Source: Octopus sinensis
Lineage: Eukaryota
Assembly (NCBI RefSeq): GCF_006345805.1
Contig: NW_021826031.1
Coordinates: forward strand, 1-64,000
DNA length: 64,000 nucleotides
Direction of reading: 5' to 3'
Shown: positions 1 through 64,000 of the stretch, piece after piece
Numbering within the stretch: position 1 is the stretch's first letter
How the letters are laid out: each line of letters starts with the position of its first letter
Position numbers and translations under genes: made by a program
The notes under the pieces: model-generated
What the model saw: the letters and a program-made list of their open reading frames with translations, nothing else
Told to the model about the DNA's origin: nothing
Databases searched by the model: none

Positions 1-480
1 AATGTTTCCCCGAGATAGCCATCTCACCTCAGTGTGGAATAACAAAGCCTTTCCATCCTTTTCAAATTCTTCGCAAATAAGTCTGAAAATGCGCGAATTT
101 AAAGCACTCTTTTTAATATAATTTATGATATGTACGACATCATCGAGAACATATCTTAAATCTGAAGGTAATGTTTTTGCAGCAAGTGCATATCGATGTA
201 GCATACAATGCATATGTTTCGTATCCTGGTTAGCAAGTCTAACTTGGCCTCTAAAGCCAGAATGAAAGCCAAGCATTGCTGGAGCTCCATCGGTTGTGCA
301 ACAACATACATTATTCCAAGATAACCCAACACTGTCAAAAAACATAGAAATTGCTTGAAAAATATCTTCTCCTTTAGTGGTAAAACCATCTTACCCCTTC
401 TAAGCTTGCGTTTTAAAATTTTCAATAAACATTGGTTAGCAATTTTTTTAACGACCACTGTACCATATGAGTACACTCCA
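1..480 (-). mobile_element. Buster/SCAND3-ZBED8-like hAT transposase remnant (duplicate of 12756-13235)
   Basis: Same sequence as the hAT at 11812-13235; encodes the TDGAPAM, HCMLHR and HTEVRWLSRG-adjacent region. Confidence 0.85.
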
Positions 481-1023
481 AGCAGCTCTCTTAAATTCCC
501 TCCGTGTGGGGACCGACACCACAGTGCCTTGAAAATCTCAATACTACTTCCCCTTATTGTAGATTATTAACAAATCTCGGCTGATCTGCAACCAAACTGC
601 ACTACCGAAAGAGTGGAATCAATTTGTTCACGATTGAATGTAAACGACTGGTGGGTGAACGGTTTATTACTGGCACTTAAGTAGGTTTATTAACACAGAA
701 TAGAGATTTGTTAGAGAAATGTGGAAAGTTGGTGACTGGTTGAGTCAGTTCAAAACACCGGACAGTGATATTTTGTTATGACATTCATGAAATAATCCCC
801 TAACCCTACCCTAAACCCTTAAGAAGTACGCTCAGACCTTAAAGGAAAGGACTACTTGGCGTTTACTTTAGTACTAGTCGTTTTAAATATAGTTTGATCT
901 CAATTTTATTTCAAATTGTGTTTGACTTGTTAAATTTCCTAATATTTTGATGAGTTACTTCTATAATCCATTAAATAAGAAATTAAACGTTCTTTTCAAA
1001 TTAGTAATCGCCAATTTAATGTA

Positions 1024-1626
1024 TTAAAGCAACTTATTAATATTTTCTTCGAACGTCTACTAAATGTATTATACACATCAACTAATGGATAATCTGTAGG
1101 CCCGAATCGAGCAACCGGGACACCGTCAGAATCAGTTAAGAACTTAGTAAAGTTCCATTTAATAGCACTGAGTGGAATATACATATAACGTACTTGACAA
1201 TTGTACCTTCAAGTTTATTTTTTAGGAGTTTGAAGAGCGGATGAGTTGAGTTTCCATTGACATTTACTTTCGCGAATAATTCATAATTTTTACACTCTCC
1301 CAAAAAGTTTTTTACGAAACTCTTTGTTTCTTCAATTTCAGAAAATTCCTAAAATTTTTTAAAGATGGAAACTTGATTCAAGAATTGGCCGCTTGGAAAT
1401 AGAAGAAGCTTGAAATTTTTTTCTGCAAGTTTGTCGATAAGAATCCTAAATTCTTGGAGATTTCTCTTTGCGAGGCCACATTTGCATGCGATGTTAACAA
1501 CAAGACAAATGTTGCCACTTTCATTAAATTAATAAAATAACTTAAATTTCGATAGTGGTACTTCTTTCCTTCGCAGTTAGTTGTTGAGAATTGAAAAATA
1601 CTTCCTTCTTTAATATATGAGGACAT
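1024..1626 (-). pseudogene. Cys-type glutathione peroxidase, copy 1, with a 1-bp deletion frameshift in exon 1 (decay or assembly error)
   Basis: Same gene as 13779-14383 but reads gtggtacttctttcc where copy 2 reads gtggtacttcctttcc, which shifts the frame before the VNIACKCG motif. Confidence 0.75.
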
Positions 1627-1989
1627 TTTTGCAATTTTGTTCGTCAGGAACGACTAATTAAATATAAGACCATTACCACCAAGCGAGCTATGTGAGTCGT
1701 AACAATGTTTTGTTAATTTTTTAAACTAAGATAAGTTTAATAAAACAAAGTTAAAAAAACGCTTTTCAGATATTCAGACGAATCCCAAAGAATTTTCAAT
1801 TTTTACGTCTTCTTTTACAGTATCTAAAGAAAGTTGGAGAGGAGTCCCCCTGAAGAATTTCCGCCAAAATAGCAAGCAAGGAGGCGTTTTCCTTGGAGGC
1901 ATTACTCTATCTGACTTTGCACACGGGGCATACTTCTTCTCTTGTCCAGAGAAATGATTGACACTGTTCTTTCTTATTATAATGAACAG

Positions 1990-2350
1990 ATATTATTTGG
2001 GGTATCTGGGATGCTCATTTTATTCGATGTAGCAATTGCACTGGGCATCTCTAATCTACGCCTAATCGTACGAAGAATTGAACGAGCCCACAGACCAAAA
2101 TTACTGCCGTGCTTAAAAATGTATGGTTCCGGAGCAGTGGCTGAACTTGTAAGACTACTGGTTGCCTTTTAGACGAAGAATGTCCGAAATAGCAGAGTGT
2201 TTGTCTCTTTAGTAGTCGACACATCTGGAATGCAGGACCTGCCATTCTTAGCCTGCTCCGACTCCTTGGGTCGCTTATAAAGAGGGTGACCGGCGACTTT
2301 CTCGAGCACAGTATCTCCCGAGCAAGTCTCTCTGCCTATAGTCAAAAATA
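1990..2350 (+). mobile_element. Degenerate CRE-type (REL endonuclease) non-LTR retrotransposon 3' fragment
   Basis: Frames give RVFVSLVVDTSGMQ..AILSLLRLLGSLIKRVTGDFLEH, matching RVFVPLAVETSGIQGPSTRTLIQRIASLIERVTGD at 10133-10528. A second copy lies at about 14750-15110. Confidence 0.65.
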
Positions 2351-2472
2351 ATTCCCCGGCTATTCTCCTAACTCTTTCATTTTGAATTAATATCCAATTA
2401 ACATAATAAAAATTATTTCATTGTCTAATAGTTACCAATGTAAATCTTACGGAGTTATCCCTGTGGCTTATA

Positions 2473-3038
2473 CAGTCAAACCTCTAAATCACGCCATTTT
2501 TTGGGATCGACCAAATCTTGGCGAAATTTAATTATTTAAAATTGTAACAAAGTTAATAAATTCTTAAATTGTTTGAAAATTTGAAGATCACGATTCCATG
2601 AAAGAAGCCATTCGTTAAAATTTTTGCTAATGATCCCGACTTTTTAGAATTTCTATAATCAATATATTTTTCCACATTAAAATTCTTAAAGCGTCTAGGT
2701 TTCTTGAACTTTCCAATTAACAGTGAATTTTTTTATCTGTTCCAGTTATCACTATCAAGCATTTTTTCTTTCTCAAGCGTGAAATATTTATTGATCTTCT
2801 TAAAATTTTTTTTCTTACGATGAAAAAAAAAACAGAAGCTATATTTTCCATTGTCGTGGTTAAAATGATTTTATATTAGTGTTAGTTTAACCAAAAAAAT
2901 TTTTTTAATAATGCAAAATAGTGGCGAGATTTGGAATTGGCGAGAAAATAGAGTTTCTTTAAAAATTTTCAATTTTTTTAAAGTGTGGGGAACAATAGAG
3001 GTGGCGAGCAATAGAGGTAGAGCAATAGAGGTTTGACT
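2473..3038 (-). mobile_element. Internally deleted pogo/Tigger element (MITE-like), copy 1
   Basis: ta|cagtcaaacctcta ... tagaggtttgact(g)|ta terminal inverted repeats with TA flanks; internal minus-strand LLIGKFKKPRRFKNF...EWLLSW is a DDE_1 remnant. Confidence 0.85.
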
Positions 3039-3375
3039 TACATGGGAATAATTATCTTGAATTTAGGGAATTCTATTTTTGTTTAGAATCCTAAAGACAA
3101 GTTCTCTCATTGCAACTCCCATTTCAACAAAATGTGATCAGGTGCTCAATAGTGATTATTCGCGGTGGCGAAATTAAGTCGTCAGCTGCATTCATATAGA
3201 TCTTTGTAGATAATATGCCATTAAATAATCAGAGTCGGGACACACTTTGTGCAATCTACAGTAGCTAATGAATTTGTAAAATACGTGAGGGCACGACAAT
3301 AAATATTGGCATCATTGTCCAAAGTAATAAGGCTGATATCTTTGTTCTGAATAAGACAAATAACTATAATTTTAA

Positions 3376-6300
3376 GGGGATCAGTTTGAAATATTTCTGG
3401 ATAATTGCGCTTTTTACAGCTCGTCTAAAACCTTTTTCTCTACTCTATTCTGGCGTTTTAAAATTTTCAGCAAAGAGGGTGTAATTAAAAAGATCCTACT
3501 CAGTTCCCCACGTGTGTGATATCAATCAAGCTCATTTTTTCAGTGGATCAGTTTGAAATATTTTAGGATAATTTGCGCTTTTTACAGCTCGTCTAAAACC
3601 TTTTTATATACTCTATTCTGGCTTTTTAAAATTTTCAGCAAGATTTGCGTAATTATAAAGATCTTACTCAGTTCTCCACGTGTGTGATATCAATCGAGCT
3701 ATTTTTTCAGGGGATCAGTTTGAAATATTTCTGGATAATATGCGCTTTTTACAGCTCGTCTAAAAACTTTTTATCTACTCTATTCTGGCGTTTTAAAATT
3801 TTTAGCAAGATTTGCGTGATTATAAAGATCCCTACTCAGTTCTCCACGTGTGGGATATCAATCGAGCTCATTTTTTCAGGGGATCAGTTTGAAATATTTT
3901 AGGATAATTTGCGCTTTTTACAGCTCGTCTAAAACCTTTTTATATACTCTATTCTGGCTTTTTAAAATTTTCAGCAAGATTTGCGTAATTATAAAGATCC
4001 CTACTCAGTTCTCCACGTGTGTGATATCAATCAAGCTCATTTTTTCAGGGGATCAGTTTGAAATATTTCTGGATATATGCGCTTATTACAGCTCGTCTAA
4101 AACCTTTTTATCTACTCTATTCTGGCGTTTTAAAATTTTCATCAAGATTTGCGTAATTATAAAGATCTTACTCAGTTCTCCACGTGTGTGATATCAATCG
4201 AGCTCATTTTTTCAGGGGATCAGTTTGAAATATTTCTGGATAATATGCGCTTTTTACAGCTCGTCTAAAACCTTTTTATCTACTCTATTCTGGCGTTTTA
4301 AAATTTTTAGCAAGATTGCTTGATTATAAAGATCCCTACTCAGTTCTCCACGTGTGTGATATCAATCGAGCTCATTTTTTCAGGGGATCAGTTTGAAATA
4401 TTTTAGGATAATTTGCGCTTTTTACAGCTCGTCTAAAACCTTTTTATATACTCTATTCTGGCTTTTTAAAATTTTCAGCAAGATTTGCGTAATTATAAAG
4501 ATCCCTACTCAGTTCTCCACGTGTGTGATATCAATCAAGCTCATTTTTTCAGGGGATCAGTTTGAAATATTTCTGGATAATATGCGCTTTTTACAGCTCG
4601 TCTAAAACCTTTTTATCTACTCTATTCTGGCGTTTTAAAATTTTCATCAAGATTTGCGTAATTATAAAGATCCCTACTCAGTTCTCCACGTGTGTGATAT
4701 CAATCGAGCTCATTTTTTCAGGGGATCATTTTGAAATATTTCTGGATAATATGCGCTTTTTACAGCTCGTCTAAAACCTTTTTATATACTCTATTCTGGC
4801 TTTTTAAAATTTTCAGCAAGATTTGCGTAATTATAAAGATCTTACTCAGTTCTCCACGTGTGTGATATCAATCGAGCTCATTTTTTCAGGGGATCAGTTT
4901 GAAATATTTCTGGATAATATGCGCTTTTTACAGCTCGTCTAAAAACTTTTTATCTACTCTATTCTGGCGTTTTAAAATTTTTAGCAAGATTTGCGTGATT
5001 ATAAAGATCCCTACTCAGTTCTCCACGTGTGGGATATCAATCGAGCTGATTTTTTCAGGGGATCAGTTTGAAATATTTCTGGATAATATGCGCTTTTTAC
5101 AGCTCGTCTAAAACCTTTTTCTCTACTCTATTCTGGCGTTTTAAAATTTTCAGCAAGATTTGGGTAATTATAAAGATCCCTACTCAGTTCTCCACGTGTG
5201 TGATATCAATCGAGCTCATTTTTTCAGGGGATCAGTTTGAAATATTTTAGGATAATTTGCGCTTTTTACAGCTCGTCTAAAACCTTTTTATATACTCTAT
5301 TCTGGCTTTTTAAAATTTCAGCAAGATTTGCGTAATTATAAAGATCCCTACTCAGTTCTCCACGTGTGTGATATCAATCGAGCTCATTTTTTCAGGGGAT
5401 CAGTTTGAAATATTTTAGGATAATATGCGCTTTTTACAGCTCGTCTAAAACCTTTTTATATACTCTATTCTGGCTTTTTAAAATTTTCAGCAAGATTTGC
5501 GTATTATAAAGATCTTACTCAGTTCTCCACTGTGTGATATCAATCGAGCGCATTTTTTCAAGGGATCAGTTTGAAATATTTCTGGATAATATGCGCTTTT
5601 TACAGCTCGTCTAAAAACTTTTTATCTACTCTATTCTGGCGTTTTAAAATTTTTAGCAAGATTTGCGTGATTATAAAGATCCCTACTCAGTTCTCCACGT
5701 GTGTGATATCAATCGAGCTCATTTTTTCAGGGGATCAGTTTGAAATATTTCTGGATAATATGCGCTTTTTACAGCTCGTCTAAAACCTTTTTATATACTC
5801 TATTCTGGCTTTTTAAAATTTTCAGCAAGATTTGCGTAATTAAAAAGATCCCTACTCAGTTCTCCACGTGTGTGATATCAATCGAGCTCATTTTTTCAGG
5901 GGATCAGTTTGAAATATTTTAGGATAATTTGCGCTTTTTACAGCTCGTCTAAAACCTTTTTATATACTCTATTCTGGCTTTTTAAAATTTTCAGCAAGAT
6001 TTGCGTAATTATAAAGATCCCTACTCAGTTCTCCACGTGTGTGATATCAATCAAGCTCATTTTTTCAGGGGATCAGTTTGAAATATTTCTGGATAATTTG
6101 CGCTTTTTACAGCTCGTCTAAAACCTTTTTATATACTCTATTCTGGCTTTTTAAAATTTTCAGCAAGATTTGCGTAATTAAAAAGATCCCTACTCAGTTC
6201 TCCACGTGTGTAATATCAATCAAGCTCATTTTTTCAGTGGATCAGTTTGAAATATTTTAGGATAATTTCGCTTTTTACAGCTCGTCTAAAACCTTTTTAT

Positions 6301-6552
6301 ATACTCTATTCTGGCTTTTTAAAATTTTTAGCAAGATTTGCGTAATTATAAGATCCCTACTCAGTTCTCCACGTGTGTGATATCAATCAAGCTCATTTTT
6401 CAGCGGATCAGTTTGAAATATTTCTGGATAATTTGCGCTTTTTACAGCTCGTCTAAAACCTTTTTATATACTCTATTCTGGCTTTTTAAAATTTTCAGCA
6501 AGATTTGGGTAATTATAAAGATCCCTACTCGGTTCTCCACGTGTGTGATATC
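3376..6552. repeat. 169-bp tandem satellite, left arm (about 19 units)
   Basis: Unit gatcagtttgaaatatttctggataat...ctccacgtgtgtgatatcaatcgagctcattttttcagggg. Repeated ORF starts are spaced 169 bp apart (4393/4562; 5571/5740/5909/6078). Confidence 0.99.
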
Positions 6553-8329
6553 TAGGGCAATTTAAGTTAAAAAAGTTAAAATATATGAAAATGTGTATTT
6601 TGGCTTAAAAGTAAAAATAAAGTATTTTTTAAATGAAATAGTTACTTATTAAAGAAAAAAATAAAGTTAAAAAGTTAAAAAAAATTTTTTATAAAGTTAA
6701 AAATTTTAACTTTATTTAAAATAGCGCGTGGGTGTTTAGTATGCCAAGAACTGCAAAAACAATGTATTTTAAGGCAAAAAAAATTGTTATTGAATATCCG
6801 CTGGAGTTTTTATTACGAGAGAATGGCGAGTTGCAATGTCAACTTTGCTTATGCACAGTCAGGTGTGAGAAAAAGCATTTTGTGAATTCTCACCGAGAAT
6901 CGAAGAAGCACTCAAATTTATTAAGTTTTACAAATTAATATAATTTTTAGAGAATAATTTCTATCAGCCTTGTTTGGACGAGTTACCCAATGATGACTGG
7001 TCAATGCAAGTCACTAAAGCATTTATTCAATGCGATATACCCTTGCATAAATTGACTATGCCTCCTCTAAAGAATTTATTCAAGAATACTTCTTTGCCTC
7101 TTCCTTCCCAATACAAAGCAAGAATGTGCGTTAAACAATTGAAAACTGAATATATTGTATTATTTCAAGAAAAGTTTAGGTTTATGAATATATAATTTTT
7201 TAGAAATCAACTTGTATTCGCCATAAGTGACGAGGTCACTATTCGTAGTCAAAAATTTGTTGCAGTTTTAATGGGGATACTTAAAAATCCCGATAAAACT
7301 TATTTGATTTCTTTCGTAAAAATTGATAAAACTTCTACCAAAGAAACAATTATTCAAATTGTTGACGATACGATTAAATGCGTTTTAATTGAAAGACAAA
7401 ATTTCCTTCTCCTAATAACAGATTCCGCTAAATATATGCTAGCAGGTTTTAATTTAACATATAATTATAGCTGGAAAGTTCTTAAGCTTTTATATCCAAG
7501 GTTATTTCACGTAACTTGTGTTGCTCATCTGATGCATAATTGTTCAATGAAAATCAGGACTATTTATCCTGAAATTGATTCTCTTATTGCATCAATTCAA
7601 GCGGCAATAACAAAAAATAACAAGAGAAAACGACTATTTACGAAATTGGAATTCCACCTCATGTAGTTTTAACTAGATGGGGTACTTGGCTAACTGCTGC
7701 ATTTTATTATGCAAAAAATTTAATACATGTGATAAACATTTTCAAAACAATTCCTGATGATGGAATCATTGTTCAGGCTGCAAAAAATAGCCTAAGAGAT
7801 GAATCTCTAGTAAAAAGCTTAAGTTCTATTGTTAGAAATTATTCGACAATTCCAGGTAAAACTAGTTTAATAATAGCAGAATTATTGTGCAAATTTGAAA
7901 GTTCTCACTCCTCAATAGAGTTAGCTTACAATGAGCTAAAGAATTTAAAATTTGACGACGAATCAGATATAATTGAAAAATATTTGAATGAACGATTACA
8001 AAAAAATGATTTATGTCAAATTATAAGAATGACAAATTCATCAATTTCTCCTGAAGAATATTGTATGCTTTTAAAGTGTCAGCCTTCATCCTCTTCCATA
8101 GAACGATGCTTCTCTCAAATTAAAAACTTTATGAGGGATAACAGAAATTTTAATATTGAAAATATAGAGAATTATGTTATATGTTTGTATAATAAATGAT
8201 TCTTAAGTTAAAATTTGTTAGGTTAAAATTTTTGTTTTATAGGTTAAAATTTGGTTATTTTTAGGTTAAAAAGTTAAAATTTTTAGGTTAAAAAATCGAA
8301 GTTTTTAGGTTAAAAAAAAAATTGCCCTA
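6553..8329 (+). mobile_element. Full-length hAT-superfamily DNA transposon (CGGBP1-like zinc finger plus DDE transposase), 1777 bp
   Basis: TIR tagggcaattt/aaattgcccta with a perfect 8-bp TSD gtgatatc (6545-6552, 8330-8337). CDS 6741-8199: C2H2 finger CQLC..HRESKKH, ISDE, ITDSAKYM, HVTCVAHLMHN, TRWGTW, SIERCFS. Introns at 6925-6950, 7180-7203, 7446-7470 and probably 7856-7876/7879; two 1-bp deletions. Confidence 0.95.
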
Positions 8330-9159
8330 GTGATATCAATCGAGCTCATTTTTTCAGGGAATCAGTTTGAAATATTTCTGGATAATATGCGCTTATTACA
8401 GCTCGTCTAAAACCTTTTTATCTACTCTATTCTGGCGTTTTAAAATTTTCAGCAAGATTTGCGTAATTATAAAGATCCCTACTCAGTTCTCCACGTGTGT
8501 GATATCAATCGAGCTCATTTTTTCAGGGGATCAGTTTGAAATATTTCTGGATAATATGCGCTTTTTATAGCTCGTCTAAAACCTATTTATCTACTCTATT
8601 CTGGCGTTTTAAAATTTTCAGCAAGATTTGCGTAATTATAAAGATCCCTACTCAGTTCTCCACGTGTGTGATATCAATCGAGCTCATTTTTTCAGGGGAT
8701 CAGTTTGACATATTTCTGGATAATATGCGCTTTTTACAGCTCGTCTAAAACCTTTTTATCTACTCTATTCTGGCGTTTTAAAATTTTCAGCAAGATTTGC
8801 GTAATTATAAAGATCCCTACTCAGTTCTCCACGTGTGTGATATCAATCGAGCTCATTTTTTCAGGGGATCAGTTTTCATATTTCTGGATAATATGCCGCT
8901 TTTTACAGCTCGTCTAAAACCTTTTTATCTACTCTATTCTGGCTTTTTAAAATTTTCAGCAAGATTTGCGTAATTATAAAGATCCCTACTCAGTTCTCCA
9001 CGTGTGTGATATCAATCGAGCTCATTTTTTCAGGGGATCAGTTTGACATATTTCTGGATAATATGCGCTTTTTACAGCTCGTCTAAAACCTTTTTATCTA
9101 CTCTATTCTGGCGTTTTAAAATTTTCTGCTAGATTTGCGTAATTATAAAGATCCCTACT
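8330..9159. repeat. 169-bp tandem satellite, right arm (about 5 units)
   Basis: The array resumes in register after the TSD; ORF starts at 8367/8536/8705 are spaced 169 bp apart. Confidence 0.98.
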
Positions 9160-9546
9160 GTTTAGAGATCAACTGTTTAGCGATCGAGAAAGAATTAGAG
9201 CGTACTATCGCAAGGGATATCCGCTCGAAAAACCATCTCGATTCGCGGGCGTCGCCTGTAATGGCAGACATGTGGGACCCGGTCTCCTGAACGAAGCTGA
9301 TTGCCTTACTGCCCAAGGAACCGGAAGTCTCAACCGCGAATGGAAGGAATTGGAACTTCTCCGTAACTGAGGAGTACTTCCGCATCTTTTTGCATTCCGC
9401 GGTTGTGGCAATAGATCCAGGAGCGGAGGCGGATATCAGCAGGTTCTGAGGCGAGAAAGAGTCCACACACGTGGCATCCCAGGTGAGAGGCTTCCCCCTG
9501 TTGAAAGGAAACACAGTTATCCCGTCAGGCCTTTTTCCGTCCCCCC
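9155..9546 (-). mobile_element. CRE-type non-LTR retrotransposon, 5'-truncated REL endonuclease
   Basis: GDGKRPDGITVFPFNRGKPLTWDATCVD...PFAVETSG...ERISLAIVRSN; the stop codon overlaps the satellite end. Confidence 0.85.
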
Positions 9547-10010
9547 GATAATTATTTCTTAATAAAATAATTATTGTCTTAAATTAAAGCAGAAACGTGT
9601 TTTCTAGCGACAAAGAATTCCGAACGGTATTTTGTTCAACTCGCAGAATACAATTTTTATTATAAAGAAATGAATAATTTCAAAAAAGGACAAATTATAT
9701 CTTTATATAATCAAAATTTCTCCTATAAAATGATTTCGGACATCGTAAATATACCGAAGACAACTGTTTGGGACTTTGTTAAAAAATATCTAAAAACCGG
9801 GATTACGTGCAGAAAGGCTGGATCTGGAAGGCCACCCAAGTTTAGTCAAGATGAAATTAGGATTCTTTTATCATTATCAACTGATAATTTTCGAACCGCA
9901 GCTACCTTGTCTTCAGAAATGGAAAAAATTACACAAAAAAGTCTCAGCACGCACAATAACAAGAATTCTAAACTCAAAAGGTTTGTATGGACGAGTTGTA
10001 AAGAAACGAC
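9547..10010 (+). mobile_element. Tc1/mariner transposase N-terminal (HTH) remnant
   Basis: KGQIISLY..ISDIVNIPKTTVWDFVKKY...GSGRPPKFS; after a frameshift VSARTITRILNSKGLYGRVVKKRP. Confidence 0.8.
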
Positions 10011-10132
10011 CCGCCCATGAAGCTTTTAATTAATTAACTTGTAGTTATTATCAAATAGTTTTTGTTTTACAAAAAAAAAAGAAATAATTTGAATTATATT
10101 AAAATTAATTAATTAAATCAAAATAGAAATAG

Positions 10133-10605
10133 TCATTGGCAGATAGCCAGAGTATTGCCTCTGACTATGGCTATAGATATTCTTTCGATTAAATACCGGT
10201 GCTCACACGGGTCGCCGGTAACCCTTTCGATTAATGAGGCAATGCGCTGGATTAGGGTCCGAGTAGAAGGCCCCTGTATTCCTGACGTCTCAACAGCTAG
10301 GGGGACAAACACTCTCCCATTCCCAATTCCAGCGTATTTCTCAGCTTTTCTTTTCTCAGCCCGTTCAGACGAGGCTCCAGGATTCTCGATGCATAATTTG
10401 ATATTCTGATTGGAAAAGGAGTTCACACACGTGACGTCCCAAACCAGACACTTTCCCCTCTGGAATGAAAATGTGGTCATCCCATCGGGTCTTCTGCCGT
10501 CCTCTACGAAAATCCCTGCAGGTTCCAATTGTGTGTGGAATCCAGCAGTTCGAAGAGATCGACAGATGATCTGGTTCAGAGAGGAAACATGTCGATCAAT
10601 TTCCC
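10133..10605 (-). mobile_element. CRE-type non-LTR retrotransposon 3' fragment inserted in a ferlin exon
   Basis: RHVSSLNQIICRSL...LEPAGIFVEDGRRPDGMTTFSFQRGKCLVWDVTC...ERISIAIVRGN; its 5' junction abuts the ferlin codons GKL. Confidence 0.88.
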
Positions 10606-11790
10606 CTTTTTAGTTTTATTAATTTTTGACAACCTTTTCAATTTCTGGCTGAATATCGTTGTACAATGGACGAGTTTCGACGTGTTCTTTCACTAAAGGC
10701 ATTGCATTTAAGATATGCAAGGCCAGTCTCTCAGAGGCCTCTCCAAAGTAATCATTTATAATTCCCGAAGTTTCTGGCAAAGTTATCAACATAAATCACC
10801 AAAGTCTTCTAAAAAAAACATCTCTCTCCGATTTTTAGAGATTTTTCAAAATAAATCGGTTTCTCCAGGTTGTTTTGACTGCAAAATGATTCCAGGATTT
10901 TCTTGGGTTTGACAGAATCTCTCCATACGTTAGGACCATCCCTGTCAACATATTTACTCGCTATATCACGTATAGTAGTTTTTTGGAAGACCACAGGTAG
11001 CTCGATGTTTCGTCAAAAGTCTATCTTCAAGGTCTATAACTGTCTTTCCGATCAAATCGTTTTTCGTATGTAAGTCGTAGTCCATCACAGAAATGACAAG
11101 GTTTTTTTCCTCCGGAATTTGCACCTTTAATTCGAACATTCTATAACATTCTAGAACTTTCATACCTCCCAAACCAAGGATTTAGGTTGGCGGGCACGTA
11201 CTCCTTTCGATTATCTATTTTTTGAGATCCAATTTTTATTTTTAAATATGGATCCGACTGAAATATTCAAATCAATGCAAACAAGTCCGGATTTGTCCAC
11301 TGGTCTGAGATCCACTGCTTTGAGGACATAGACACGGATTATACACTTTTCTTCTGATAAAAATGGAATTTTTGGAACATTCTGACATGAAACGACTCCT
11401 GCCTCAAGAGGATGAATGCGGAAACACCCCTAACAAGTATATTCACACAATAACTTTGAATTGTCCGACACATTCCGTTTCTTCGTTGTCTGTCTTTCCT
11501 CGATAAAGATTAAAAGTATTACAAAAATCGTGAAATTTTTGAAATTTGTCTGCGTCTTCTAGCGGCGTGTCATAAATCTAATAGTAAAACATTTTATATC
11601 AACTTTTATAGTTTCAAATCTTTTTTTAAAATAATTTCCGCATTTCACTGGTTCCCCCGTCGAAGCGTAGAACTTTGACCACCAATCTATTTGAATCTCC
11701 ATTTTTTCCGTGTCTGTAACCCTTTCACTGCATGAGTCACCTGCATTACAGACGAATCTTGAATCGATGTCTTTGCTCTTGTTTTCTACA
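10606..11790 (-). pseudogene. Ferlin (myoferlin/dysferlin-like) gene fragment, late C2-domain region, intron-containing
   Basis: Spliced [102 protein letters not shown]; introns 25-28 nt. No N-terminus and no C-terminal TM in the window. Confidence 0.9.
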
Positions 11791-11811
11791 TGTTATGGCC
11801 ATCAAATAACC

Positions 11812-13235
11812 CAGTGGTTCTCAACCTTTTTTTTCCGCGGACCCCTTGTGAGTAAATGAAAAATTTCGCGGACCCCCTACATATTTATTAAGTTTTTTGT
11901 CAAAAAAATTTTATTTATCTAAAAACAAAATTTATTATTAAATCAATAGAGAAAATTAGTGAGAAGGTTGATATTGTTTTTTCGAGGCAATTTTTTAAAT
12001 AAGAGGCTCGGTTGTCGACAAGCAAACCCTGATGTCATCTTCAATATTCAGTCTTGCGCGATGATTATTTTTTATATTGAGAAGTGCTGAGAAGCCATGT
12101 TCGCATAAATATGTTGTCGGGAATATAAGCAACAAATTTAATGCATTTGCGCTTACGGAAGGATAATGCTTATACATTTCGCACCAAAATCTTGATAAGG
12201 CAAGTTTTTCATACAAATCTTTTGCGTTTGAATTATTGATCATGTCAACAAAAGCCTCTTCGATATTTTCATCGACCAAACGTGAATCAACACTGAATGG
12301 TGTACGAATGAATTTCAAATCAATTTCGTTCAATTCTGGAAAGTATTTATTTACTTCTTGTTGAAGATATGTTAAATGCGCATAAATAAGTTCGGTTATT
12401 TTTTTGATTTCAAATGCATGTATATTTACAGATTGTTCTTCAAAAGATTCAAACATAGTAAAATTATTTAGTTTTACTTTTTCTTTCCACAGTGTTAACT
12501 TCATCAAAAAAGCACTAATAATTAATATGAAACAGTTAACAAACTTATTTTATCCACAAAATAAATTATTGTTTCATGTCTTCCCTGAAGCGATTTGTTG
12601 AGTGAATTTATACGAGAGAAGACATCTCTCAAGTAAGCAAGTTTAGATAGTCATGAACTATCCATTAATTTCGAAATAAATTCCGATGATTTGGAATTGT
12701 TTTCGCGAATAAAATATTCAGATAATTCATTCCTCAAAGAAAAAACTCTGGCAAGAATGTTTCCCCGAGATAGCCATCTCACCTCAGTGTGGAATAACAA
12801 AGCCTTTCCATCCTTTTCAAATTCTTCGCAAATAAGTCTGAAAATGCGCGAATTTAAAGCACTCTTTTTAATATAATTTATGATATGTACGACATCATCG
12901 AGAACATATCTTAAATCTGAAGGTAATGTTTTTGCAGCAAGTGCATATCGATGTAGCATACAATGCATATGTTTCGTATCCTGGTTAGCAAGTCTAACTT
13001 GGCCTCTAAAGCCAGAATGAAAGCCAAGCATTGCTGGAGCTCCATCGGTTGTGCAACAACATACATTATTCCAAGATAACCCAACACTGTCAAAAAACAT
13101 AGAAATTGCTTGAAAAATATCTTCTCCTTTAGTGGTAAAACCATCTTACCCCTTCTAAGCTTGCGTTTTAAAATTTTCAATAAACATTGGTTAGCAATTT
13201 TTTTAACGACCACTGTACCATATGAGTACACTCCA
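11812..13235 (-). mobile_element. Buster/SCAND3-ZBED8-like hAT transposon, 3' half, degenerate
   Basis: TIR cagtggttctcaacc at 11812, preceded by aaataacc (central TA). TDGAPAM, HCMLHR, HTEVRWLSRG, KLAYL.DVF, FPTTYLCEHGFS. A conserved Trp is mutated to TGA; 30-nt intron at 12515-12544. Confidence 0.92.
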
Positions 13236-13778
13236 AGCAGCTCTCTTAAATTCCCTCCGTGTGGGGACCGACACCACAGTGCCTTGAAAATCTCAATACT
13301 ACTTCCCCTTATTGTAGATTATTAACAAATCTCGGCTGATCTGCAACCAAACTGCACTACCGAAAGAGTGGAATCAATTTGTTCACGATTGAATGTAAAC
13401 GACTGGTGGGTGAACGGTTTATTACTGGCACTTAAGTAGGTTTATTAACACAGAATAGAGATTTGTTAGAGAAATGTGGAAAGTTGGTGACTGGTTGAGT
13501 CAGTTCAAAACACCGGACAGTGATATTTTGTTATGACATTCATGAAATAATCCCCTAACCCTACCCTAAACCCTTAAGAAGTACGCTCAGACCTTAAAGG
13601 AAAGGACTACTTGGCGTTTACTTTAGTACTAGTCGTTTTAAATATAGTTTGATCTCAATTTTATTTCAAATTGTGTTTGACTTGTTAAATTTCCTAATAT
13701 TTTGATGAGTTACTTCTATAATCCATTAAATAAGAAATTAAACGTTCTTTTCAAATTAGTAATCGCCAATTTAATGTA

Positions 13779-14383
13779 TTAAAGCAACTTATTAATATTT
13801 TCTTCGAACGTCTACTAAATGTATTATACACATCAACTAATGGATAATCTGTAGGCCCGAATCGAGCAACCGGGACACCGTCAGAATCAGTTAAGAACTT
13901 AGTAAAGTTCCATTTAATAGCACTGAGTGGAATATACATATAACGTACTTGACAATTGTACCTTCAAGTTTATTTTTTAGGAGTTTGAAGAGCGGATGAG
14001 TTGAGTTTCCATTGACATTTACTTTCGCGAATAATTCATAATTTTTACACTCTCCCAAAAAGTTTTTTACGAAACTCTTTGTTTCTTCAATTTCAGAAAA
14101 TTCCTAAAATTTTTTAAAGATGGAAACTTGATTCAAGAATTGGCCGCTTGGAAATAGAAGAAGCTTGAAATTTTTTTCTGCAAGTTTGTCGATAAGAATC
14201 CTAAATTCTTGGAGATTTCTCTTTGCGAGGCCACATTTGCATGCGATGTTAACAACAAGACAAATGTTGCCACTTTCATTAAATTAATAAAAATAACTTA
14301 AATTTCGATAGTGGTACTTCCTTTCCTTCGCAGTTAGTTGTTGAGAATTGAAAAATACTTCCTTCTTTAATATATGAGGACAT
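13779..14383 (-). CDS. Cys-type (non-selenium) glutathione/thioredoxin peroxidase, 5 exons
   Basis: Spliced MSSYIKEGSIFQFSTTNCEGKEVPLSKFNGNICLVVNIACKCG...FPSGQFLNQE...FAKVNVNG..THPLFKLLK..AIKWNFTKFL..DG.PVARFGPT..INKLL*; GT-AG introns of about 24-26 nt. Confidence 0.92.
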
Positions 14384-15230
14384 TTTTGCAATTTTGTTCG
14401 TCAGGAACGACTAATTAAATATAAGACCATTACCACCAAGCGAGCTATGTGAGTCGTAACAATGTTTTGTTAATTTTTTAAACTAAGATAATTTTAATAA
14501 AACAAAGTTAAAAAAACGCTTTTCAGATATTCAGACGAATCCCAAAGAATTTTCAATTTTTACGTCTTCTTTTACAGTATCTAAAGAAAGTTGGAGAGGA
14601 GTCCCCCTGAAGAATTTCCGCCAAAATAGCAAGCAAGGAGGCGTTTTCCTTGGAGGCATTACTCTATCTGACTTTGCACACGGGGCATACTTCTTCTCTT
14701 GTCCAGAGAAATGATTGACACTGTTCTTTCTTATTATAATGAACAGATATTATTTGGGGTATCTGGGATGCTCATTTTATTCGATGTAGCAATTGCACTG
14801 GGCATCTCTAATCTACGCCTAATCGTACGAAGAATTGAACGAGCCCACAGACCAAAATTACTGCCGTGCTTAAAAATGTATGGTTCCGGAGCAGTGGCTG
14901 AACTTGTAAGACTACTGGTTGCCTTTTAGACGAAGAATGTCCGAAATAGCAGAGTGTTTGTCTCTTTAGTAGTCGACACATCTGGAATGCAGGAGCCTGC
15001 CATTCTTAGCCTGCTCCGACTCCTTGGGTCGCTTATAAAGAGGGTGACCGGCGACTTTCTCGAGCACAGTATCTCCCGAGCAAGTCTCTCTGCCTATAGT
15101 CAAAAATAATTCCCCGGCTATTCTCCTAACTCTTTCATTTTGAATTAATATCCAATTAACATAATAAAAATTATTTCATTGTCTAATAGTTACCAATGTA
15201 AATCTTACGGAGTTTTCCCTGTGGCTTATA

Positions 15231-15801
15231 CAGTCAAACCTCTAAATCACGCCATTTTTTGGGATCGACCAAATCTTGGCGAAATTTAATTATTTAAAAT
15301 TGTAACAAAGTTAATAAATTCTTAAATTGTTTGAAAATTTGAAGATCACGATTCCATGAAAGAAGCCATTCGTTAAAATTTTTGCTAATGATCCACGACT
15401 TTTTAGAATTTCTATAATCAATATATTTTTCCACATTAAAATTCTTAAAGCGTCTAGGTTTCTTGAACTTTCCAATTAACAGTGAATTTTTTTATCTGTT
15501 CCAGTCATCACTATCAAGCATTTTTTCTTTCTCAAGCGTGAAATTATTTATTGATCTTCTTAAAATTTTTTTTCTTACGATTAAAGAAAAAACAGAAGCT
15601 ATATTTTCCATTGTCGTGGTTAAAATGATTTTATATTAAATGTTAGTTTAACCAAAAAAATTTTTTTAATAATGCAAAATAGTGGCGAGATTTGGAATTT
15701 GGCGAGAAATAGAGGTTTCTTTAAAAATTTTCAATTTTTTTAAAGTGTGGGGAACAATAGAGGTGGCGAGCAATAGAGGTAGAGCAATAGAGGTTTGACT
15801 G
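15231..15801 (-). mobile_element. Internally deleted pogo/Tigger element, copy 2 (perfect TIRs)
   Basis: ta|cagtcaaacctcta ... tagaggtttgactg|ta. Confidence 0.9.
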
Positions 15802-15949
15802 TACATGGGAATAATTATCTTGAATTTAGGGAATTCTATTTTTGTTTAGAATCCTAAAGACAAGTTCTCTCTTTGCAACTCCCATTTCAACAAAATGTGA
15901 TCAGGTGCTCAATAGTGATTATTTGCGGTGGCGAAATTAAGTCGTCAGC

Positions 15950-16940
15950 TGCATTCATATAGATCTTTGTAGATAATATGCCATTAAATAATCAGAGTCG
16001 GGACACACTTTGTGCAATCTACAGTAGCTAATGAATTTGTAAAATACGTGAGGGCACGACAATAAATATTGGCATCATTGTCCAAAGTAATAAGGCTGAT
16101 ATCTTTGTTCTGAATAAGACAAATAACTATAATTTTAATTCACGTTGGGATCGCTTTTCAAAAATTATTGAGAAAATTGAAGTCAAAGAGAAGCATAAAT
16201 ACGACCTGTGAATTAGTATGATTGACAAAGCTAAAGTGAATGTCGTACCTTTTCGACTAACTTGGTATTCTAAGCAATTTCTACAAATTTCACGAAAATA
16301 ATTTTAAAGTAGATGACCCAATCAAGGTGTATTTTCAAATCGCTGTAATAATGAAGACTCTAGAAAATATGAGATTTAAATACATAAATAGATAGATTGA
16401 CAAAGATGACTGTCACCAGATCCAGGTCAAAAATTAGACAATCGCAGAAGAACGCTCTAAAAGAGAACACGAGAGAAATAATGTGAAACTGATAAGTGGG
16501 TGGGAAATTGAATTCATTCTCAGGAAGTCCAAAGACATTGGAAGAAGGAAATAGATATCTACGGTGAGCTTTTAAAAACTCATAAAAGAATTGATCATAA
16601 GACACCCGTTTCCGAGTTGTATTGCATTATAGACAGAACTAATGCATTGTATGCACTCTCATAGATATTGGAATCTGCATATCTTAGCCATTTTGACTTT
16701 AATCCTTTGATTACAAACATCGAAAACATTTTTCTATGCAGGAAATGTTCCAGTCGTAAAATAATGATCCGAGTTTTTTGTTCTTCTCCGTTGTTTATCT
16801 GCCAATTGAATTTATCTCGACAGATGTGAGCTCCATCTTTTGTTCGTTCACTTTTTGAAACCATTTCGCGCATACTCCACTAGCAGCACTTTCCTAATCT
16901 TCTTGATGTCTTCCGAAACATTCTGGACAATGCGTGGCAC
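15950..16940 (-). CDS. Unidentified multi-exon gene; its 3' end lies in the duplicated block
   Basis: Open stretches at 16595..16873 and 16360..16605 with short GT-AG gaps; no family recognised. Confidence 0.35.
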
Positions 16941-17026
16941 TAATGGAATTATAGTTTATATGATTCTGTGTCGTGGCATAATAATATAATTTTATTTATT
17001 AATTTGTGTTGATGTAGTATGAATCG

Positions 17027-17446
17027 GTGACGCTAATTGTATGTTATCAGTATTATAGAAAAACCAAATGGAAACTAAAAAATCTATTAAAATATATTGA
17101 TTTAATTACACAGCTGTATGATTTGAGAAGGATTGCGCACCCAGTTGATATTTCGAGTTTATTTGATATGGAAATGATGGAAATATCTCGACTTGTACAG
17201 TCCAGAATTATTAAACAAATACCAAAAGTGAGCCCCAAATTGTGTAATGAAACTTCTGATGATTCACTTTCTGAAAATTCAGAAAAAAAATTGCTTATAA
17301 TGTATAGAGTGGCTATATGTTTAGAGATCAATGGTCCAAGTTTTGTGCAGCTAACTCTGAGAAAGGAGCCACGTTCGTTGACGATGAATTTTTTGAATCT
17401 CTTAATTCAACCAATCCGTCAAGTGTCCTCTGGGCTCGCTATTTAA
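17027..17446 (+). CDS. Hypothetical 139-aa ORF
   Basis: Open frame in AT-rich DNA; no recognisable motif. Confidence 0.3.
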   Translation: MTLIVCYQYYRKTKWKLKNLLKYIDLITQLYDLRRIAHPVDISSLFDMEMMEISRLVQSRIIKQIPKVSPKLCNETSDDSLSENSEKKLLIMYRVAICLEINGPSFVQLTLRKEPRSLTMNFLNLLIQPIRQVSSGLAI

Positions 17447-17797
17447 ACAATTGACATTTTTAATTGTTTTCCATGTTACCACAATTTTTTTTATTATTTT
17501 AATTGCATTAATCAACAAATGCCACAAGCTTATTTCAATTGATTAAGTCATGCGAAACGTGGATACTCTTTGTATGACGTAGGAAACTTGAATCGACTTT
17601 GTACTCTATTAAGCGAAGAGTATTGAGTACTTATTTTTAGATTAAAAAATGGAATTAGTGCGTAAATTCGATATTATATAAAATAATATTAAAAGTTTTA
17701 TTTTTGAATATTTAATATTATTGTTAATAAATATTTAATTTATTTTGTTTTAATCATAATATAGGACAAATACGCATACAAAGTTAAATCACTAAGC

Positions 17798-20424
17798 ATG
17801 CTAAAAATGAAATCAGGACAATTTCAATTCAACGTGCCTGATGAAGAGCTTTGTATCTTAATTTATTATTTCAGTCGATATTTATTTTGATCAGTTCAGA
17901 AAAGGAATTGAAATATTTTTGGCAAAAAAGAAGAAATTCTCCGAAAAAATTATTTATTTATCAAAAGACGATTCACTCATTGTGTGCTCGAAACTGGAAA
18001 AGAATAAAACAGCCAGTTGAAAATTAAAAATATAAATGTTAGAACATTTCAGCGTGAGATCAATCGTTCAGATACGTGAAGGAATAACTACAGAAAAACT
18101 TATAAAACTTAAAGGAAAGACGTTTGTCGATGTTTTATTGAATAATACAATGTTAAAGGAAAAAAGATGTCTCTCAATAATATTCCGTAATGGGACTTCT
18201 CTCAACTTCATGGTTATGGGATCTTGGGAGGATCAAGTCAAGATACTTAAATCCCTACAATATATCATCAAAATGAGTGAAAAGTCAGAAAAAAACTTTA
18301 ATTTCAACCGGTATGTTGTATAATGAATGACCTGTTCTAGTTTAGTCAAGCGACAGTTTGCTCTGGCAGACAAGAACAATGACGGAAGACTGTCATTGAA
18401 GGAAATCACAATTCTACTCAGGGAGCTCAACACCAAAATAAGCTCTTCAAAAGTGAAACAACTTTTTGATGTAATATATACTCTAATTCCGTCAAGCAAT
18501 CAAAACTAGACAATAGTGTGGATGGAATGAGTCAGGAGGAGTTCTCCCACTTTTATGGCCTAATCAACGATCGAGAGGAAATTCGATTATATTTTAATAA
18601 TTATGCACAAAACTACGACGGAAAGCTGCTTTTATCCCCTCAGGACCTCCAAACCTTTTTGCATAGAAACCAGCACGAGGAGCGGCCCATTGTGTATTGC
18701 AGGAACTTGGTGAGTTTATTTTCTGATACATATGAGAACTATCTTACAATGCAAGGTATTATATTGATATATATTGCAGATTTCACAAGCTATTTGACTA
18801 GTAATTTCAACGAGCCCACCGACCACCAAATACAAGACAACATGGACTGTCCTTTACATGAATATTACATTGCCACGTCCCACAACACGTGGATCATTTG
18901 AATGATGATGTTAGATACTTGATGGAACATCAACTACACGGGAAGAGCAGTGTCGAGGGGTACATTCAGAGTCTTTCTCAGGGATGTCGATGTGTTGAGT
19001 GTATTCCATGTCCACATCATTAGTGGATTGCTATGACGGGTTTAGGGAACCACAGATCACTCACGGGGGCACTCTCACAGGCAAAATATCATTCAGGAGT
19101 GTCGTGGAGGCTATTAATAATTATGCTTTCGTTTCCTCTGAGTTCGCTCTCTATTACTGAGTATAGATATCCGGTTATTCTCTCGATCGAGAATCACTGC
19201 TCTAAAAAAGGAGAAAATCAAATGGCAAATATTTTTAAACATGTTTTTAAAGGTTTATAACTTTTAATCACACGATAACAGATAGACTCTATGTACCGAA
19301 TCCTAACATCAGCGATATGCCATCACCACAAGAATTAAAACTAAAATTTATTATAAAAGTATTCTAATTATATTTATAGATAGAATAAAAAATCAATTAT
19401 TTCAAAAAAATGTTGTTCGATGATTAATAAAAGATGCTCTGATTCAGTATTAATATTTACATTACCAAATAGTCGGATGGAGAGTGTCCACTGAACGAAC
19501 AGAAAAACAATAAGTCGTTGTCGTCGCAGAATGAATGTACGGACGCCTTATTTAACCTCGTTGGGTTAGTCAGTTCAAGGTTTGAAGGATTCCAAGAAAC
19601 ATGTTTTGTAATTGTTATCAAAAATAGATACTTCAAGAAAAATTTATTCCTTTTCCGAAAGTGTAGCCAAAAAATTAATTTTGGAAAGTCCAGTCGAATT
19701 TGCCAAATTGTGTCGTTCTGTTTTTGTAAAAGTCTACCCCAAAGGAGCTCGAGCAATTACGAGTTCAAATTTGAATCCCGCGCAATTTTGGGCTATGGGA
19801 GCTTCTGTGGGTTAGTCATCCTTTTGAATCTTGAAGTGGCTATTAATTACCAATATCCCGGTGATTCAACACAGTTTAACGAGGCACTGTTTCCGGGGAA
19901 CTTGGGGTACGTCCTTAAACCCGCATTTCTGAGAAATTCTGGTTTTTATTTGAAGCCCCAAATTGTAGAGACAACGAAACAAATTCCTCGGGAATTCCGC
20001 GTGAAAATAATAAGCGGGGTAGAAATACCAAATTGTGAGTCCAAATCAAATGATATTGTTGACCCGTTTGTAATGGTGACAATTTATGGAAGTGATAGCA
20101 CCCCCACCGATCTTTCTACTCACACAATAAGCGACAACGGTTTCACTAGTAATGAGTAAAGACGTCAGGCTTCAATCCCGTTTGGAATAAGGAGTTCTTT
20201 TTCCAAATAAAGACTCCTGAGACTGCATTTGTCAAGTTTTGTGTTATGGATTCTGATTTGATTGGCAATCCCAACTTTATTGGGCAAAGGATATTTCGAA
20301 TTATTAATATGAGGAAAGGTATATTTTGTTTTAGCACCCCGCAGGAGTCCGGGCCGTCCACTTGAGGAATAAGGAGGGTCTTTCTGTTGGGAGGGCCTGT
20401 ATCCTCATTGATGTTGATTTTTAA
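17798..20424 (+). CDS. Phosphoinositide phospholipase C, delta-like architecture (PH-EF-X-Y-C2)
   Basis: EF-hand DKNNDGRLS; X box YYIATSHNT..GCRCVE.DCYDG..ITHGGTL..PVILSIENHC; Y box KVYPKGA..SSNLNP..W.MG..VAINYQ..GYVLKP; C2 DPFVMVTI..NPVWN. Many introns of about 23-27 nt. Confidence 0.95.
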
Positions 20425-20702
20425 CAACCTATAATACTATCATCACTTTATCTTAATTTGTTTATTTTGGAGAATATTATTTTTAGTCCTTTTTGTGTCG
20501 ATTAGAACTATTTTGTGAATAGTCATACTTGATCATGGAAAAAGTGACTCAATTTAAATTCTTCCGTACCAGCTTTCTTATCGGACTTGATCTGACAGTT
20601 TTAAATTATAAACTATAATTTTAATAAATTTTATTGAAAAAAATACATTTATAAAACCTATTTTAGAAATTTAATATAAAATTTTTTTAATTGGATTTAA
20701 AT

Positions 20703-21335
20703 ATGCCGATGTTAAGAAAAAAGGGTACTTTTAGATTGTGGGAGTTCATTTTGGCAATTTTGAAGGATCAGAGATATATAAACATAATTTACTGGAGTGG
20801 TGAGAGAGAATTTACATTTTTGGATGCTGAAATGGTTGCCCAATTTTGGGGACTTCAGAAGAAAAAAAAGCAAATGAACTACAAAAAACTCAGTCGTTCT
20901 CTCAGGCATTACTACCGGAAAAATATTATGATTAAAGTTCCAGGAAGAAATTTTGTCTACAGATTTCATCCTCAAGCAAACATTAAACTCAATCTCAATG
21001 ATTACAATAAACTAGTTGAATTCCAAGATTTGTCAAACACATTTTATTGTCTTAAATCAGAAAATTCGGAGATATCTCCAAACGACGAAAATAATTATAA
21101 AACTGAAAAGCCGTCCAAATTTCTGTCTTTAATAAAAACATGTCAATTTTTACCATCTTCAGCTGAGTCACTAAATTTCAACAAATCCAAAAATTCTTTT
21201 AATGATTTTCTAATACTTCCCTGGTGTCCTTCTTTACCTAATCTTGATTTTCCGTTTTCTGTTTCTCCGTTTACACCCAGTCCACTATTGCTTTCTTCTG
21301 TTTTCCGATTCGACGTGGTACAGTTTACAAATTAG
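20703..21335 (+). CDS. ETS-domain transcription factor (N-terminal ETS, single exon)
   Basis: LWEFILAIL..IIYW..F..AEMVAQFWG..K..MNYKKLSRSLRHYY..KVPG..VYRF. Confidence 0.93.
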   Translation: MPMLRKKGTFRLWEFILAILKDQRYINIIYWSGEREFTFLDAEMVAQFWGLQKKKKQMNYKKLSRSLRHYYRKNIMIKVPGRNFVYRFHPQANIKLNLNDYNKLVEFQDLSNTFYCLKSENSEISPNDENNYKTEKPSKFLSLIKTCQFLPSSAESLNFNKSKNSFNDFLILPWCPSLPNLDFPFSVSPFTPSPLLLSSVFRFDVVQFTN

Positions 21336-21618
21336 TGGAATAACTATCTTAATAATAAAACAATTTTAATTAATACATAATCAGATAATAATTGTGGTTT
21401 ACTGCGGTTTTAAGAAACATAAATATATGATTTATCAGTTTATTGTGGCTAAAACAAATTTGAGCTCCAGACAAATTTAGTTAAAACGATTTCATCTTGT
21501 ATAAAATAAGTACTTCTTTAATTTCTAAAACTATTTAATTTTGAGAGAATGGTAATAAATAAAATTAATTATGATGTACCTTTTTATTTCTACCCAACTT
21601 TAAAAATCGTTTTGTTTT

Positions 21619-21909
21619 TTAATTCGACGAAATTTTAGATATTCTGTATGCCTTCTGAATTTCGTTATCAGCATAAACACATTGCTGGAAAATATTTTTT
21701 AAACAGCGTAGTTCTTGCATAGATATTTTTACAATAAGATTATTTGATAACTGGCAGGAAGCACACTCGAGGAATATGTTTTTATATCGGAATAACAGAT
21801 CATACAATGATGTCTTGAGACTCGACAAATACATGATAGCATTTATGCCAGTGTTATACAAAATTAAACCAAATTTATAATTCCAATCAGTTCCGATCTC
21901 TATATCCAT
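21619..21909 (-). CDS. Hypothetical protein (possibly the last exon of a larger gene)
   Basis: 96-aa ORF; no motif recognised. Confidence 0.25.
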   Translation of the reverse strand: MDIEIGTDWNYKFGLILYNTGINAIMYLSSLKTSLYDLLFRYKNIFLECASCQLSNNLIVKISMQELRCLKNIFQQCVYADNEIQKAYRISKISSN

Positions 21910-22546
21910 TATCTATTTTGTCATGACAATAGTCTCCGAATTCGTATTTCAGCAACTATTCACTTTCAGAAGGACTTCGGCTGAAGGTTACATGGATCCA
22001 ATATGCTCCCAGATTGACGAGTGATGCCGTCATCAGTGTTATCACTGCGGAACCGGATGTCTTAATCGGCCACACAACAAAAATGGGGAGGACAAGATAG
22101 AGCAGAAGAGACACGTGACTTGGTTTGGATTAGTTAGTTCCTTGGTAACATGTTTTCTTTTTGGCTTGTTCTTTCTATAAAAAGTGTGGTCGGACTGAGT
22201 GAGATGGGCAATATGTCAACATGTCGTTTACATTTGCGGCAGGGCTATTTACGATTTTTTACGAAGGATAGAAAGGAAATTTTTCAAGTTTACGGCACAG
22301 TTCTTTATGTTCTTATAAGCTAGTTCGGCAGAATCACAGCATTTGAATTTGTGCCTGAGACAGTTTTTTCTTAGAGAAAACTTGTTTTTGAAAAAGCATT
22401 TTCTTTAGCATTTCTTTGGTCTCAAGGTGACGATTTCTTGACTTTAATTCTTTGCTGCAAAAAAAGAGAGTGAAAAATTTTTCTCCAAAAAGAATTGTTT
22501 GTGAAATATGTGATCTTATAAAACAGCACCATCAGGGTGGGTCAGA

Positions 22547-22554
22547 TGACGTCA
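22547..22554. promoter_or_regulatory. Palindromic CREB/ATF-type site TGACGTCA about 130 bp upstream of the citrate carrier ATG
   Basis: Exact 8-mer in the upstream intergenic region; function untested. Confidence 0.3.
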
Positions 22555-22682
22555 CGTTTATAAACAAACAAGTATTTGAGAGACTCAAATTCTCAATTCT
22601 TTTAATTTTCATAATACATATTTAAACATAATTTTTATAGTGGTTTTTAATAATAATAAATAGCGACTAGATACTTCAAAAT

Positions 22683-23697
22683 ATGGTTATGTCGCAGTAT
22701 CTACCATCAGAGAAATCGTTAAAGGGAATTGTAGCGGGTTGTTATTTTAGTGTCTGATTTATTTAGGTGGAATAACCGGGGGAATTGAAATATGTATTAC
22801 CTACCCTACCGAGTATATAAAGACACAACTACAACTCGACCAGAAAACCTTCGGCGACCGAAAATACAAAGGAATCATAGACTGTGGGAAGCAAACAGTA
22901 AAAGAATTCGGAGTTCGGGGACTCTACCGCGGACTGCCAATTCTAGTTTACGGCTCAATCCCCAAGTCTGCGACGAGATTCGGGACTTTTGAGGAAATCA
23001 AGAAAAGGAGAATGTCTTCGGACGGGACACTATCCCCACTCAACCGACTATTTTGTGGACTTTGTATGACTGCAGTACAACATTTCAGGCGCGGGTGTCT
23101 CCGAGGCTATTTTTGCAGTGACTCCAATGGAAACAATTAAAGTCAAGTTTATCGACGACCAAACGTCCAAAACACCAAGATTCCGCGGGTTTTTCCACGG
23201 AATTGGGCAAATCGTCAAGTCGGAGGGTTAAATTTGTGATGACGACGCAGGTCTGTGGGGATTGTACAAAGGACTGACCCCCACGATAATGAAGCAGGGA
23301 TCCAATCAGGCAATACGTTTTTACGTCATGGAGAGTCTCAAAGACTGGTACCGCAAATGGCGGGGTGATACGACTCCGAATCAGCCAATTAATAAACTCC
23401 TCATTGGGCTTATGGGTGGACTTGCTGGGACATGTTCGGTCTACGGAAATACTCCCCTCGATGTCATCAAAACACGCATGCAAAGTATAGATTCTCATAA
23501 ATACAAAAATTTTTTTGACTGCTTCACTCAAATTCTCCGCAATGAAGGCATTTTTGCGTTTACAGTGTTTTTTGACGTTCAGGTTTTATAAGGGCACCGT
23601 CCCTCGGCTGAGTCGAGTGGCTCTCGATGTGGGGATCACTTTTATGCTTTATGATACAATTATGGAGTACTTCAACATAATTTGGAAGACTGATTAG
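22683..23697 (+). CDS. SLC25A1: Mitochondrial tricarboxylate (citrate) carrier
   Basis: [71 protein letters not shown]; 4 micro-introns. Confidence 0.96.
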
Positions 23698-25240
23698 TTC
23701 TATTATCTGGCTTACTTTTTTCGATTTAATTATTTGTCTAGTCATACATTTCATGATGATTGTGCGTTGTCATTATGACTATTTGTAGATCAAATATAAT
23801 CCATCAACTTTTCTATTTTCTGATCAACTTTTCTAAATGATCTTTTTTATTAATATTATGTCACTTTCCCGATCAGACTGTACAAAAGTCTTCTTAACGA
23901 CAAGCGTTTAAAGGTGAAAGGAACAAAAACATTTGACTTACTTATAGTTTTTGCATTTTTATTTTTTCTGTACATTTGAATTGTACAGAGAAATATTAAA
24001 TCCAAAGTCCTCAGGACTTTTTAGAAGCTTGGTTAACCCGGATATTAGCTGAAACGTGGCTGAAACATGGGAATAGCTTTCTACAATTGGGAAAGTTATT
24101 CTCATATTTGTAGGATAAAAACATTTTAATGGTCTATTGAAACCGGGCGAAGTGGCATTGAGGGAATGTCATTTTGTGTGTAACTTCCGCCAACTCGTTT
24201 ATTTGAGTCGTTATCATGTGACCAACGATCGGTTAATCTGAGGGCCCTTTGTTGGGCCTCCTCGTTTTGCCTCCTGTTGGACAACGATAACTGCGGACAC
24301 CATGATCCGCAGGCGTAGGAAATTGATGGTTCGAAGTATTGGCGGTAGATATTCACCAGTACCGGGTGTGACCCGTTTTTCCATAAGTCGGATAGATTTC
24401 GGAGGATGTTCAACTTTTTCGCATTTACGAAGAAGGTTGTCTGCGTGCGAGGAGAAGCAGAGGTGCATGTTGAGAGTTACCCATAGGACCGTCTGACTCC
24501 TGTAGAAAGGTACAGACATTTTATTCAGCTTTAAATCGACTGAAATCCTTCCCAATCTTTTGTCGGAAGTGAAGAGGGACGTGGCGGACTTCGCGACGTT
24601 TACCACAAGCCGGTTGTCCGTCAGCCATAGGTTCAGCCGATCAAGTTAGCTTGGAGCCTTTCAGAGGCCCTCTCGATATCCCGTGAGGCTATTACGATGT
24701 CGTCCGCGTATGAGAGGACAATGTCATTATTGTCGAGGGAGATCTTCCAGGAATAGGTTGAAAAGGGCCGGGGATAAGGGGGATCCCTGGGTACTCCGTT
24801 GGGTAGGAGACGAGATGTGGACTTGAGAACACCGAGGCACATCCTTCCTCTTCGTCCACTTAGGAAGTTGGTGATCCATATTTTGAGTTTCTGAGGAAAT
24901 TCAGATTGGAATATCTTCCTTGATAGAAGCTTCCTCGAGACAGAGTCGAAGGCTTTGTGAATGTCAACGGAGCAAAGCACGGTCTTTTGGTGCCTCGGTT
25001 TGCTAGCAAAACCGGTACAGATGAAATTCGACAATGATTGTAAGTACGAAGACGTGGACTTTGCCTCCTTGAACCCATGTTGAAAAGGTCTTTCGGGTAA
25101 GAATTCTTCTATTCTTACAAGAACCAGTCTTTCCAGGATTTTTGACATCGAACATAACAGAGAAATTGGCCTGAAAGATGCCGGGCCACCTTTTGGTTTT
25201 CCAGGCTTCAGTATCGGTCTTATTAAGGCCTGTTTTTATA

Positions 25241-27019
25241 CAGTATAACCTCCATTTGGGGCATCAATTTTGAAAAATTGCCCCAAAAATAGAGGTTTTC
25301 CCAAAAATGGAGGTCTGAAATTTTCTTTATTTTTATAAAAATTTTAATAGTTTTAGCATATTTTTCATTAATTTATAAATAAATAAAGTATTTTTAAGAA
25401 CATTTAAACATGTTTTCCACTAATTTTATTGATAATTAGAGTATTTTCAAGCAGAAAAAATTTTTATTCTATTATACACGAAAATAATCTGTTATTTTGT
25501 TTCCTGTTGCAGATTTCTTCATATGTATGCCAATATTTTTCTGAAATTGTAATAGTCTTTTAACGCATCGGAAAACAACGGTGATATTCTCTTCAAGGTT
25601 ATTCATTGCTGTTATCGTGTCCAAGTGTGAACAGTTGCATTCAGTTTGGTCATATATTGACTCATCATTATTTTCTTCTTCATTTTCAGCAATTACGTCT
25701 GCAATTATCGTGTCCAAATTTTCTTTCTCACTGTTAACTAAAAAATTTGAACTAGGAATCTGTTGCCGACAGTTATTAATTGTTTCCCAACAATTCGTTA
25801 TTGTTTCAGGATTTAAATTTTGCCATGTTTTTCCAACAATTATTATGACATGACGAAGATTTATTTTTTTTAAATTAACAATTTGTAACTCAACGTCCTC
25901 AAAATAAAGAGTAAAATCCAATAAAGCGTTAAGATAATTGGACTTGAAAGATTTAATAATACCCATGTCTAACGGTTGAATTAATGAGGTTGTTTTTTTG
26001 GGAGAAAAAACAATTCAATGTTGGAAAGATGGATATATTTGTGACAGCTTGCGTTATCAAGTAACAAAACAATTTTTCTCTTTTGCGTAATCATTTGTTC
26101 ATTTGTAATGGTGAGCCATGTAATAAATATTTCTGATGTCATCCAACTGTTTTTAGATGATGAATATGAAACTCCATGTTCTTCAGGGTTAAAGTTTTTC
26201 ATACAACGTGGGGATTTATATTTTCCTACTAACAATGGCTTCAATTTTTCGCCACAAGCACTGACCGACAAAAAAATAGTGAATTTTTCTTTACTCCTTT
26301 TAATTCCGAAACAATCTTCATCCGAACTTACAAATGATTTTGAAGGTATCCTTTTAATATATAACCCAGTTTCGTCGCAATTAAAAATATTTTGAAGACC
26401 ATATTCTTTTACGTATTCATCATACTTGGAAAAAAACATATCAAGCGAAGAAACATCGGAAGAGTTTTTCTCTCCACTAATTGTCTTAAATGACAACATA
26501 TGTCTTTTCTTAATTTTTCAACCAGCCATTGGACCTTTGAACGCCGAATAATTCAACATCCTTGCTACTTTGGAAGCAATATTTTTTAAAGAGGACCGGA
26601 CACAGGAATAAATTCTTCCCTGTCTTGGTGAAAGCCTCAAACTTACATTAATAAAAAAACTTTACTAATTTTGTACTTATCTACAATATCTCGTTCAGTA
26701 AGATGTTTATTTTCACTTAATTCCTTGGCAATTTTGATCTTTAACTCAAGACTAAGCTTACGAGCCATAACAACAAGAATACAAAAATTACACGAGGCTT
26801 CCAAATGAAATTTTATATAATTAATTTTAATTTTAATAGCAAATATGTATATAAATTAAAAATCCTGTGCCCCACTAGAGGTTCCGGTAATTTCTAAATT
26901 TGGAAATTACCGCATAAATTATATCCTTTTCAAACCTACAAACTAACCCAAAAATAGAGGTTTCCCCAAAAATAGAGGTTCCCCAAGCCAGAGGTCTGCC
27001 CCAAATGGAGGTTATACTG
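25241..27019 (-). mobile_element. pogo/Tigger DNA transposon (CENP-B HTH plus DDE_1), frameshifted
   Basis: Perfect 23-bp TIR cagtataacctccatttggggca with TA duplication; NCDETG, NSWMT, LLLDNA.CH, QPLDMGIIKSFK. Confidence 0.95.
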
Positions 27020-27104
27020 TATTGAAGAAAGCACATTGTTGTTGATTGAGTAGTTGAAGATAGGCTTTAGGAACGTCACTCCTTCGACACCAAAGTTTTT
27101 TAAT

Positions 27105-27250
27105 TTTTTTTTCACTTATTTAGTTTGTTAAACAAGAAAGAAATTAAAGATAGCTAAGTTAATTAAAGGCCTCACGAGACACCCGGCCAGCCTCGCGAAT
27201 GGCGAAGCCGTTCCCTCGGATCACAGCAATCGACAGACGTTCCAGGAGCC
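27105..27250 (-). mobile_element. 146-bp 5'-truncated CRE-type insertion with poly(A) and 12-bp TSD
   Basis: WLLERLSIAVIRGN..REAFN*; aagttttttaat duplicated at 27093-27104 and 27251-27262. Confidence 0.85.
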
Positions 27251-27371
27251 AAGTTTTTTAATAGAATGAGCGGGATTTTGTTTGGGCTGTAAGAGTACAA
27301 TGATTTTGTGGAATGCATTAAGGAGAGAGGGTGTAAATTATTTTTCTTAGTTAACCAATGAATTAGATCTT

Positions 27372-28900
27372 TTATAGTTTTAATTTGTGAAAGAAATTAT
27401 GTATTGCTACTACAATGATCACAACACCCGAAATAATTGACATCATCACAGACAAGACGAATCCGGGATGAGTAATTAAATTCACTCGAGACTCTACAAT
27501 ATTATACGCTGCATTTCACCTGGGACATAAATATACCCCACTGCTGGGGTGGACTGTCCTGCAGAATTTGTAGCAACCACGGCGACACTATAATTTCCAG
27601 CTTCCTGGGTGTAATTCGAGATATCCAAAAATGTTTGATCGGGTTCCAATATGAAGCATAATTTTTTCTTGGCTTTTTATATCAGAATTTAAACTTGAGA
27701 AGAATTGAGGCAGAGAGTGTATTCTGTTATATTTTCTCCGTTGTCGTTGGGGACAGTCCAGGTGATTAGACTCTCATCAATGTTGATTTGGAATATTCCG
27801 GGAACGGCTAGATTTATAACCAATTCATAACATACCAGAAACTCTAAATATTTTCGAAATCTCTTTCTCGTCATATCCATTATCTGCGATACACGACACT
27901 TTGTGGTGGGCACGCGAGGTCCCTTCAAGTTTGATAGCCATCAATTCGATTGAGTAGTGCCCAGTTTTAGTTGAATTTCGAAAATAAATCTGATTAATAT
28001 TTTTATAAAAGATGACTTTTTTATGTGTATCATTTACTAGCATCCGAACAGTCGAGGAAGGTATCGAGGATACACTGCATATGATTATTCCAGAGTGTCT
28101 TGATTCATCCGACTTGAGTTGTATTTCTGGTCCGTCTGCAAATTGGCAGGAAAATATACATTTAATAATTAATTTTATTTCTCTCGATTTTTGAAACGAG
28201 TTATATGTAGCCCCGTTTATTAGGTATGTTCCCGCGTCCTCTGGTTTTGTGACTTTGATATTTAGTCCGTCAGATTGTATTTTTGTTTTGTTAGTGTTTT
28301 CTACAATGGGCGATGATTTATAACCAAGAACATATGCATCCTTTACCCAGAATATAGTCCCATTTACATTCTCAAACACAACTGCACATTTGAGTTTCGC
28401 ATCTTGTCCCACATAAACAACACTGTTCTCAGTACAATTAATAAATTTGATAAGTTCGGCTGCAATAAACAAGTTAGCTTACATTTTAGATGAAGAGAAA
28501 ATGTTTTTGTCTTATTGTCTTGTGACACACAAACGTACTCCCCCACAGTGTTTGGCGTTACTTTATTTATATACAAGACGAGACTGTCTCTACTGCCATA
28601 CAAAGTGTAGATTTTGCTAAAAAACTTCAAGTTGCTGTACTTGGTCGATATTGTTGTATCGTTCATTTTCCAAATCAGTTCTGTGTCGCCCTGAACAACG
28701 GTGCATTTGACATGTGCAGAATCGTTTAATTCTGCATAGAAGGAAGTAATGCTGAGATCAATCAGACTGGATGACTGTACTATTATTGGGTAATTAGTCG
28801 GCCATTGTGTTTTAAATATTTTCATTACAGTTGTATATAACATTATTTAATTCTCTCTATACTCACCGACTGCGATTATCAATCCTACCAACAGGAGCAT
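27372..28900 (-). CDS. Ig-superfamily type I membrane protein (signal peptide, about 3 Ig domains, Fn3, TM, roughly 9-aa tail)
   Basis: MLLLVGLIIAV; KCTVV..LIWKM..GEYVC; LKCAV..FWVKD..EDAGTY; Fn3 ITWTVPNDNG..ITEY..YSVAVVATNSAGQS; TM FVLSVMMSIISGVVIIVVAI. Confidence 0.82.
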
Positions 28901-29682
28901 CGCCTATTTTGCGAGGATAGTGTTTATCTAACTTACGATAACGCGCATATTCGATTTCAAGCATATGGCGTTTTGATTCAAATTATTTATTCTGTGATTA
29001 TGCGTTTTTAATTAAAGGTTTTTGGACACCACTTAATTGAGTGCAGTTTTAATGCTCCAGTCGGTTCCAACGTCTATTGGTCACAAAGTTTCCAGTGGTT
29101 CTCAGAACTTATGTGTTTCACAGGAAAACGTGTCTGAGGACAATCAATAATCTGAAAATAATTCTTTTTTTACCGAAAAGAATTCCAGAACAATAAATTA
29201 TCCATTTTTTAAATTTATGAAAAAGAAACTTAAATAATAAGCCCCCCAACTTTCCTGGAATTATTTAAATTTCTTGTTCAAAGTTGACGATTTATTAACA
29301 TTGTTGTTTTCGTCATTTAAACAATGACAACATATATCGAAGTGCATACCTTCAGATGTTTTTGGCGAAGTATAAATACAAATATATTTTATTGAATACA
29401 GCTTATTTTAACTTAAAAAACGAGTAATAATGCATTAGTAAAATATGTTGATTTTTGTTGTGTTTAGTGATTTAATAAGCAATTGTTTCTGCTAAAAGAA
29501 CGGAAAAACTGCTGCAGGTGTGTTCGCGTGTTGATCACGTGACTTTCAATTACTTGGCCTTCATTTTGTAATCGGTTTAATTCGTCGTCATAATACTAAC
29601 AACAGACAACCAAATTACTTGGATTAAATTTTGAATTTCGTTTCGTGTTATTTGAATGCTTTCTATTTTTATGAAAATACAA

Positions 29683-32208
29683 TTATTCACCGAATTTAGA
29701 CAAAATATTTTCATCCAAATGGAGATGCAGTCGTTCGTCGTATAACACCTGATTATTAAAGTCCTCCAGTTCGTTTCGCAAGCCCAAAATTCCCTAATAA
29801 CATTGCGATGAGGAGTTTGACATTTTTTATTTTATTTTTTTCAGTTTTTACTATTTCATAGATTACACCATTTTTCTCGATCTTTCTATTTATCGAAAGA
29901 ATTTGTTTATTTTGCTCTTCAATGCTTGTCAGCAGTTCGTTCGAGACACAATTCATTTCCTCGTTAATTTTTTCCTCAAATAGTTTTAAGTAATACCCTC
30001 TCACAAGTATTACCGCCAATGTCCTCCGTCAGTTGGGGGATCAATTCGTTCAATTCTCTCAGCTCCTTTTTTTGTTCTAGAAAGTAACGATTTAGAACCT
30101 CGTACTTATTATTGCATTTTTAAGTTGACTTTCTTGCTGCTGGCAATCAGAAAGTTTGGACACCAAAGAGACAACCCTCGCGTCATTCTCTTTTAAAATC
30201 CCTTCTCCTACACTCGTCTGAACTGCAAGTTCATCGACGATAGACTAAAATATTCCCCAATTTTCGAAACTTGCAAACTCTTAATTTCATTCTCAACTTG
30301 CATTTTTAACTCAATCGTGTTTTGTTTTTCAATTGGCAATGCTTCCTGGAGCATTTGGAGTCGATCTGTCAACTTGCTGTATAGTTCTGAGATGTTTTGT
30401 AGCTGAAATCTCTCAACGCCAAAACCTGTTGCTTGTCTTGTTGGTATGATGTCCTAAGAAGCAATATTTGTTCCTTTGTTTGAGACTGAAATTCCAAAAT
30501 TTTTTCTTTCTCCATTGTTCTTTTGATTTCCTCAGAAGACTTGAGGTACTCCAATTTCCTCCTAAAACCTTTTTCTGCTAAACAAAACATTTCTTTGAGC
30601 TCGTTGTTAAGAACGTGCTGGATCCGTTTGAGTTCTGTTTTGGATTTTCGATCGCGTGCACTTTTCGATATGAGGATGCAGTTGTGGCTACCTTGCGGTC
30701 TTAAATAAATGTTGAATGGATAATTCCAGTTCTGTGATTTGTTTTTTGGTATCTGACTTTTCTTCCAATTTGCTGACGTGGATAAGTTTTAGCTTTTCAA
30801 GTCTAGTTGTTATAATCTTATTCTGGCACTTTTCTTTGATTTGTGTGATCATTTTGTTTGACTGGGTGAGTTCACTGACTATTTGCTCCAGTTCTTTATG
30901 TTGTGTTAGTTAGTATACCTCTTTCCGCCAGACTGAATTCTAGGCTGCTTTTGTTGTTTATTTGGATGCAATTTTGTATTTGTCTATCCAACTAAAACAT
31001 TTCATTGTAGTCCAATACCCTTGCGTCTAGTTCAGCATGTTGCTGAGCTTTGATTAAATGAATATCCAACTCTTTCTTATTTTTCGACTCCAATATGGGA
31101 CTAAGAGTTATTTCCACATGCATACAAGAGTGCTTCAAGGTGCCTGCAGGCGAGTCTGTGTTGCGACGTTTTCTCTATAAAACATTTTATGTTATCTTCG
31201 AGTTCCTTAGTAGATAAATTGACAACTTCAAGTTCCTTCAAGTCATTAAAAACATTTACCGTTTTTGCAAGCTCGAAACTGTTTTTGACTCGCAAATAAC
31301 GTTCAAACTGCTCATCTGACTGACTGGAATTGAGGAGTTGAAACAACCTTTTTATACTATTGTAGTCTTTTTCTTCAGAGGCAATCAGTTTGTCCAAGTC
31401 ACTCTAGTCGAGTCTATCAGTTTGATTACTATTTTGTCGGTTAATTCATTCATTCTTGACTTGTGTTGGTTTTCGTCCTCCTCTCTGTCCTCTTGACAGT
31501 ACAATATGCTTTCTTCGATCCTGATCAACTAAAATAAGTCTTGCGATATTCACCTGACGCTGGTGGTCAGCAATCATACAGTTCATGTTGTTTATGTCTA
31601 TTTTCAATTCTGCCTTGTGGATCATTTTAGAGTTGAGTGTATTTATCTTGTCGTGATACTGGTTTTGAATTTCTGTTTTTCGAGGGCTTATATAGTTAGC
31701 GTGTCTAGTCACCGAATTTGCTTATTTGACTTTTCGTAGGTTTTTATGTCGTCGATGAGCACGGAATTTTTAGACTTGTACTCTTGGAGCATATCCTTCA
31801 GACTCGTAATTCTGTCGAGGTTGTTTGAACGGGTCCCCTGCAGATTACCGTAATTTTTACTGAAATGGCATTTTTTATTTCGTTGTTGATTGATTGAGGG
31901 TATTTCTCGGCCATTCTTCGAAGTACGTTCTCAGTGATGCAAAGACACTCGAGAACTATTCGCTGTTTCGTACGATATGATTCCTACAAAATATATATGA
32001 CAATACGATCAAATCTAAATTTTGGACGAGTGAATATATTTCCTCGTACAGATTGTGATCAGAACTCACCCCGGTTATTTCCTCTTACAAAAATAAAAAA
32101 TACTGAACGGATTCGAGCAATGCGTTCCCTGGCCGAAAAAATTGTGCTCATGTCAAAAATCTCTTCAATGTTCTCGACTTTGTGAAACTCGACTTTGCCG
32201 ATATTCAT
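29683..32208 (-). CDS. Long coiled-coil protein, multi-exon, unidentified
   Basis: Successive E/K/Q/L-rich exons joined by GT-AG introns of about 23-28 nt; one probable 1-bp deletion near 31900. Confidence 0.6.
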
Positions 32209-32716
32209 TGACTTATTAACAAAGGTTATCTCCTTGACAAAATTATTAACTGTTGATTTCAATAAACATTTATTCAATTACATTACTTATAAGCAATTAA
32301 AAAAATTTATAAGGATCTAAAAGAATGTCACTCTCAAAAATACATCCCCGAAATGGATACACAATCACAATTCAGGCCCTCAGATCACTCGAACACAATA
32401 AACTACTATACTCCCCCTTATTGATGAATCCGAATCATTTGCCTAACAAGAAAATCCTTGTACAGGTTGTTGTACAGATTAGAATAATTGGGTTTTGAGC
32501 TTCTTTGTTTCGCTAATTTCCTACACAAGTGTAAAGCATTTAACGATTTAAAGTTATCTTGTATGAAGGAATTACTTGTCCTGTTTGTTGAATCGCATAT
32601 ATTTTGTGATTGCAGTAAACATAAAACTTGAAAACCGTTGATTTACAATACTTATTAATTTAATTAGAATTTGTATTTTGTGAATAAAAGTTCAATTTAT
32701 TATTTGTTGGTCGCAC

Positions 32717-34251
32717 ATGGGAAATCCGCCTAAAAGGTTCAAACATCGCGAAGGTGACCAATTTCAAATAAATGCGAACTACACGAGCGCAGAATCAATG
32801 CAGGAATACAAAGAGTGGTTAAATTCCCCCCAAACCGAGTCTCAAATATCCGACAGTATTTTGCGAACGAATAATAAACCCAGACTTGTACTTGACCAAA
32901 AAGCCGTTTACTGCCTTCCAATTCTCAAACTTCTTTGCGGATTCATCTCCGTTGGTGGAACTGTCGGAGGAGGTGAATGGGCTGGACTACAAGAGAATGG
33001 AAAACGACTTGTTCAGTTTCAGCAAGACGGGGGAACTCAGCAAGACGGGCACTCTGGGTGGTCTGCGGAGGTTCATCGACAAAGACCTGCGGGCGTGGAT
33101 GGAGGAGATATGTGGCACCACATTTCGTGAGGACAGACTGGACTTGTTTGCGGCCAAATATGGACAGGGAGGTGATTGAGTGAGTGGACTGGCAGATGTG
33201 TTGTTGTGTCACGACGACCTGGTCTCCACTCGTCTGATTGCATTCATTCTCTATTTGTGTCCCGGGTGGCGAGAACAGGACGGTGGGTCTCTCGATTTGA
33301 TTTCTTCTGATGGTTTGGCCTGCTTTTATTGGCAGAGAATGGGAATCCGGTGGAGGTTGTCCAGTCTCTCCGCATTGGCCACAATGTCCTCAACTTCTTC
33401 ATTGTCACCCCCAAATCCTTCCACCAGGTGATTAGTCATCCTCAGTGTAGGTCAGTGAGGTGTTGTCCCCCAAGACACGTTTGAGCATTTCAGGCTGGTT
33501 TCACCACAAGGGAGACTTGGTGAGGAAGGACTCGCCCCTCCCCCACTCCCTCCCTCCTCTTGTGCCACAATCGGTCATCACTTGTTCTTATATTCAGAAT
33601 GCCCACTTTGAGTCACGTGTCACTCCCTCATACCTCACGTCCAAGTCACAAACTCAAATTGCCAATCATTTTGAGGAAACCTCGTTTGTGGTCCTCCACT
33701 CATTTCTGAAAGTGTGACAATATACTAATCTAGTCCTCGGTCCGCGATGAGTTGTTCGATTGGCTGGAGGACGCCCTCTTTGACAGGTCGGGGGACATGA
33801 ACATGCGACAGTTGGACGTGTTGAGGGACTCCCATCCTCTCATCGACTTGTTCACATCGAGAGGGCTGGCCACCTATCTGAAGACAGTGACGGGCGTGGA
33901 GGACATTGACCAGGCCAACATGGAGGTTTGGCGAGTGGGGCAGGGCAGTTATTCCCTCCTGAGCAATCGTCTCCCCCATTATGGGGACAGACTGTGTGTT
34001 TACTACACCCTCAGTCGCACTGGTGGGCACCTGCGTTGATTGTAGATGTGGATACTGACACGTGTGGGGGGTATGTGGTGTACATTGATGGACAGTCGGG
34101 GGATGAGTTGGTCAGAGTCACCAATACTCGCGACAACTCACTCACTCTGGTCTATGCCAATGTGGGGACTGCCTCATTCCTCAAGTACGTCAATTCATTC
34201 ATTGGCGAGGGACGCTGCTTCTATGTCATTCAAACTATTTTCCCTGAATGA
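32717..34251 (+). CDS. OGFOD1: Prolyl 3-hydroxylase OGFOD1/Tpa1
   Basis: [15 protein letters not shown] (HxD), [10 protein letters not shown]...[24 protein letters not shown]; C-terminal degenerate 2OG domain. Confidence 0.93.
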
Positions 34252-34330
34252 TTGATAGGGTTTCCATATATTCCCTTCTTATTATTTACTATGAAATAAT
34301 TAGTTATATTTCCGAGAATATTTGAATTAT

Positions 34331-36059
34331 ATGAATCCTACTATCTGTGTGGGAATTGATTTGGTGATGGAGTCCCCCACTGATGCATTTCAACACCTCA
34401 TTTTTGTGGGTTAACCAGTCGTAGTGCTCAGCACACAGATGACGAATTTAAAGAAAAGATCCTCAATAACCCAGGAAATTGCAAAAATACGTCAAAGAAA
34501 GCCGCCCGGAAACGTCATCGGAATCTGAAAATAATATCTCAGAACATTGGTTTGTGGCGTGAAGCATTCCAGACACACTCGTCCGCGACAGAAAATTTGA
34601 AGACAGTTTTTCGCGTCTGTCGTTCATTTGTGGGAATGCGGCAGTGCAGGAAGTGAGGGGAGTAATCCACCTCTACAAGCCGTGTGAGCCTGTCCCCGAC
34701 TACGTGTCGTGCATGGTGTGTGTCCTCGCCATCCCCAACTCGTTCGAGAACAGTGAAATACTGTCATATCTGATGCAATACATGTTCCCTCGATTACTCA
34801 TTTAGCTGCCATGTCGAGTTTATCCGCATTTTCTCAGACTCCTCCCACAGCACTTACACTGCCCTTGTCAAGTTCAAGGACAAGGTGAGTGCCCTCCCTC
34901 AGTCGTAGACCACTGCCCAGACATTCTTCCAGGCCAGTAACGAACGACAATTCAACGCCATCGAAGACTACATGTGCCACTTGGCCTATGTCGGGCTTGT
35001 CACGTGCGACACAGATTTGTCCTCTCCACACAACTCGTACAACCTGGTGGAGGTGCCCAACTGTGCTGTGTGTCTGGAACGAATGGTCCCCTAATGGTGT
35101 GATTGGCAGGACTATCGGCCGGTGGTGACAGTGTTGTGCAACCACTCCTATCACGTGGAATGCATTGCGGAGTGGGAGTCCAACAAGTGGGGTGTCTCAC
35201 TCAATTATAGTTGTCCCGTCTGCAGACATAGCATGACTCCCTCCGTCAATTATCGACAGGAGTGTGAGGTGTGTGGACTCCAAGAACAGACTTGGCTGTG
35301 TCATGCCTGCGAGTAAGGCTGACTTGCCACGCAGACATTTCACTCAATCCGGACATGCCTTCTTCAAGAATGTCAACTCTCCGGACGTGTGGGATTACAC
35401 GGCCGATAGATATGTCCAGAGGATCGTCGAGTCTGACTTGGGGCACAAGCTGGTGTCTGTGCAGAGTGTCGAGTTGGTCAATTCGGAGGAGAAGGTCGAT
35501 TCCATCCAACTCGAAGTACTCCCCCCGCCCATTGCAGTACATCAACCAACTCGACAGACAACACATGTGCTATCAGACCAAGTTTGCAGAAATGAAAGAC
35601 GCCATCGAGGCCAAAGTGTGCTTTCCTGGGCATTGTAGGATAAGGAATTGGGTGAAATACGCACACAAGTCGATAATCAGTCCAAACAAATAAATAAATT
35701 GGAGGGCAGGAATAGTAAAGTATAGATTGTGTGTGTCATGTGCAGTTGGAGGCTGCATTGAGGGAGGCCATGAGTAAAGTGCGGGAGGTGACCAGTCACA
35801 ATGAACTACTCATTGCTAACAGAGTCCAAATGAATGCTAAGCAGGCAGAAATGGACATGCAATTGAAGGATATCAAGGAAAAGAATGAACAAGTATGTGT
35901 TGGGGGATTGATAAGGTTGTGAGTGAACTGCAGGATCAATTGACTGACCTCCTCGCTCATTTCTCAATGCAGGGACAAATTCCTCTCGACCCTAATGTTC
36001 GAGACGGATATCTTTTCCAGTTGGGTACTCCTCGTACTCGAGGCAGGCGTAGGCGATGA
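34331..36059 (+). CDS. BRAP: BRCA1-associated protein (BRAP2 domain, RING-H2, zf-UBP, coiled coil)
   Basis: FQAS..RQFNAIED..CHL, EVPNCAVCLERM..LCNHSYH..C..W..SCPVCRH, VWDYTADRYV..IV...KLV. Confidence 0.93.
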
Positions 36060-36177
36060 CTTGTAAATATACTCCTTTGCTGTCCTTTTAAACTCCGAGA
36101 TTAGTTGAACAATTGGGTCAGTCATCCACATATTAGCGCGACATACATTACCCGCGTATCAAAACAATTCGAACATT

Positions 36178-37383
36178 TTAGTAAAAATCGACGTTATCAA
36201 AATCAATTGGAGGGAGTTCTTTTATGACAATGTTTGACGCACAGGGTGTCTCAACACGAGTAGCCTCATCACGCAGAGTGACCTCACTATCTATATCTTC
36301 AAGCCTTGCTCCAATCGGCAACTTTGCCCAGTAACTTGATGTCCAATCATTTAAATGTTGTCTGATTTCCTTCAATTGGTCTTCTTCAAGTCCAAAAAGA
36401 GACACCACAGAGGCAGTCCTTAACAGTAGTTGGGGTAGTCAGCAAACTCGCCAACAAATCACAAGACAAACAGTCTTGAGAACCCGAAAAAAGCAGGTAA
36501 TAAAGTCGGCAAGACTCGACGACTCGCCACCGAAGACAAAATGCGCTCAATGAAGTAGATCAGCAACTGTGAATGAGTGGCGAGAAGAACGAGAATTGGT
36601 TCCCACTTTTCGAAACACGTTTCTCCAGTTAAGAATGTGCCAAATTCTGATAGTCCGCGGAATATCGCGGAAATTAGTGAGTCAACAAACTGAAAACTAG
36701 GAGACTGACACAACTGGGAAACCGAGAGGCAGCCCCATCGATATATTTCGCAAACAGTGCTACATCACACTTCCCACTGACTTTCCAAAATTCTGCCAAC
36801 TTGTCATCTACTTCCCCCAAAAGAGGCGGTTTTGAAGACTCCCGAATCCGTTTAGTAAACAAAGCGGAGGCAGGTTCCCAGTAGTGTTTCTATTGGGTGG
36901 CATCACGACTACTACTCTGAGCCATCCAAGACTCTCGTCCACTCCAATGAGGATGACGTCGGAGGATGGAAGCATCCCGTGAGTCACGTCGTGTCTGATT
37001 TGGACGACCCAATCGGGAATGTGCAGTTTTCTACAGCGTTCCACGAGTGACGAGCTGAGTTTTCCTTTGAGTCGTTCACTCATTAAATTGACGAATCGGA
37101 CTATGGCCGTTCCGCAGGCGAGTTGGTGCATTAGGTTTGCTTGCTGTGGACGGTTTTGCACGACGGTGAGGAGATTTATTGTCGAGTCGATGGCCACAGG
37201 CAGTTTGTCGTTCATTCTGCATTTTATAAAGTTGCGAACCTTGTTTTCCACACAAGCAGTCGATCCAGGCCATGTTTCACGAGTTGTGCATCTTTAGACC
37301 AGAGCTCGTTGGAAATATTGACGAATTCTAATCTTAAAACTCACAGTTAATGCAAACTCGTCAATCCACGCCACGACTTTCAT
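36178..37383 (-). CDS. LAS1L: Las1-like rRNA ITS2 endonuclease
   Basis: MKVVAW.., LPVAIDST, AIVRFVN, IPDWVVQIRHDVTHGMLPS (HEPN R-x4-H motif), WLR..YW. Confidence 0.9.
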
Positions 37384-38099
37384 TTACTAAACAATCATTA
37401 TTTATCAACAAAATTACTTAATTTAAAATATTTAGGGAAATGAATCCTGACTGGAGCAAGCCACTGCGTGTGTTCAGTCTTACTTTGAGACATTCAATTC
37501 TACTGACGGGATGGATCCTAAGTGATTTCCCATATCTGAACCCTATTGGAGTGGGAAGTCATCGCATAGACTCCAAGAATGTCCTCTAACTAGGGAAAAT
37601 TGCTGGATGTGTCGGAGACAAGGTCAACTGCAATTGTCAGCTGTTCTATTACGTTGGAGTTTGAAGTATTTGTGTGTTGATATTGTAGATATTTTCTATT
37701 CGTACATTATTTGAGCACTCCCTTATATTCACATTCTGTCTCCATAATTCTAATTACTCCTAAAAATTTTTCATTTTCTCGATTTCTCCACACACCTTCT
37801 TCCTTTCTTCTTTAAACCTCCGAGAAGGTGCCTCTCGCTGTTTGAATGTCAAAATTCTAAAATAAATTAGTATCATATTTGGTTGATTCGATACTACGAC
37901 ATTTTCCGACTTTTGCCATTTCTACTTATAAACAAGTTAAGAATAAACTCCACGTTTGAGACTAATAAGAGAATGTCAAACACAAAGGTATGATTAAAAC
38001 CAGGTCTGTGAGTTCACAAATTGGAACAAACCAAGAATGCCTGGAATGTAACACACCTTCATTAATAGCTCATTTCGTGAAAATATAATTTGGAGATTT

Positions 38100-39441
38100 A
38101 ATTGCAATAAATCGTCAGGTGGTGTTGTGGGACGACTATATAACGACTCCATCAACTTACGTACGATACCTAATATATGGAAAAACTCCCTAATTACGCC
38201 AATCCTAAAGCCTGGGAAACCAAAGGATGCCCCCTCTTCATACCGCCCAATCTCAATAACTTGTATCTTATCGAAAGTACTGGAAAAGCTCGTATTAATG
38301 CGAATCTCTCCTGTCCTACAACTGCCAGAATTCCAGCACGGTTTTAGACCAGACCGTTCCACAACGACCCACTTGTGTTCTGTCTCCCAGTTTATCACTG
38401 AGGGTTTTAACATGCGAACACACCTACGGACGGCCTTAGTATCTATTGATATACAAAAGGCTTTTGATTCTGTCCCGAGGAAACTCCTAACGCGGAAAAT
38501 ATTTGATTCGAACTTACATCCGAACATCAAACTGTGGTTGGAAAATTTCTTAACTGGCCGACGCGGAAGGGTCCGTATCGACAATACTACTTCAAGATCA
38601 AGACTACTGCCCAATGGTGTCCCACAAGGCTCCCCTTTATCTCCTCTCCTTTTTAACCTATTTCTACATGACCTACCCATTACTAATGACCCAGACATAT
38701 TGTTCCTATCCTATGCGGACGATCTGATTATCGCTGCAAGAGATAAATCTCCTTCTGTGGCTGTCGCAATGGTCCAGTCACACCTCAACCGTGTATGTGA
38801 TTGGCTATCTGCAAACATGTTGTGTGTGTCTGCATCTAAATCCCAATTCACCCTCTTTACTACTGATAGAAGATTCAAGAATGGGCTGGAACTATTCATT
38901 GGAGACAAACCTATTCCCTCTTCGCGTACCCAGAAGATCCTTGGCGTGGTGTTCGACTCCTTAATGACGTTCTCAAGTCACGTAGAGGAGGCCCTAGCTA
39001 AAGGTCTTCGGAAGTGGAACGTCTTGAAAGCTCTGTTAAAGAAGAGTCCCTTCCCCCTGAAAGATTGTGTCAGCAAAGTCTACCAACAAGTGATTGCCCC
39101 GACGGTTGAGTATGCCTGCTCAGCCTGGAGGTTTGCAATTGCTGTTGGACGTGAGCGCATTGTTGATGAAGAAAGTAAGACATTTGGAAACTTGTATCCT
39201 AGCTGACTTTGGAATGCGAAGGGGGATTTTCAAAGAACTTCGGAAGCTGGACAAGTTGATGAGGAATGAGTTGACATCAAATTGATGAGCACTAGCACTA
39301 GTTGGCTCTTTAGAGGGTTCAGGGGAGCCAGGGGGTGAGATGCAGTTCGGGAGAAGGCATGAGGGGCACGCCCATTTTGTGATAGCAGATGCAGTTTTTT
39401 TACTCAACTTGACACATTAAAGGTCGATTGAATGAATGAAT
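38100..39441 (+). mobile_element. LINE (APE-type) RT fragment, same family as 24110-27295
   Basis: 359-aa ORF: ILKPGKP..YRPIS, QHGFRP, DIQKAFDSV, GVPQGSPLSPLLFN, SYADD; (gaat)3 tail at 39430-39441. Confidence 0.93.
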
Positions 39442-39454
39442 GCTTCCATCGATT

Positions 39455-39930
39455 AGTTGGAAAATTACTTTTGTCTGCTATATTTTTTTTCACCAGAAAT
39501 GGTTTTAAAAACCAGATTATGTCTCTTCTTAAATCTGTCTAACCAACCGTTTGAGGCTTTAAAAGATGTTCGAGAATCCAATTTTGTCAATATTTTTTTT
39601 TCGATGGCTTTGATTAATGTACCCGAAATAGAAAAGGAATTTTCCCTCAATCGACGAAAAGCATTAAAAGTTAATTCGTCAAGTTTTTCAAATTGATTTA
39701 TTTCATTAGAAACTTGTTGAACTTCATCTATTTGAACTAATCTTGAAATGACTGATCCGGTATTAATGAAAGAAGAAATTTCTTGTTTCTTGAAGGAGAA
39801 TTATTTTCATTTTTTCTCTGATCTTGTTTCTCATAACAAAATAAATCAAAATATATTCAAGACAAGAAAATGTCTTGTTTCTTGAAGGAGAATTATTTGG
39901 AATTTTTCTTTGATCTTGATCCGGTATTAA
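39455..39930 (-). mobile_element. pogo/Tigger HTH remnant; a related 5' end lies at about 41260-41352
   Basis: ISGTLIK..FKASNGWLDRFKKRHNLVFKTISGEK; the subterminal motif ttcttgaa.gagaattattt recurs near 39790, 39880 and 41297. Confidence 0.75.
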
Positions 39931-39944
39931 TGCGAAGTTTTTTT

Positions 39945-40500
39945 TGGGCGGGGTTCGACTGTATTTATGCTCTATTTTCTACATGTTTAACTGTTTCCAA
40001 TCAACACCGACTCGCTTGCTTATGTGCAGGCAAAGCAGCAGTGTTTTGTTAAAGTCTCTCCATCTCCCGTCCATCGGAAATCTAGTGGAAAAAGATTGCT
40101 TAAAAATTGCAATCTCTTTCCGTATCGGGCTAAAGATCTGTCAGACGCACAAATGCCGCTGTGGAGAACTGTTGAAGAGTACAGTTTGCACTCTCTCACT
40201 TGCCGTCGGAGTGCTGGTTGTGCACATCGCCACAGTAAACTCGACGCAATAATCCTCGAGCCGGTTGGGGTGGATAGAAAAGACGACAAACGCCCAGATA
40301 GCATGTCTACCTTCCCTTCGAGGAAAGGAAATTCCTTATTTGGGACTCCACCAGCTCAGACACATTCTCGCGCGGAAATCTCGCTCTGTCTACTGTCGAT
40401 TCTGGGCACTCTCTGAGGCTGGCCAAAGTTAGCAAGATTCCTAAATTTCAGAGCTGCAGTCTATATAAAACAATGGAAGTGACATTCTACTAGGAAGGAA
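39945..40500 (+). mobile_element. CRE-type non-LTR retrotransposon fragment (CCHC plus REL), degenerate
   Basis: IAISFRIG..HKCRCG..HSLTC..G..HRH..LEPVG..KRPDSM. Confidence 0.8.
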
Positions 40501-41447
40501 GTAAATAAAACTTTTTAAACAAAGAAGCCAATTTTAACTAAAACGAAAACAATTAATAAAAGTTTGCGACTTTTTCTTGTTCGGATTTTGGATAAAAAGA
40601 ACGTTTAAAATGGTCACGTCCATACACAAATTCTGTGCAGCGAATATGCTGAGGATAGATCCCTTCAAGCAGAATAGTACTTGGGGAGGCTCTTCTGATA
40701 AGACGACCACAAAGGCAGCATCTTTCAGGGCCTTCATCACTGAATGTAGCTGCTGTAACTCTTTTCTTGAGAAGGCCTTTGGCCTTCAATACCTCTTTTA
40801 AGGATGGTGACAACATATGTTGAATTTCGGGACTTTCAAAGGTAAATTTGCATCGCGGGGATTCCAACTTTTTATGAATTTTCATAAGTTCTTCATACGT
40901 ATAATCTAGCAGTGTTATTACTAAAAATTAACTGTGCTTGGCACCGTCAAAAAACCCCTCTCCAGAAACTTTCTTCATGTCTTCAAGCTTAACATCTATC
41001 AGTGTAATTAATAAAAATCTACAGTCAAAATTTAAGAACATTTAACAAGAATATCACCACAATGACGGAAATAAAATTTATTTTATTTCAATTAAAAAAT
41101 AATAAACTTAAAAATAATTTTAACAAATTAAAATATATTCACTTAATGGTTTATTTAATCTTTGTATACTTTGAAAATCGCAAAAAAAGTTATATTAAAA
41201 ACCGATGTTTTGACCAATTCATTGCCTTTTTGATAAAAAATATTTACAATTACAAAATAAATCAAAATATGTTCAAAACAAGAAAATGTCTTGTTTCTTG
41301 AACGAGAATTATTTTCAATTTTTCTTTGATCTTGTTTCTCATAACCATACTGAAATTTGAGACGCTGCCATCTTTGAAGTTAGCCATAACCTTACGCCGT
41401 GATTAAAGTGATATTTATAAATGTTTCCGCGTGTTTAATGGATAAAA

Positions 41448-42229
41448 ATGTTTCAACTGGTCGTTTAGAATTTTATAATTTTGTTTTAGAATCCTACAAG
41501 TTTTACAACCGTGGTTGCAATTCCTTATTTGGGAGGTGTTGTTCTGGCATCAGATACAAGAGTGACTCGTTCTTTAAATAATCCCGACGAAAGCTGTAAT
41601 GAAATTTTGTATTAAAATATTAGATTCTGATAATAACTATAAAATTTTCCAGATTGCCAATAACGCGATCATTGGTTTTACTGGGAACATGAATGTTTTT
41701 GAATTCATAAAGGAAGAATGTTCTCGTAGTTTTCAGTATTTTTTAAATTAATTTGTTTTCTAGAAAGTCTTGGAATGTATATCCTATGTTTTTAGAAGAT
41801 TTCATTAAAAAAATTCTGTCAAATTTTATACTTCCGCATCAATTATCGGTATATTTGAGTTCTTGTTATATTTTTAGAAAGTTATTCTGTTATGTGTACT
41901 GAATGGACGAATGTATCAATTTGTGATAGATTCCTTCACAAGTATAGAATGTATGTGGTGTCACGTAACGACCATCGGCTCGGGCTCAATAAGCGCGCTT
42001 TCTTTAATCAATAATCAGTATTTTCTTTTATAATCATTGCCAGTTATCGTGGAATTTTTACAACGGAAAGTGAGGCTATTTGGTTAGCCCACAATTCAAT
42101 AAAACATGCGGCACAATATGATAGACTCACTGGAGGCTTTTCTAATAGTATATTTGCATATATAATACTTTAGTTTACACCATCTCGAATTTTGGAATCA
42201 ACTGTGTCGGCCTTTTTCAGCTTTTTTGA
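41448..42229 (+). CDS. Highly divergent 20S proteasome beta-type subunit, 7 exons (absent from the ORF track)
   Basis: MFQLNPTSF-TTVVAIPYLGGVVLASDTRVT..YKIFQIANNAIIGFTG..TIGSGS..YDRLTGGFSNIYTIS..; six GT-AG introns of 26-30 nt give one continuous frame. Confidence 0.85.
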
Positions 42230-42509
42230 TGCGTATGGATTCTTATTATTATTATAGGCAACTGTCGTAGAAACATAGTAGTTCTATTTCCACCTTAATT
42301 TATTTTTTTATTTTCATACATTGTCACAGTTCGTTTATAAAACCCGCCCATTTTGTTATTTATCGATTTTATCGATTAGTCTGTATTATTAGGACCCAAC
42401 AATCATACTTTATTTATTACATTTTTCTTAAATTATTAAAACTAGCTAATAAACAATTCTGTAAAAAAAATTCTGTGAAAAGAAACAAATATTAAGCTTC
42501 TAAACAGAG

Positions 42510-43600
42510 CTCAGAGCACTAAACCGATATCCGCTTGAGAATCGAAAATCGTTGTTTGGAAAATAAAAGAGAGCTAAGAAATCAAAGAAACAGAATCCTT
42601 CACAAAATTAGAGTTCCAGCGCGTCTATTGTGAATGAAATACTTAGACGAGAAAGTCACCGAAATTGAAAAGCTCTCGCCTGGAAGTCAAATATTCATGA
42701 CTATTCGGATGTTTAACCGGGATTCTCAAAACTTCAAAATATATCGCGCAAAATCGATCACGCAAATTTTCGTATTTCGTTAGTTTCGCGAATTCGGCTT
42801 TCTCGGCCGACGAACAGAACGACAAGCCGTGGAATTCAAGGCACCCTTGGCGAAAGAGTCGGCACTGGTCACGTCCTAAACGAACTGCTTCCCGGATTCA
42901 AAAGCGAAAACTGTACAGCCGTCTGGACGTTTGGCATCTTCGAGGACAAAGGCCATCGGTTCCAGAATTGAAAGGAAACCAGCTCTTTCCAGAGCTTTGT
43001 GAATTAGATTGTTAATTTCAGTGTGCCGAAAAAATCGGCCAGCGCTCATTCGACAAGACAGAGGAGTCCAAGGCAATTATAGATACCTATCGAGGACTGT
43101 ATCTAAAAGCGGAGAAGGGAGTACATTCAGCCAGGAGCCTGAGTCTGGCTGACAGGGGGAACGGAAACAAGCCAGTCTGTGTTGGTCGAGGAGTGGCTCA
43201 AATCAGTTAAAGATCGGCTGCAAAGAATTTTGTCCCACTCCCGCTGAGAAAAGACATCGGAAAAAACTTCAGTTTGCAATTGCTTGTTCGAAAGCGGAAC
43301 GTTTGAACTCACTCAGAAGGAAGATTATGCTCCACACTGACACCTCAGTTGGCAGCCTTGCTTCCGAGGAGGCGACGCAGAAAAATGGACAGGGTTTCCT
43401 ACGTTTCTGCAAGGAACTGGGAAACCCACTCAAGGAAAAGGTGGCACATGCAGAGGAATTTCGGTCGGTTATAAAGAAATGCACTCCAATTGAGTTCCTC
43501 TGCAGAAGGAAGAGAAGGCTTTTCCGGATTACGGTCGGGTCATCAGAAGATCATGTAAGGAAAGTACGGCTGTGGTTGGAGGCAGGGATCACCTAATTAG
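42510..43600 (-). mobile_element. CRE-type non-LTR retrotransposon 3' portion, degenerate
   Basis: SQREWD.., RHTEINNLIHKAL..LEP..EDAKRPDGCTVFAFESGK..DVT. Confidence 0.8.
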
Positions 43601-43681
43601 TTAGTTCTGATCTATCTTTCTCGGTGATCTTGGAGTTAATAAAATTAAAATTAAAAATTAAAATGGTGTTGTGGGACACGA

Positions 43682-45440
43682 ATGGCCAGTAGCAAGGAAG
43701 TGATTTACCTATACGCGTTCATTCCCATCAAATTCTCTATCGAAACAAATTCATTTCTCAAAGTAGTATTCCAATAAGTAAACATGGAGAATGCATTCGG
43801 ACTCGTCGTCGACCTCACCACCAACATAAGCGTCACTCACGTGGTCGAAAACAGTCCTGCCTCCGAAAACGGAGTCAATAAGGGTACTCCTCAGTCAGAC
43901 AACCCAGGCGCCCGCATAGACGAAATATATGGTCATCGAGTCAGCCCTCTCAACATTGCACAAACAATCAGCTCGATTCCTCTCCCCACCGTGGTTTGAT
44001 TCACTCGTCTCCATTTCGAGGTGTCTGTGACGTTGACTAACCACCCATGCCAGTTTTACTGTGATGACTTGGCAATGGCAGCGGGGAGTGTGTATTGTTT
44101 TGTGATATTCCCCCTAAATGTTATATTAGTCACTCATTTAGTGCAGGGGGAGCCACAGTGCTACTCGGCTGGGATTCCGTCCGCTTATTGGCTGAGGATG
44201 ACACTCCAGTCAATGATTGACTTATTCAGAGAGATTGGTGGGCAGAGGCCTTCCCAGTAAGCCACTGTCCTCACTCCCGCAGTTCGCGAATAGTGGTGGG
44301 GGACACCCCCGTCCTGGTGTCCTTCCAACACGAAGAGGAGTATTCCACTGTGCTGGCTATCGCGACTGAAATGTGTAGCCGTCTCCTCAGTCTGTAGATT
44401 GTCTGACTCCACCCAGTTAGTAAAACTACACAAACTCACTTCGGAGTTGCAGAGACTGGTGTGTCCCCCCAAGTCGGGTCGAGTGAATTCGCGGAGGGGG
44501 AGTCTGTTTGGTGCCATTCTGTCCAATGTGGTGGCCGCGTGTGTGACTCGACTGGAGAGTATTCTCTTCTACCTTAACTTTGGCTATTCCCGTCTGCTGC
44601 ATATTCCAGTTGGACTGACGATTGTACGTAGATGGCACTCCAGACGTGGGGAATGGAGAGTTTGGTGGACTACTACCACTCACAGGGTGCTGTCCACCCT
44701 CCACGACTGATTGGCCACCTTGTCCTCTACGATGTACTGCGTGGGTGATATCAGTAGAGGGTGTTGGTGTACAATCAGCTGGGGAGTGATATAACCAGGT
44801 TGCTCGTGTTTATGGCCCTCTTCCTCCCTCTGTGTCACACTCTCCCTCTCCGTGTTCGACTGCACCACCCATCCTTGCCTTGTTCTCAACACCATTACGG
44901 ACTGTTCACTAGTAGAGTATGACCTGAGTTAATACTGAGGGCTCACTTTTGAGTGTTGTTCTCTATAAAGTAGACGAGGAAGCCGACAGTCTCTTCTTCC
45001 ACGAACTGGAGGGGTCACTGGGCCGAATCGTCAACTCTGTCGACAACATCCAACAAGAGTTGTGTTGTCGTTCATTTTAGAATGGAGTCGAGTAATTACA
45101 GTCTGCTTGATTGTGTCATTCCTGCCATTGGTTGGTTTGCCGGTAGAGTGTGTAGGGACACGTCCTCAATTCGTTGTTCTGTACGACCGGGGGAACCACA
45201 GCAATGTGGTTTCCGTGAATGTTGACAAGTGCGGGGACTGGACTATGTTTGTTGGACAGGCCTTGGATTTGCTGGCGGTGGACGAGTCGGGGAGTGAGCT
45301 CGTACTGGAGGAAGATGACTGCTCTACTTTGCTGTTGATGTGATGTGTTCATTGACAGTCATTCCAGACCTCGCACGAGATTGTTCGTATTCCGCGAGGG
45401 AGGACCGCCTTGTGTTCTTGATAGACATTTAATTAATTAA
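43682..45440 (+). CDS. INTU: PDZ-domain protein with CCZ1-like C-terminus, probable Inturned (CPLANE)
   Basis: PDZ VTHVVENSPASENGVNKGARIDEIYG; the C-terminus PQFVVLYD..SELVLE..RLFVF resembles the third longin domain of the CCZ1/INTU family (judged by eye). Confidence 0.5.
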
Positions 45441-45499
45441 AATGTGACGCCCTCTAATAGTGTTTGCTATATGACCTTCCAATCCTCAGGCAAGTTAAC

Positions 45500-46140
45500 A
45501 CATTCCGTGGAAATGCTATTTCGAAGCAATTCAATCGTATTCTCCGGAGATGGAAGCAAAGAGTCCTCCTTTCACTCAGACCGATACTCAATTGGAGCAA
45601 TCAAGTGAGCGAGGTGAATGGTGATGCCTCTGAGAGTACGACTTCATCGATTGCCAAAGGGAATGGAAAAACAATTTTGTCTCCATAAACAAGCGAGCTC
45701 GATGACTCATCGGAGAGATGCAACAAATAAGCCATCTCAAGAATTCAAGGAGGTGTCCAGATGAAAGAAGGTTCAAGGCAAAATGGAGAATGGCTCTCCA
45801 AAGCGGAGATGGCCGAAATAAGTGAGGGGCCGGCCTCAGGTGCGAAGGGAGATGCGAGGTCTTTGTCGTGAAAGATTTGATGGCCGCATGATAGCAAGGC
45901 AGAGTGAGCATCGGGTTGTGAAAAAAGTCGGATGTCAATGGGAGGTCCCGGATGTTCAGCTTTCAATAAAGAGAAAGCATCAACGGAAGGTTGCCGAATT
46001 GTCTCGTCGTTCCTGTCGGATATCTTTTTCAGCGACCGATATCTGTCGGATATTCCGTTCTTACAGTGACTGGAAGAGTGGCAAGTGGAAGAATAGTAGG
46101 GTTTTGGTTCGCGTAGGAGAGAATAGCTGCAAAGTCATTA
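45500..46140 (+). CDS. Unresolved coding exons, possibly the RIM N-terminus
   Basis: A 26-nt GT-AG gap near 45830 joins open frames; ends ICRIFRSYSDWKSGKW, weakly reminiscent of the RIM KSGAW motif. Confidence 0.3.
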
Positions 46141-46578
46141 ATTTAAAATATTAAGCGGATCCGAAAATCAGATTTTTAACTCAGAAACTGCTGCAGATTT
46201 TGAACCCAGCATAGCTTCGTAACGAGATGGAATAAATTTTATTCCGTACAAACAGCCGTTCTGCCACTCGAAGCTTCAACTTTAGAGTCCACACTGATTA
46301 AAGAAAGAATTGAAAAATCATTCATTTCAACTATGGGTGGTTTCCCGGTTTTACTAATATTTTCAAATTTTTGATATTATTTGTTGAATTACACAGGCCC
46401 TTAAAAACTAATCCGTTCTTATTTAAACAATCATTTCTGGGAAATTTGTCATAAATTTATAGACTAACCAACAGGCTAAAAATGTGCAGATCGAATAATA
46501 ATCGAAATATTGCGTATTAGAATATAACATCTGTGCTCTCGATATTTGAAGACATAGCATGCGAACAAGACTGTTACA

Positions 46579-47701
46579 ATGCAAAATCAAGTTACTTGGT
46601 CCAGAAAAGGAAACGAATTGGTAGGCCACATTGAATTCACGCCGAGCGCAGACAACCGATTAGGAAACCTTTTGTCCGTTTATTGACAGGAATTAAAATT
46701 GCCGCAGAAGCCCACGAGGGTGATTGGCGTGTTGTTGTGACAAAAGTAATACCTGGAAGTTATGCAAGTGAAATTGCAAAAATCCAGATTGGTTGGTTCC
46801 GAAGTAGAATAAATGAAGCAGGAGATATAATTACAAATTGGAATGGAGTAAAGTTTTCGAAAATGGAAAAAAACAAAATTCAGGACACAATCAATGTCCT
46901 GATACACTCGGGTAGAATGGAGCTGACTTTAATTAAAAAGTGATTGCTCCTTGACAATTTAGGAATGAAGGAACGTCCGACAAAGACTCGGAGAAAGTAT
47001 TTGTTACAACAAAACCAGTTTGGGGATTTAACTCATATCTGAAGGGTGAACTACCAAACGAAAGCAAATCAACAAAAAGTGAAATAAGAAATAGTCAAAC
47101 TAGACGGATCTTGCCAAACCCGGAGAATTTCGAATTTGCAAAAGATGCTATTCAAGGTTTAATGAGGAATAATATTTTAAGAATGTAAAAGCCTTGACGC
47201 CACAAACAATGTACATTATTATATAATAGTAGCCACCTATTCTAAGCATTAAATGCGGACCTGGACAAGTCTTAAACCGACAGGCACTCGGGTCGGCGTG
47301 CTATGGGAGAATCCAGTTATTCGCGAGTCAAAGTCTATCAGGAAAATTAACAGTCACGGTGGGGAGAACGGAAGACCTGCTTGGTTGGCGTGACCACAAT
47401 TCGCGTATACGACATTTAACAGAGTCAGTGGTGTGTGTGCGACTGTCCCTGATGCACGACTTGTCTTTGGTTGAACGAAAGAAGACGAGCTACAAACGGG
47501 AGTCTGACCGAACGATAGAATTCGAAGCAGAGTGCGCCTACAACACACTAAAAGTATAGCACTCCCCCACGTCGACAGATATGCGTTTCGGAGGCGAGCA
47601 GGCGCGTCATTGGATATGCCACAATCGCATTGTCGGATATCGACATTCGACAAGGCGTGTGGGGATGGTTCTATCTCTACCACAAATCGACTGTTTGTTA
47701 A
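46579..47701 (+). CDS. RIMS: RIM/UNC-10-like active-zone protein (PDZ plus C2B); 5' end uncertain
   Basis: QVTWSRKGNELVGHI..LGIKI..VTKV..GS.A...GDIITNWNG matches the RIM PDZ; GPGQVLNRQAL..GRIQL..KKT..IG.A.I.LSDIDI..V.GWFYLY matches RIM C2B. Confidence 0.85.
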
Positions 47702-47704
47702 CCA

Positions 47705-47719
47705 TTTATTGAAAATAAA
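47705..47719. terminator. Back-to-back poly(A) signals between the convergent RIM and CRIPT genes
   Basis: tttatt (47705-47710, AATAAA on the minus strand) and aataaa (47714-47719) in the 20-bp gap between the two stop codons. Confidence 0.55.
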
Positions 47720-47721
47720 AA

Positions 47722-48091
47722 TCACGTTGTGCTCTGCTCGTAGTTCTTGGTGGAGAGGATCTTCTTCCCGCACATGGCACAGATTCCTGAATACTTTAAA
47801 TTATAAACCCTTTTTATAGGCACATCCCTGACAGTAATGTGACCCCGTCTGGTGGACTGATCTGTAACACAATTTGCATGTTTTAAATTCACTATTTTTC
47901 CCAAATCTGGAAGTTTTATTCATTATACTTGATGCCTTTTTTTATCGGACGTCAGCAGTTTATTTTCGTTTATTATTCGTCCGCCTGTGGAGTTCCGCGA
48001 ACCAGACTTCCATGGGTCGGGAGTTATTACTTTCCCGAGTTTAAATTGGCCTGCTAATAATCAATGAATATGTACACTTGTCGCACACCAT
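47722..48091 (-). CDS. CRIPT: Cysteine-rich PDZ-binding protein
   Basis: MVCDKCQFKLGKVITPDPWKSGSRN..INENKLL..CKLC..SVHQTGSHYCQGCAYKKGICAMCGKKILSTKNYEQSTT*. Confidence 0.96.
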
Positions 48092-48289
48092 CCCACAACA
48101 ACACAATTTATTAAAATAATTAATTAAAGCTCAATTTAAAAACTAATTATGACGAATTACAAAAATAACACAAGTAGAGTACCTATTTGCCTTTACTTTA
48201 CCTCACTGCCCTTTTTGGCGTTCCCTAAATATCTAAGTGGGTTAATTAGCAAAAGAAAGGAGATTAAACAAGAAAAGTCCAAAGAGAGA

Positions 48290-49604
48290 CTAGACTAGTT
48301 CGGAGGCTATGATAGAGTGACAAAAGTACCGTCCATGGGCATTTCGGTGATCTCGGTGGAGTAGAACTGTTCAATGTCACGGAGAATGATCATTTCGTCG
48401 TTGGTGACAAAATTAATGGACAATCCCTTTCGGCCGAACCGCCCAGCCCTCCCAATGCGGTGAATATAAGTTTCCCTGGACTGAGGAAGGTCGTAGTTGA
48501 CGACCAACGAGATCTGCTGAATGTCCAACCCCCGAGACCACAAATCGGTGGAGACCAGCACTCGGGTCTCCAAACAACGGAAGGACTTCATCAGTTCCTC
48601 TCTCTCCTTCTGGGGAGTGTCCCCGTGCATGTACGTCACCGCAAAGTTGTTTTTGACGAGTTTGTCGGCCAACCACTCAACCTGGCATGAGGAGGGGGGT
48701 CACCTTGGCCCGGGAGTTGCAGAAGATGACAGCCTGGGAGACGATGAGTGTGTCGTAAATGTCGATGAGGTGTCGAACTTGCACGGCTCGTTGCCCACGT
48801 TGATGAAGTACTGGGATATCTCGTCCAGAGTCAGTTCGTCTCTCTTGACCAGAATACGGAGAGGGTTGGTCATGAACTTGCAGGTCAGGTGAAGCACATC
48901 GGGCAGCATAGTGGCCGACACAATGACCACCTGTGTCTGTGGTGGCAGAGACCGGTATATCTCGTATATTTGCGGCTTAAAGTCTGGGAGGTCAGCAGAG
49001 GACATACTATCACTCAACATCTGGTCGGCCTCGTCAATAACGAACAACTTGAGAGCAGACGTGTTCAAATACCCGCGGGTGATCATGTCTGAATGAACAC
49101 ACCCCCTACCTATCACTCTCCCCGGAGTCCCCGACACAATGTGCTGTCCTTCCCCGAACTTGCGAATGTCCTCCCCGATGGACGTCCCCCCAATGCAGGC
49201 GTGGGCACGCAGATTCTTGTAGGAGCCGAGTGCCAGACACACCTGGAATGATGACACACTCACTCGCTGGATTTGTTGTGCCAATTCCCGTGTGGGGGAG
49301 AGAACGATGACTTGGGGGTCCTTGAACTTGATGTCCACGCAGTTGACAGCCCCAATGCAGAAGGCGGATGTCTTGCCCGTCCCCGATTGAGCTCTACGAT
49401 GGAGGGGTGGGTGTACTGGGCTATTATGTCTCTCCCCGCTATCATCGAGTGAATGAGGCCTTTCTGCACTGTGGAGGGCTTATCCATTCCGTATGCATAT
49501 ATTCCTCGCAGGATTTGAGGGTTTATGTTCATTTTGTCAAACGTCTGGACGAATACCACATCTTCGCTCGTTTCAAAAATATCCTCAGTCTTGTTAAAAC
49601 TCAT
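48290..49604 (-). CDS. EIF4A3: DEAD-box helicase eIF4A-III-like (one apparent 1-bp deletion near 48773)
   Basis: N-terminal [53 protein letters not shown]. Confidence 0.85.
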
Positions 49605-49963
49605 CTAATTGTCAATCAATTCATTAATTATTGAAATGTTAATATGACAGTACATACCACAAGGAAGAATCACACCAGGTTGCTGATATTTTTATTATTA
49701 TTTACATTTCATAATTAATTTAATTAAACCTATGTTTTAAAGTTGAATTAATCTTTAATCAAAAATGTAATATTTTTGCAACTAGAGTGAATACCCAAAA
49801 ACTGGTAGCACAAATTATCAATTTGTTTAATGGCCGTCTAAAAGGTGTGTCCGCCAATCACGCACTTTTAATGACGTGAACACATGGACGACTAAACTAG
49901 CTCTGTCTAATCAAACACAGACGACTACTACATTCCAACAAGTACAATTAATAAAGTAACAAA

Positions 49964-50334
49964 TCATTTAGTCCAGCTGACCTTCTGGATATCAAAATGC
50001 TCACTCAGCGAGTCGAGGTACTCATTAAATTCTTTCACTTTCTGTCTGTGCGATTTTATGCCAGTCTTCCCCAGTCTCTCAATCTCCTGACAGTTGATCA
50101 AACGTGGGCTACCCTCAGCACTTGTGCTTCTGCAAACTTCTTTTCTGATTTGGTTCGACCATCCACTTTGGTCAATGATGAAGTGACCTGCACTGAAGTA
50201 TCATTTATATCATTTTTTGTTGGCTTTGTCACACTACAGACATTCTGATTTATTATGTACCATTTCTTCTTATCTTTTCCTTTAAATTTTAGTTTTTTCC
50301 TCTCAATATAGTCGTACTCTGACAACTCGTCCAT
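49964..50334 (-). CDS. FAM32A: FAM32A-like small nuclear protein
   Basis: KLKFKG..KKK; C-terminus SHRQKVKEFNEYLDSLSEHFDIQKVSWTK*. Confidence 0.93.
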
Positions 50335-50391
50335 TCCCCACAAAAATAACTTGTTTAAATATTGATTGATTTAGTAAATTATAAAAATAAA

Positions 50392-51884
50392 TCAAAAAGA
50401 TAATTTATATTGTTCATAGATGGGGTCAGTGCGAACGTCGAGGACAATTTTGTGAGCACAGGAATGGATGACTTGCATCAAGTGGCGTCGTGTAATTCCA
50501 CAACAATGCACAATTTCCTCGAAATGGTGTTGTCCGTCAAAATACTGAAAATAACTGGAATAAAGGAAAAGCAGACCTGTGCTCGAATGGGCCGTCCTGG
50601 AAGTAGAAGTAGTAGCGGTGGAGTTGGATGACCACGTCGTAGCGAATAAGCCACTCGAGCATGGATTCCAATCCGCACTAGGACATGACCCCTCCACTAC
50701 TTGACGGACTTGCCTTCCCAACATTTCCCTCACCTGGCAAAGTGGGACTGCAGCCGGCAGTTTGTTCAGAATCCACATGAGCGAGTACTTCGGGAACTTC
50801 CGACTGAACCTATTCTGGATCACGTGGAGCTCCGATTTGTTTAATTTGCCCGACTTTTTGTACATGGAATGGCCACAGATGGGGAAGATGAGGGCTGCGT
50901 GACCCCAGTAGAGGAGGTAGGTGGCCATCGACATGACCTGCCACCTGACAGTCGGCCAACCTTGTCGAGACGGACCCCCATCCGTGCGGACATTTCCTGT
51001 AGGGAGAGGGTGGTGGAGTGTACTCGCAGAAGGGGAACGAATCCGTGAATGTTGTGTCGGAGGAGGAGGGAGTGGTATGGCCTGATTGCCCGGTCGATTG
51101 TGGGGGAGGCGGGGAACACTCGCAGTTGATGTTCCCCCAACGACAAACACAGTCTCGTGCTTTCCCCGATCACCAAGTCCAACTCAGTGCATGTCTTCAG
51201 TCTACACCCTCCCAAAGAGCCACAACTGAGAATAGACGTCAAAGTACAGTTTAGCGAGACAACTGGCATCGACGGCCTCCTGGAAGTATTGGTTGAGTGT
51301 GTCCGGCTTGACTAATCAGGACAGCCCACCTCGGCAATGTAATTCCCTGTCTCGTATATTTCCAGCATTGTGCCCAACTCCCGAGTGAGCAGGCCACACC
51401 TCTCCTCTTCCCGGAGAAGAACGAGACAGACCTCCTTCAGAAGGGCCCCCAGGAAGTTGAAGATAGGGATGTCGACGTGACTCTACAGACTGAGAAGAGG
51501 GTGAACTGATGTGCAGATGAGAGTGTTGATGTAGTCGTGTCCTCCGCACTGATTCCCGCAAATGAAGCAGCGATCAGTCTCCAACACGATTGGGGACCCG
51601 ACGTATCGGACATTCCCAAATTGGAGGTCGAATGTCTCCTCTTTCATCATTTTTTGTTTTGTTAGAATCCCTGCCTCCAGCAGACAACGAATTCTGTCAA
51701 TTCGACTGCTGATTTACTTTTCCAGTTGGTCTGATTCCACAACCGAATATTCTGAGGAGGATCTGTGTGGTGACCTGTTGGTGTCTGACGAGTCGAATGG
51801 GCAGTTGAGGAGAATGTAGTCTCCGTGAGAGTTGGAAAGTACGACAGTCAAGGACAGTATTTGGTCAGGTTGTATGTCGCACAT
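50392..51884 (-). CDS. NPRL3: GATOR1 subunit NPRL3
   Basis: FDLQFGNVRYVGSP, EERCGLLTRE, AIRPYHSLLL, LLYWGHA.LIFPIC, YFDGQHHFEEI. Confidence 0.92.
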
Positions 51885-52049
51885 GTCGCTATTACTTAGT
51901 TTCAATAACTCGCAAGTTTACTGATTTTGATATTATTCAAATAATTAAACTAAATTGATTTCTGTCTTTGGTCGTCTATCTCCAGTCCAGATTCGGTTTC
52001 CATGTCAGGCATAGAAACAGATAGAAAATTTATGTTTTTCCCCACTCGC

Positions 52050-52480
52050 ATGCATTGTCATCCCAATCACAACCGATTATGTCTTAATCATTTTCTATTT
52101 TGAGACAATTCCGTCCCATCAAGACAGGATCTCATTTTTGAACTATTCCTTGTTTCAACTAATGTTGTTGATTCTCGTCTTATAGAGATTGTTATTTTCA
52201 GTTTTAATTGTTGTGCTCACTCGCACATCAAACTGGACTGAGTGCGTTGTGCTTCTTGGTCTTCCTAATTGTGTCGTGTGAAATTATAACTAGTGTGCAT
52301 TCTGCCACATTTTATAGTAAGATGGTCAACTGTCTCTTTATTGATTTACAATTATCGAATAACAAATTCGGTTTAGCGTAAATACAGCATTCCTCAGTTA
52401 AAGGAGAGCTATTTCCGCGTATTAGTCACCCTCCAGATTCAAATTTAAGTCCGTATTTTCTACACTCTGAATTGTCGGTT
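52050..52480 (-). mobile_element. Highly degenerate REL-type (R4/HERO-like) non-LTR remnant
   Basis: ETVDHLTIKCG..YNFTRHN...WD pattern with many stop codons. Confidence 0.5.
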
Positions 52481-52584
52481 TATTTTCATTTTCTTCTAGC
52501 AGATCTCCTTCCGTCCTTTGGATGCCTATCTCTTTTCATTGCCAATGTTTCAATAGACAAAATCGACAATGTAGAATTGCTTTG

Positions 52585-53902
52585 CTAATTGAAGAGTTGC
52601 TTCCTTACTTGATTCACCATGATGGTGTTCACTGCAGGTTCACTCAGGCACTTGAATAGCACAGAATGGGTCGACTTGTCGTTGATGCGTTCTAGCAAAA
52701 ATTTATTTGTATTTCTTTGGCAGCTTCGAGGTTTACACCCAAGGGAATCCTTAATTCTGAACGACATGTTCTACCACCGTGGATCCACGGCATCCTACAG
52801 AATCTGACTTTGGCCACATTCACTACTCATTCACATTGTATTGGATATGGCTGTATTCGAGAGGTCTGTTGGGGTGATTGGAAACTGTTTTTGCTCATTC
52901 GGATTGTCTCGGTATTTGCCTGTGATATTCTCCTATAGTTGAGATCATATATAAAAACATTAATTTATTGTCGAGAAATTAACTGTGTAATAACAGAAAT
53001 GAGAGAAATAAAAGCATAAGTCAAAACAGGCCAATCGGACACTCTGCAAAGGGAATTGTGAATTGTCTCAATCAAACGCCTACATTGAACTATTTCAAAG
53101 TCTTGAAGAGAAAGTCTCAAAGTAATTCTGTCTCCAAGAGATGTGACAGTTCGATTGAGTAGCCACCCGATATTGTCGTAGACTTGTCCACTCATGTCAT
53201 TAATCAGACAGACAGACACGACAGCCATTGCTAGTGATATGCTTGTGACTGAACTCAGAGAATACAAAATAGACCGATACACACACGTTTCACCAGTCTG
53301 TCCATAATTTAGTGATATATACAGTCCGTGCTGATAAAAGTCTTTCAACTGCAAATTGGATTACTTGTAGAATGCCATTGGACACAGTGGGGGATGGAGA
53401 CAGGGATGCTAGGGAGTTGAGGGCGGGGATGCCTGCTGTTTGAACTAGGCCTAATTCTGACAATAATACAATTGGAATCACCATATAAATCTAAACGGCC
53501 GATGGTCTGACAAAACTGGCCTATCACTGCTATTAATTGACTTTCTGAGGTTTCTTTGAATCTCCTCACTACTTGTTGGAGTCTTATCACCGAGTATTGA
53601 CAGTCCAGCCTTTGTGGATTGGAATATGTATTATTAGGTGGGTCAGCGTGGTTGGATTCCTGTTTAAATGATTCTAATTCTATTTCTACTGCCTTGCATT
53701 TGAGTGACCAGTATGTGGACTGATTAATCACCCTACAGTAGCCTACAGTCCGGATTAACTTAAATCTCTGCAAATTAATGTAGTCTTCCATTGTGTCGTG
53801 CTCTGGTTTGGATTTTATTATATAAAGTGCGAGGGTTACTTTCCAACACATTGCTATCCGTTCTTCGAAACAGTCGAGATGTACACCACTTGATTCCTTC
53901 AT
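52585..53902 (-). CDS. Unidentified multi-exon protein (helical, partly hydrophobic)
   Basis: Long ORFs at 53345..53902, 53290..53484 and 52965..53354 separated by short gaps. Confidence 0.55.
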
Positions 53903-54225
53903 AACTTCCCGCTATAATTCAAATACTTTATTTACAAACACTTAAGCAAAGTTAATTATCACAAATAAAATAAACTCGTCGACACTAATTTGTAATCCTC
54001 TCCACAGTGTCGAAAAAAATCTTAATAATATTTCAAAAAAACACAATAAGAGATTTTCAGAAATTTTCAGAATTGTTCAATTAATTTTATTATTTTTGAA
54101 CAACTTTAATCACTTTTAAATTCATGTTTAAAATTAATATTAAATTAGTTAATTTCAAATAAAATTATTTCAGCGTGTTTGTTGTGTTTTGTATTCCTAA
54201 TTCTTTAGACCAATAATAACATCAC

Positions 54226-55980
54226 ATGCCTAAATTTTCAGATTTTAATCTCGATCTGCGAATATTAAAAGTGTCAAAATTGGTTGTTGTATTGACAGGG
54301 AATAGAAGACCTCGGATGGGCCGAGCCAACCCCAATCCAAGAAAAGATAATTTCATTTTGTGGTGAAGGAAGGGACATTGTGGCTCGAGCCTGCACTGGG
54401 TCAGGAAAGACAGGCGCATTCCTCCTCCCCATCATCCAATCAACCCTCTCCACAGTTGGCCACCCAAATCACCCCAAAGTGTCACTCTGATGACATAATC
54501 GGGATTGTTTTGTGCCCCACGAAGGAAATATCCCACCAAACACACAAATTCCTCAAGAAAATGTGCAAATATGCAGAAAGAGTGACCTCAGTCAACCTCT
54601 CGGACGACACAAGTGTGGAATCCCAGGAGTATGTCCTCGTCCCCTATTTAAGGTCGTTGCTGACGAACTACAAGCCGAATATAATAATATCGACATACAA
54701 GCCTCTACTCCACCATTTGCACTCCCAAAATATCCAAATCAACCAATCCTTCAGGATTTGGGCAATCGACGAGGCCGATCTGTGTCTGGCACTCCCACAC
54801 AGGAGAAGGAAGATCATAGAACTGAAGAACACGTATTTCAGAGACCCCCACCAGGTTATTCTGACCTCGGCCACGGTCGGCCGGGAGTCGTATCGACACT
54901 TTCCACTCAAAAACCCCGTGATTCTGAATTTGAATCGGTCTAATCTGCCACCCCCGTCCCAACTATCGCAATATGTCCTGAGTTGTGGGAATAAGGAGAA
55001 ATATCAAGTTCTGGTGGCCCTCCTGAAGCTGCGGATAATCAACGAGAGACTGCTAATCTTCCTCAATTCAGTAGAAAAGTGTTACAGGTCTGCATAACTC
55101 ATTACCCAAGACTGAAACTACTTTTGGAGCAGTTTGCCATTCGTAGTTGTGTGCTGAATGCTCAACTCCCCTTGGCCTGCAGGCAAGTCACGATTATTGA
55201 CGTGGCAGGATTAATGCTGTCGAACAATTCAACGAGAGAAAGTACGACATTGTCATTGCCTCGGGGGATTCCCTCAAGTTGGTGTCTGATTGTATTGGAG
55301 GGCGGGGAAGGAGGAGGAGTACAGCATGACCCGCGGGGTTGACTTCCTGGGGGTTGCCTACGTTCTCAATTTTGATTTCCCCCCTTCTTACACGTCCTAT
55401 GTCCATCGAGTGGGAAGGTACCCCATTGACACGAGTGTCAGAACTGCCCGGATGAATAGCAAAGGAGTGGCCGTCTCGTTTGTGTGTCCGAGGGAGATGG
55501 ACTTGCTCGAGGGAGTCACTGCGGAGATGGGGAGGGGGACTATTGTGCCCTACCCATTCAAAATGGAGGACATTTCCGGCTTTCGATACCGAGTTCTGTC
55601 CGCATTGGCAACCGTCACGAATTCGGCAGTGAAGGAGGCACGACTTGGGGAAATTAGAGCTGAGATTTTAAATTCAGAGAAGCTTACAGTTTTGTGTTTT
55701 GTGAGTGTAGAGTTTCTTGGAAGAAAGGAGTCGTGCTATGACCAAGTTGAGACACGACAAGCCATCGGGGAAGATGCCACCCAAAGTTAAGCATATGCCT
55801 GAATATATTCGTGAGTTTTGAATTATTATTTAGTCCCCTCCGGATATAAACACGTCAATCAAAAGAATATTTTTTCAAAGAAGAAAAGAAAAAGAAATGC
55901 GCATTTCCGTTCAGTATTCAGCTTTTCTTACGCACTAGAATAAAACCAATGTCCTTAAAACCTTGAAAATAACTAAATGA
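54226..55980 (+). CDS. DDX56: DEAD-box helicase DDX56/Dbp9
   Basis: FSDFNLDLRILK, PTPIQ, TGSGKT, CPTKE, DEAD, SAT, RGVDF, YVHRVGRTAR, FRYR..VKEARL.EI..EILNSEKL, LRHD, HMPEY. Confidence 0.95.
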
Positions 55981-56238
55981 TTTGTGTTTGTATTATAAAT
56001 TTTACTCATTTTTCTTTAAACCGCGGGACCTTTCTAGACAAAAATTATTTGGGATGACAATCTGATCTCTTTCGCTTTTGACAAAAACTGGTCTTATAGT
56101 TTTACTCTCGAGGATTTTACTGGAAACCAAACATTTGGGAAACGCACTCGGAGATGAAATTATTTGTGATACTATATGAGATCATGATTAGTTTATTGTT
56201 AAGACCGTGTTAATAATCAGTATTGCTAGTATGCTAAT

Positions 56239-56508
56239 TCAAATGTCACATTGTGCCAACAATAGCACGATTGTTGCTAGTTTAGAAGACAAAAATTATA
56301 CCTGTGTAGAATAAGGTGGGTAGTAAATTCAGAGCATGTCCTTTTATATCCACTTTTGTGCTATTCGTTGACTTTTCAGGTTCTTCAGTATTTGTGTTTT
56401 CAGATTTCGGAGATGTCATACTTCCAGATTTTGTCGTTTCAGTTTTATTTTCTGATTTTGTCTGAAAGACACAAATGGCTAAAATAAGGAGTTGGAGAAG
56501 GAATTCAT
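56239..56508 (-). CDS. Predicted 81-aa secreted/GPI-type Ser/Thr-rich glycopeptide (needs +1 nt after the ATG)
   Basis: Hydrophobic leader FLLQLLILAICVF, polar S/T/E/K core with NKT and NST sequons, hydrophobic tail; 25-nt intron at 56277-56301. Confidence 0.6.
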
Positions 56509-56794
56509 TTAATATGTCTTTTTTGTGTTTAATTATTTATATATTTACATCGAACTACAATATGTTGTTATTGATTGTATCTGCAATCTGTGTGTGAAAA
56601 CACAAGTTCAATTAAATCATTTTTCTTAATTGTCATAAATAATAGTATATTAAGTGTAAAAGCAGACGCCTATTAATTGAACAAAATGACTTAAGACATT
56701 TGATAAAAATTAGTTTCCATAGACCGGATGAAGTGCAGAGCAATTCGTTGTGGAGCTTCAACACAACCGCCATCAATAATAATACTGTACGTCA

Positions 56795-57254
56795 CTAAAG
56801 AAAATAAAAAACGGAAAAAAACAATAAAAATCATTTTTGCAAAAAATACAACATGTGAACAAATTATACAGTCTATAAAGACGGATTCCCGAAATAAGTG
56901 AGTCCATTCCTCACGTACTAGAGAATTGATGGAAACAATTTCAGATAATCAACTTGGCAGACTCGTCACATTCATCATGGCAGTGACCGTCGACAATATG
57001 TCACAGACTGATGCCAAGCTGGCGGCATACAACAAATATAAAAAAGACGAGGTAGTAGAAATATACGTATAAATACATTTCAGAATGTAAGTAAAGTCAA
57101 TTTGGATGACTTGGAGGAGCCCAAAGAGACCGTCTTCACCGATCTTCGGAGGTTTACCTTTGATTCCTCGGAAAGCAATTGGGAATCGCCCGACGACGAA
57201 AACAGCCAAGACAATACTTATTTTTAATGATAAAAATAAATGTTTGAATAACAA
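56795..57254 (-). CDS. Hypothetical membrane protein
   Basis: Several hydrophobic segments in ORF 56949..57254 plus a putative downstream exon; start uncertain. Confidence 0.25.
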
Positions 57255-57266
57255 ATATAAAACAGC

Positions 57267-58285
57267 CTATATGGACTCAAAATAAATGATTCTGAGAGCA
57301 AAAGAAATGTCGTCCTTCAATCGAGCAGCCGCCGCCCGAAAGCGACTCTCCAAAAGGGCGTCAAGAATGCACCCTTTGAGGATTTCGACTCGGTGACAGA
57401 TGATGGACACAGTGAATCCAAAGACGAGTCCTTTGGAAATGGCATACGACCCATCGGACGACACACCCATCGTGATGTGTTCTCCTGCCTTGGTCCCGAA
57501 GTGCAGAGCGTGTAAATGTCGGCACACACAGAGAGACTGGGAGGCAGCCAGTAGATGACTGTTCTGCTGGGTCATGTCCTAAAATAGACGAACAAATATA
57601 CTTTGTCCATATTCACTTCCCTCAGAGGATTGACGTTGGTTGAGTGAATGAGATCAGAGTGGGACCCCCAGAAGAACTAGGATTACACTTGTGGACACAC
57701 CTCTTCCGGTGGTTGGGCAATCCCCGAAAAATACTGCGGAGAAAACACAACCGAAATGTCACTCGAATCGAGGAAATCATTGCTGAAGTAGCGACACAAA
57801 TGAGCAGCCAGAAAGGAGTAGTCGCCGACAAAAACAAACTAATTAATCTCAATAAATAATAATATTCTTACTTTAGTGGGTTTGCTCGAATTTCTCTTTT
57901 CGGCACATTCGAAAACGCGGCATTGTTTGATGGTACTCCAAACAGCGTGGAAACGAGTTTTGGCATTTCCAACAGTGAGGGGGAACACTACGTAGTCCAC
58001 ATCCCCTGAGAACGCCGTTTTCCATTCCGAGGTGATTGTCAGCCCTACGACAGTGAGGGATTCCACACACTTTCCAGACGAGGGTAGACCGAGTCGAGTA
58101 TGTCCATCGCCACCCCTTTAAGCAGTTCGTGTAAATTCGGGTTTTCGTATATTGTTAGATCAATTAGCTAAATAAAGTTGTCGTAATAGTACAAAGTCTT
58201 CAAAGGCGCAACCGACAAGAATGCTTTGAATTATATAATAAGATAGACGAGAACACCCTCCAGTGACAGTCACCTTTAAGATCAT
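57267..58285 (-). CDS. Cytosolic-type malate dehydrogenase-like protein, strongly degenerate
   Basis: KVTVTGG..LSY.I, LLKGVAMDILD..YP.L, FFWGSHS, HFGTKAGEHITMGVSSDG.SY; collinear with MDH1. Confidence 0.8.
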
Positions 58286-58339
58286 TTCTATATTGTCAAA
58301 CTAACGATGAATACCGCTGAGATCCACGTAATAATATTT

Positions 58340-60850
58340 TTTATTAATTTAAATTTTTTAGTATATTATTATATTTTTTATAAACAAATTAATTATGCGC
58401 ATTTATTCATTCACCCCAATATAAATGAATACTGCTACTTTTCTGAAATCATGGTCTACCTGCACTGCACCAATCTCCTACAGTTCTGGCATGTTCGTGG
58501 CCCATGTTCTATCGAGTATTTTTTCACCACGGTCTGTGCTAGCATGCTGTAACTGAGTTTTAAACATTACCAGAGAAAGCGTCCGAAAAAGTTAATACGC
58601 TCAATCCTGGATAAGAAAATTCTACGGAGATTACTTGGTTGTATATTTTCTTGATATAGACTGTGAGTGGAACGGGCTCTTTTTTAAAATCACTTTCCAA
58701 ATATTTCATAGACCTTTGACTAGTACATTGGCAAGTACTTCCTCCACATGACTTGAGGAGATCATAGTCGACAAACACTCCAAGAATCTTTTGTGCATGC
58801 ATATGCACTTTTTTAATAAATAACTTGAATCCCCTGTTTGTAAATAAGGTCAAAGAGTCTAATAAAGAGAAAATTAGCATAGGGGCAAACAGTTGCAAGC
58901 AATATCCTTCTGTATTGAAATAATTCTTGAACAGATAGTGCACTAAATAGCTCAATTAATAATAGTCTTGAGCGCGGTGATGAAATTTTGGAAGATTGTT
59001 TGATAAAGTCCTTAATGAGCGTAAAAGGGACGTTCTCGCAGGATCTTAACGTTGCACGCCCGTGCTTGCAGAGTGTCGCCATTTCGGAGAAGCTTCAATC
59101 CGCTGATAGTTTATGCCCGTTGTTTGATGTTTCGAAAATACATCTAAGCTTGTTGAAAGTATTGTGCTCTCTTAGTTTGTAATTTATGTAAATTAAGTAA
59201 GCTACCTAATAAGGAACTTAAATTAAGCATTATCTGAGGAAAACATGATAACTAGGGCAACCAAAAAATTGCACTTTTTAATAAAAAAAATTGCAAAAAT
59301 GAATTTTAAAAATTGTAAAAAATTGCAAAAATAATTTTTTTTAATTGTAAACATTACATTATGCAAAAAATTAACGAAATTATTTATTGTAATAGGAAAT
59401 CAAATATTCCTGAACATTTTCAGGTTTAAAGTTCCTCTCTTTACTAAGAATTTTCGTCAAAAGAGATATTGCCCTTTCGATAGATGCTGAACTTGCGCTA
59501 CATTTTCTGAGATGTGAATAAACTTCTGGCGATAGATTCTTATTTGAGAATTCAAGAATACTTAGTATTCCTGATTTCTCAAGCTTTTTTGATATATAGG
59601 ATTTTATGTCGCATGGATCTGATGTAAAGTCTAGGGTGTTTAGATCACCATAAGCTGTTGCAATGGAGTATATATACCACTGGTCATATATCTCGCCCCA
59701 TCTGTAACGAATAATATAAAATTTTCACGTTCAATAGAAAATTTCTTTATTACTTTGTCCACCTCAACACAAATTGTTGAAGTAGTAGGCGGATATATAG
59801 ATTGGTACACGATACTAAATGAAGATTTTTTGGAGTGGAGATTTTCCCAATCAAAGTAATTAAAAAACGAGTTCCATTGATTTGGGCTTCATCACAAACA
59901 AAAAAAACACATTCCCCACTATTGAATAACTTAAAAAAAACAACAGTAAATGAGTCTGAATGGTATTAATTTTATATTTTGATATTTCTTTAACATTTAA
60001 CCTGCAAGATGATTCAGATGGCAAAGGATATGTTTCCTGCTCAAAAAGCCGTATGAGGGAAGGATGTCTGATTTTATAAATTGGTATGTTTGCCTCCAAA
60101 AACGCTTGTGTTACTTTGATCCCCCAATCCTTTCGAGTATCCGTTATCGCCGAAAGAAATGTTTGTGAACTCTGAGATGAATTTGTCCATTCTATAAATT
60201 TAAATTCAAAGAAATACTGTGTGCTTTTAAATGTTTTTTTGAAGAACGGTGCGCATCAATAAAAAATTTTGTGTCACACCGTACAACAGTTGAGCAATTG
60301 GAGCAAAATAAATTCCCTTCACTGTCAATAACAAACTCGGGGAATTTCTTTGCATAAAATGAAATTTTCTGTGACACTGTCCTTTTACCCATTACAACAA
60401 ACAACTAAAACACGTTTTAATAATCTTTTACTTATAATTATATTATTTTTTAATAAAAAAATTTTTTTTTTAATTTAAAAAAATTGCAAAAAATTGTAAA
60501 ATGACTACAAAAAATTGCAAAAAATTGCAAATTTAAATCGAATAAAAATATAATTAAAATTAATGTCTATTCATTACTTTATTATTTATCGAATTTTAAT
60601 TAAATTATATTTAATTGCAAAAAAATGCAATTGGTTGCTCTAATGATAACTTTAAGATATAGTGCACTATAAACATATTCGAATTCTTTGGTAGCCAAAG
60701 AAAACAACACTTGTGCACTAACTGAGCATATTTTTCTGTGACTATTACATACTAGGGTTAATTGTATTTATCTATAAAACTCAAAATTCGATGTAAAAAT
60801 AATTTTGTTAATCCAGGAATTCAGAAGGAGTGATTCCTCCTTTCAATCAA
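58340..60850 (-). CDS. Unidentified AT-rich multi-exon gene, apparently interrupted by the hAT at 59253-60642
   Basis: ORFs at 58560..58955 and 58813..59082; removing the element and one TSD restores an open frame across the site. Confidence 0.35.
59253..60642 (-). mobile_element. Internally deleted hAT of the same superfamily as 6553-8329, 1390 bp
   Basis: TIR tagggcaaccaa/ttggttgctcta with 8-bp TSD atgataac (59245-59252, 60643-60650). CSNC..HRSSKKH finger, FVCDE, VTDGARYM; subterminal aaaaattgca repeats; introns at 60192-60217, 59919-59944 and 59655-59677. Confidence 0.93.
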
Positions 60851-60940
60851 CTTGTTATGTTAAATGAAATGATATTATTTAATTATAAAGATTAATTATA
60901 AATATATAATAATACAAATTTCCTGTTGTTTGAGTTAAAA

Positions 60941-61596
60941 ATGGGGAAACGTGGGAGAAGAAAGTCAGCAAACTCAGTTTCCGTAGAAGGTTGTAGTCAA
61001 TACTGAACAAAGACTCGGAAAGCATGCAGTCGGGAACCTCCGACGACAACCACGAACGACTTGTCTACAAATACATCACAAAAAAGAAAGACTACACAAA
61101 AATGACTCGACGACAAGTAATAAATGAACTAAAATTAGCAATCCTTATTTGAACGAAAAAACAATGTCGAGGACGGAGATAGAGCGGACGAGGAAATCTT
61201 GACCGAAGAACAACTACAACGCAAAGAACAGCGGATAAACAGGAGAAGGGAATATGAAAAGCAAAGGAGAACAAAGCAGCAAAAGAAAACTGTGGAGAAA
61301 GTCCTCAAAAAGCAGGTTGGACGGAAAAAGAAATTGAAATCCGCCGTTTCAGAACAAGTCAGCATGATTTCCACTCTCTCCACAAGATCGGGGACTCTAA
61401 TAAGTTACCCCGAGAACTACGAACCGGCAGAGAAGATATACAAGTATATTTACGTACTCGATAAATCAGTCTACCTCCGCCACGAGAAATGACCTGTGGG
61501 GCGGCTGGCTGTTCGAATTCGAGGAAATACGCCTGTTCTTCCACGGGTGTGCCTCTCTGCAGTTTAGAGTGCTACAAAAAACTTAATTTTAGTTAA
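60941..61596 (+). CDS. INO80B: INO80 complex subunit B (PAPA-1 plus zf-HIT)
   Basis: LTEEQLQRKEQR..RRRE..KKTVEKVL; GTLISYP; last exon CGAAGCSNSRKYACSSTGVPLCSLECYK after a 26-nt intron. Confidence 0.9.
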
Positions 61597-61933
61597 TTTA
61601 TATTATTTACGGAATTTTAAACTGACGTAATTGTGCTCAACTTGTCGTGTCAAGTTTTGATTTGTTTATTTAATTATCTTGTGAGGCCTACTTTTTGTTC
61701 GGATATCTTTAAATCACTATTAGTTGTAAATTTATAACTTAACGATAATCACTAGCTTAAGTTGTGTTTGATTTTTCTTTATATTTATGTAAAGTCAAGA
61801 GTTCTGTTATTCAAAAATGTCTTTAAAATTTTAATTGATTTTCTATTTGACAATTATAATTCGTCAATTGTATTTATTAAACTTATCGTCAGTAACAACG
61901 ATTAAAAATGTTAAATTTGTTATTTAATGTAAT

Positions 61934-62257
61934 TTATATGTTCATGTCTTCCACAAAATCTACGAATTCTACAAAAAAAATAAAATCCCGACCATTAAAA
62001 TCAATAAATTGATCATTGTTTTTATCAGCAAGTTTGATAATTTTGAGACAATCTTTCCTACTTATAGAATTACCAAACGTCTTCTTTAGCATTTGATAGA
62101 GCTCGGCGGAGGATATCAATCCATTGCCGTCAGTGTCAATTTTATTAAAAGCCTTTTTCAGTCCTTAAAACTTGATTATCATTTAAATATACTCTTTAGT
62201 CTTTCCAGGCCCACGTCCTTGACCTAACTACAATTAACTTTTAATTATTACATCCAT
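61934..62257 (-). CDS. Small two-EF-hand calcium-binding protein (about 80 aa)
   Basis: LKKAFNKIDTDGNGLISSAEL ... ADKNNDQFIDFNEF; three short introns. Confidence 0.85.
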
Positions 62258-62344
62258 TTAAGCGCAAAGTGTACGTTCTTATATTTAGTCTATTAATTTG
62301 ATAAATAAATTAAAAAACCAAATATTATTACAATAAACAAAAAA

Positions 62345-64000
62345 TCATTTATTAAACAAATCTTTAAAATAATCCTGGGTTTTGTTTCCTTCAGAGACGG
62401 CAGAATCTGTTCTTTTTATGACTCGAGGAATAAAGTCCATCCGCGTTTTCTGTGTCGTTGAAAACTTTTTAGAGCTAGCCATTGGGACATCCTCTTTTGT
62501 CCGCTTGGAAGGAGGATTGGAAAAGGCGGCGGCAATGACACAGTCTTCCACAGTCCGTCCATCCAACAAGGCGAGTCCTTCTCTTGCATATTTCTATTGT
62601 AGTATAAAAAGCACACCTCGTCCTCAAAATCGACATAGGCCACTCGTTTGGACACTCCATTTTTACGTGTGACCAATCTTACTTGACGGACTCCACACAC
62701 TATTCCACTCAATAACTCCTCGAGAGCGGGTCCGTTCATTGTATGTGGAATATTTCTTAAAAACAATTTGCATTTGTCCAAATCAGTGGAATACTGGGAG
62801 TAAGAAGGAAACATGACCTGAAATGGTCTGGCCACTCCATTGGGGGACACATACATCGGACGCCCCTCCACACCCACGGGAGTACGGTCGAGGTTCAAGG
62901 CCTCTTGGACACTCTCCATTCGATCAAACTCCACATATCCATATCCTCGGTGTCTGCCACCAACATCTCCCACAAGACGGACAGAACTGACTGTCCCAAC
63001 CCTCCTAAATATGGCACTTATTTCCTCTTCACGAATTGAATATGACAGATTCGATACAAACACTGTTCGTTCCTCTCCTTCATCGTGCTTCCTCTTCACG
63101 GAACAATCATTTTTCAGTTCAGTTGGCTTGTCCGGTTTTACTTTTTCGTTTGAAATTGATTTCATTCCACTTTTCTCAGGTGCTCGCTCAAAGTTAGATT
63201 TTTCAAAGTTTTTTCCAAATTTTTGACTTTTTCTTGGCTGATTCAAAGAAATGGCGCACTTGAAAGGGAAACTGACAGACTTTTCTGTTATTTTTTTCAT
63301 AGCCAGCCAATAAGTAGAATGGTCTCCTACATGTCAGGACACTTGCAAAAACCGTGGATCCTCTCAAAATGAATGTACATATCAGCCACAAGTTGGACAT
63401 GGTCCCTCACACACACAACCGCCCTCCTCAACACTTTCCTCTGTGAGGACAAATCTCCATATAAAGTCTCGATCATGTAATAATCATTCCAATAGCGAAA
63501 CTGTCTTCGCAGGTCAGTGGACACAACTCTGTCACACAGTTCTCTCGCATTCCCCAAATCAGAAGAGGCACATAAATTGGCAGTGAACATGGCTATTTCA
63601 GCCCAGGACACAACATCGGAGGGGTAGTCTGGGCATCACCGATCGAACCAACTTGTTTCGAAGTATTCAAGTGAATAGTCGCACATTTCATAAGCAGCAC
63701 TCACATTCTCCGGACAGTCGACAGCACGCATACGATAAAAGACAAGTGCGGCCATGCACAGTCGACAGTAGTCACGACTGCTGCCATATTCGACAGTAAA
63801 AGCAGAATTAAACAACTCTGTCTGATTTATAACAATCAACTACCAGTAAATTTGTTGACTAGACATTCGTCACTTGTGTTATGTCGAGAATAGTTGAGTA
63901 ACTGCAAGCGATAGACCCAGAAGGAAACATTCTCCGGACACTGAGAATTTGCTCGTTCCACCACCGAATAGACATCCTGCATATATTCCTCACGTGACTC
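62345..64000 (-). CDS. SART3: U4/U6 recycling factor SART3/Prp24 (5' part outside the window)
   Basis: HAT-like repeats, two RRMs (TVFVSNL..RGYGYVEF; LFLRNIP..AYVDFED) and a C-terminal LSm-type tail TQDYFKDLFNK*. Confidence 0.88.

Follow-up and report, generated by a model that had tools for sequence, protein, structure and literature searches.

The transposase of a hAT transposon family in the window (the whole stretch of DNA that was analysed, 64,000 nucleotides) is probably split by micro-introns that were gained in the common ancestor of two resident elements, within the host lineage, with production of the protein dependent on splicing. Seven segments, four in element 1 and three in its diverged relative element 2, start with GT, end with AG and are 23–26 nt long (Table 1), and comparison with intronless relatives supports the prediction that they behave as spliceosomal-type GT-AG introns.

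Elements 1 and 2 belong to a widespread family of hAT transposons, which is characterised by TAGGGCAA ends, 8-bp target site duplications (TSDs), a C2H2 zinc finger at the N-terminus, DUF659 and a DDE core of Hermes-like type. The hAT identity given in the earlier note is borne out by the terminal inverted repeats (TIRs), the TSDs and the Hermes-like fold of a close homologue. Inverted TAGGGCAA ends and perfect 8-bp target duplications are found at both elements; the ends are of the YARNG type, and relatives L001, L002 and L006 have the same ones. DUF659 (PF04937) is detected in all 15 family members searched (best 1.9e-14), with element 1 below the curated cut-off (18.2 vs 34.7 bits), and Dimer_Tnp_hAT (PF05699) gives a weak match in seven of the 15 (best E 0.0027), element 1 being unmatched. 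The fold, a DDE RNase-H-like core with an all-alpha insertion domain, was assessed on an AF2 model (pLDDT 90) of the closest homologue, P0001, which is 41% identical to element 1, rather than on element 1; the 12 best PDB matches of this model are all Hermes transposase (E 2e-9 to 2.5e-6, TM ~0.5), at a sequence identity of just 12–15%, and a sequence-profile search of the PDB gave no significant match. The D, D and E residues, the Cys and first His of CxxH and the RW-motif Trp show little or no variation across the family alignments, and element 1 has all of them. Hermes and hobo have their fold, 8-bp TSD and YARNG-type ends in common with elements 1 and 2, but are intronless and carry a BED-type finger, whereas the present family has a U1-like C2H2 finger and DUF659. 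The zinc finger and the helix that follows it may resemble CGGBP1.

Table 1. Positions of the two elements, their predicted introns and the host genes used for comparison
Feature	Position	Strand	Description
Element 1	6553..8329	+	near full-length hAT; TIRs TAGGGCAATTT / AAATTGCCCTA; subterminal repeats AAGTTAAAA / TAGGTTAAAA
Element 1 TSD, left copy	6545..6552	.	8-bp GTGATATC
Element 1 TSD, right copy	8330..8337	.	8-bp GTGATATC
Exon 1	6741..6924	+	start codon; C2H2 (U1-like) zinc finger, KKH at its end
Intron 1 (predicted)	6925..6950	+	26 nt, GT-AG, phase 1, 12% GC
Exon 2	6951..7179	+	
Intron 2 (predicted)	7180..7203	+	24 nt, GT-AG, phase 2; first catalytic Asp (ISDE) nine codons downstream
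Exon 3	7204..7445	+	first and second catalytic Asp (ISDE, ITDS)
Intron 3 (predicted)	7446..7470	+	25 nt, GT-AG, phase 1
Exon 4	7471..7855	+	CxxH and TRW motifs; 1-nt deletions near 7478 (ggaaag) and 7643 (acgaaatt)
Intron 4 (predicted)	7856..7879	+	24 nt, GT...CAG, phase 1, in frame, stop-free; alternative 21 nt, end 7876
Exon 5	7880..8199	+	catalytic Glu (SIERCFS), C-terminal hAT region, TGA stop
Element 2	59253..60642	-	internally deleted hAT, diverged subfamily; TIRs TAGGGCAACCA / TAGAGCAACCA; subterminal repeats TGCAATTTT
Element 2 TSD	59245-59252 and 60643-60650		8-bp ATGATAAC, 8/8
Element 2 transposase	ATG at 60392; stop codon end 59380	-	
Element 2 intron 1 (predicted)	60192..60217	-	26 nt, GT-AG, phase 1, four residues past KKH
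Element 2 intron 2 (predicted)	59919..59944	-	26 nt (or 23 nt from 59941), GT-AG, phase 2; CDE nine codons downstream
Element 2 intron 3 remnant (predicted)	59655..59680	-	5' splice site matching that of element 1 in codon and phase
Host eIF4A-III gene	48331..49604	-	yardstick for host introns
eIF4A-III introns	49416-49394, 49263-49243, 49109-49089, 49007-48984, 48703-48682	-	23, 21, 21, 24 and 22 nt
Second host DEAD-box gene, intron	55418..55441	+	24 nt, GT-AG

The TIRs of element 1 (TAGGGCAATTT) match at 11 of 11 positions and its TSD GTGATATC at 8 of 8, and on the strength of these perfect repeats the element is a recent insertion. It interrupts a 169-bp satellite, in which 21 paralogous uninterrupted sites each contain a single GTGATATC and represent the empty site. 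The TIRs of element 2 (TAGGGCAACCA / TAGAGCAACCA) match at 10 of 11 positions. Other transposons in the window are decayed, including a frameshifted pogo and a Buster-like fragment with a stop codon. The repeats and the empty sites bear on the proposal that the two loci are immobile, domesticated hAT-derived host genes of CGGBP1-like type with host-acquired introns, a reading suggested by the host-like intron structure and by a possible likeness of the zinc finger and helix to CGGBP1. Such an origin is barely credible for loci that both have TIRs, subterminal repeat arrays and perfect 8-bp TSDs, of which one lies in a satellite array with the empty site in its other units and the other is a deletion derivative of a kind typical of hAT families.

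Intron 1 is located four residues past the KKH of the zinc finger in both elements. Its retention in element 1 leads to a stop codon following ...SNLLSFTN in the translation, and retention of intron 2 also leads to a stop. Excision of introns 1 and 2 restores the frame directly, and intron 4 likewise passes, for which the 24-nt length fits the spacing of the homologues better than 21 nt and restores the Y-x2-L-x3-I-x3-ESS pattern. Splicing of intron 3 joins YMLA to AG, in agreement with the family consensus YMxxAGxxLK, and needs an assumed 1-nt gap near 7478; as assembled, its removal does not restore the frame, both flanks sharing one genomic frame. The earlier note had stated that element 1 reads through once its introns are removed, which holds for introns 1 and 2 but not for intron 3, whose removal breaks the assembled frame, and which was overstated in that the second 1-nt frameshift, near 7643, went unmentioned and element 2 is a deletion derivative. 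With all four segments removed and two N placeholders inserted, element 1 has an open frame of 453 aa.

Two of the segments, viewed singly, could each be a coding insertion: that of intron 3 has an open reading in frame (GFNLTYNYS), and that of intron 4 keeps the frame and contains no stop codon. With its two frameshifts, element 1 could be a pseudogene that no longer functions. Alternatively, assembly errors may account for the deletions near 7478 and 7643, as a 1-nt frameshift (48774–48761) is also present in the host eIF4A-III gene. Were both gaps such errors, element 1 would potentially be autonomous; as assembled, two 1-nt corrections are required for its transposase frame to be open after splicing.

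Removal of the segments leaves a protein that aligns colinearly with the uninterrupted homologues of 91 other loci. In an alignment with 14 full-length homologues, zero residues lie opposite introns 2, 3 and 4, and at the intron 4 site exactly 8 residues are missing in all close homologues, bearing out the fourth intron at 7856 that had been called probable. Single tblastn alignments of related loci cross the sites of introns 2, 3 and 4 without an extra residue in 63 of 76, 81 of 84 and 56 of 83 cases respectively, and the loci that do have extra residues are accounted for by ordinary indels in 25–28%-identical relatives or by decayed copies. The 4–9 apparent extra residues at sites 2 and 4 were considered as micro-introns and rejected as indels in distant relatives or decayed copies. 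The intron 1 site is located in a linker of variable length, making homologues a poor test at that position.

Across the 91 related loci, which come from many different samples, no intron, long or short, was found at the four element 1 sites; the sole interruption among relatives, of ~265 nt (L007–L009), is at another position. The truncated homologues P0022, P0023, P0024, P0026 and P0031 were rejected as intron-bearing at these sites, being frameshifted or interrupted elsewhere. Homologues that contain the segments as coding sequence had been named beforehand as the observation that would speak against introns, and the 91 loci are instead uninterrupted there. In the protein database, the best match was 41% identical, and a near-identical spliced product was absent.

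Element 2 is a non-autonomous internal-deletion derivative, which lacks the CxxH/RW region and has a 1-nt frameshift of its own (~59788–59800); removal of its three segments and insertion of one N give an open frame of 311 aa. The proteins of elements 1 and 2 are ~36% identical, and three intron sites are at the identical codon and phase in these two elements, the only intron-bearing copies compared (n=2). The sites and phases reported earlier as shared are confirmed for introns 1 and 2, but for intron 3 only the 5' splice site is homologous. The 3' half of the intron 3 remnant is former coding DNA (YSIATAY, comparable to SSIELAY of element 1), which places the deletion breakpoint of element 2 within the intron; use of an AG at 59655 would preserve the frame (23 or 26 nt).

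The damage to both copies, two frameshifts in element 1 and a frameshift plus a large internal deletion in element 2, together with the decay of the neighbouring pogo and Buster-like fragment, would also be expected if the segments were junk insertions or slippage products in dead, protein-less transposon copies. We regard this as highly improbable: random decay would not yield seven GT...AG segments of host-like length, three of the sites are at the identical codon and phase in 36%-identical elements even though the segment sequences differ, and removal gives exact colinearity with ~90 relatives. The 1-nt deletions, moreover, resemble assembly errors, of which the essential eIF4A-III gene has one.

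Micro-introns of this kind are consistent with those of the host genes in the window, where six homology-defined introns, a small sample on which the host size range rests entirely, are of the GT-AG type and 21–24 nt long; the transposon introns, at 24–26 nt, are at or just above this range. A whole-window ORF scan for GT-N-AG segments joining long open frames found them no more often than segments with decoy dinucleotide pairs, whatever the length, and is too noisy to size host introns. Among animals, introns shorter than 30 nt are confined to myxobolids and Dicyema japonicum, and the median intron lengths reported for such hosts, 22–27 nt, enclose those of the transposon introns (PMC13644364). 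The D. japonicum genome has 36.7% GC, 49% repeats and many LINEs (PMC6736024), and the window is alike.

The host eIF4A-III has a best identity of 61–64% to any known sequence, and Rfam and tRNA scans of the window returned nothing. The host appears to be a fast-evolving animal, for which a dicyemid fits best and a myxobolid myxozoan is the alternative. The ultra-short introns of D. japonicum and the myxobolids are of the same size class as those of the elements (PMC13644364, PMC6736024), but those reports cover host genes, whereas the introns described here sit in transposons. By term search, PMC13644364 names transposable elements once, in passing, and PMC6736024 mentions neither transposons nor hAT, a link between transposons and introns being absent from both; in literature searches, micro-introns in transposons did not come up.

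Because longer introns are absent from these sites in all the relatives, the introns were more likely gained as micro-introns within the host lineage than shrunk from old ones. The earlier note had the introns kept at, or reduced to, the host size range and proposed a comparison with homologous longer introns in other animals; none of the 91 relatives has an intron at the sites, and the data favour gain. Elements 1 and 2 are as distant from each other as from intronless relatives, which could make the shared sites as old as that part of the family. This equidistance would suit introns that were ancestral to the whole family, formerly longer, shrunk here and lost in other lineages. That history is very unlikely, as it would need many independent complete losses to leave 91 related loci uninterrupted at the four sites, and the one ~265-nt interruption lies elsewhere.

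That the introns predate the split of the two subfamilies, as was also claimed, is the most economical reading and is favoured by four rare substitutions at conserved columns that elements 1 and 2 share, the top count for either element, but the tree is star-like. Neighbour-joining trees do not show the two elements as sisters (bootstrap 14%), and 40% of replicates pair element 1 with P0001, which is intronless. The quartet that pairs element 1 with P0001 and element 2 with P0002 is recovered in 891 of 1000 distance bootstraps, with informative sites at 10:8:7, which is near a star; quartet support is 0.92 for element 1 with P0001 and 0.78 for element 2 with P0002, vs 0.70 for the two elements together, and other quartets favour the latter. 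No firm sister grouping of the elements emerged from the trees, quartet counts or quartet bootstraps. The subterminal motif of element 1, GGTTAAAA, resembles that of P0001 and P0011, GGTCAAAA, and that of element 2, TGCAATTT, resembles that of P0002 and P0024, TGCAACTT. These motifs were rejected as a decisive lineage marker; they vary widely, and the element 2 motif is found in L042 (26% identical).

We consider it unlikely that the two intron-bearing subfamilies are not closest kin, each having intronless sisters elsewhere, with the 24–26-nt introns locking the transposon to a host that has an ultra-short-intron spliceosome. The three sites would then have arisen twice here, or the introns would have been erased repeatedly on leaving the host, implying site-directed micro-intron creation or a splicing-linked horizontal escape. 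The specific version in which the subfamilies entered the host separately and gained the same three sites independently, through site-directed intron creation, is quite unlikely. It draws on the distance analyses that pair each element with a different intronless homologue, and on subterminal motifs that pair likewise. The informative sites are, however, essentially those of a star, other quartets and the four rare shared substitutions favour elements 1 and 2 together, recurrence of the motif in L042 marks it as convergent, and, with no mechanism known, independent insertions would be very unlikely to coincide exactly in site and phase three times.

In the preferred history, the micro-introns would have been gained in the common ancestor of both subfamilies while it was resident in this host lineage, and since passed on vertically within the genome. 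Transposase would be made only once the host short-intron spliceosome has excised them. Ordinary animals are not expected to splice introns of this size, which would tie the transposon lineage to this host; the dependence on host short-intron splicing put forward earlier is a logical consequence, conditional on the introns being real. If intron 1 or 2 were retained, translation would stop just past the zinc-finger, DNA-binding part, and the resulting short zinc-finger proteins could compete for the subterminal repeats. The Drosophila P element offers a parallel in IVS3, where the transposase likewise needs intron removal and retention gives a truncated DNA-binding protein, but the P element belongs to another superfamily and the analogy is a hypothetical one that covers the coding consequence only. 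A germline/soma splicing switch in elements 1 and 2 would be speculation.

Intron-containing DNA transposons are known already, and among hATs maize Ac has four introns, medaka Tol2 three and the fungal 'restless' one short intron that is alternatively spliced. All three are autonomous, with transposase mRNA spliced by the host and introns of sizes typical for that host. By contrast, the present introns, at 24–26 nt, are below the sizes known to be spliced in animals beyond dicyemids and myxobolids, over 90 relatives of the same family are intronless, and the sites are common to two ~36%-identical subfamilies. The present case is an otherwise intronless, widespread hAT family with introns of an extreme size known from two animal lineages only, at sites that two old subfamilies have in common. 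In annotation, tools that find transposons by reading frame will report such elements as broken.

If splicing is confirmed, the elements would clearly exemplify intron gain within a mobile element, many relatives having kept the intronless state for comparison, and would provide natural minimal substrates (24–26 nt, 12–25% GC) for recognition by an ultra-short-intron spliceosome. Confirmation would also suggest a transposon that is dependent on, and confined to, the RNA processing of its host, a confinement that bears on horizontal transfer and on transposon control in such genomes.

The short GT-AG segments that split the transposase genes of hAT elements 1 and 2 are part of the gene structure, resemble host introns in size and ends, and are absent from relatives. 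Introns 1 and 2 of element 1 had been proposed in an earlier note to restore the reading frame when removed, and their removal does join the frames. Intron 3, proposed in the same way, stands in part: its removal breaks the frame as assembled, but the splice recreates the family consensus. Both sides of this intron are read in one genomic frame, with no stop inside the segment (GFNLTYNYS); in an alignment with 14 full-length homologues, exactly eight residues at this site are absent from all of them. The homologue consensus here is YMxxAGxxLKxLYP; spliced element 1 reads YMLA joined to AGK, and VLKLLYP is regained after splicing by supplying one missing base near 7478 (ggaaag). A second 1-nt gap lies near 7643 (acgaaatt), between RKRLFT and IGIPPHVVLTRW. 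The fourth intron, previously considered probable, agrees with the homologues: eight residues at 7856 are absent from all close homologues, and removal of a 24-nt segment gives their spacing Y-x2-L-x3-I-x3-ESS exactly, a 21-nt version being rejected as it leaves one residue in excess. Without the four segments, and with two placeholder bases, element 1 forms a single 453-codon frame ending with TGA at 8199.

Positions of the transposon, repeat and host features
Feature	Position	Strand	Description
Element 1	6553-8329	+	ends TAGGGCAATTT and exact inverse
Element 1 subterminal regions	6553-6740, 8200-8329		
Element 1 intron 1	6925-6950	+	26 nt
Element 1 intron 2	7180-7203	+	24 nt
Element 1 intron 3	7446-7470	+	25 nt, GT-AG
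Element 1 intron 4	7856-7879	+	24 nt, GT...CAG
Satellite array, two parts	3370-6552, 8330-9159		169-bp units
Element 2	59253-60642	coding strand -	ends TAGGGCAACCA / TAGAGCAACCA, 8-bp duplication ATGATAAC
Element 2 subterminal regions	59253-59380, 60393-60642		
Element 2 site 1	60217-60192	-	26 nt GT-AG, phase 1, four residues past KKH (end of zinc finger), as element 1
Element 2 site 2	59944-59919	-	26 nt (or 23 nt, 3' end unchanged), phase 2, nine codons ahead of catalytic Asp, as element 1
Element 2 site 3	GT at 59680/59677	-	after TDGARYMTS, phase 1, as element 1
Buster-like hAT fragment	11995-13100	-	
Segment in Buster-like fragment	12515-12544	-	30 nt, GT...AG, between DKI and SAF
Duplication	1-1743, 12756-14500		1.7 kb, 99.8% identity, ~11 kb apart
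pogo/Tigger-like transposase	25472-26499	-	two ORFs, shift in A7 run (25988-26004)
eIF4A-III (host)	48331-49604	-	
ETS-domain protein ORF (host)	20691-21335	+	
Non-LTR-type reverse-transcriptase ORFs and two related ORFs sharing '...TWDATCVDSF...'	24633-25148, 38127-39206, 9155-9514, 10133-10528	-, +, -, -	
Host ORFs	18518-20159, 27825-28843	+, -	phospholipase C-like pieces and immunoglobulin-like domains, by eye

Element 2 had been thought to share three of these introns; sites 1 and 2 agree with element 1 in position and phase, and at site 3 the agreement holds for the 5' splice site but not for the rest. Shortly past the third GT of element 2 lies YSIATAYGDL, the equivalent of SSIELAYNEL in element 1, which is there ~450 nt further on, and element 2 therefore has an internal deletion with one breakpoint within intron 3. 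Homology of this intron to that of element 1 is limited to the 5' splice site; an AG at 59655 would preserve the frame if used. Element 2 has its start codon at 60392. Its frame takes one placeholder base near 59788-59800, the CxxH and RW motifs are missing from it, and it is a non-autonomous derivative.

Single-base gaps also occur outside the hAT elements. The host eIF4A-III gene requires one added base in gacacctc (48774-48761, cc read as ccc), and at the frameshift junction of the pogo/Tigger-like transposase no micro-intron was seen. All of these gaps are 1-nt deletions in short homopolymers, and the recurrence of this pattern in essential eIF4A-III, hAT and pogo suggests that they may be homopolymer deletion errors of the assembly. 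In the Buster-like hAT fragment, part of which falls within the 1.7-kb duplicated stretch, the frame would be restored if the segment were 29 nt rather than 30, and TGA replaces an expected W; a second transposon family may here carry a micro-intron.

Membership of the hAT superfamily is secure when the family matches, the Hermes-like model of a homologue, the element ends and the 8-bp duplication are taken together. DUF659 is matched by all 15 family members (element 1 itself scores merely 18 bits), Dimer_Tnp_hAT weakly by seven and a U1-like zinc finger by two. A PDB sequence search gave no match; the AlphaFold model of the database homologue P0001 (pLDDT 90) retrieved Hermes transposase as all of its top 12 matches in a fold search of the PDB (E 2e-9, TM ~0.5). 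Element 1 interrupts a satellite array of ~24 units (94-97% matches inside its two parts) and carries GTGATATC on each flank; the uninterrupted target with one GTGATATC is present in 21 other units, which serve as empty-site controls, so the duplication was created by the insertion. The terminal 8 bases are common to both elements, and the 8-mer TAGGGCAA (exact match) is confined, in the window, to their ends; tblastn of the window with the element 1 protein found no additional copies. The subterminal repeats differ, being AAGTTAAAA / TAGGTTAAAA (13 copies) in element 1 and TGCAATTTT (6 copies) in element 2, and vary as NNCAxxTTT-like words across 91 relatives, which suggests that the zinc-finger domain may co-evolve with its own predicted binding sites.

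These 91 related loci were gathered from Logan, ENA, NCBI and JGI assemblies; several have ends TAGGGCGA or TAGGGCAA with subterminal repeat arrays like those of elements 1 and 2, and one (L002) runs on into unrelated flanking DNA, showing that it is genomic. A protein search with element 1 gave 36 matches, the full-length ones (~450-460 aa) at 36-41% identity and none above 43%. In single tblastn alignments across each site, no extra residue was present in 63 of 76 loci at site 2, 81 of 84 at site 3 and 56 of 83 at site 4; the other loci show ordinary indels and are either 25-28%-identical relatives or decayed copies. Homologues test site 1 weakly, as the linker that holds it varies in length. 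By the earlier note, coding counterparts of the segments in homologues would have counted against introns; the homologues have none, and no longer introns were seen at these sites among the 91 loci. Truncated homologues were considered as intron-split, and their breaks fall elsewhere. One relative, seen in other samples as contigs L007-L009 (ENA/Logan), contains a ~265-nt interruption (~1571-1837 in L007) between residues equivalent to ~174 and 171 of element 1, unlike all four intron positions; a conventional intron could account for it, or else a nested insertion.

Over 306 shared columns the identity between the two elements is 36%, and intronless relatives are at least as near to each (element 1 and P0001, 41%; element 2 and the homologue P0002, 42%). 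Neighbour-joining bootstraps place the two elements as sisters in 14% and element 1 with P0001 in 40%; quartet support is 0.70 for E1+E2 (the two elements), 0.92 for E1+P0001 and 0.78 for E2+P0002. The quartet pairing E1 with P0001 and E2 with P0002 is picked by 89% of distance bootstraps, with informative sites at 10:8:7, and E1+E2 is preferred by other quartets. Four rare residues at otherwise conserved columns (W, F, T and I of SIER) are common to the two elements, the top count for either. By their subterminal motifs, element 1 goes with P0001 and element 2 with P0002, but such motifs are unreliable as lineage markers, that of element 2 also occurring in a distant relative. The radiation of the family, as read from these alignments, is effectively a star. 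The elements agree exactly in site and phase at three introns, which is best explained if both descend from a single ancestor that already had introns and lived in a host that evolves fast; parallel intron gain, or repeated loss, is less likely.

Host introns, delimited by homology to human eIF4A and database eIF4A-III, comprise five GT-AG introns of 23, 21, 21, 24 and 22 nt in eIF4A-III and one of 24 nt in a second DEAD-box gene. The ETS-domain ORF supports a metazoan host, and the eIF4A-III identity of merely 61-64% to any database protein indicates that this host evolves fast. Animal introns below 30 nt are reported for myxobolid myxozoans and Dicyema japonicum only (PMC13644364). The window has ~37% GC, satellites and LINE reverse-transcriptase ORFs, and its frequent retroelements bear on host identity; the D. 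japonicum genome has 36.7% GC, 49% repeats and numerous LINE copies (PMC6736024). We infer that the window fits D. japonicum, and myxozoans less well because LINEs are described as almost missing from them (bioRxiv 10.64898/2026.02.11.705288).

Among hAT elements, Ac, Tol2 and restless are already known to contain introns, and splicing-controlled transposition is known for the P element. Literature searches brought up no ultra-short-intron animal whose transposons are described as containing micro-introns. Confirmation of splicing by RNA, or of more than one gain by phylogeny, would make the finding of greater interest. Host splicing would remove the segments, and transposase production would depend on it; retention of intron 1 or intron 2 is predicted to bring a stop after ...SNLLSFTN or ...EKFRFMNI respectively, leaving a zinc-finger-only product. 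In the earlier note such splicing was put forward as a possible germline/soma switch. Ordinary animals would leave such short introns in, which would confine the element lineage to its present host.

Follow-up and report, generated by a model that had tools for sequence, protein, structure and literature searches.

Few eukaryotic proteins are as constrained as the active beta subunits of the proteasome, and autolysis between Gly(-1) and Thr1 is, to our knowledge, considered universal for them. What, then, is the product of a gene that keeps the catalytic residues of this class, carries phenylalanine at position -1 and resembles solved beta5 chains at only 25-30% overall identity? Such a gene lies on the plus strand of the window, i.e. 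the whole 64-kb stretch of DNA analysed here. We see an even chance that it encodes a beta5-derived, catalytic-type, lineage-specific beta subunit with non-canonical activation.

The gene spans positions 41448-42229 and consists of seven exons and six introns, with a coding sequence of 615 nt for 204 amino acids. An earlier note on this DNA had proposed a seven-exon gene here, and our independent rebuild reproduced its coordinates and peptide exactly. All six introns run from GT to AG and their phases are correct (Table 1). The precursor starts with the leader MFQLNPTSF, followed by the mature part TTVVAIPYLGGVVLASDTR...; the leader has nine residues in the predicted model and ten if the donor 41462/41463, 3 nt downstream, is used instead. 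Given the base composition, a stop-free frame of 204 codons has a chance probability of about 4e-7, and the GC content of the gene is 0.35 in the exons against 0.19 in the introns. The gene is absent from lists of open reading frames because its exons measure just 12-140 nt; as the earlier note had remarked, it is invisible in such a track, the longest open reading frame on the plus strand of the locus being at most 60 codons. Alternative splice sites were considered and rejected. The acceptor 41652/41653 yields a stop or removes Lys33, the donor 41568/41569 requires a 55-nt intron and shifts the lysine to position 28, and the only effect of the donor 41462/41463 is the additional leader residue; Phe(-1) stays in all three cases.

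Table 1. Positions of the exons, introns, aligned residues and neighbouring repeat in the window. Residue numbers in the first column are those of the mature subunit.
Feature	Position	Strand	Sequence or precursor residue	Remarks
86-nt repeat, third copy	41249..41334			internal palindrome; ends ~115 nt upstream of the ATG
Exon 1	41448..41459	+	ATG TTT CAA CTG = MFQL	predicted leader start; sole in-frame ATG splicing into exon 2
Intron 1	41460..41489	+	GTCGTT..TTTTAG	30 nt; in-frame TAG at the 3' end, hence no read-through to exon 2
Exon 2	41490..41595	+	NPTSF, then TTVVAIPYLGGVVLASDTRVTRSLNNPDES	Phe(-1), Thr1, Asp17, Arg19, SLNN insertion
Thr1	41505-41507	+	T10	beta5 alignment (8adn_K, yeast)
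Asp17	41553-41555	+	D26	beta5 alignment
Arg19	41559-41561	+	R28	beta5 alignment
Four-residue insertion	41571-41582	+	SLNN	precedes Lys33 in beta5 alignment
Intron 2	41596..41623	+	GTAATG..TATTAG	28 nt; alternative donor or acceptor gives a stop, or Lys33 lost or misplaced
Exon 3	41624..41735	+	(Y)SDNNYKIFQIANNAIIGFTGNMNVFEFIKEECSRSF(Q)	Lys33, Phe45, Gly47, Met49
Lys33	41641-41643	+	K46	beta5 alignment, after the SLNN insertion
Phe45	41677-41679	+		S1 pocket position, beta5 alignment
Gly47	41683-41685	+	G60	beta5 alignment
Met49	41689-41691	+		S1 pocket position, beta5 alignment
Intron 3	41736..41763	+	GTATTT..TTCTAG	28 nt
Exon 4	41764..41848	+	KSWNVYPMFLEDFIKKILSNFILPHQLS	beta5-like 'KILSN' helix motif
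Intron 4	41849..41877	+	GTATAT..TTTTAG	29 nt
Exon 5	41878..42017	+	KVILLCVLNGRMYQFVIDSFTSIECMWCHVTTIGSGSISALSLINN	Gly128-Ser129-Gly130
Gly-Ser-Gly 128-130	41977-41985	+	G139-S140-G141	beta5 alignment
Intron 5	42018..42043	+	GTATTT..TGCCAG	26 nt
Exon 6	42044..42147	+	(H)YRGIFTTESEAIWLAHNSIKHAAQYDRLTGGFSN	Asp166, Thr169, Gly170
Asp166	42120-42122	+	D178	beta5 alignment
Thr169	42129-42131	+	T181	normally Ser; hydroxyl kept
Gly170	42132-42134	+	G182	beta5 alignment
Intron 6	42148..42173	+	GTATAT..CTTTAG	26 nt
Exon 7	42174..42229	+	(I)YTISNFGINCVGLFQLF	TGA stop 42227-42229; without C-terminal extension

Such short exons might have been joined by eye into a gene model that resembles a proteasome subunit by chance. 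The first exon has just 12 nt, the exon structure is known from sequence alone and, when canonical beta5 was used as a blind tblastn query, it recovered three colinear exons of the locus, each of them insignificant when taken alone (E ~0.1). We nonetheless find an artefact barely credible, given that all exons, colinear and in phase, join in a full-length match to Pfam PF00227 (50.5 bits against a gathering cutoff of 22.4 bits, E 2.5e-13; residues 10-190 on positions 5-189 of the 189 of the model). Moreover, the intron lengths and their GTA..AG ends fit the eIF4A3 gene of the same window (48307-49604, minus strand), with its five introns of 21-24 nt, as well as the genes of dicyemids (median intron length 27 nt; PMC6543705).

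Residues were placed with HMMER and MAFFT alignments to solved beta5 chains. In these alignments the candidate has the Thr1-Asp17-Lys33 triad of an active beta subunit, together with Gly47 and the network of Ser129, Asp166 and residue 169; the roles of the triad, the oxyanion hole and the Ser129/Asp166/Ser169 proton relay have been described (PMC4792962; PMC8665760). The register of Thr1, Asp17 and Arg19, the lysine following a four-residue insertion and the GSG motif, all read from the letters in the earlier note, were recovered, as was its YD..TGG motif; Asp166..Thr169-Gly170 lie at 42120-42134. With an intact PF00227 gene, a full-length match and retained catalytic residues, the identity as a beta-type member of the proteasome subunit family (PF00227, MEROPS T1) stands. 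About ten catalytic and oxyanion residues kept at 25-30% identity, in an intact and correctly phased frame, argue for selection on catalysis.

The same residues speak against the idea that we are looking at a silent, dying or catalytically dead duplicate, which would either be untranscribed or, with Phe(-1) blocking removal of the leader, serve at most as a structural member of the ring. The inactive subunits beta3, beta4, beta6 and beta7 have lost their catalytic residues; the candidate has kept the whole set. A frame without stops in AT-rich DNA, six intact introns in correct phase and an exon GC well above that of the introns also disagree with decay, and we judge a dead duplicate improbable. 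What favours it lies partly in the surroundings, since the gene sits among AT-rich transposon fragments (LINE RT, pogo, local repeats) and its GC3 is among the lower values of the window, though higher than that of the transposons. The lack of a transcript-derived protein in the database could be added to this side. However, that the database lacks the candidate says nothing on expression, because other proteins of the organism are missing too: a word-indexed search of 5.8 billion proteins returned no match to the candidate, whether the limit was E<=0.001 or E<=10, and the eIF4A3 of the organism was likewise absent. Exact look-up of the two leader variants and of five open reading frames of the window found no identical protein.

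The neighbourhood was inspected further. Two other copies of the 86-nt repeat listed in Table 1 start at 39741 and 39833. A transposon-borne gene was rejected, as no terminal repeats flank the candidate. Rfam and tRNA scans of the 64-kb window returned nothing, and searches of the window, including tblastn with canonical beta5, found no second proteasome-like locus within it. Regarding codon use, the GC3 of the candidate is 0.31. The housekeeping genes of the window range from 0.44 to 0.70 (eIF4A3 0.57-0.70, DEAD-box 0.58-0.60, LAS1 0.53, OGFOD1-like 0.59, carrier 0.44-0.45), the ETS, Ig and PDZ genes from 0.31 to 0.33 and the transposons from 0.21 to 0.29. The candidate thus resembles the ETS, Ig and PDZ genes and comes close to the transposons. 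Its value hints at a gene without constitutively high expression, a reading confounded by the AT-rich, transposon-filled surroundings. GC3 tracks regional GC, which makes the codon argument a weak one for a gene embedded in AT-rich debris.

How could such a subunit become active? The phenylalanine in place of glycine before Thr1, pointed out in the earlier note, is firmly encoded: its codon (TTT, 41502-41504) lies inside exon 2, is unaffected by the choice of exon 1 and holds under alternative acceptors, the sole upstream AG still retaining it. The candidate therefore differs from the active beta1, beta2 and beta5 class in lacking the Gly(-1)/Thr1 autolysis site, and we know of no active subunit with Phe at -1. 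Proper positioning of Gly(-1) has been described as decisive for autolysis (PMC4792962), a point in favour of a catalytically dead duplicate. Under our preferred reading of a catalytic-type subunit, the core of ~195 residues would adopt the normal beta-subunit fold and take a place in the beta ring. The leader of 9-10 residues would have to come off, because catalysis needs the free amine of Thr1, and peptides would then be cleaved by Thr1-Lys33-Asp17 with the help of Gly47 and Ser129-Asp166-Thr169. Given that residue -1 is Phe and not Gly, removal of the leader would probably depart from the canonical Gly(-1) geometry. Speculatively, this might occur by autolysis, perhaps slow, with an altered geometry or, alternatively, by cleavage in trans after Phe by another active site of chymotrypsin-like type; without either route, the protein would be a catalytically dead member of the ring. 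Self-processing without Gly at -1 is known from other Ntn hydrolases, namely glycosylasparaginase, Taspase1 and gamma-glutamyltranspeptidase, in which the N-to-O acyl shift at the X-Thr bond has no chemical need for Gly. These enzymes belong to other families and folds and have no sequence kinship to the candidate, so that they provide a mechanistic analogy only.

The substrate-binding side also departs from known beta5 chains. In the MAFFT alignment the S1 positions of the candidate are Val20, Asn31, Phe35, Phe45, Met49 and Glu53, against Ala20, Ile35, Met45 and Ala49 in the chains of yeast and Vairimorpha necatrix. The bulky residues Val20, Phe35, Phe45, Met49 and Glu53 could amount to a rebuilt S1 pocket and, together with the four-residue insertion in the strand before Lys33, suggest a narrower hydrophobic pocket with altered specificity. 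Because of these two changes, a cleavage preference unlike that of beta5 would be expected.

Another question regards the subunit type from which the gene derives. Among solved chains, its best match is V. necatrix beta5 (8adn_K; 31.7 bits, E 1e-6, 28-30% identity), while other beta5 chains reach 23-27 bits and beta2 chains 23-26.5 bits (8adn_H 26.5, yeast 24.5). Plasmodium beta7 scores 28 bits over the N-terminal third only, and there is no beta1 chain among the best 60 matches. The candidate lacks the high type-specific similarity of a beta5 ortholog (31.7 bits for the best beta5 against 26.5 for beta2), and in place of Ala20, Met45, Ala49 and a long propeptide it has Val20, Phe45, Met49 and its short leader, compared with leaders of 31 residues in 8adn_K and 74-75 in yeast. 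It shares with constitutive beta5 (PSMB5/Pre2) the PF00227 fold family, the catalytic residues, the 'KILSN' and 'GG..N.Y' motifs, a similar mature length and the lack of a long C-terminal tail; L95, S96 and N97 of 'KILSN' are invariant with both aligned beta5 chains (yeast, V. necatrix). It differs in Phe(-1), in the insertion before Lys33 and in Thr for Ser169. Beta2 (PSMB7/Pup1) is also of the active Thr1 type and scores nearly as high as beta5, but the candidate has neither its long C-terminal arm (PDB beta2 chains have 222-261 residues) nor its Gly45, ending at residue 204, 14 residues past the Pfam domain, and carrying Phe45. The best matches, the two motifs and the missing beta2-type arm give a weak leaning to beta5. 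The assignment to beta5 over beta2 depends on ~5 bits and two short motifs.

These scores become meaningful when true beta5 chains are compared with each other. The microsporidian V. necatrix beta5 belongs to a lineage notorious for its fast evolution. Even so, it reaches 252 bits (60% identity) against yeast beta5, 243 against the human chain, 235-240 against beta5i (PSMB8) and 232-234 against the remaining beta5 chains compared; the candidate never exceeds 32 bits, which bears out the extreme divergence claimed in the earlier note. Expressed as retention of the beta5 self-score, the candidate keeps ~7% while the microsporidian chain keeps 252 of 438 bits, a score divergence ~8-fold beyond that of the latter. 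The divergence of the gene far exceeds that of every known beta5, beta2 or beta1, with derivation from beta5 as the most likely origin.

Divergence of this extent could also be sought in a different kind of enzyme, a stand-alone homo-oligomeric Ntn protease forming HslV- or archaeal-like rings outside the 20S particle. Like archaeal 20S beta, the candidate is minimal: its leader is very short, the mature part has ~200 residues, extensions are absent, and the match to the archaeal model TIGR03634 is full-length (2-182 of 185). Additionally, beyond its catalytic core, in the regions that form the ring contacts of canonical subunits, it shows little similarity to them. Nevertheless, the score with the archaeal model is 44.9 bits against a cutoff of 224, that with the HslV model NF003964 is 11.3 against 137, and that with the bacterial 20S beta model TIGR03690 is 31.7 against 191.9. 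The top pairwise matches are eukaryotic beta5 and beta2 and not archaeal or HslV chains, and six spliceosomal introns point to a long eukaryotic history. Moreover, we know of no precedent for a stand-alone proteasome-like Ntn protease in the eukaryotic cytosol, and we hold this explanation to be very unlikely. An HslV, archaeal or horizontally transferred origin was rejected in view of the low profile scores, the eukaryotic best matches and the six introns; a retrocopy was rejected because the gene contains introns.

Whether the gene is an extra copy or the sole beta5 of its host depends on how fast the host evolves. The window is animal DNA, with ETS, Ig-domain, PLC, mitochondrial-carrier, eIF4A3, DEAD-box and LAS1-like genes and with hAT, pogo and LINE transposons. 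Introns of the candidate and of eIF4A3 measure 21-30 nt, and among animals such ultra-short introns have been reported only in dicyemids (PMC6543705) and in myxobolid myxozoans (PMC13644364). The GC content of the window (~0.38) and its heavy repeat load are consistent with the dicyemid Dicyema japonicum, whose GC content is 36.7% and whose repeats, LINEs among them, amount to 49% (PMC6736024). A search of the protein database with eIF4A3 found no close relative, the best matches being 58-67% identical. An annotated proteome of the myxobolid Thelohanellus kitauei is available at NCBI, and because no close eIF4A3 relative turned up despite this proteome, a dicyemid is favoured over a myxobolid. 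Taken together, introns, GC, repeats and eIF4A3 indicate that the DNA probably comes from a fast-evolving animal, a dicyemid. The top database match to eIF4A3 (P0001) is an artefact with an internal duplication.

Identity to the human eIF4A3 fragment is 60% for the protein of the window, whereas Schistosoma reaches 86% and a fungus 70%; the lineage must therefore be a very fast-evolving one. Although the query still contained three unspliced introns, eIF4A3 scores 183 bits with the human protein, a score retention comparable to that of microsporidian beta5. As a second calibrator of rate we considered the SLC25A1-like carrier (22.7-23.6 kb), for which no solved ortholog was found. Dicyemids stand out for their extreme divergence (PMC6543705) and have a reduced set of ~5,000 genes (PMC6736024; PMC6543705). 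In the literature we found no paper linking Dicyema to the proteasome, which is mentioned neither in the supplementary material on the D. japonicum genome nor in the text of the Dicyema sp. paper (PMC6543705).

On this background, the gene could be the sole ortholog of beta5, or of another active subunit: a constitutive protein that diverged along with its whole proteasome in a fast, genome-reduced parasite. An eIF4A3 farther from the human one than that of a fungus would fit such a history, extra paralogs are a priori less likely in a dicyemid with its extreme divergence and small gene set, the full set of catalytic residues is what an essential subunit would need, and the window holds no other proteasome gene for comparison. 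We still regard the sole ortholog as unlikely, if the most serious of the competing explanations. With the eIF4A3 of this genome still 60% identical to that of human, genome-wide rate alone seems insufficient for the divergence of the candidate. Scaling from fungus-human eIF4A3, with an identity of yeast and human beta5 that we take to be about two thirds, a rough calculation gives an expected ~50-55% for an orthologous beta5, not the 25-30% observed. Beta5 chains of microsporidian, fungal, mammalian and other origin also stay within 232-252 bits of each other. Furthermore, the loss of Gly(-1), a nine-residue leader, four additional residues in a substrate-binding strand and Phe45/Met49 would all be unprecedented in constitutive beta5, and GC3 differs from that of the adjacent housekeeping genes.

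We judge a lineage-specific extra or specialised copy somewhat more likely than the constitutive beta5 of the organism. Relative rate and codon composition make us lean towards a copy freed from the constraints of a constitutive subunit, but neither is proof of a canonical copy elsewhere in the genome. Active subunits have given rise to specialised duplicates in vertebrates, as beta5i (PSMB8) and beta5t (PSMB11), and in Drosophila, as testis-specific beta paralogs, and beta5 is the subunit most often duplicated into specialised copies. If the candidate is an extra copy, the same logic would apply to it: after duplication of a catalytic subunit, the copy with a changed S1 pocket would make an alternative 20S particle. 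However, the known duplicates stay near their parents, as the scores of PSMB8 with the microsporidian chain illustrate, whereas the candidate is far off. Beta5i, beta5t and the Drosophila testis paralogs have also kept Gly(-1). A more specific scenario, which we offer tentatively and think less likely than not, is that one of the simplest animals, a dicyemid or another parasite with ultra-short introns, has an extra catalytic subunit activated without Gly(-1)-Thr1 autolysis, for example by cleavage in trans after Phe, and that its rebuilt S1 pocket serves in an alternative 20S particle or in a free-standing Ntn protease.

For annotation, the locus is a warning that genes with exons of 12-140 nt and introns of 26-30 nt evade both ORF-based and similarity-based approaches. 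If our preferred reading of a catalytic subunit with non-canonical activation is true, the gene would be a natural experiment on the requirements for proteasome maturation and specificity, combining a full catalytic set with Phe(-1) and a refilled S1 pocket. Should it instead prove to be the sole beta5 of its host, no known beta5 would be more diverged, and the gene would bear on the co-evolution of a 28-subunit complex under extreme rates. As an extra copy, it would represent a rare case of proteasome specialisation beyond vertebrates and flies, in an animal with ~30 cells and ~5,000 genes.

Third-position GC is strongly split across the whole window, with housekeeping genes at 0.44-0.70 and developmental or tissue-type genes, together with transposons, at 0.21-0.33, and the regional GC of 0.30-0.49 mirrors this split. 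The divergent proteasome beta-subunit gene, our candidate, falls on the low side.

Genomic features of the window
Feature	Position	Strand	Remarks
Transposon ORF	1-390	-	hAT-like
Transposon ORF	7729-8199	+	hAT-like
Transposon ORF	11995-12507	-	
Transposon ORF	12654-13145	-	hAT-like
Transposon ORF	24633-25148	-	
Transposon ORF	25472-26499	-	
Transposon ORF	38127-39206	+	
169-bp satellite, block 1	3370-6552		18.9 copies, 94% matches
169-bp satellite, block 2	8330-9159		4.9 copies, 97% matches
Housekeeping third-position GC examples	48307-49338, 54360-55790, 36811-37293		
Low third-position GC examples	20691-21335, 27825-28472		
Low third-position GC example	41448-42229	+	candidate gene
Mitochondrial carrier	22751-23588	+	two exons
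86-nt direct repeat	39741-39826, 39833-39918, 41249-41334		three copies
eIF4A3 (EJC helicase)	48307-49604	-	five introns, each only 21-24 nt

The eIF4A3 gene, our rate control, has three of its five introns in frame and without stops, and for this reason the ORF list runs uninterrupted across them. Near 48,770, an apparent 1-nt frameshift separates ...KFDT from LIDIYDTL..., reflecting either an assembly indel or a genuine defect in an essential gene. The mitochondrial carrier, which by comparison with the human sequence resembles the citrate/tricarboxylate carrier SLC25A1, was considered as a further calibrator. Its relatives among solved structures comprise only ADP/ATP carriers and UCPs, and therefore it is unusable as such.

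The window is densely loaded with hAT-like, pogo/Tigger-like and LINE-type ORFs. The hAT-like transposase ORFs at its start and at 12.6-13.1 kb encode peptides that are identical between both copies. The hAT-like ORF at 7729-8199 is enclosed by the two satellite blocks, one on each side. Two ORFs are of LINE type and code for reverse transcriptase, and a pair of DDE ORFs resembles pogo/Tigger. Scans of the 64 kb returned no tRNA genes and no Rfam families at gathering score.

The candidate gene itself is bordered by fragments of a LINE on one side and of a pogo element on the other. Upstream of it lies the 86-nt direct repeat, whose third copy is 93% identical to the second and ends about 115 nt before the candidate's ATG. 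Each repeat unit contains an internal palindrome (AAGAAAATGTCTTGTTTCTT), and the repeat might represent a transposon end or a regulatory element.
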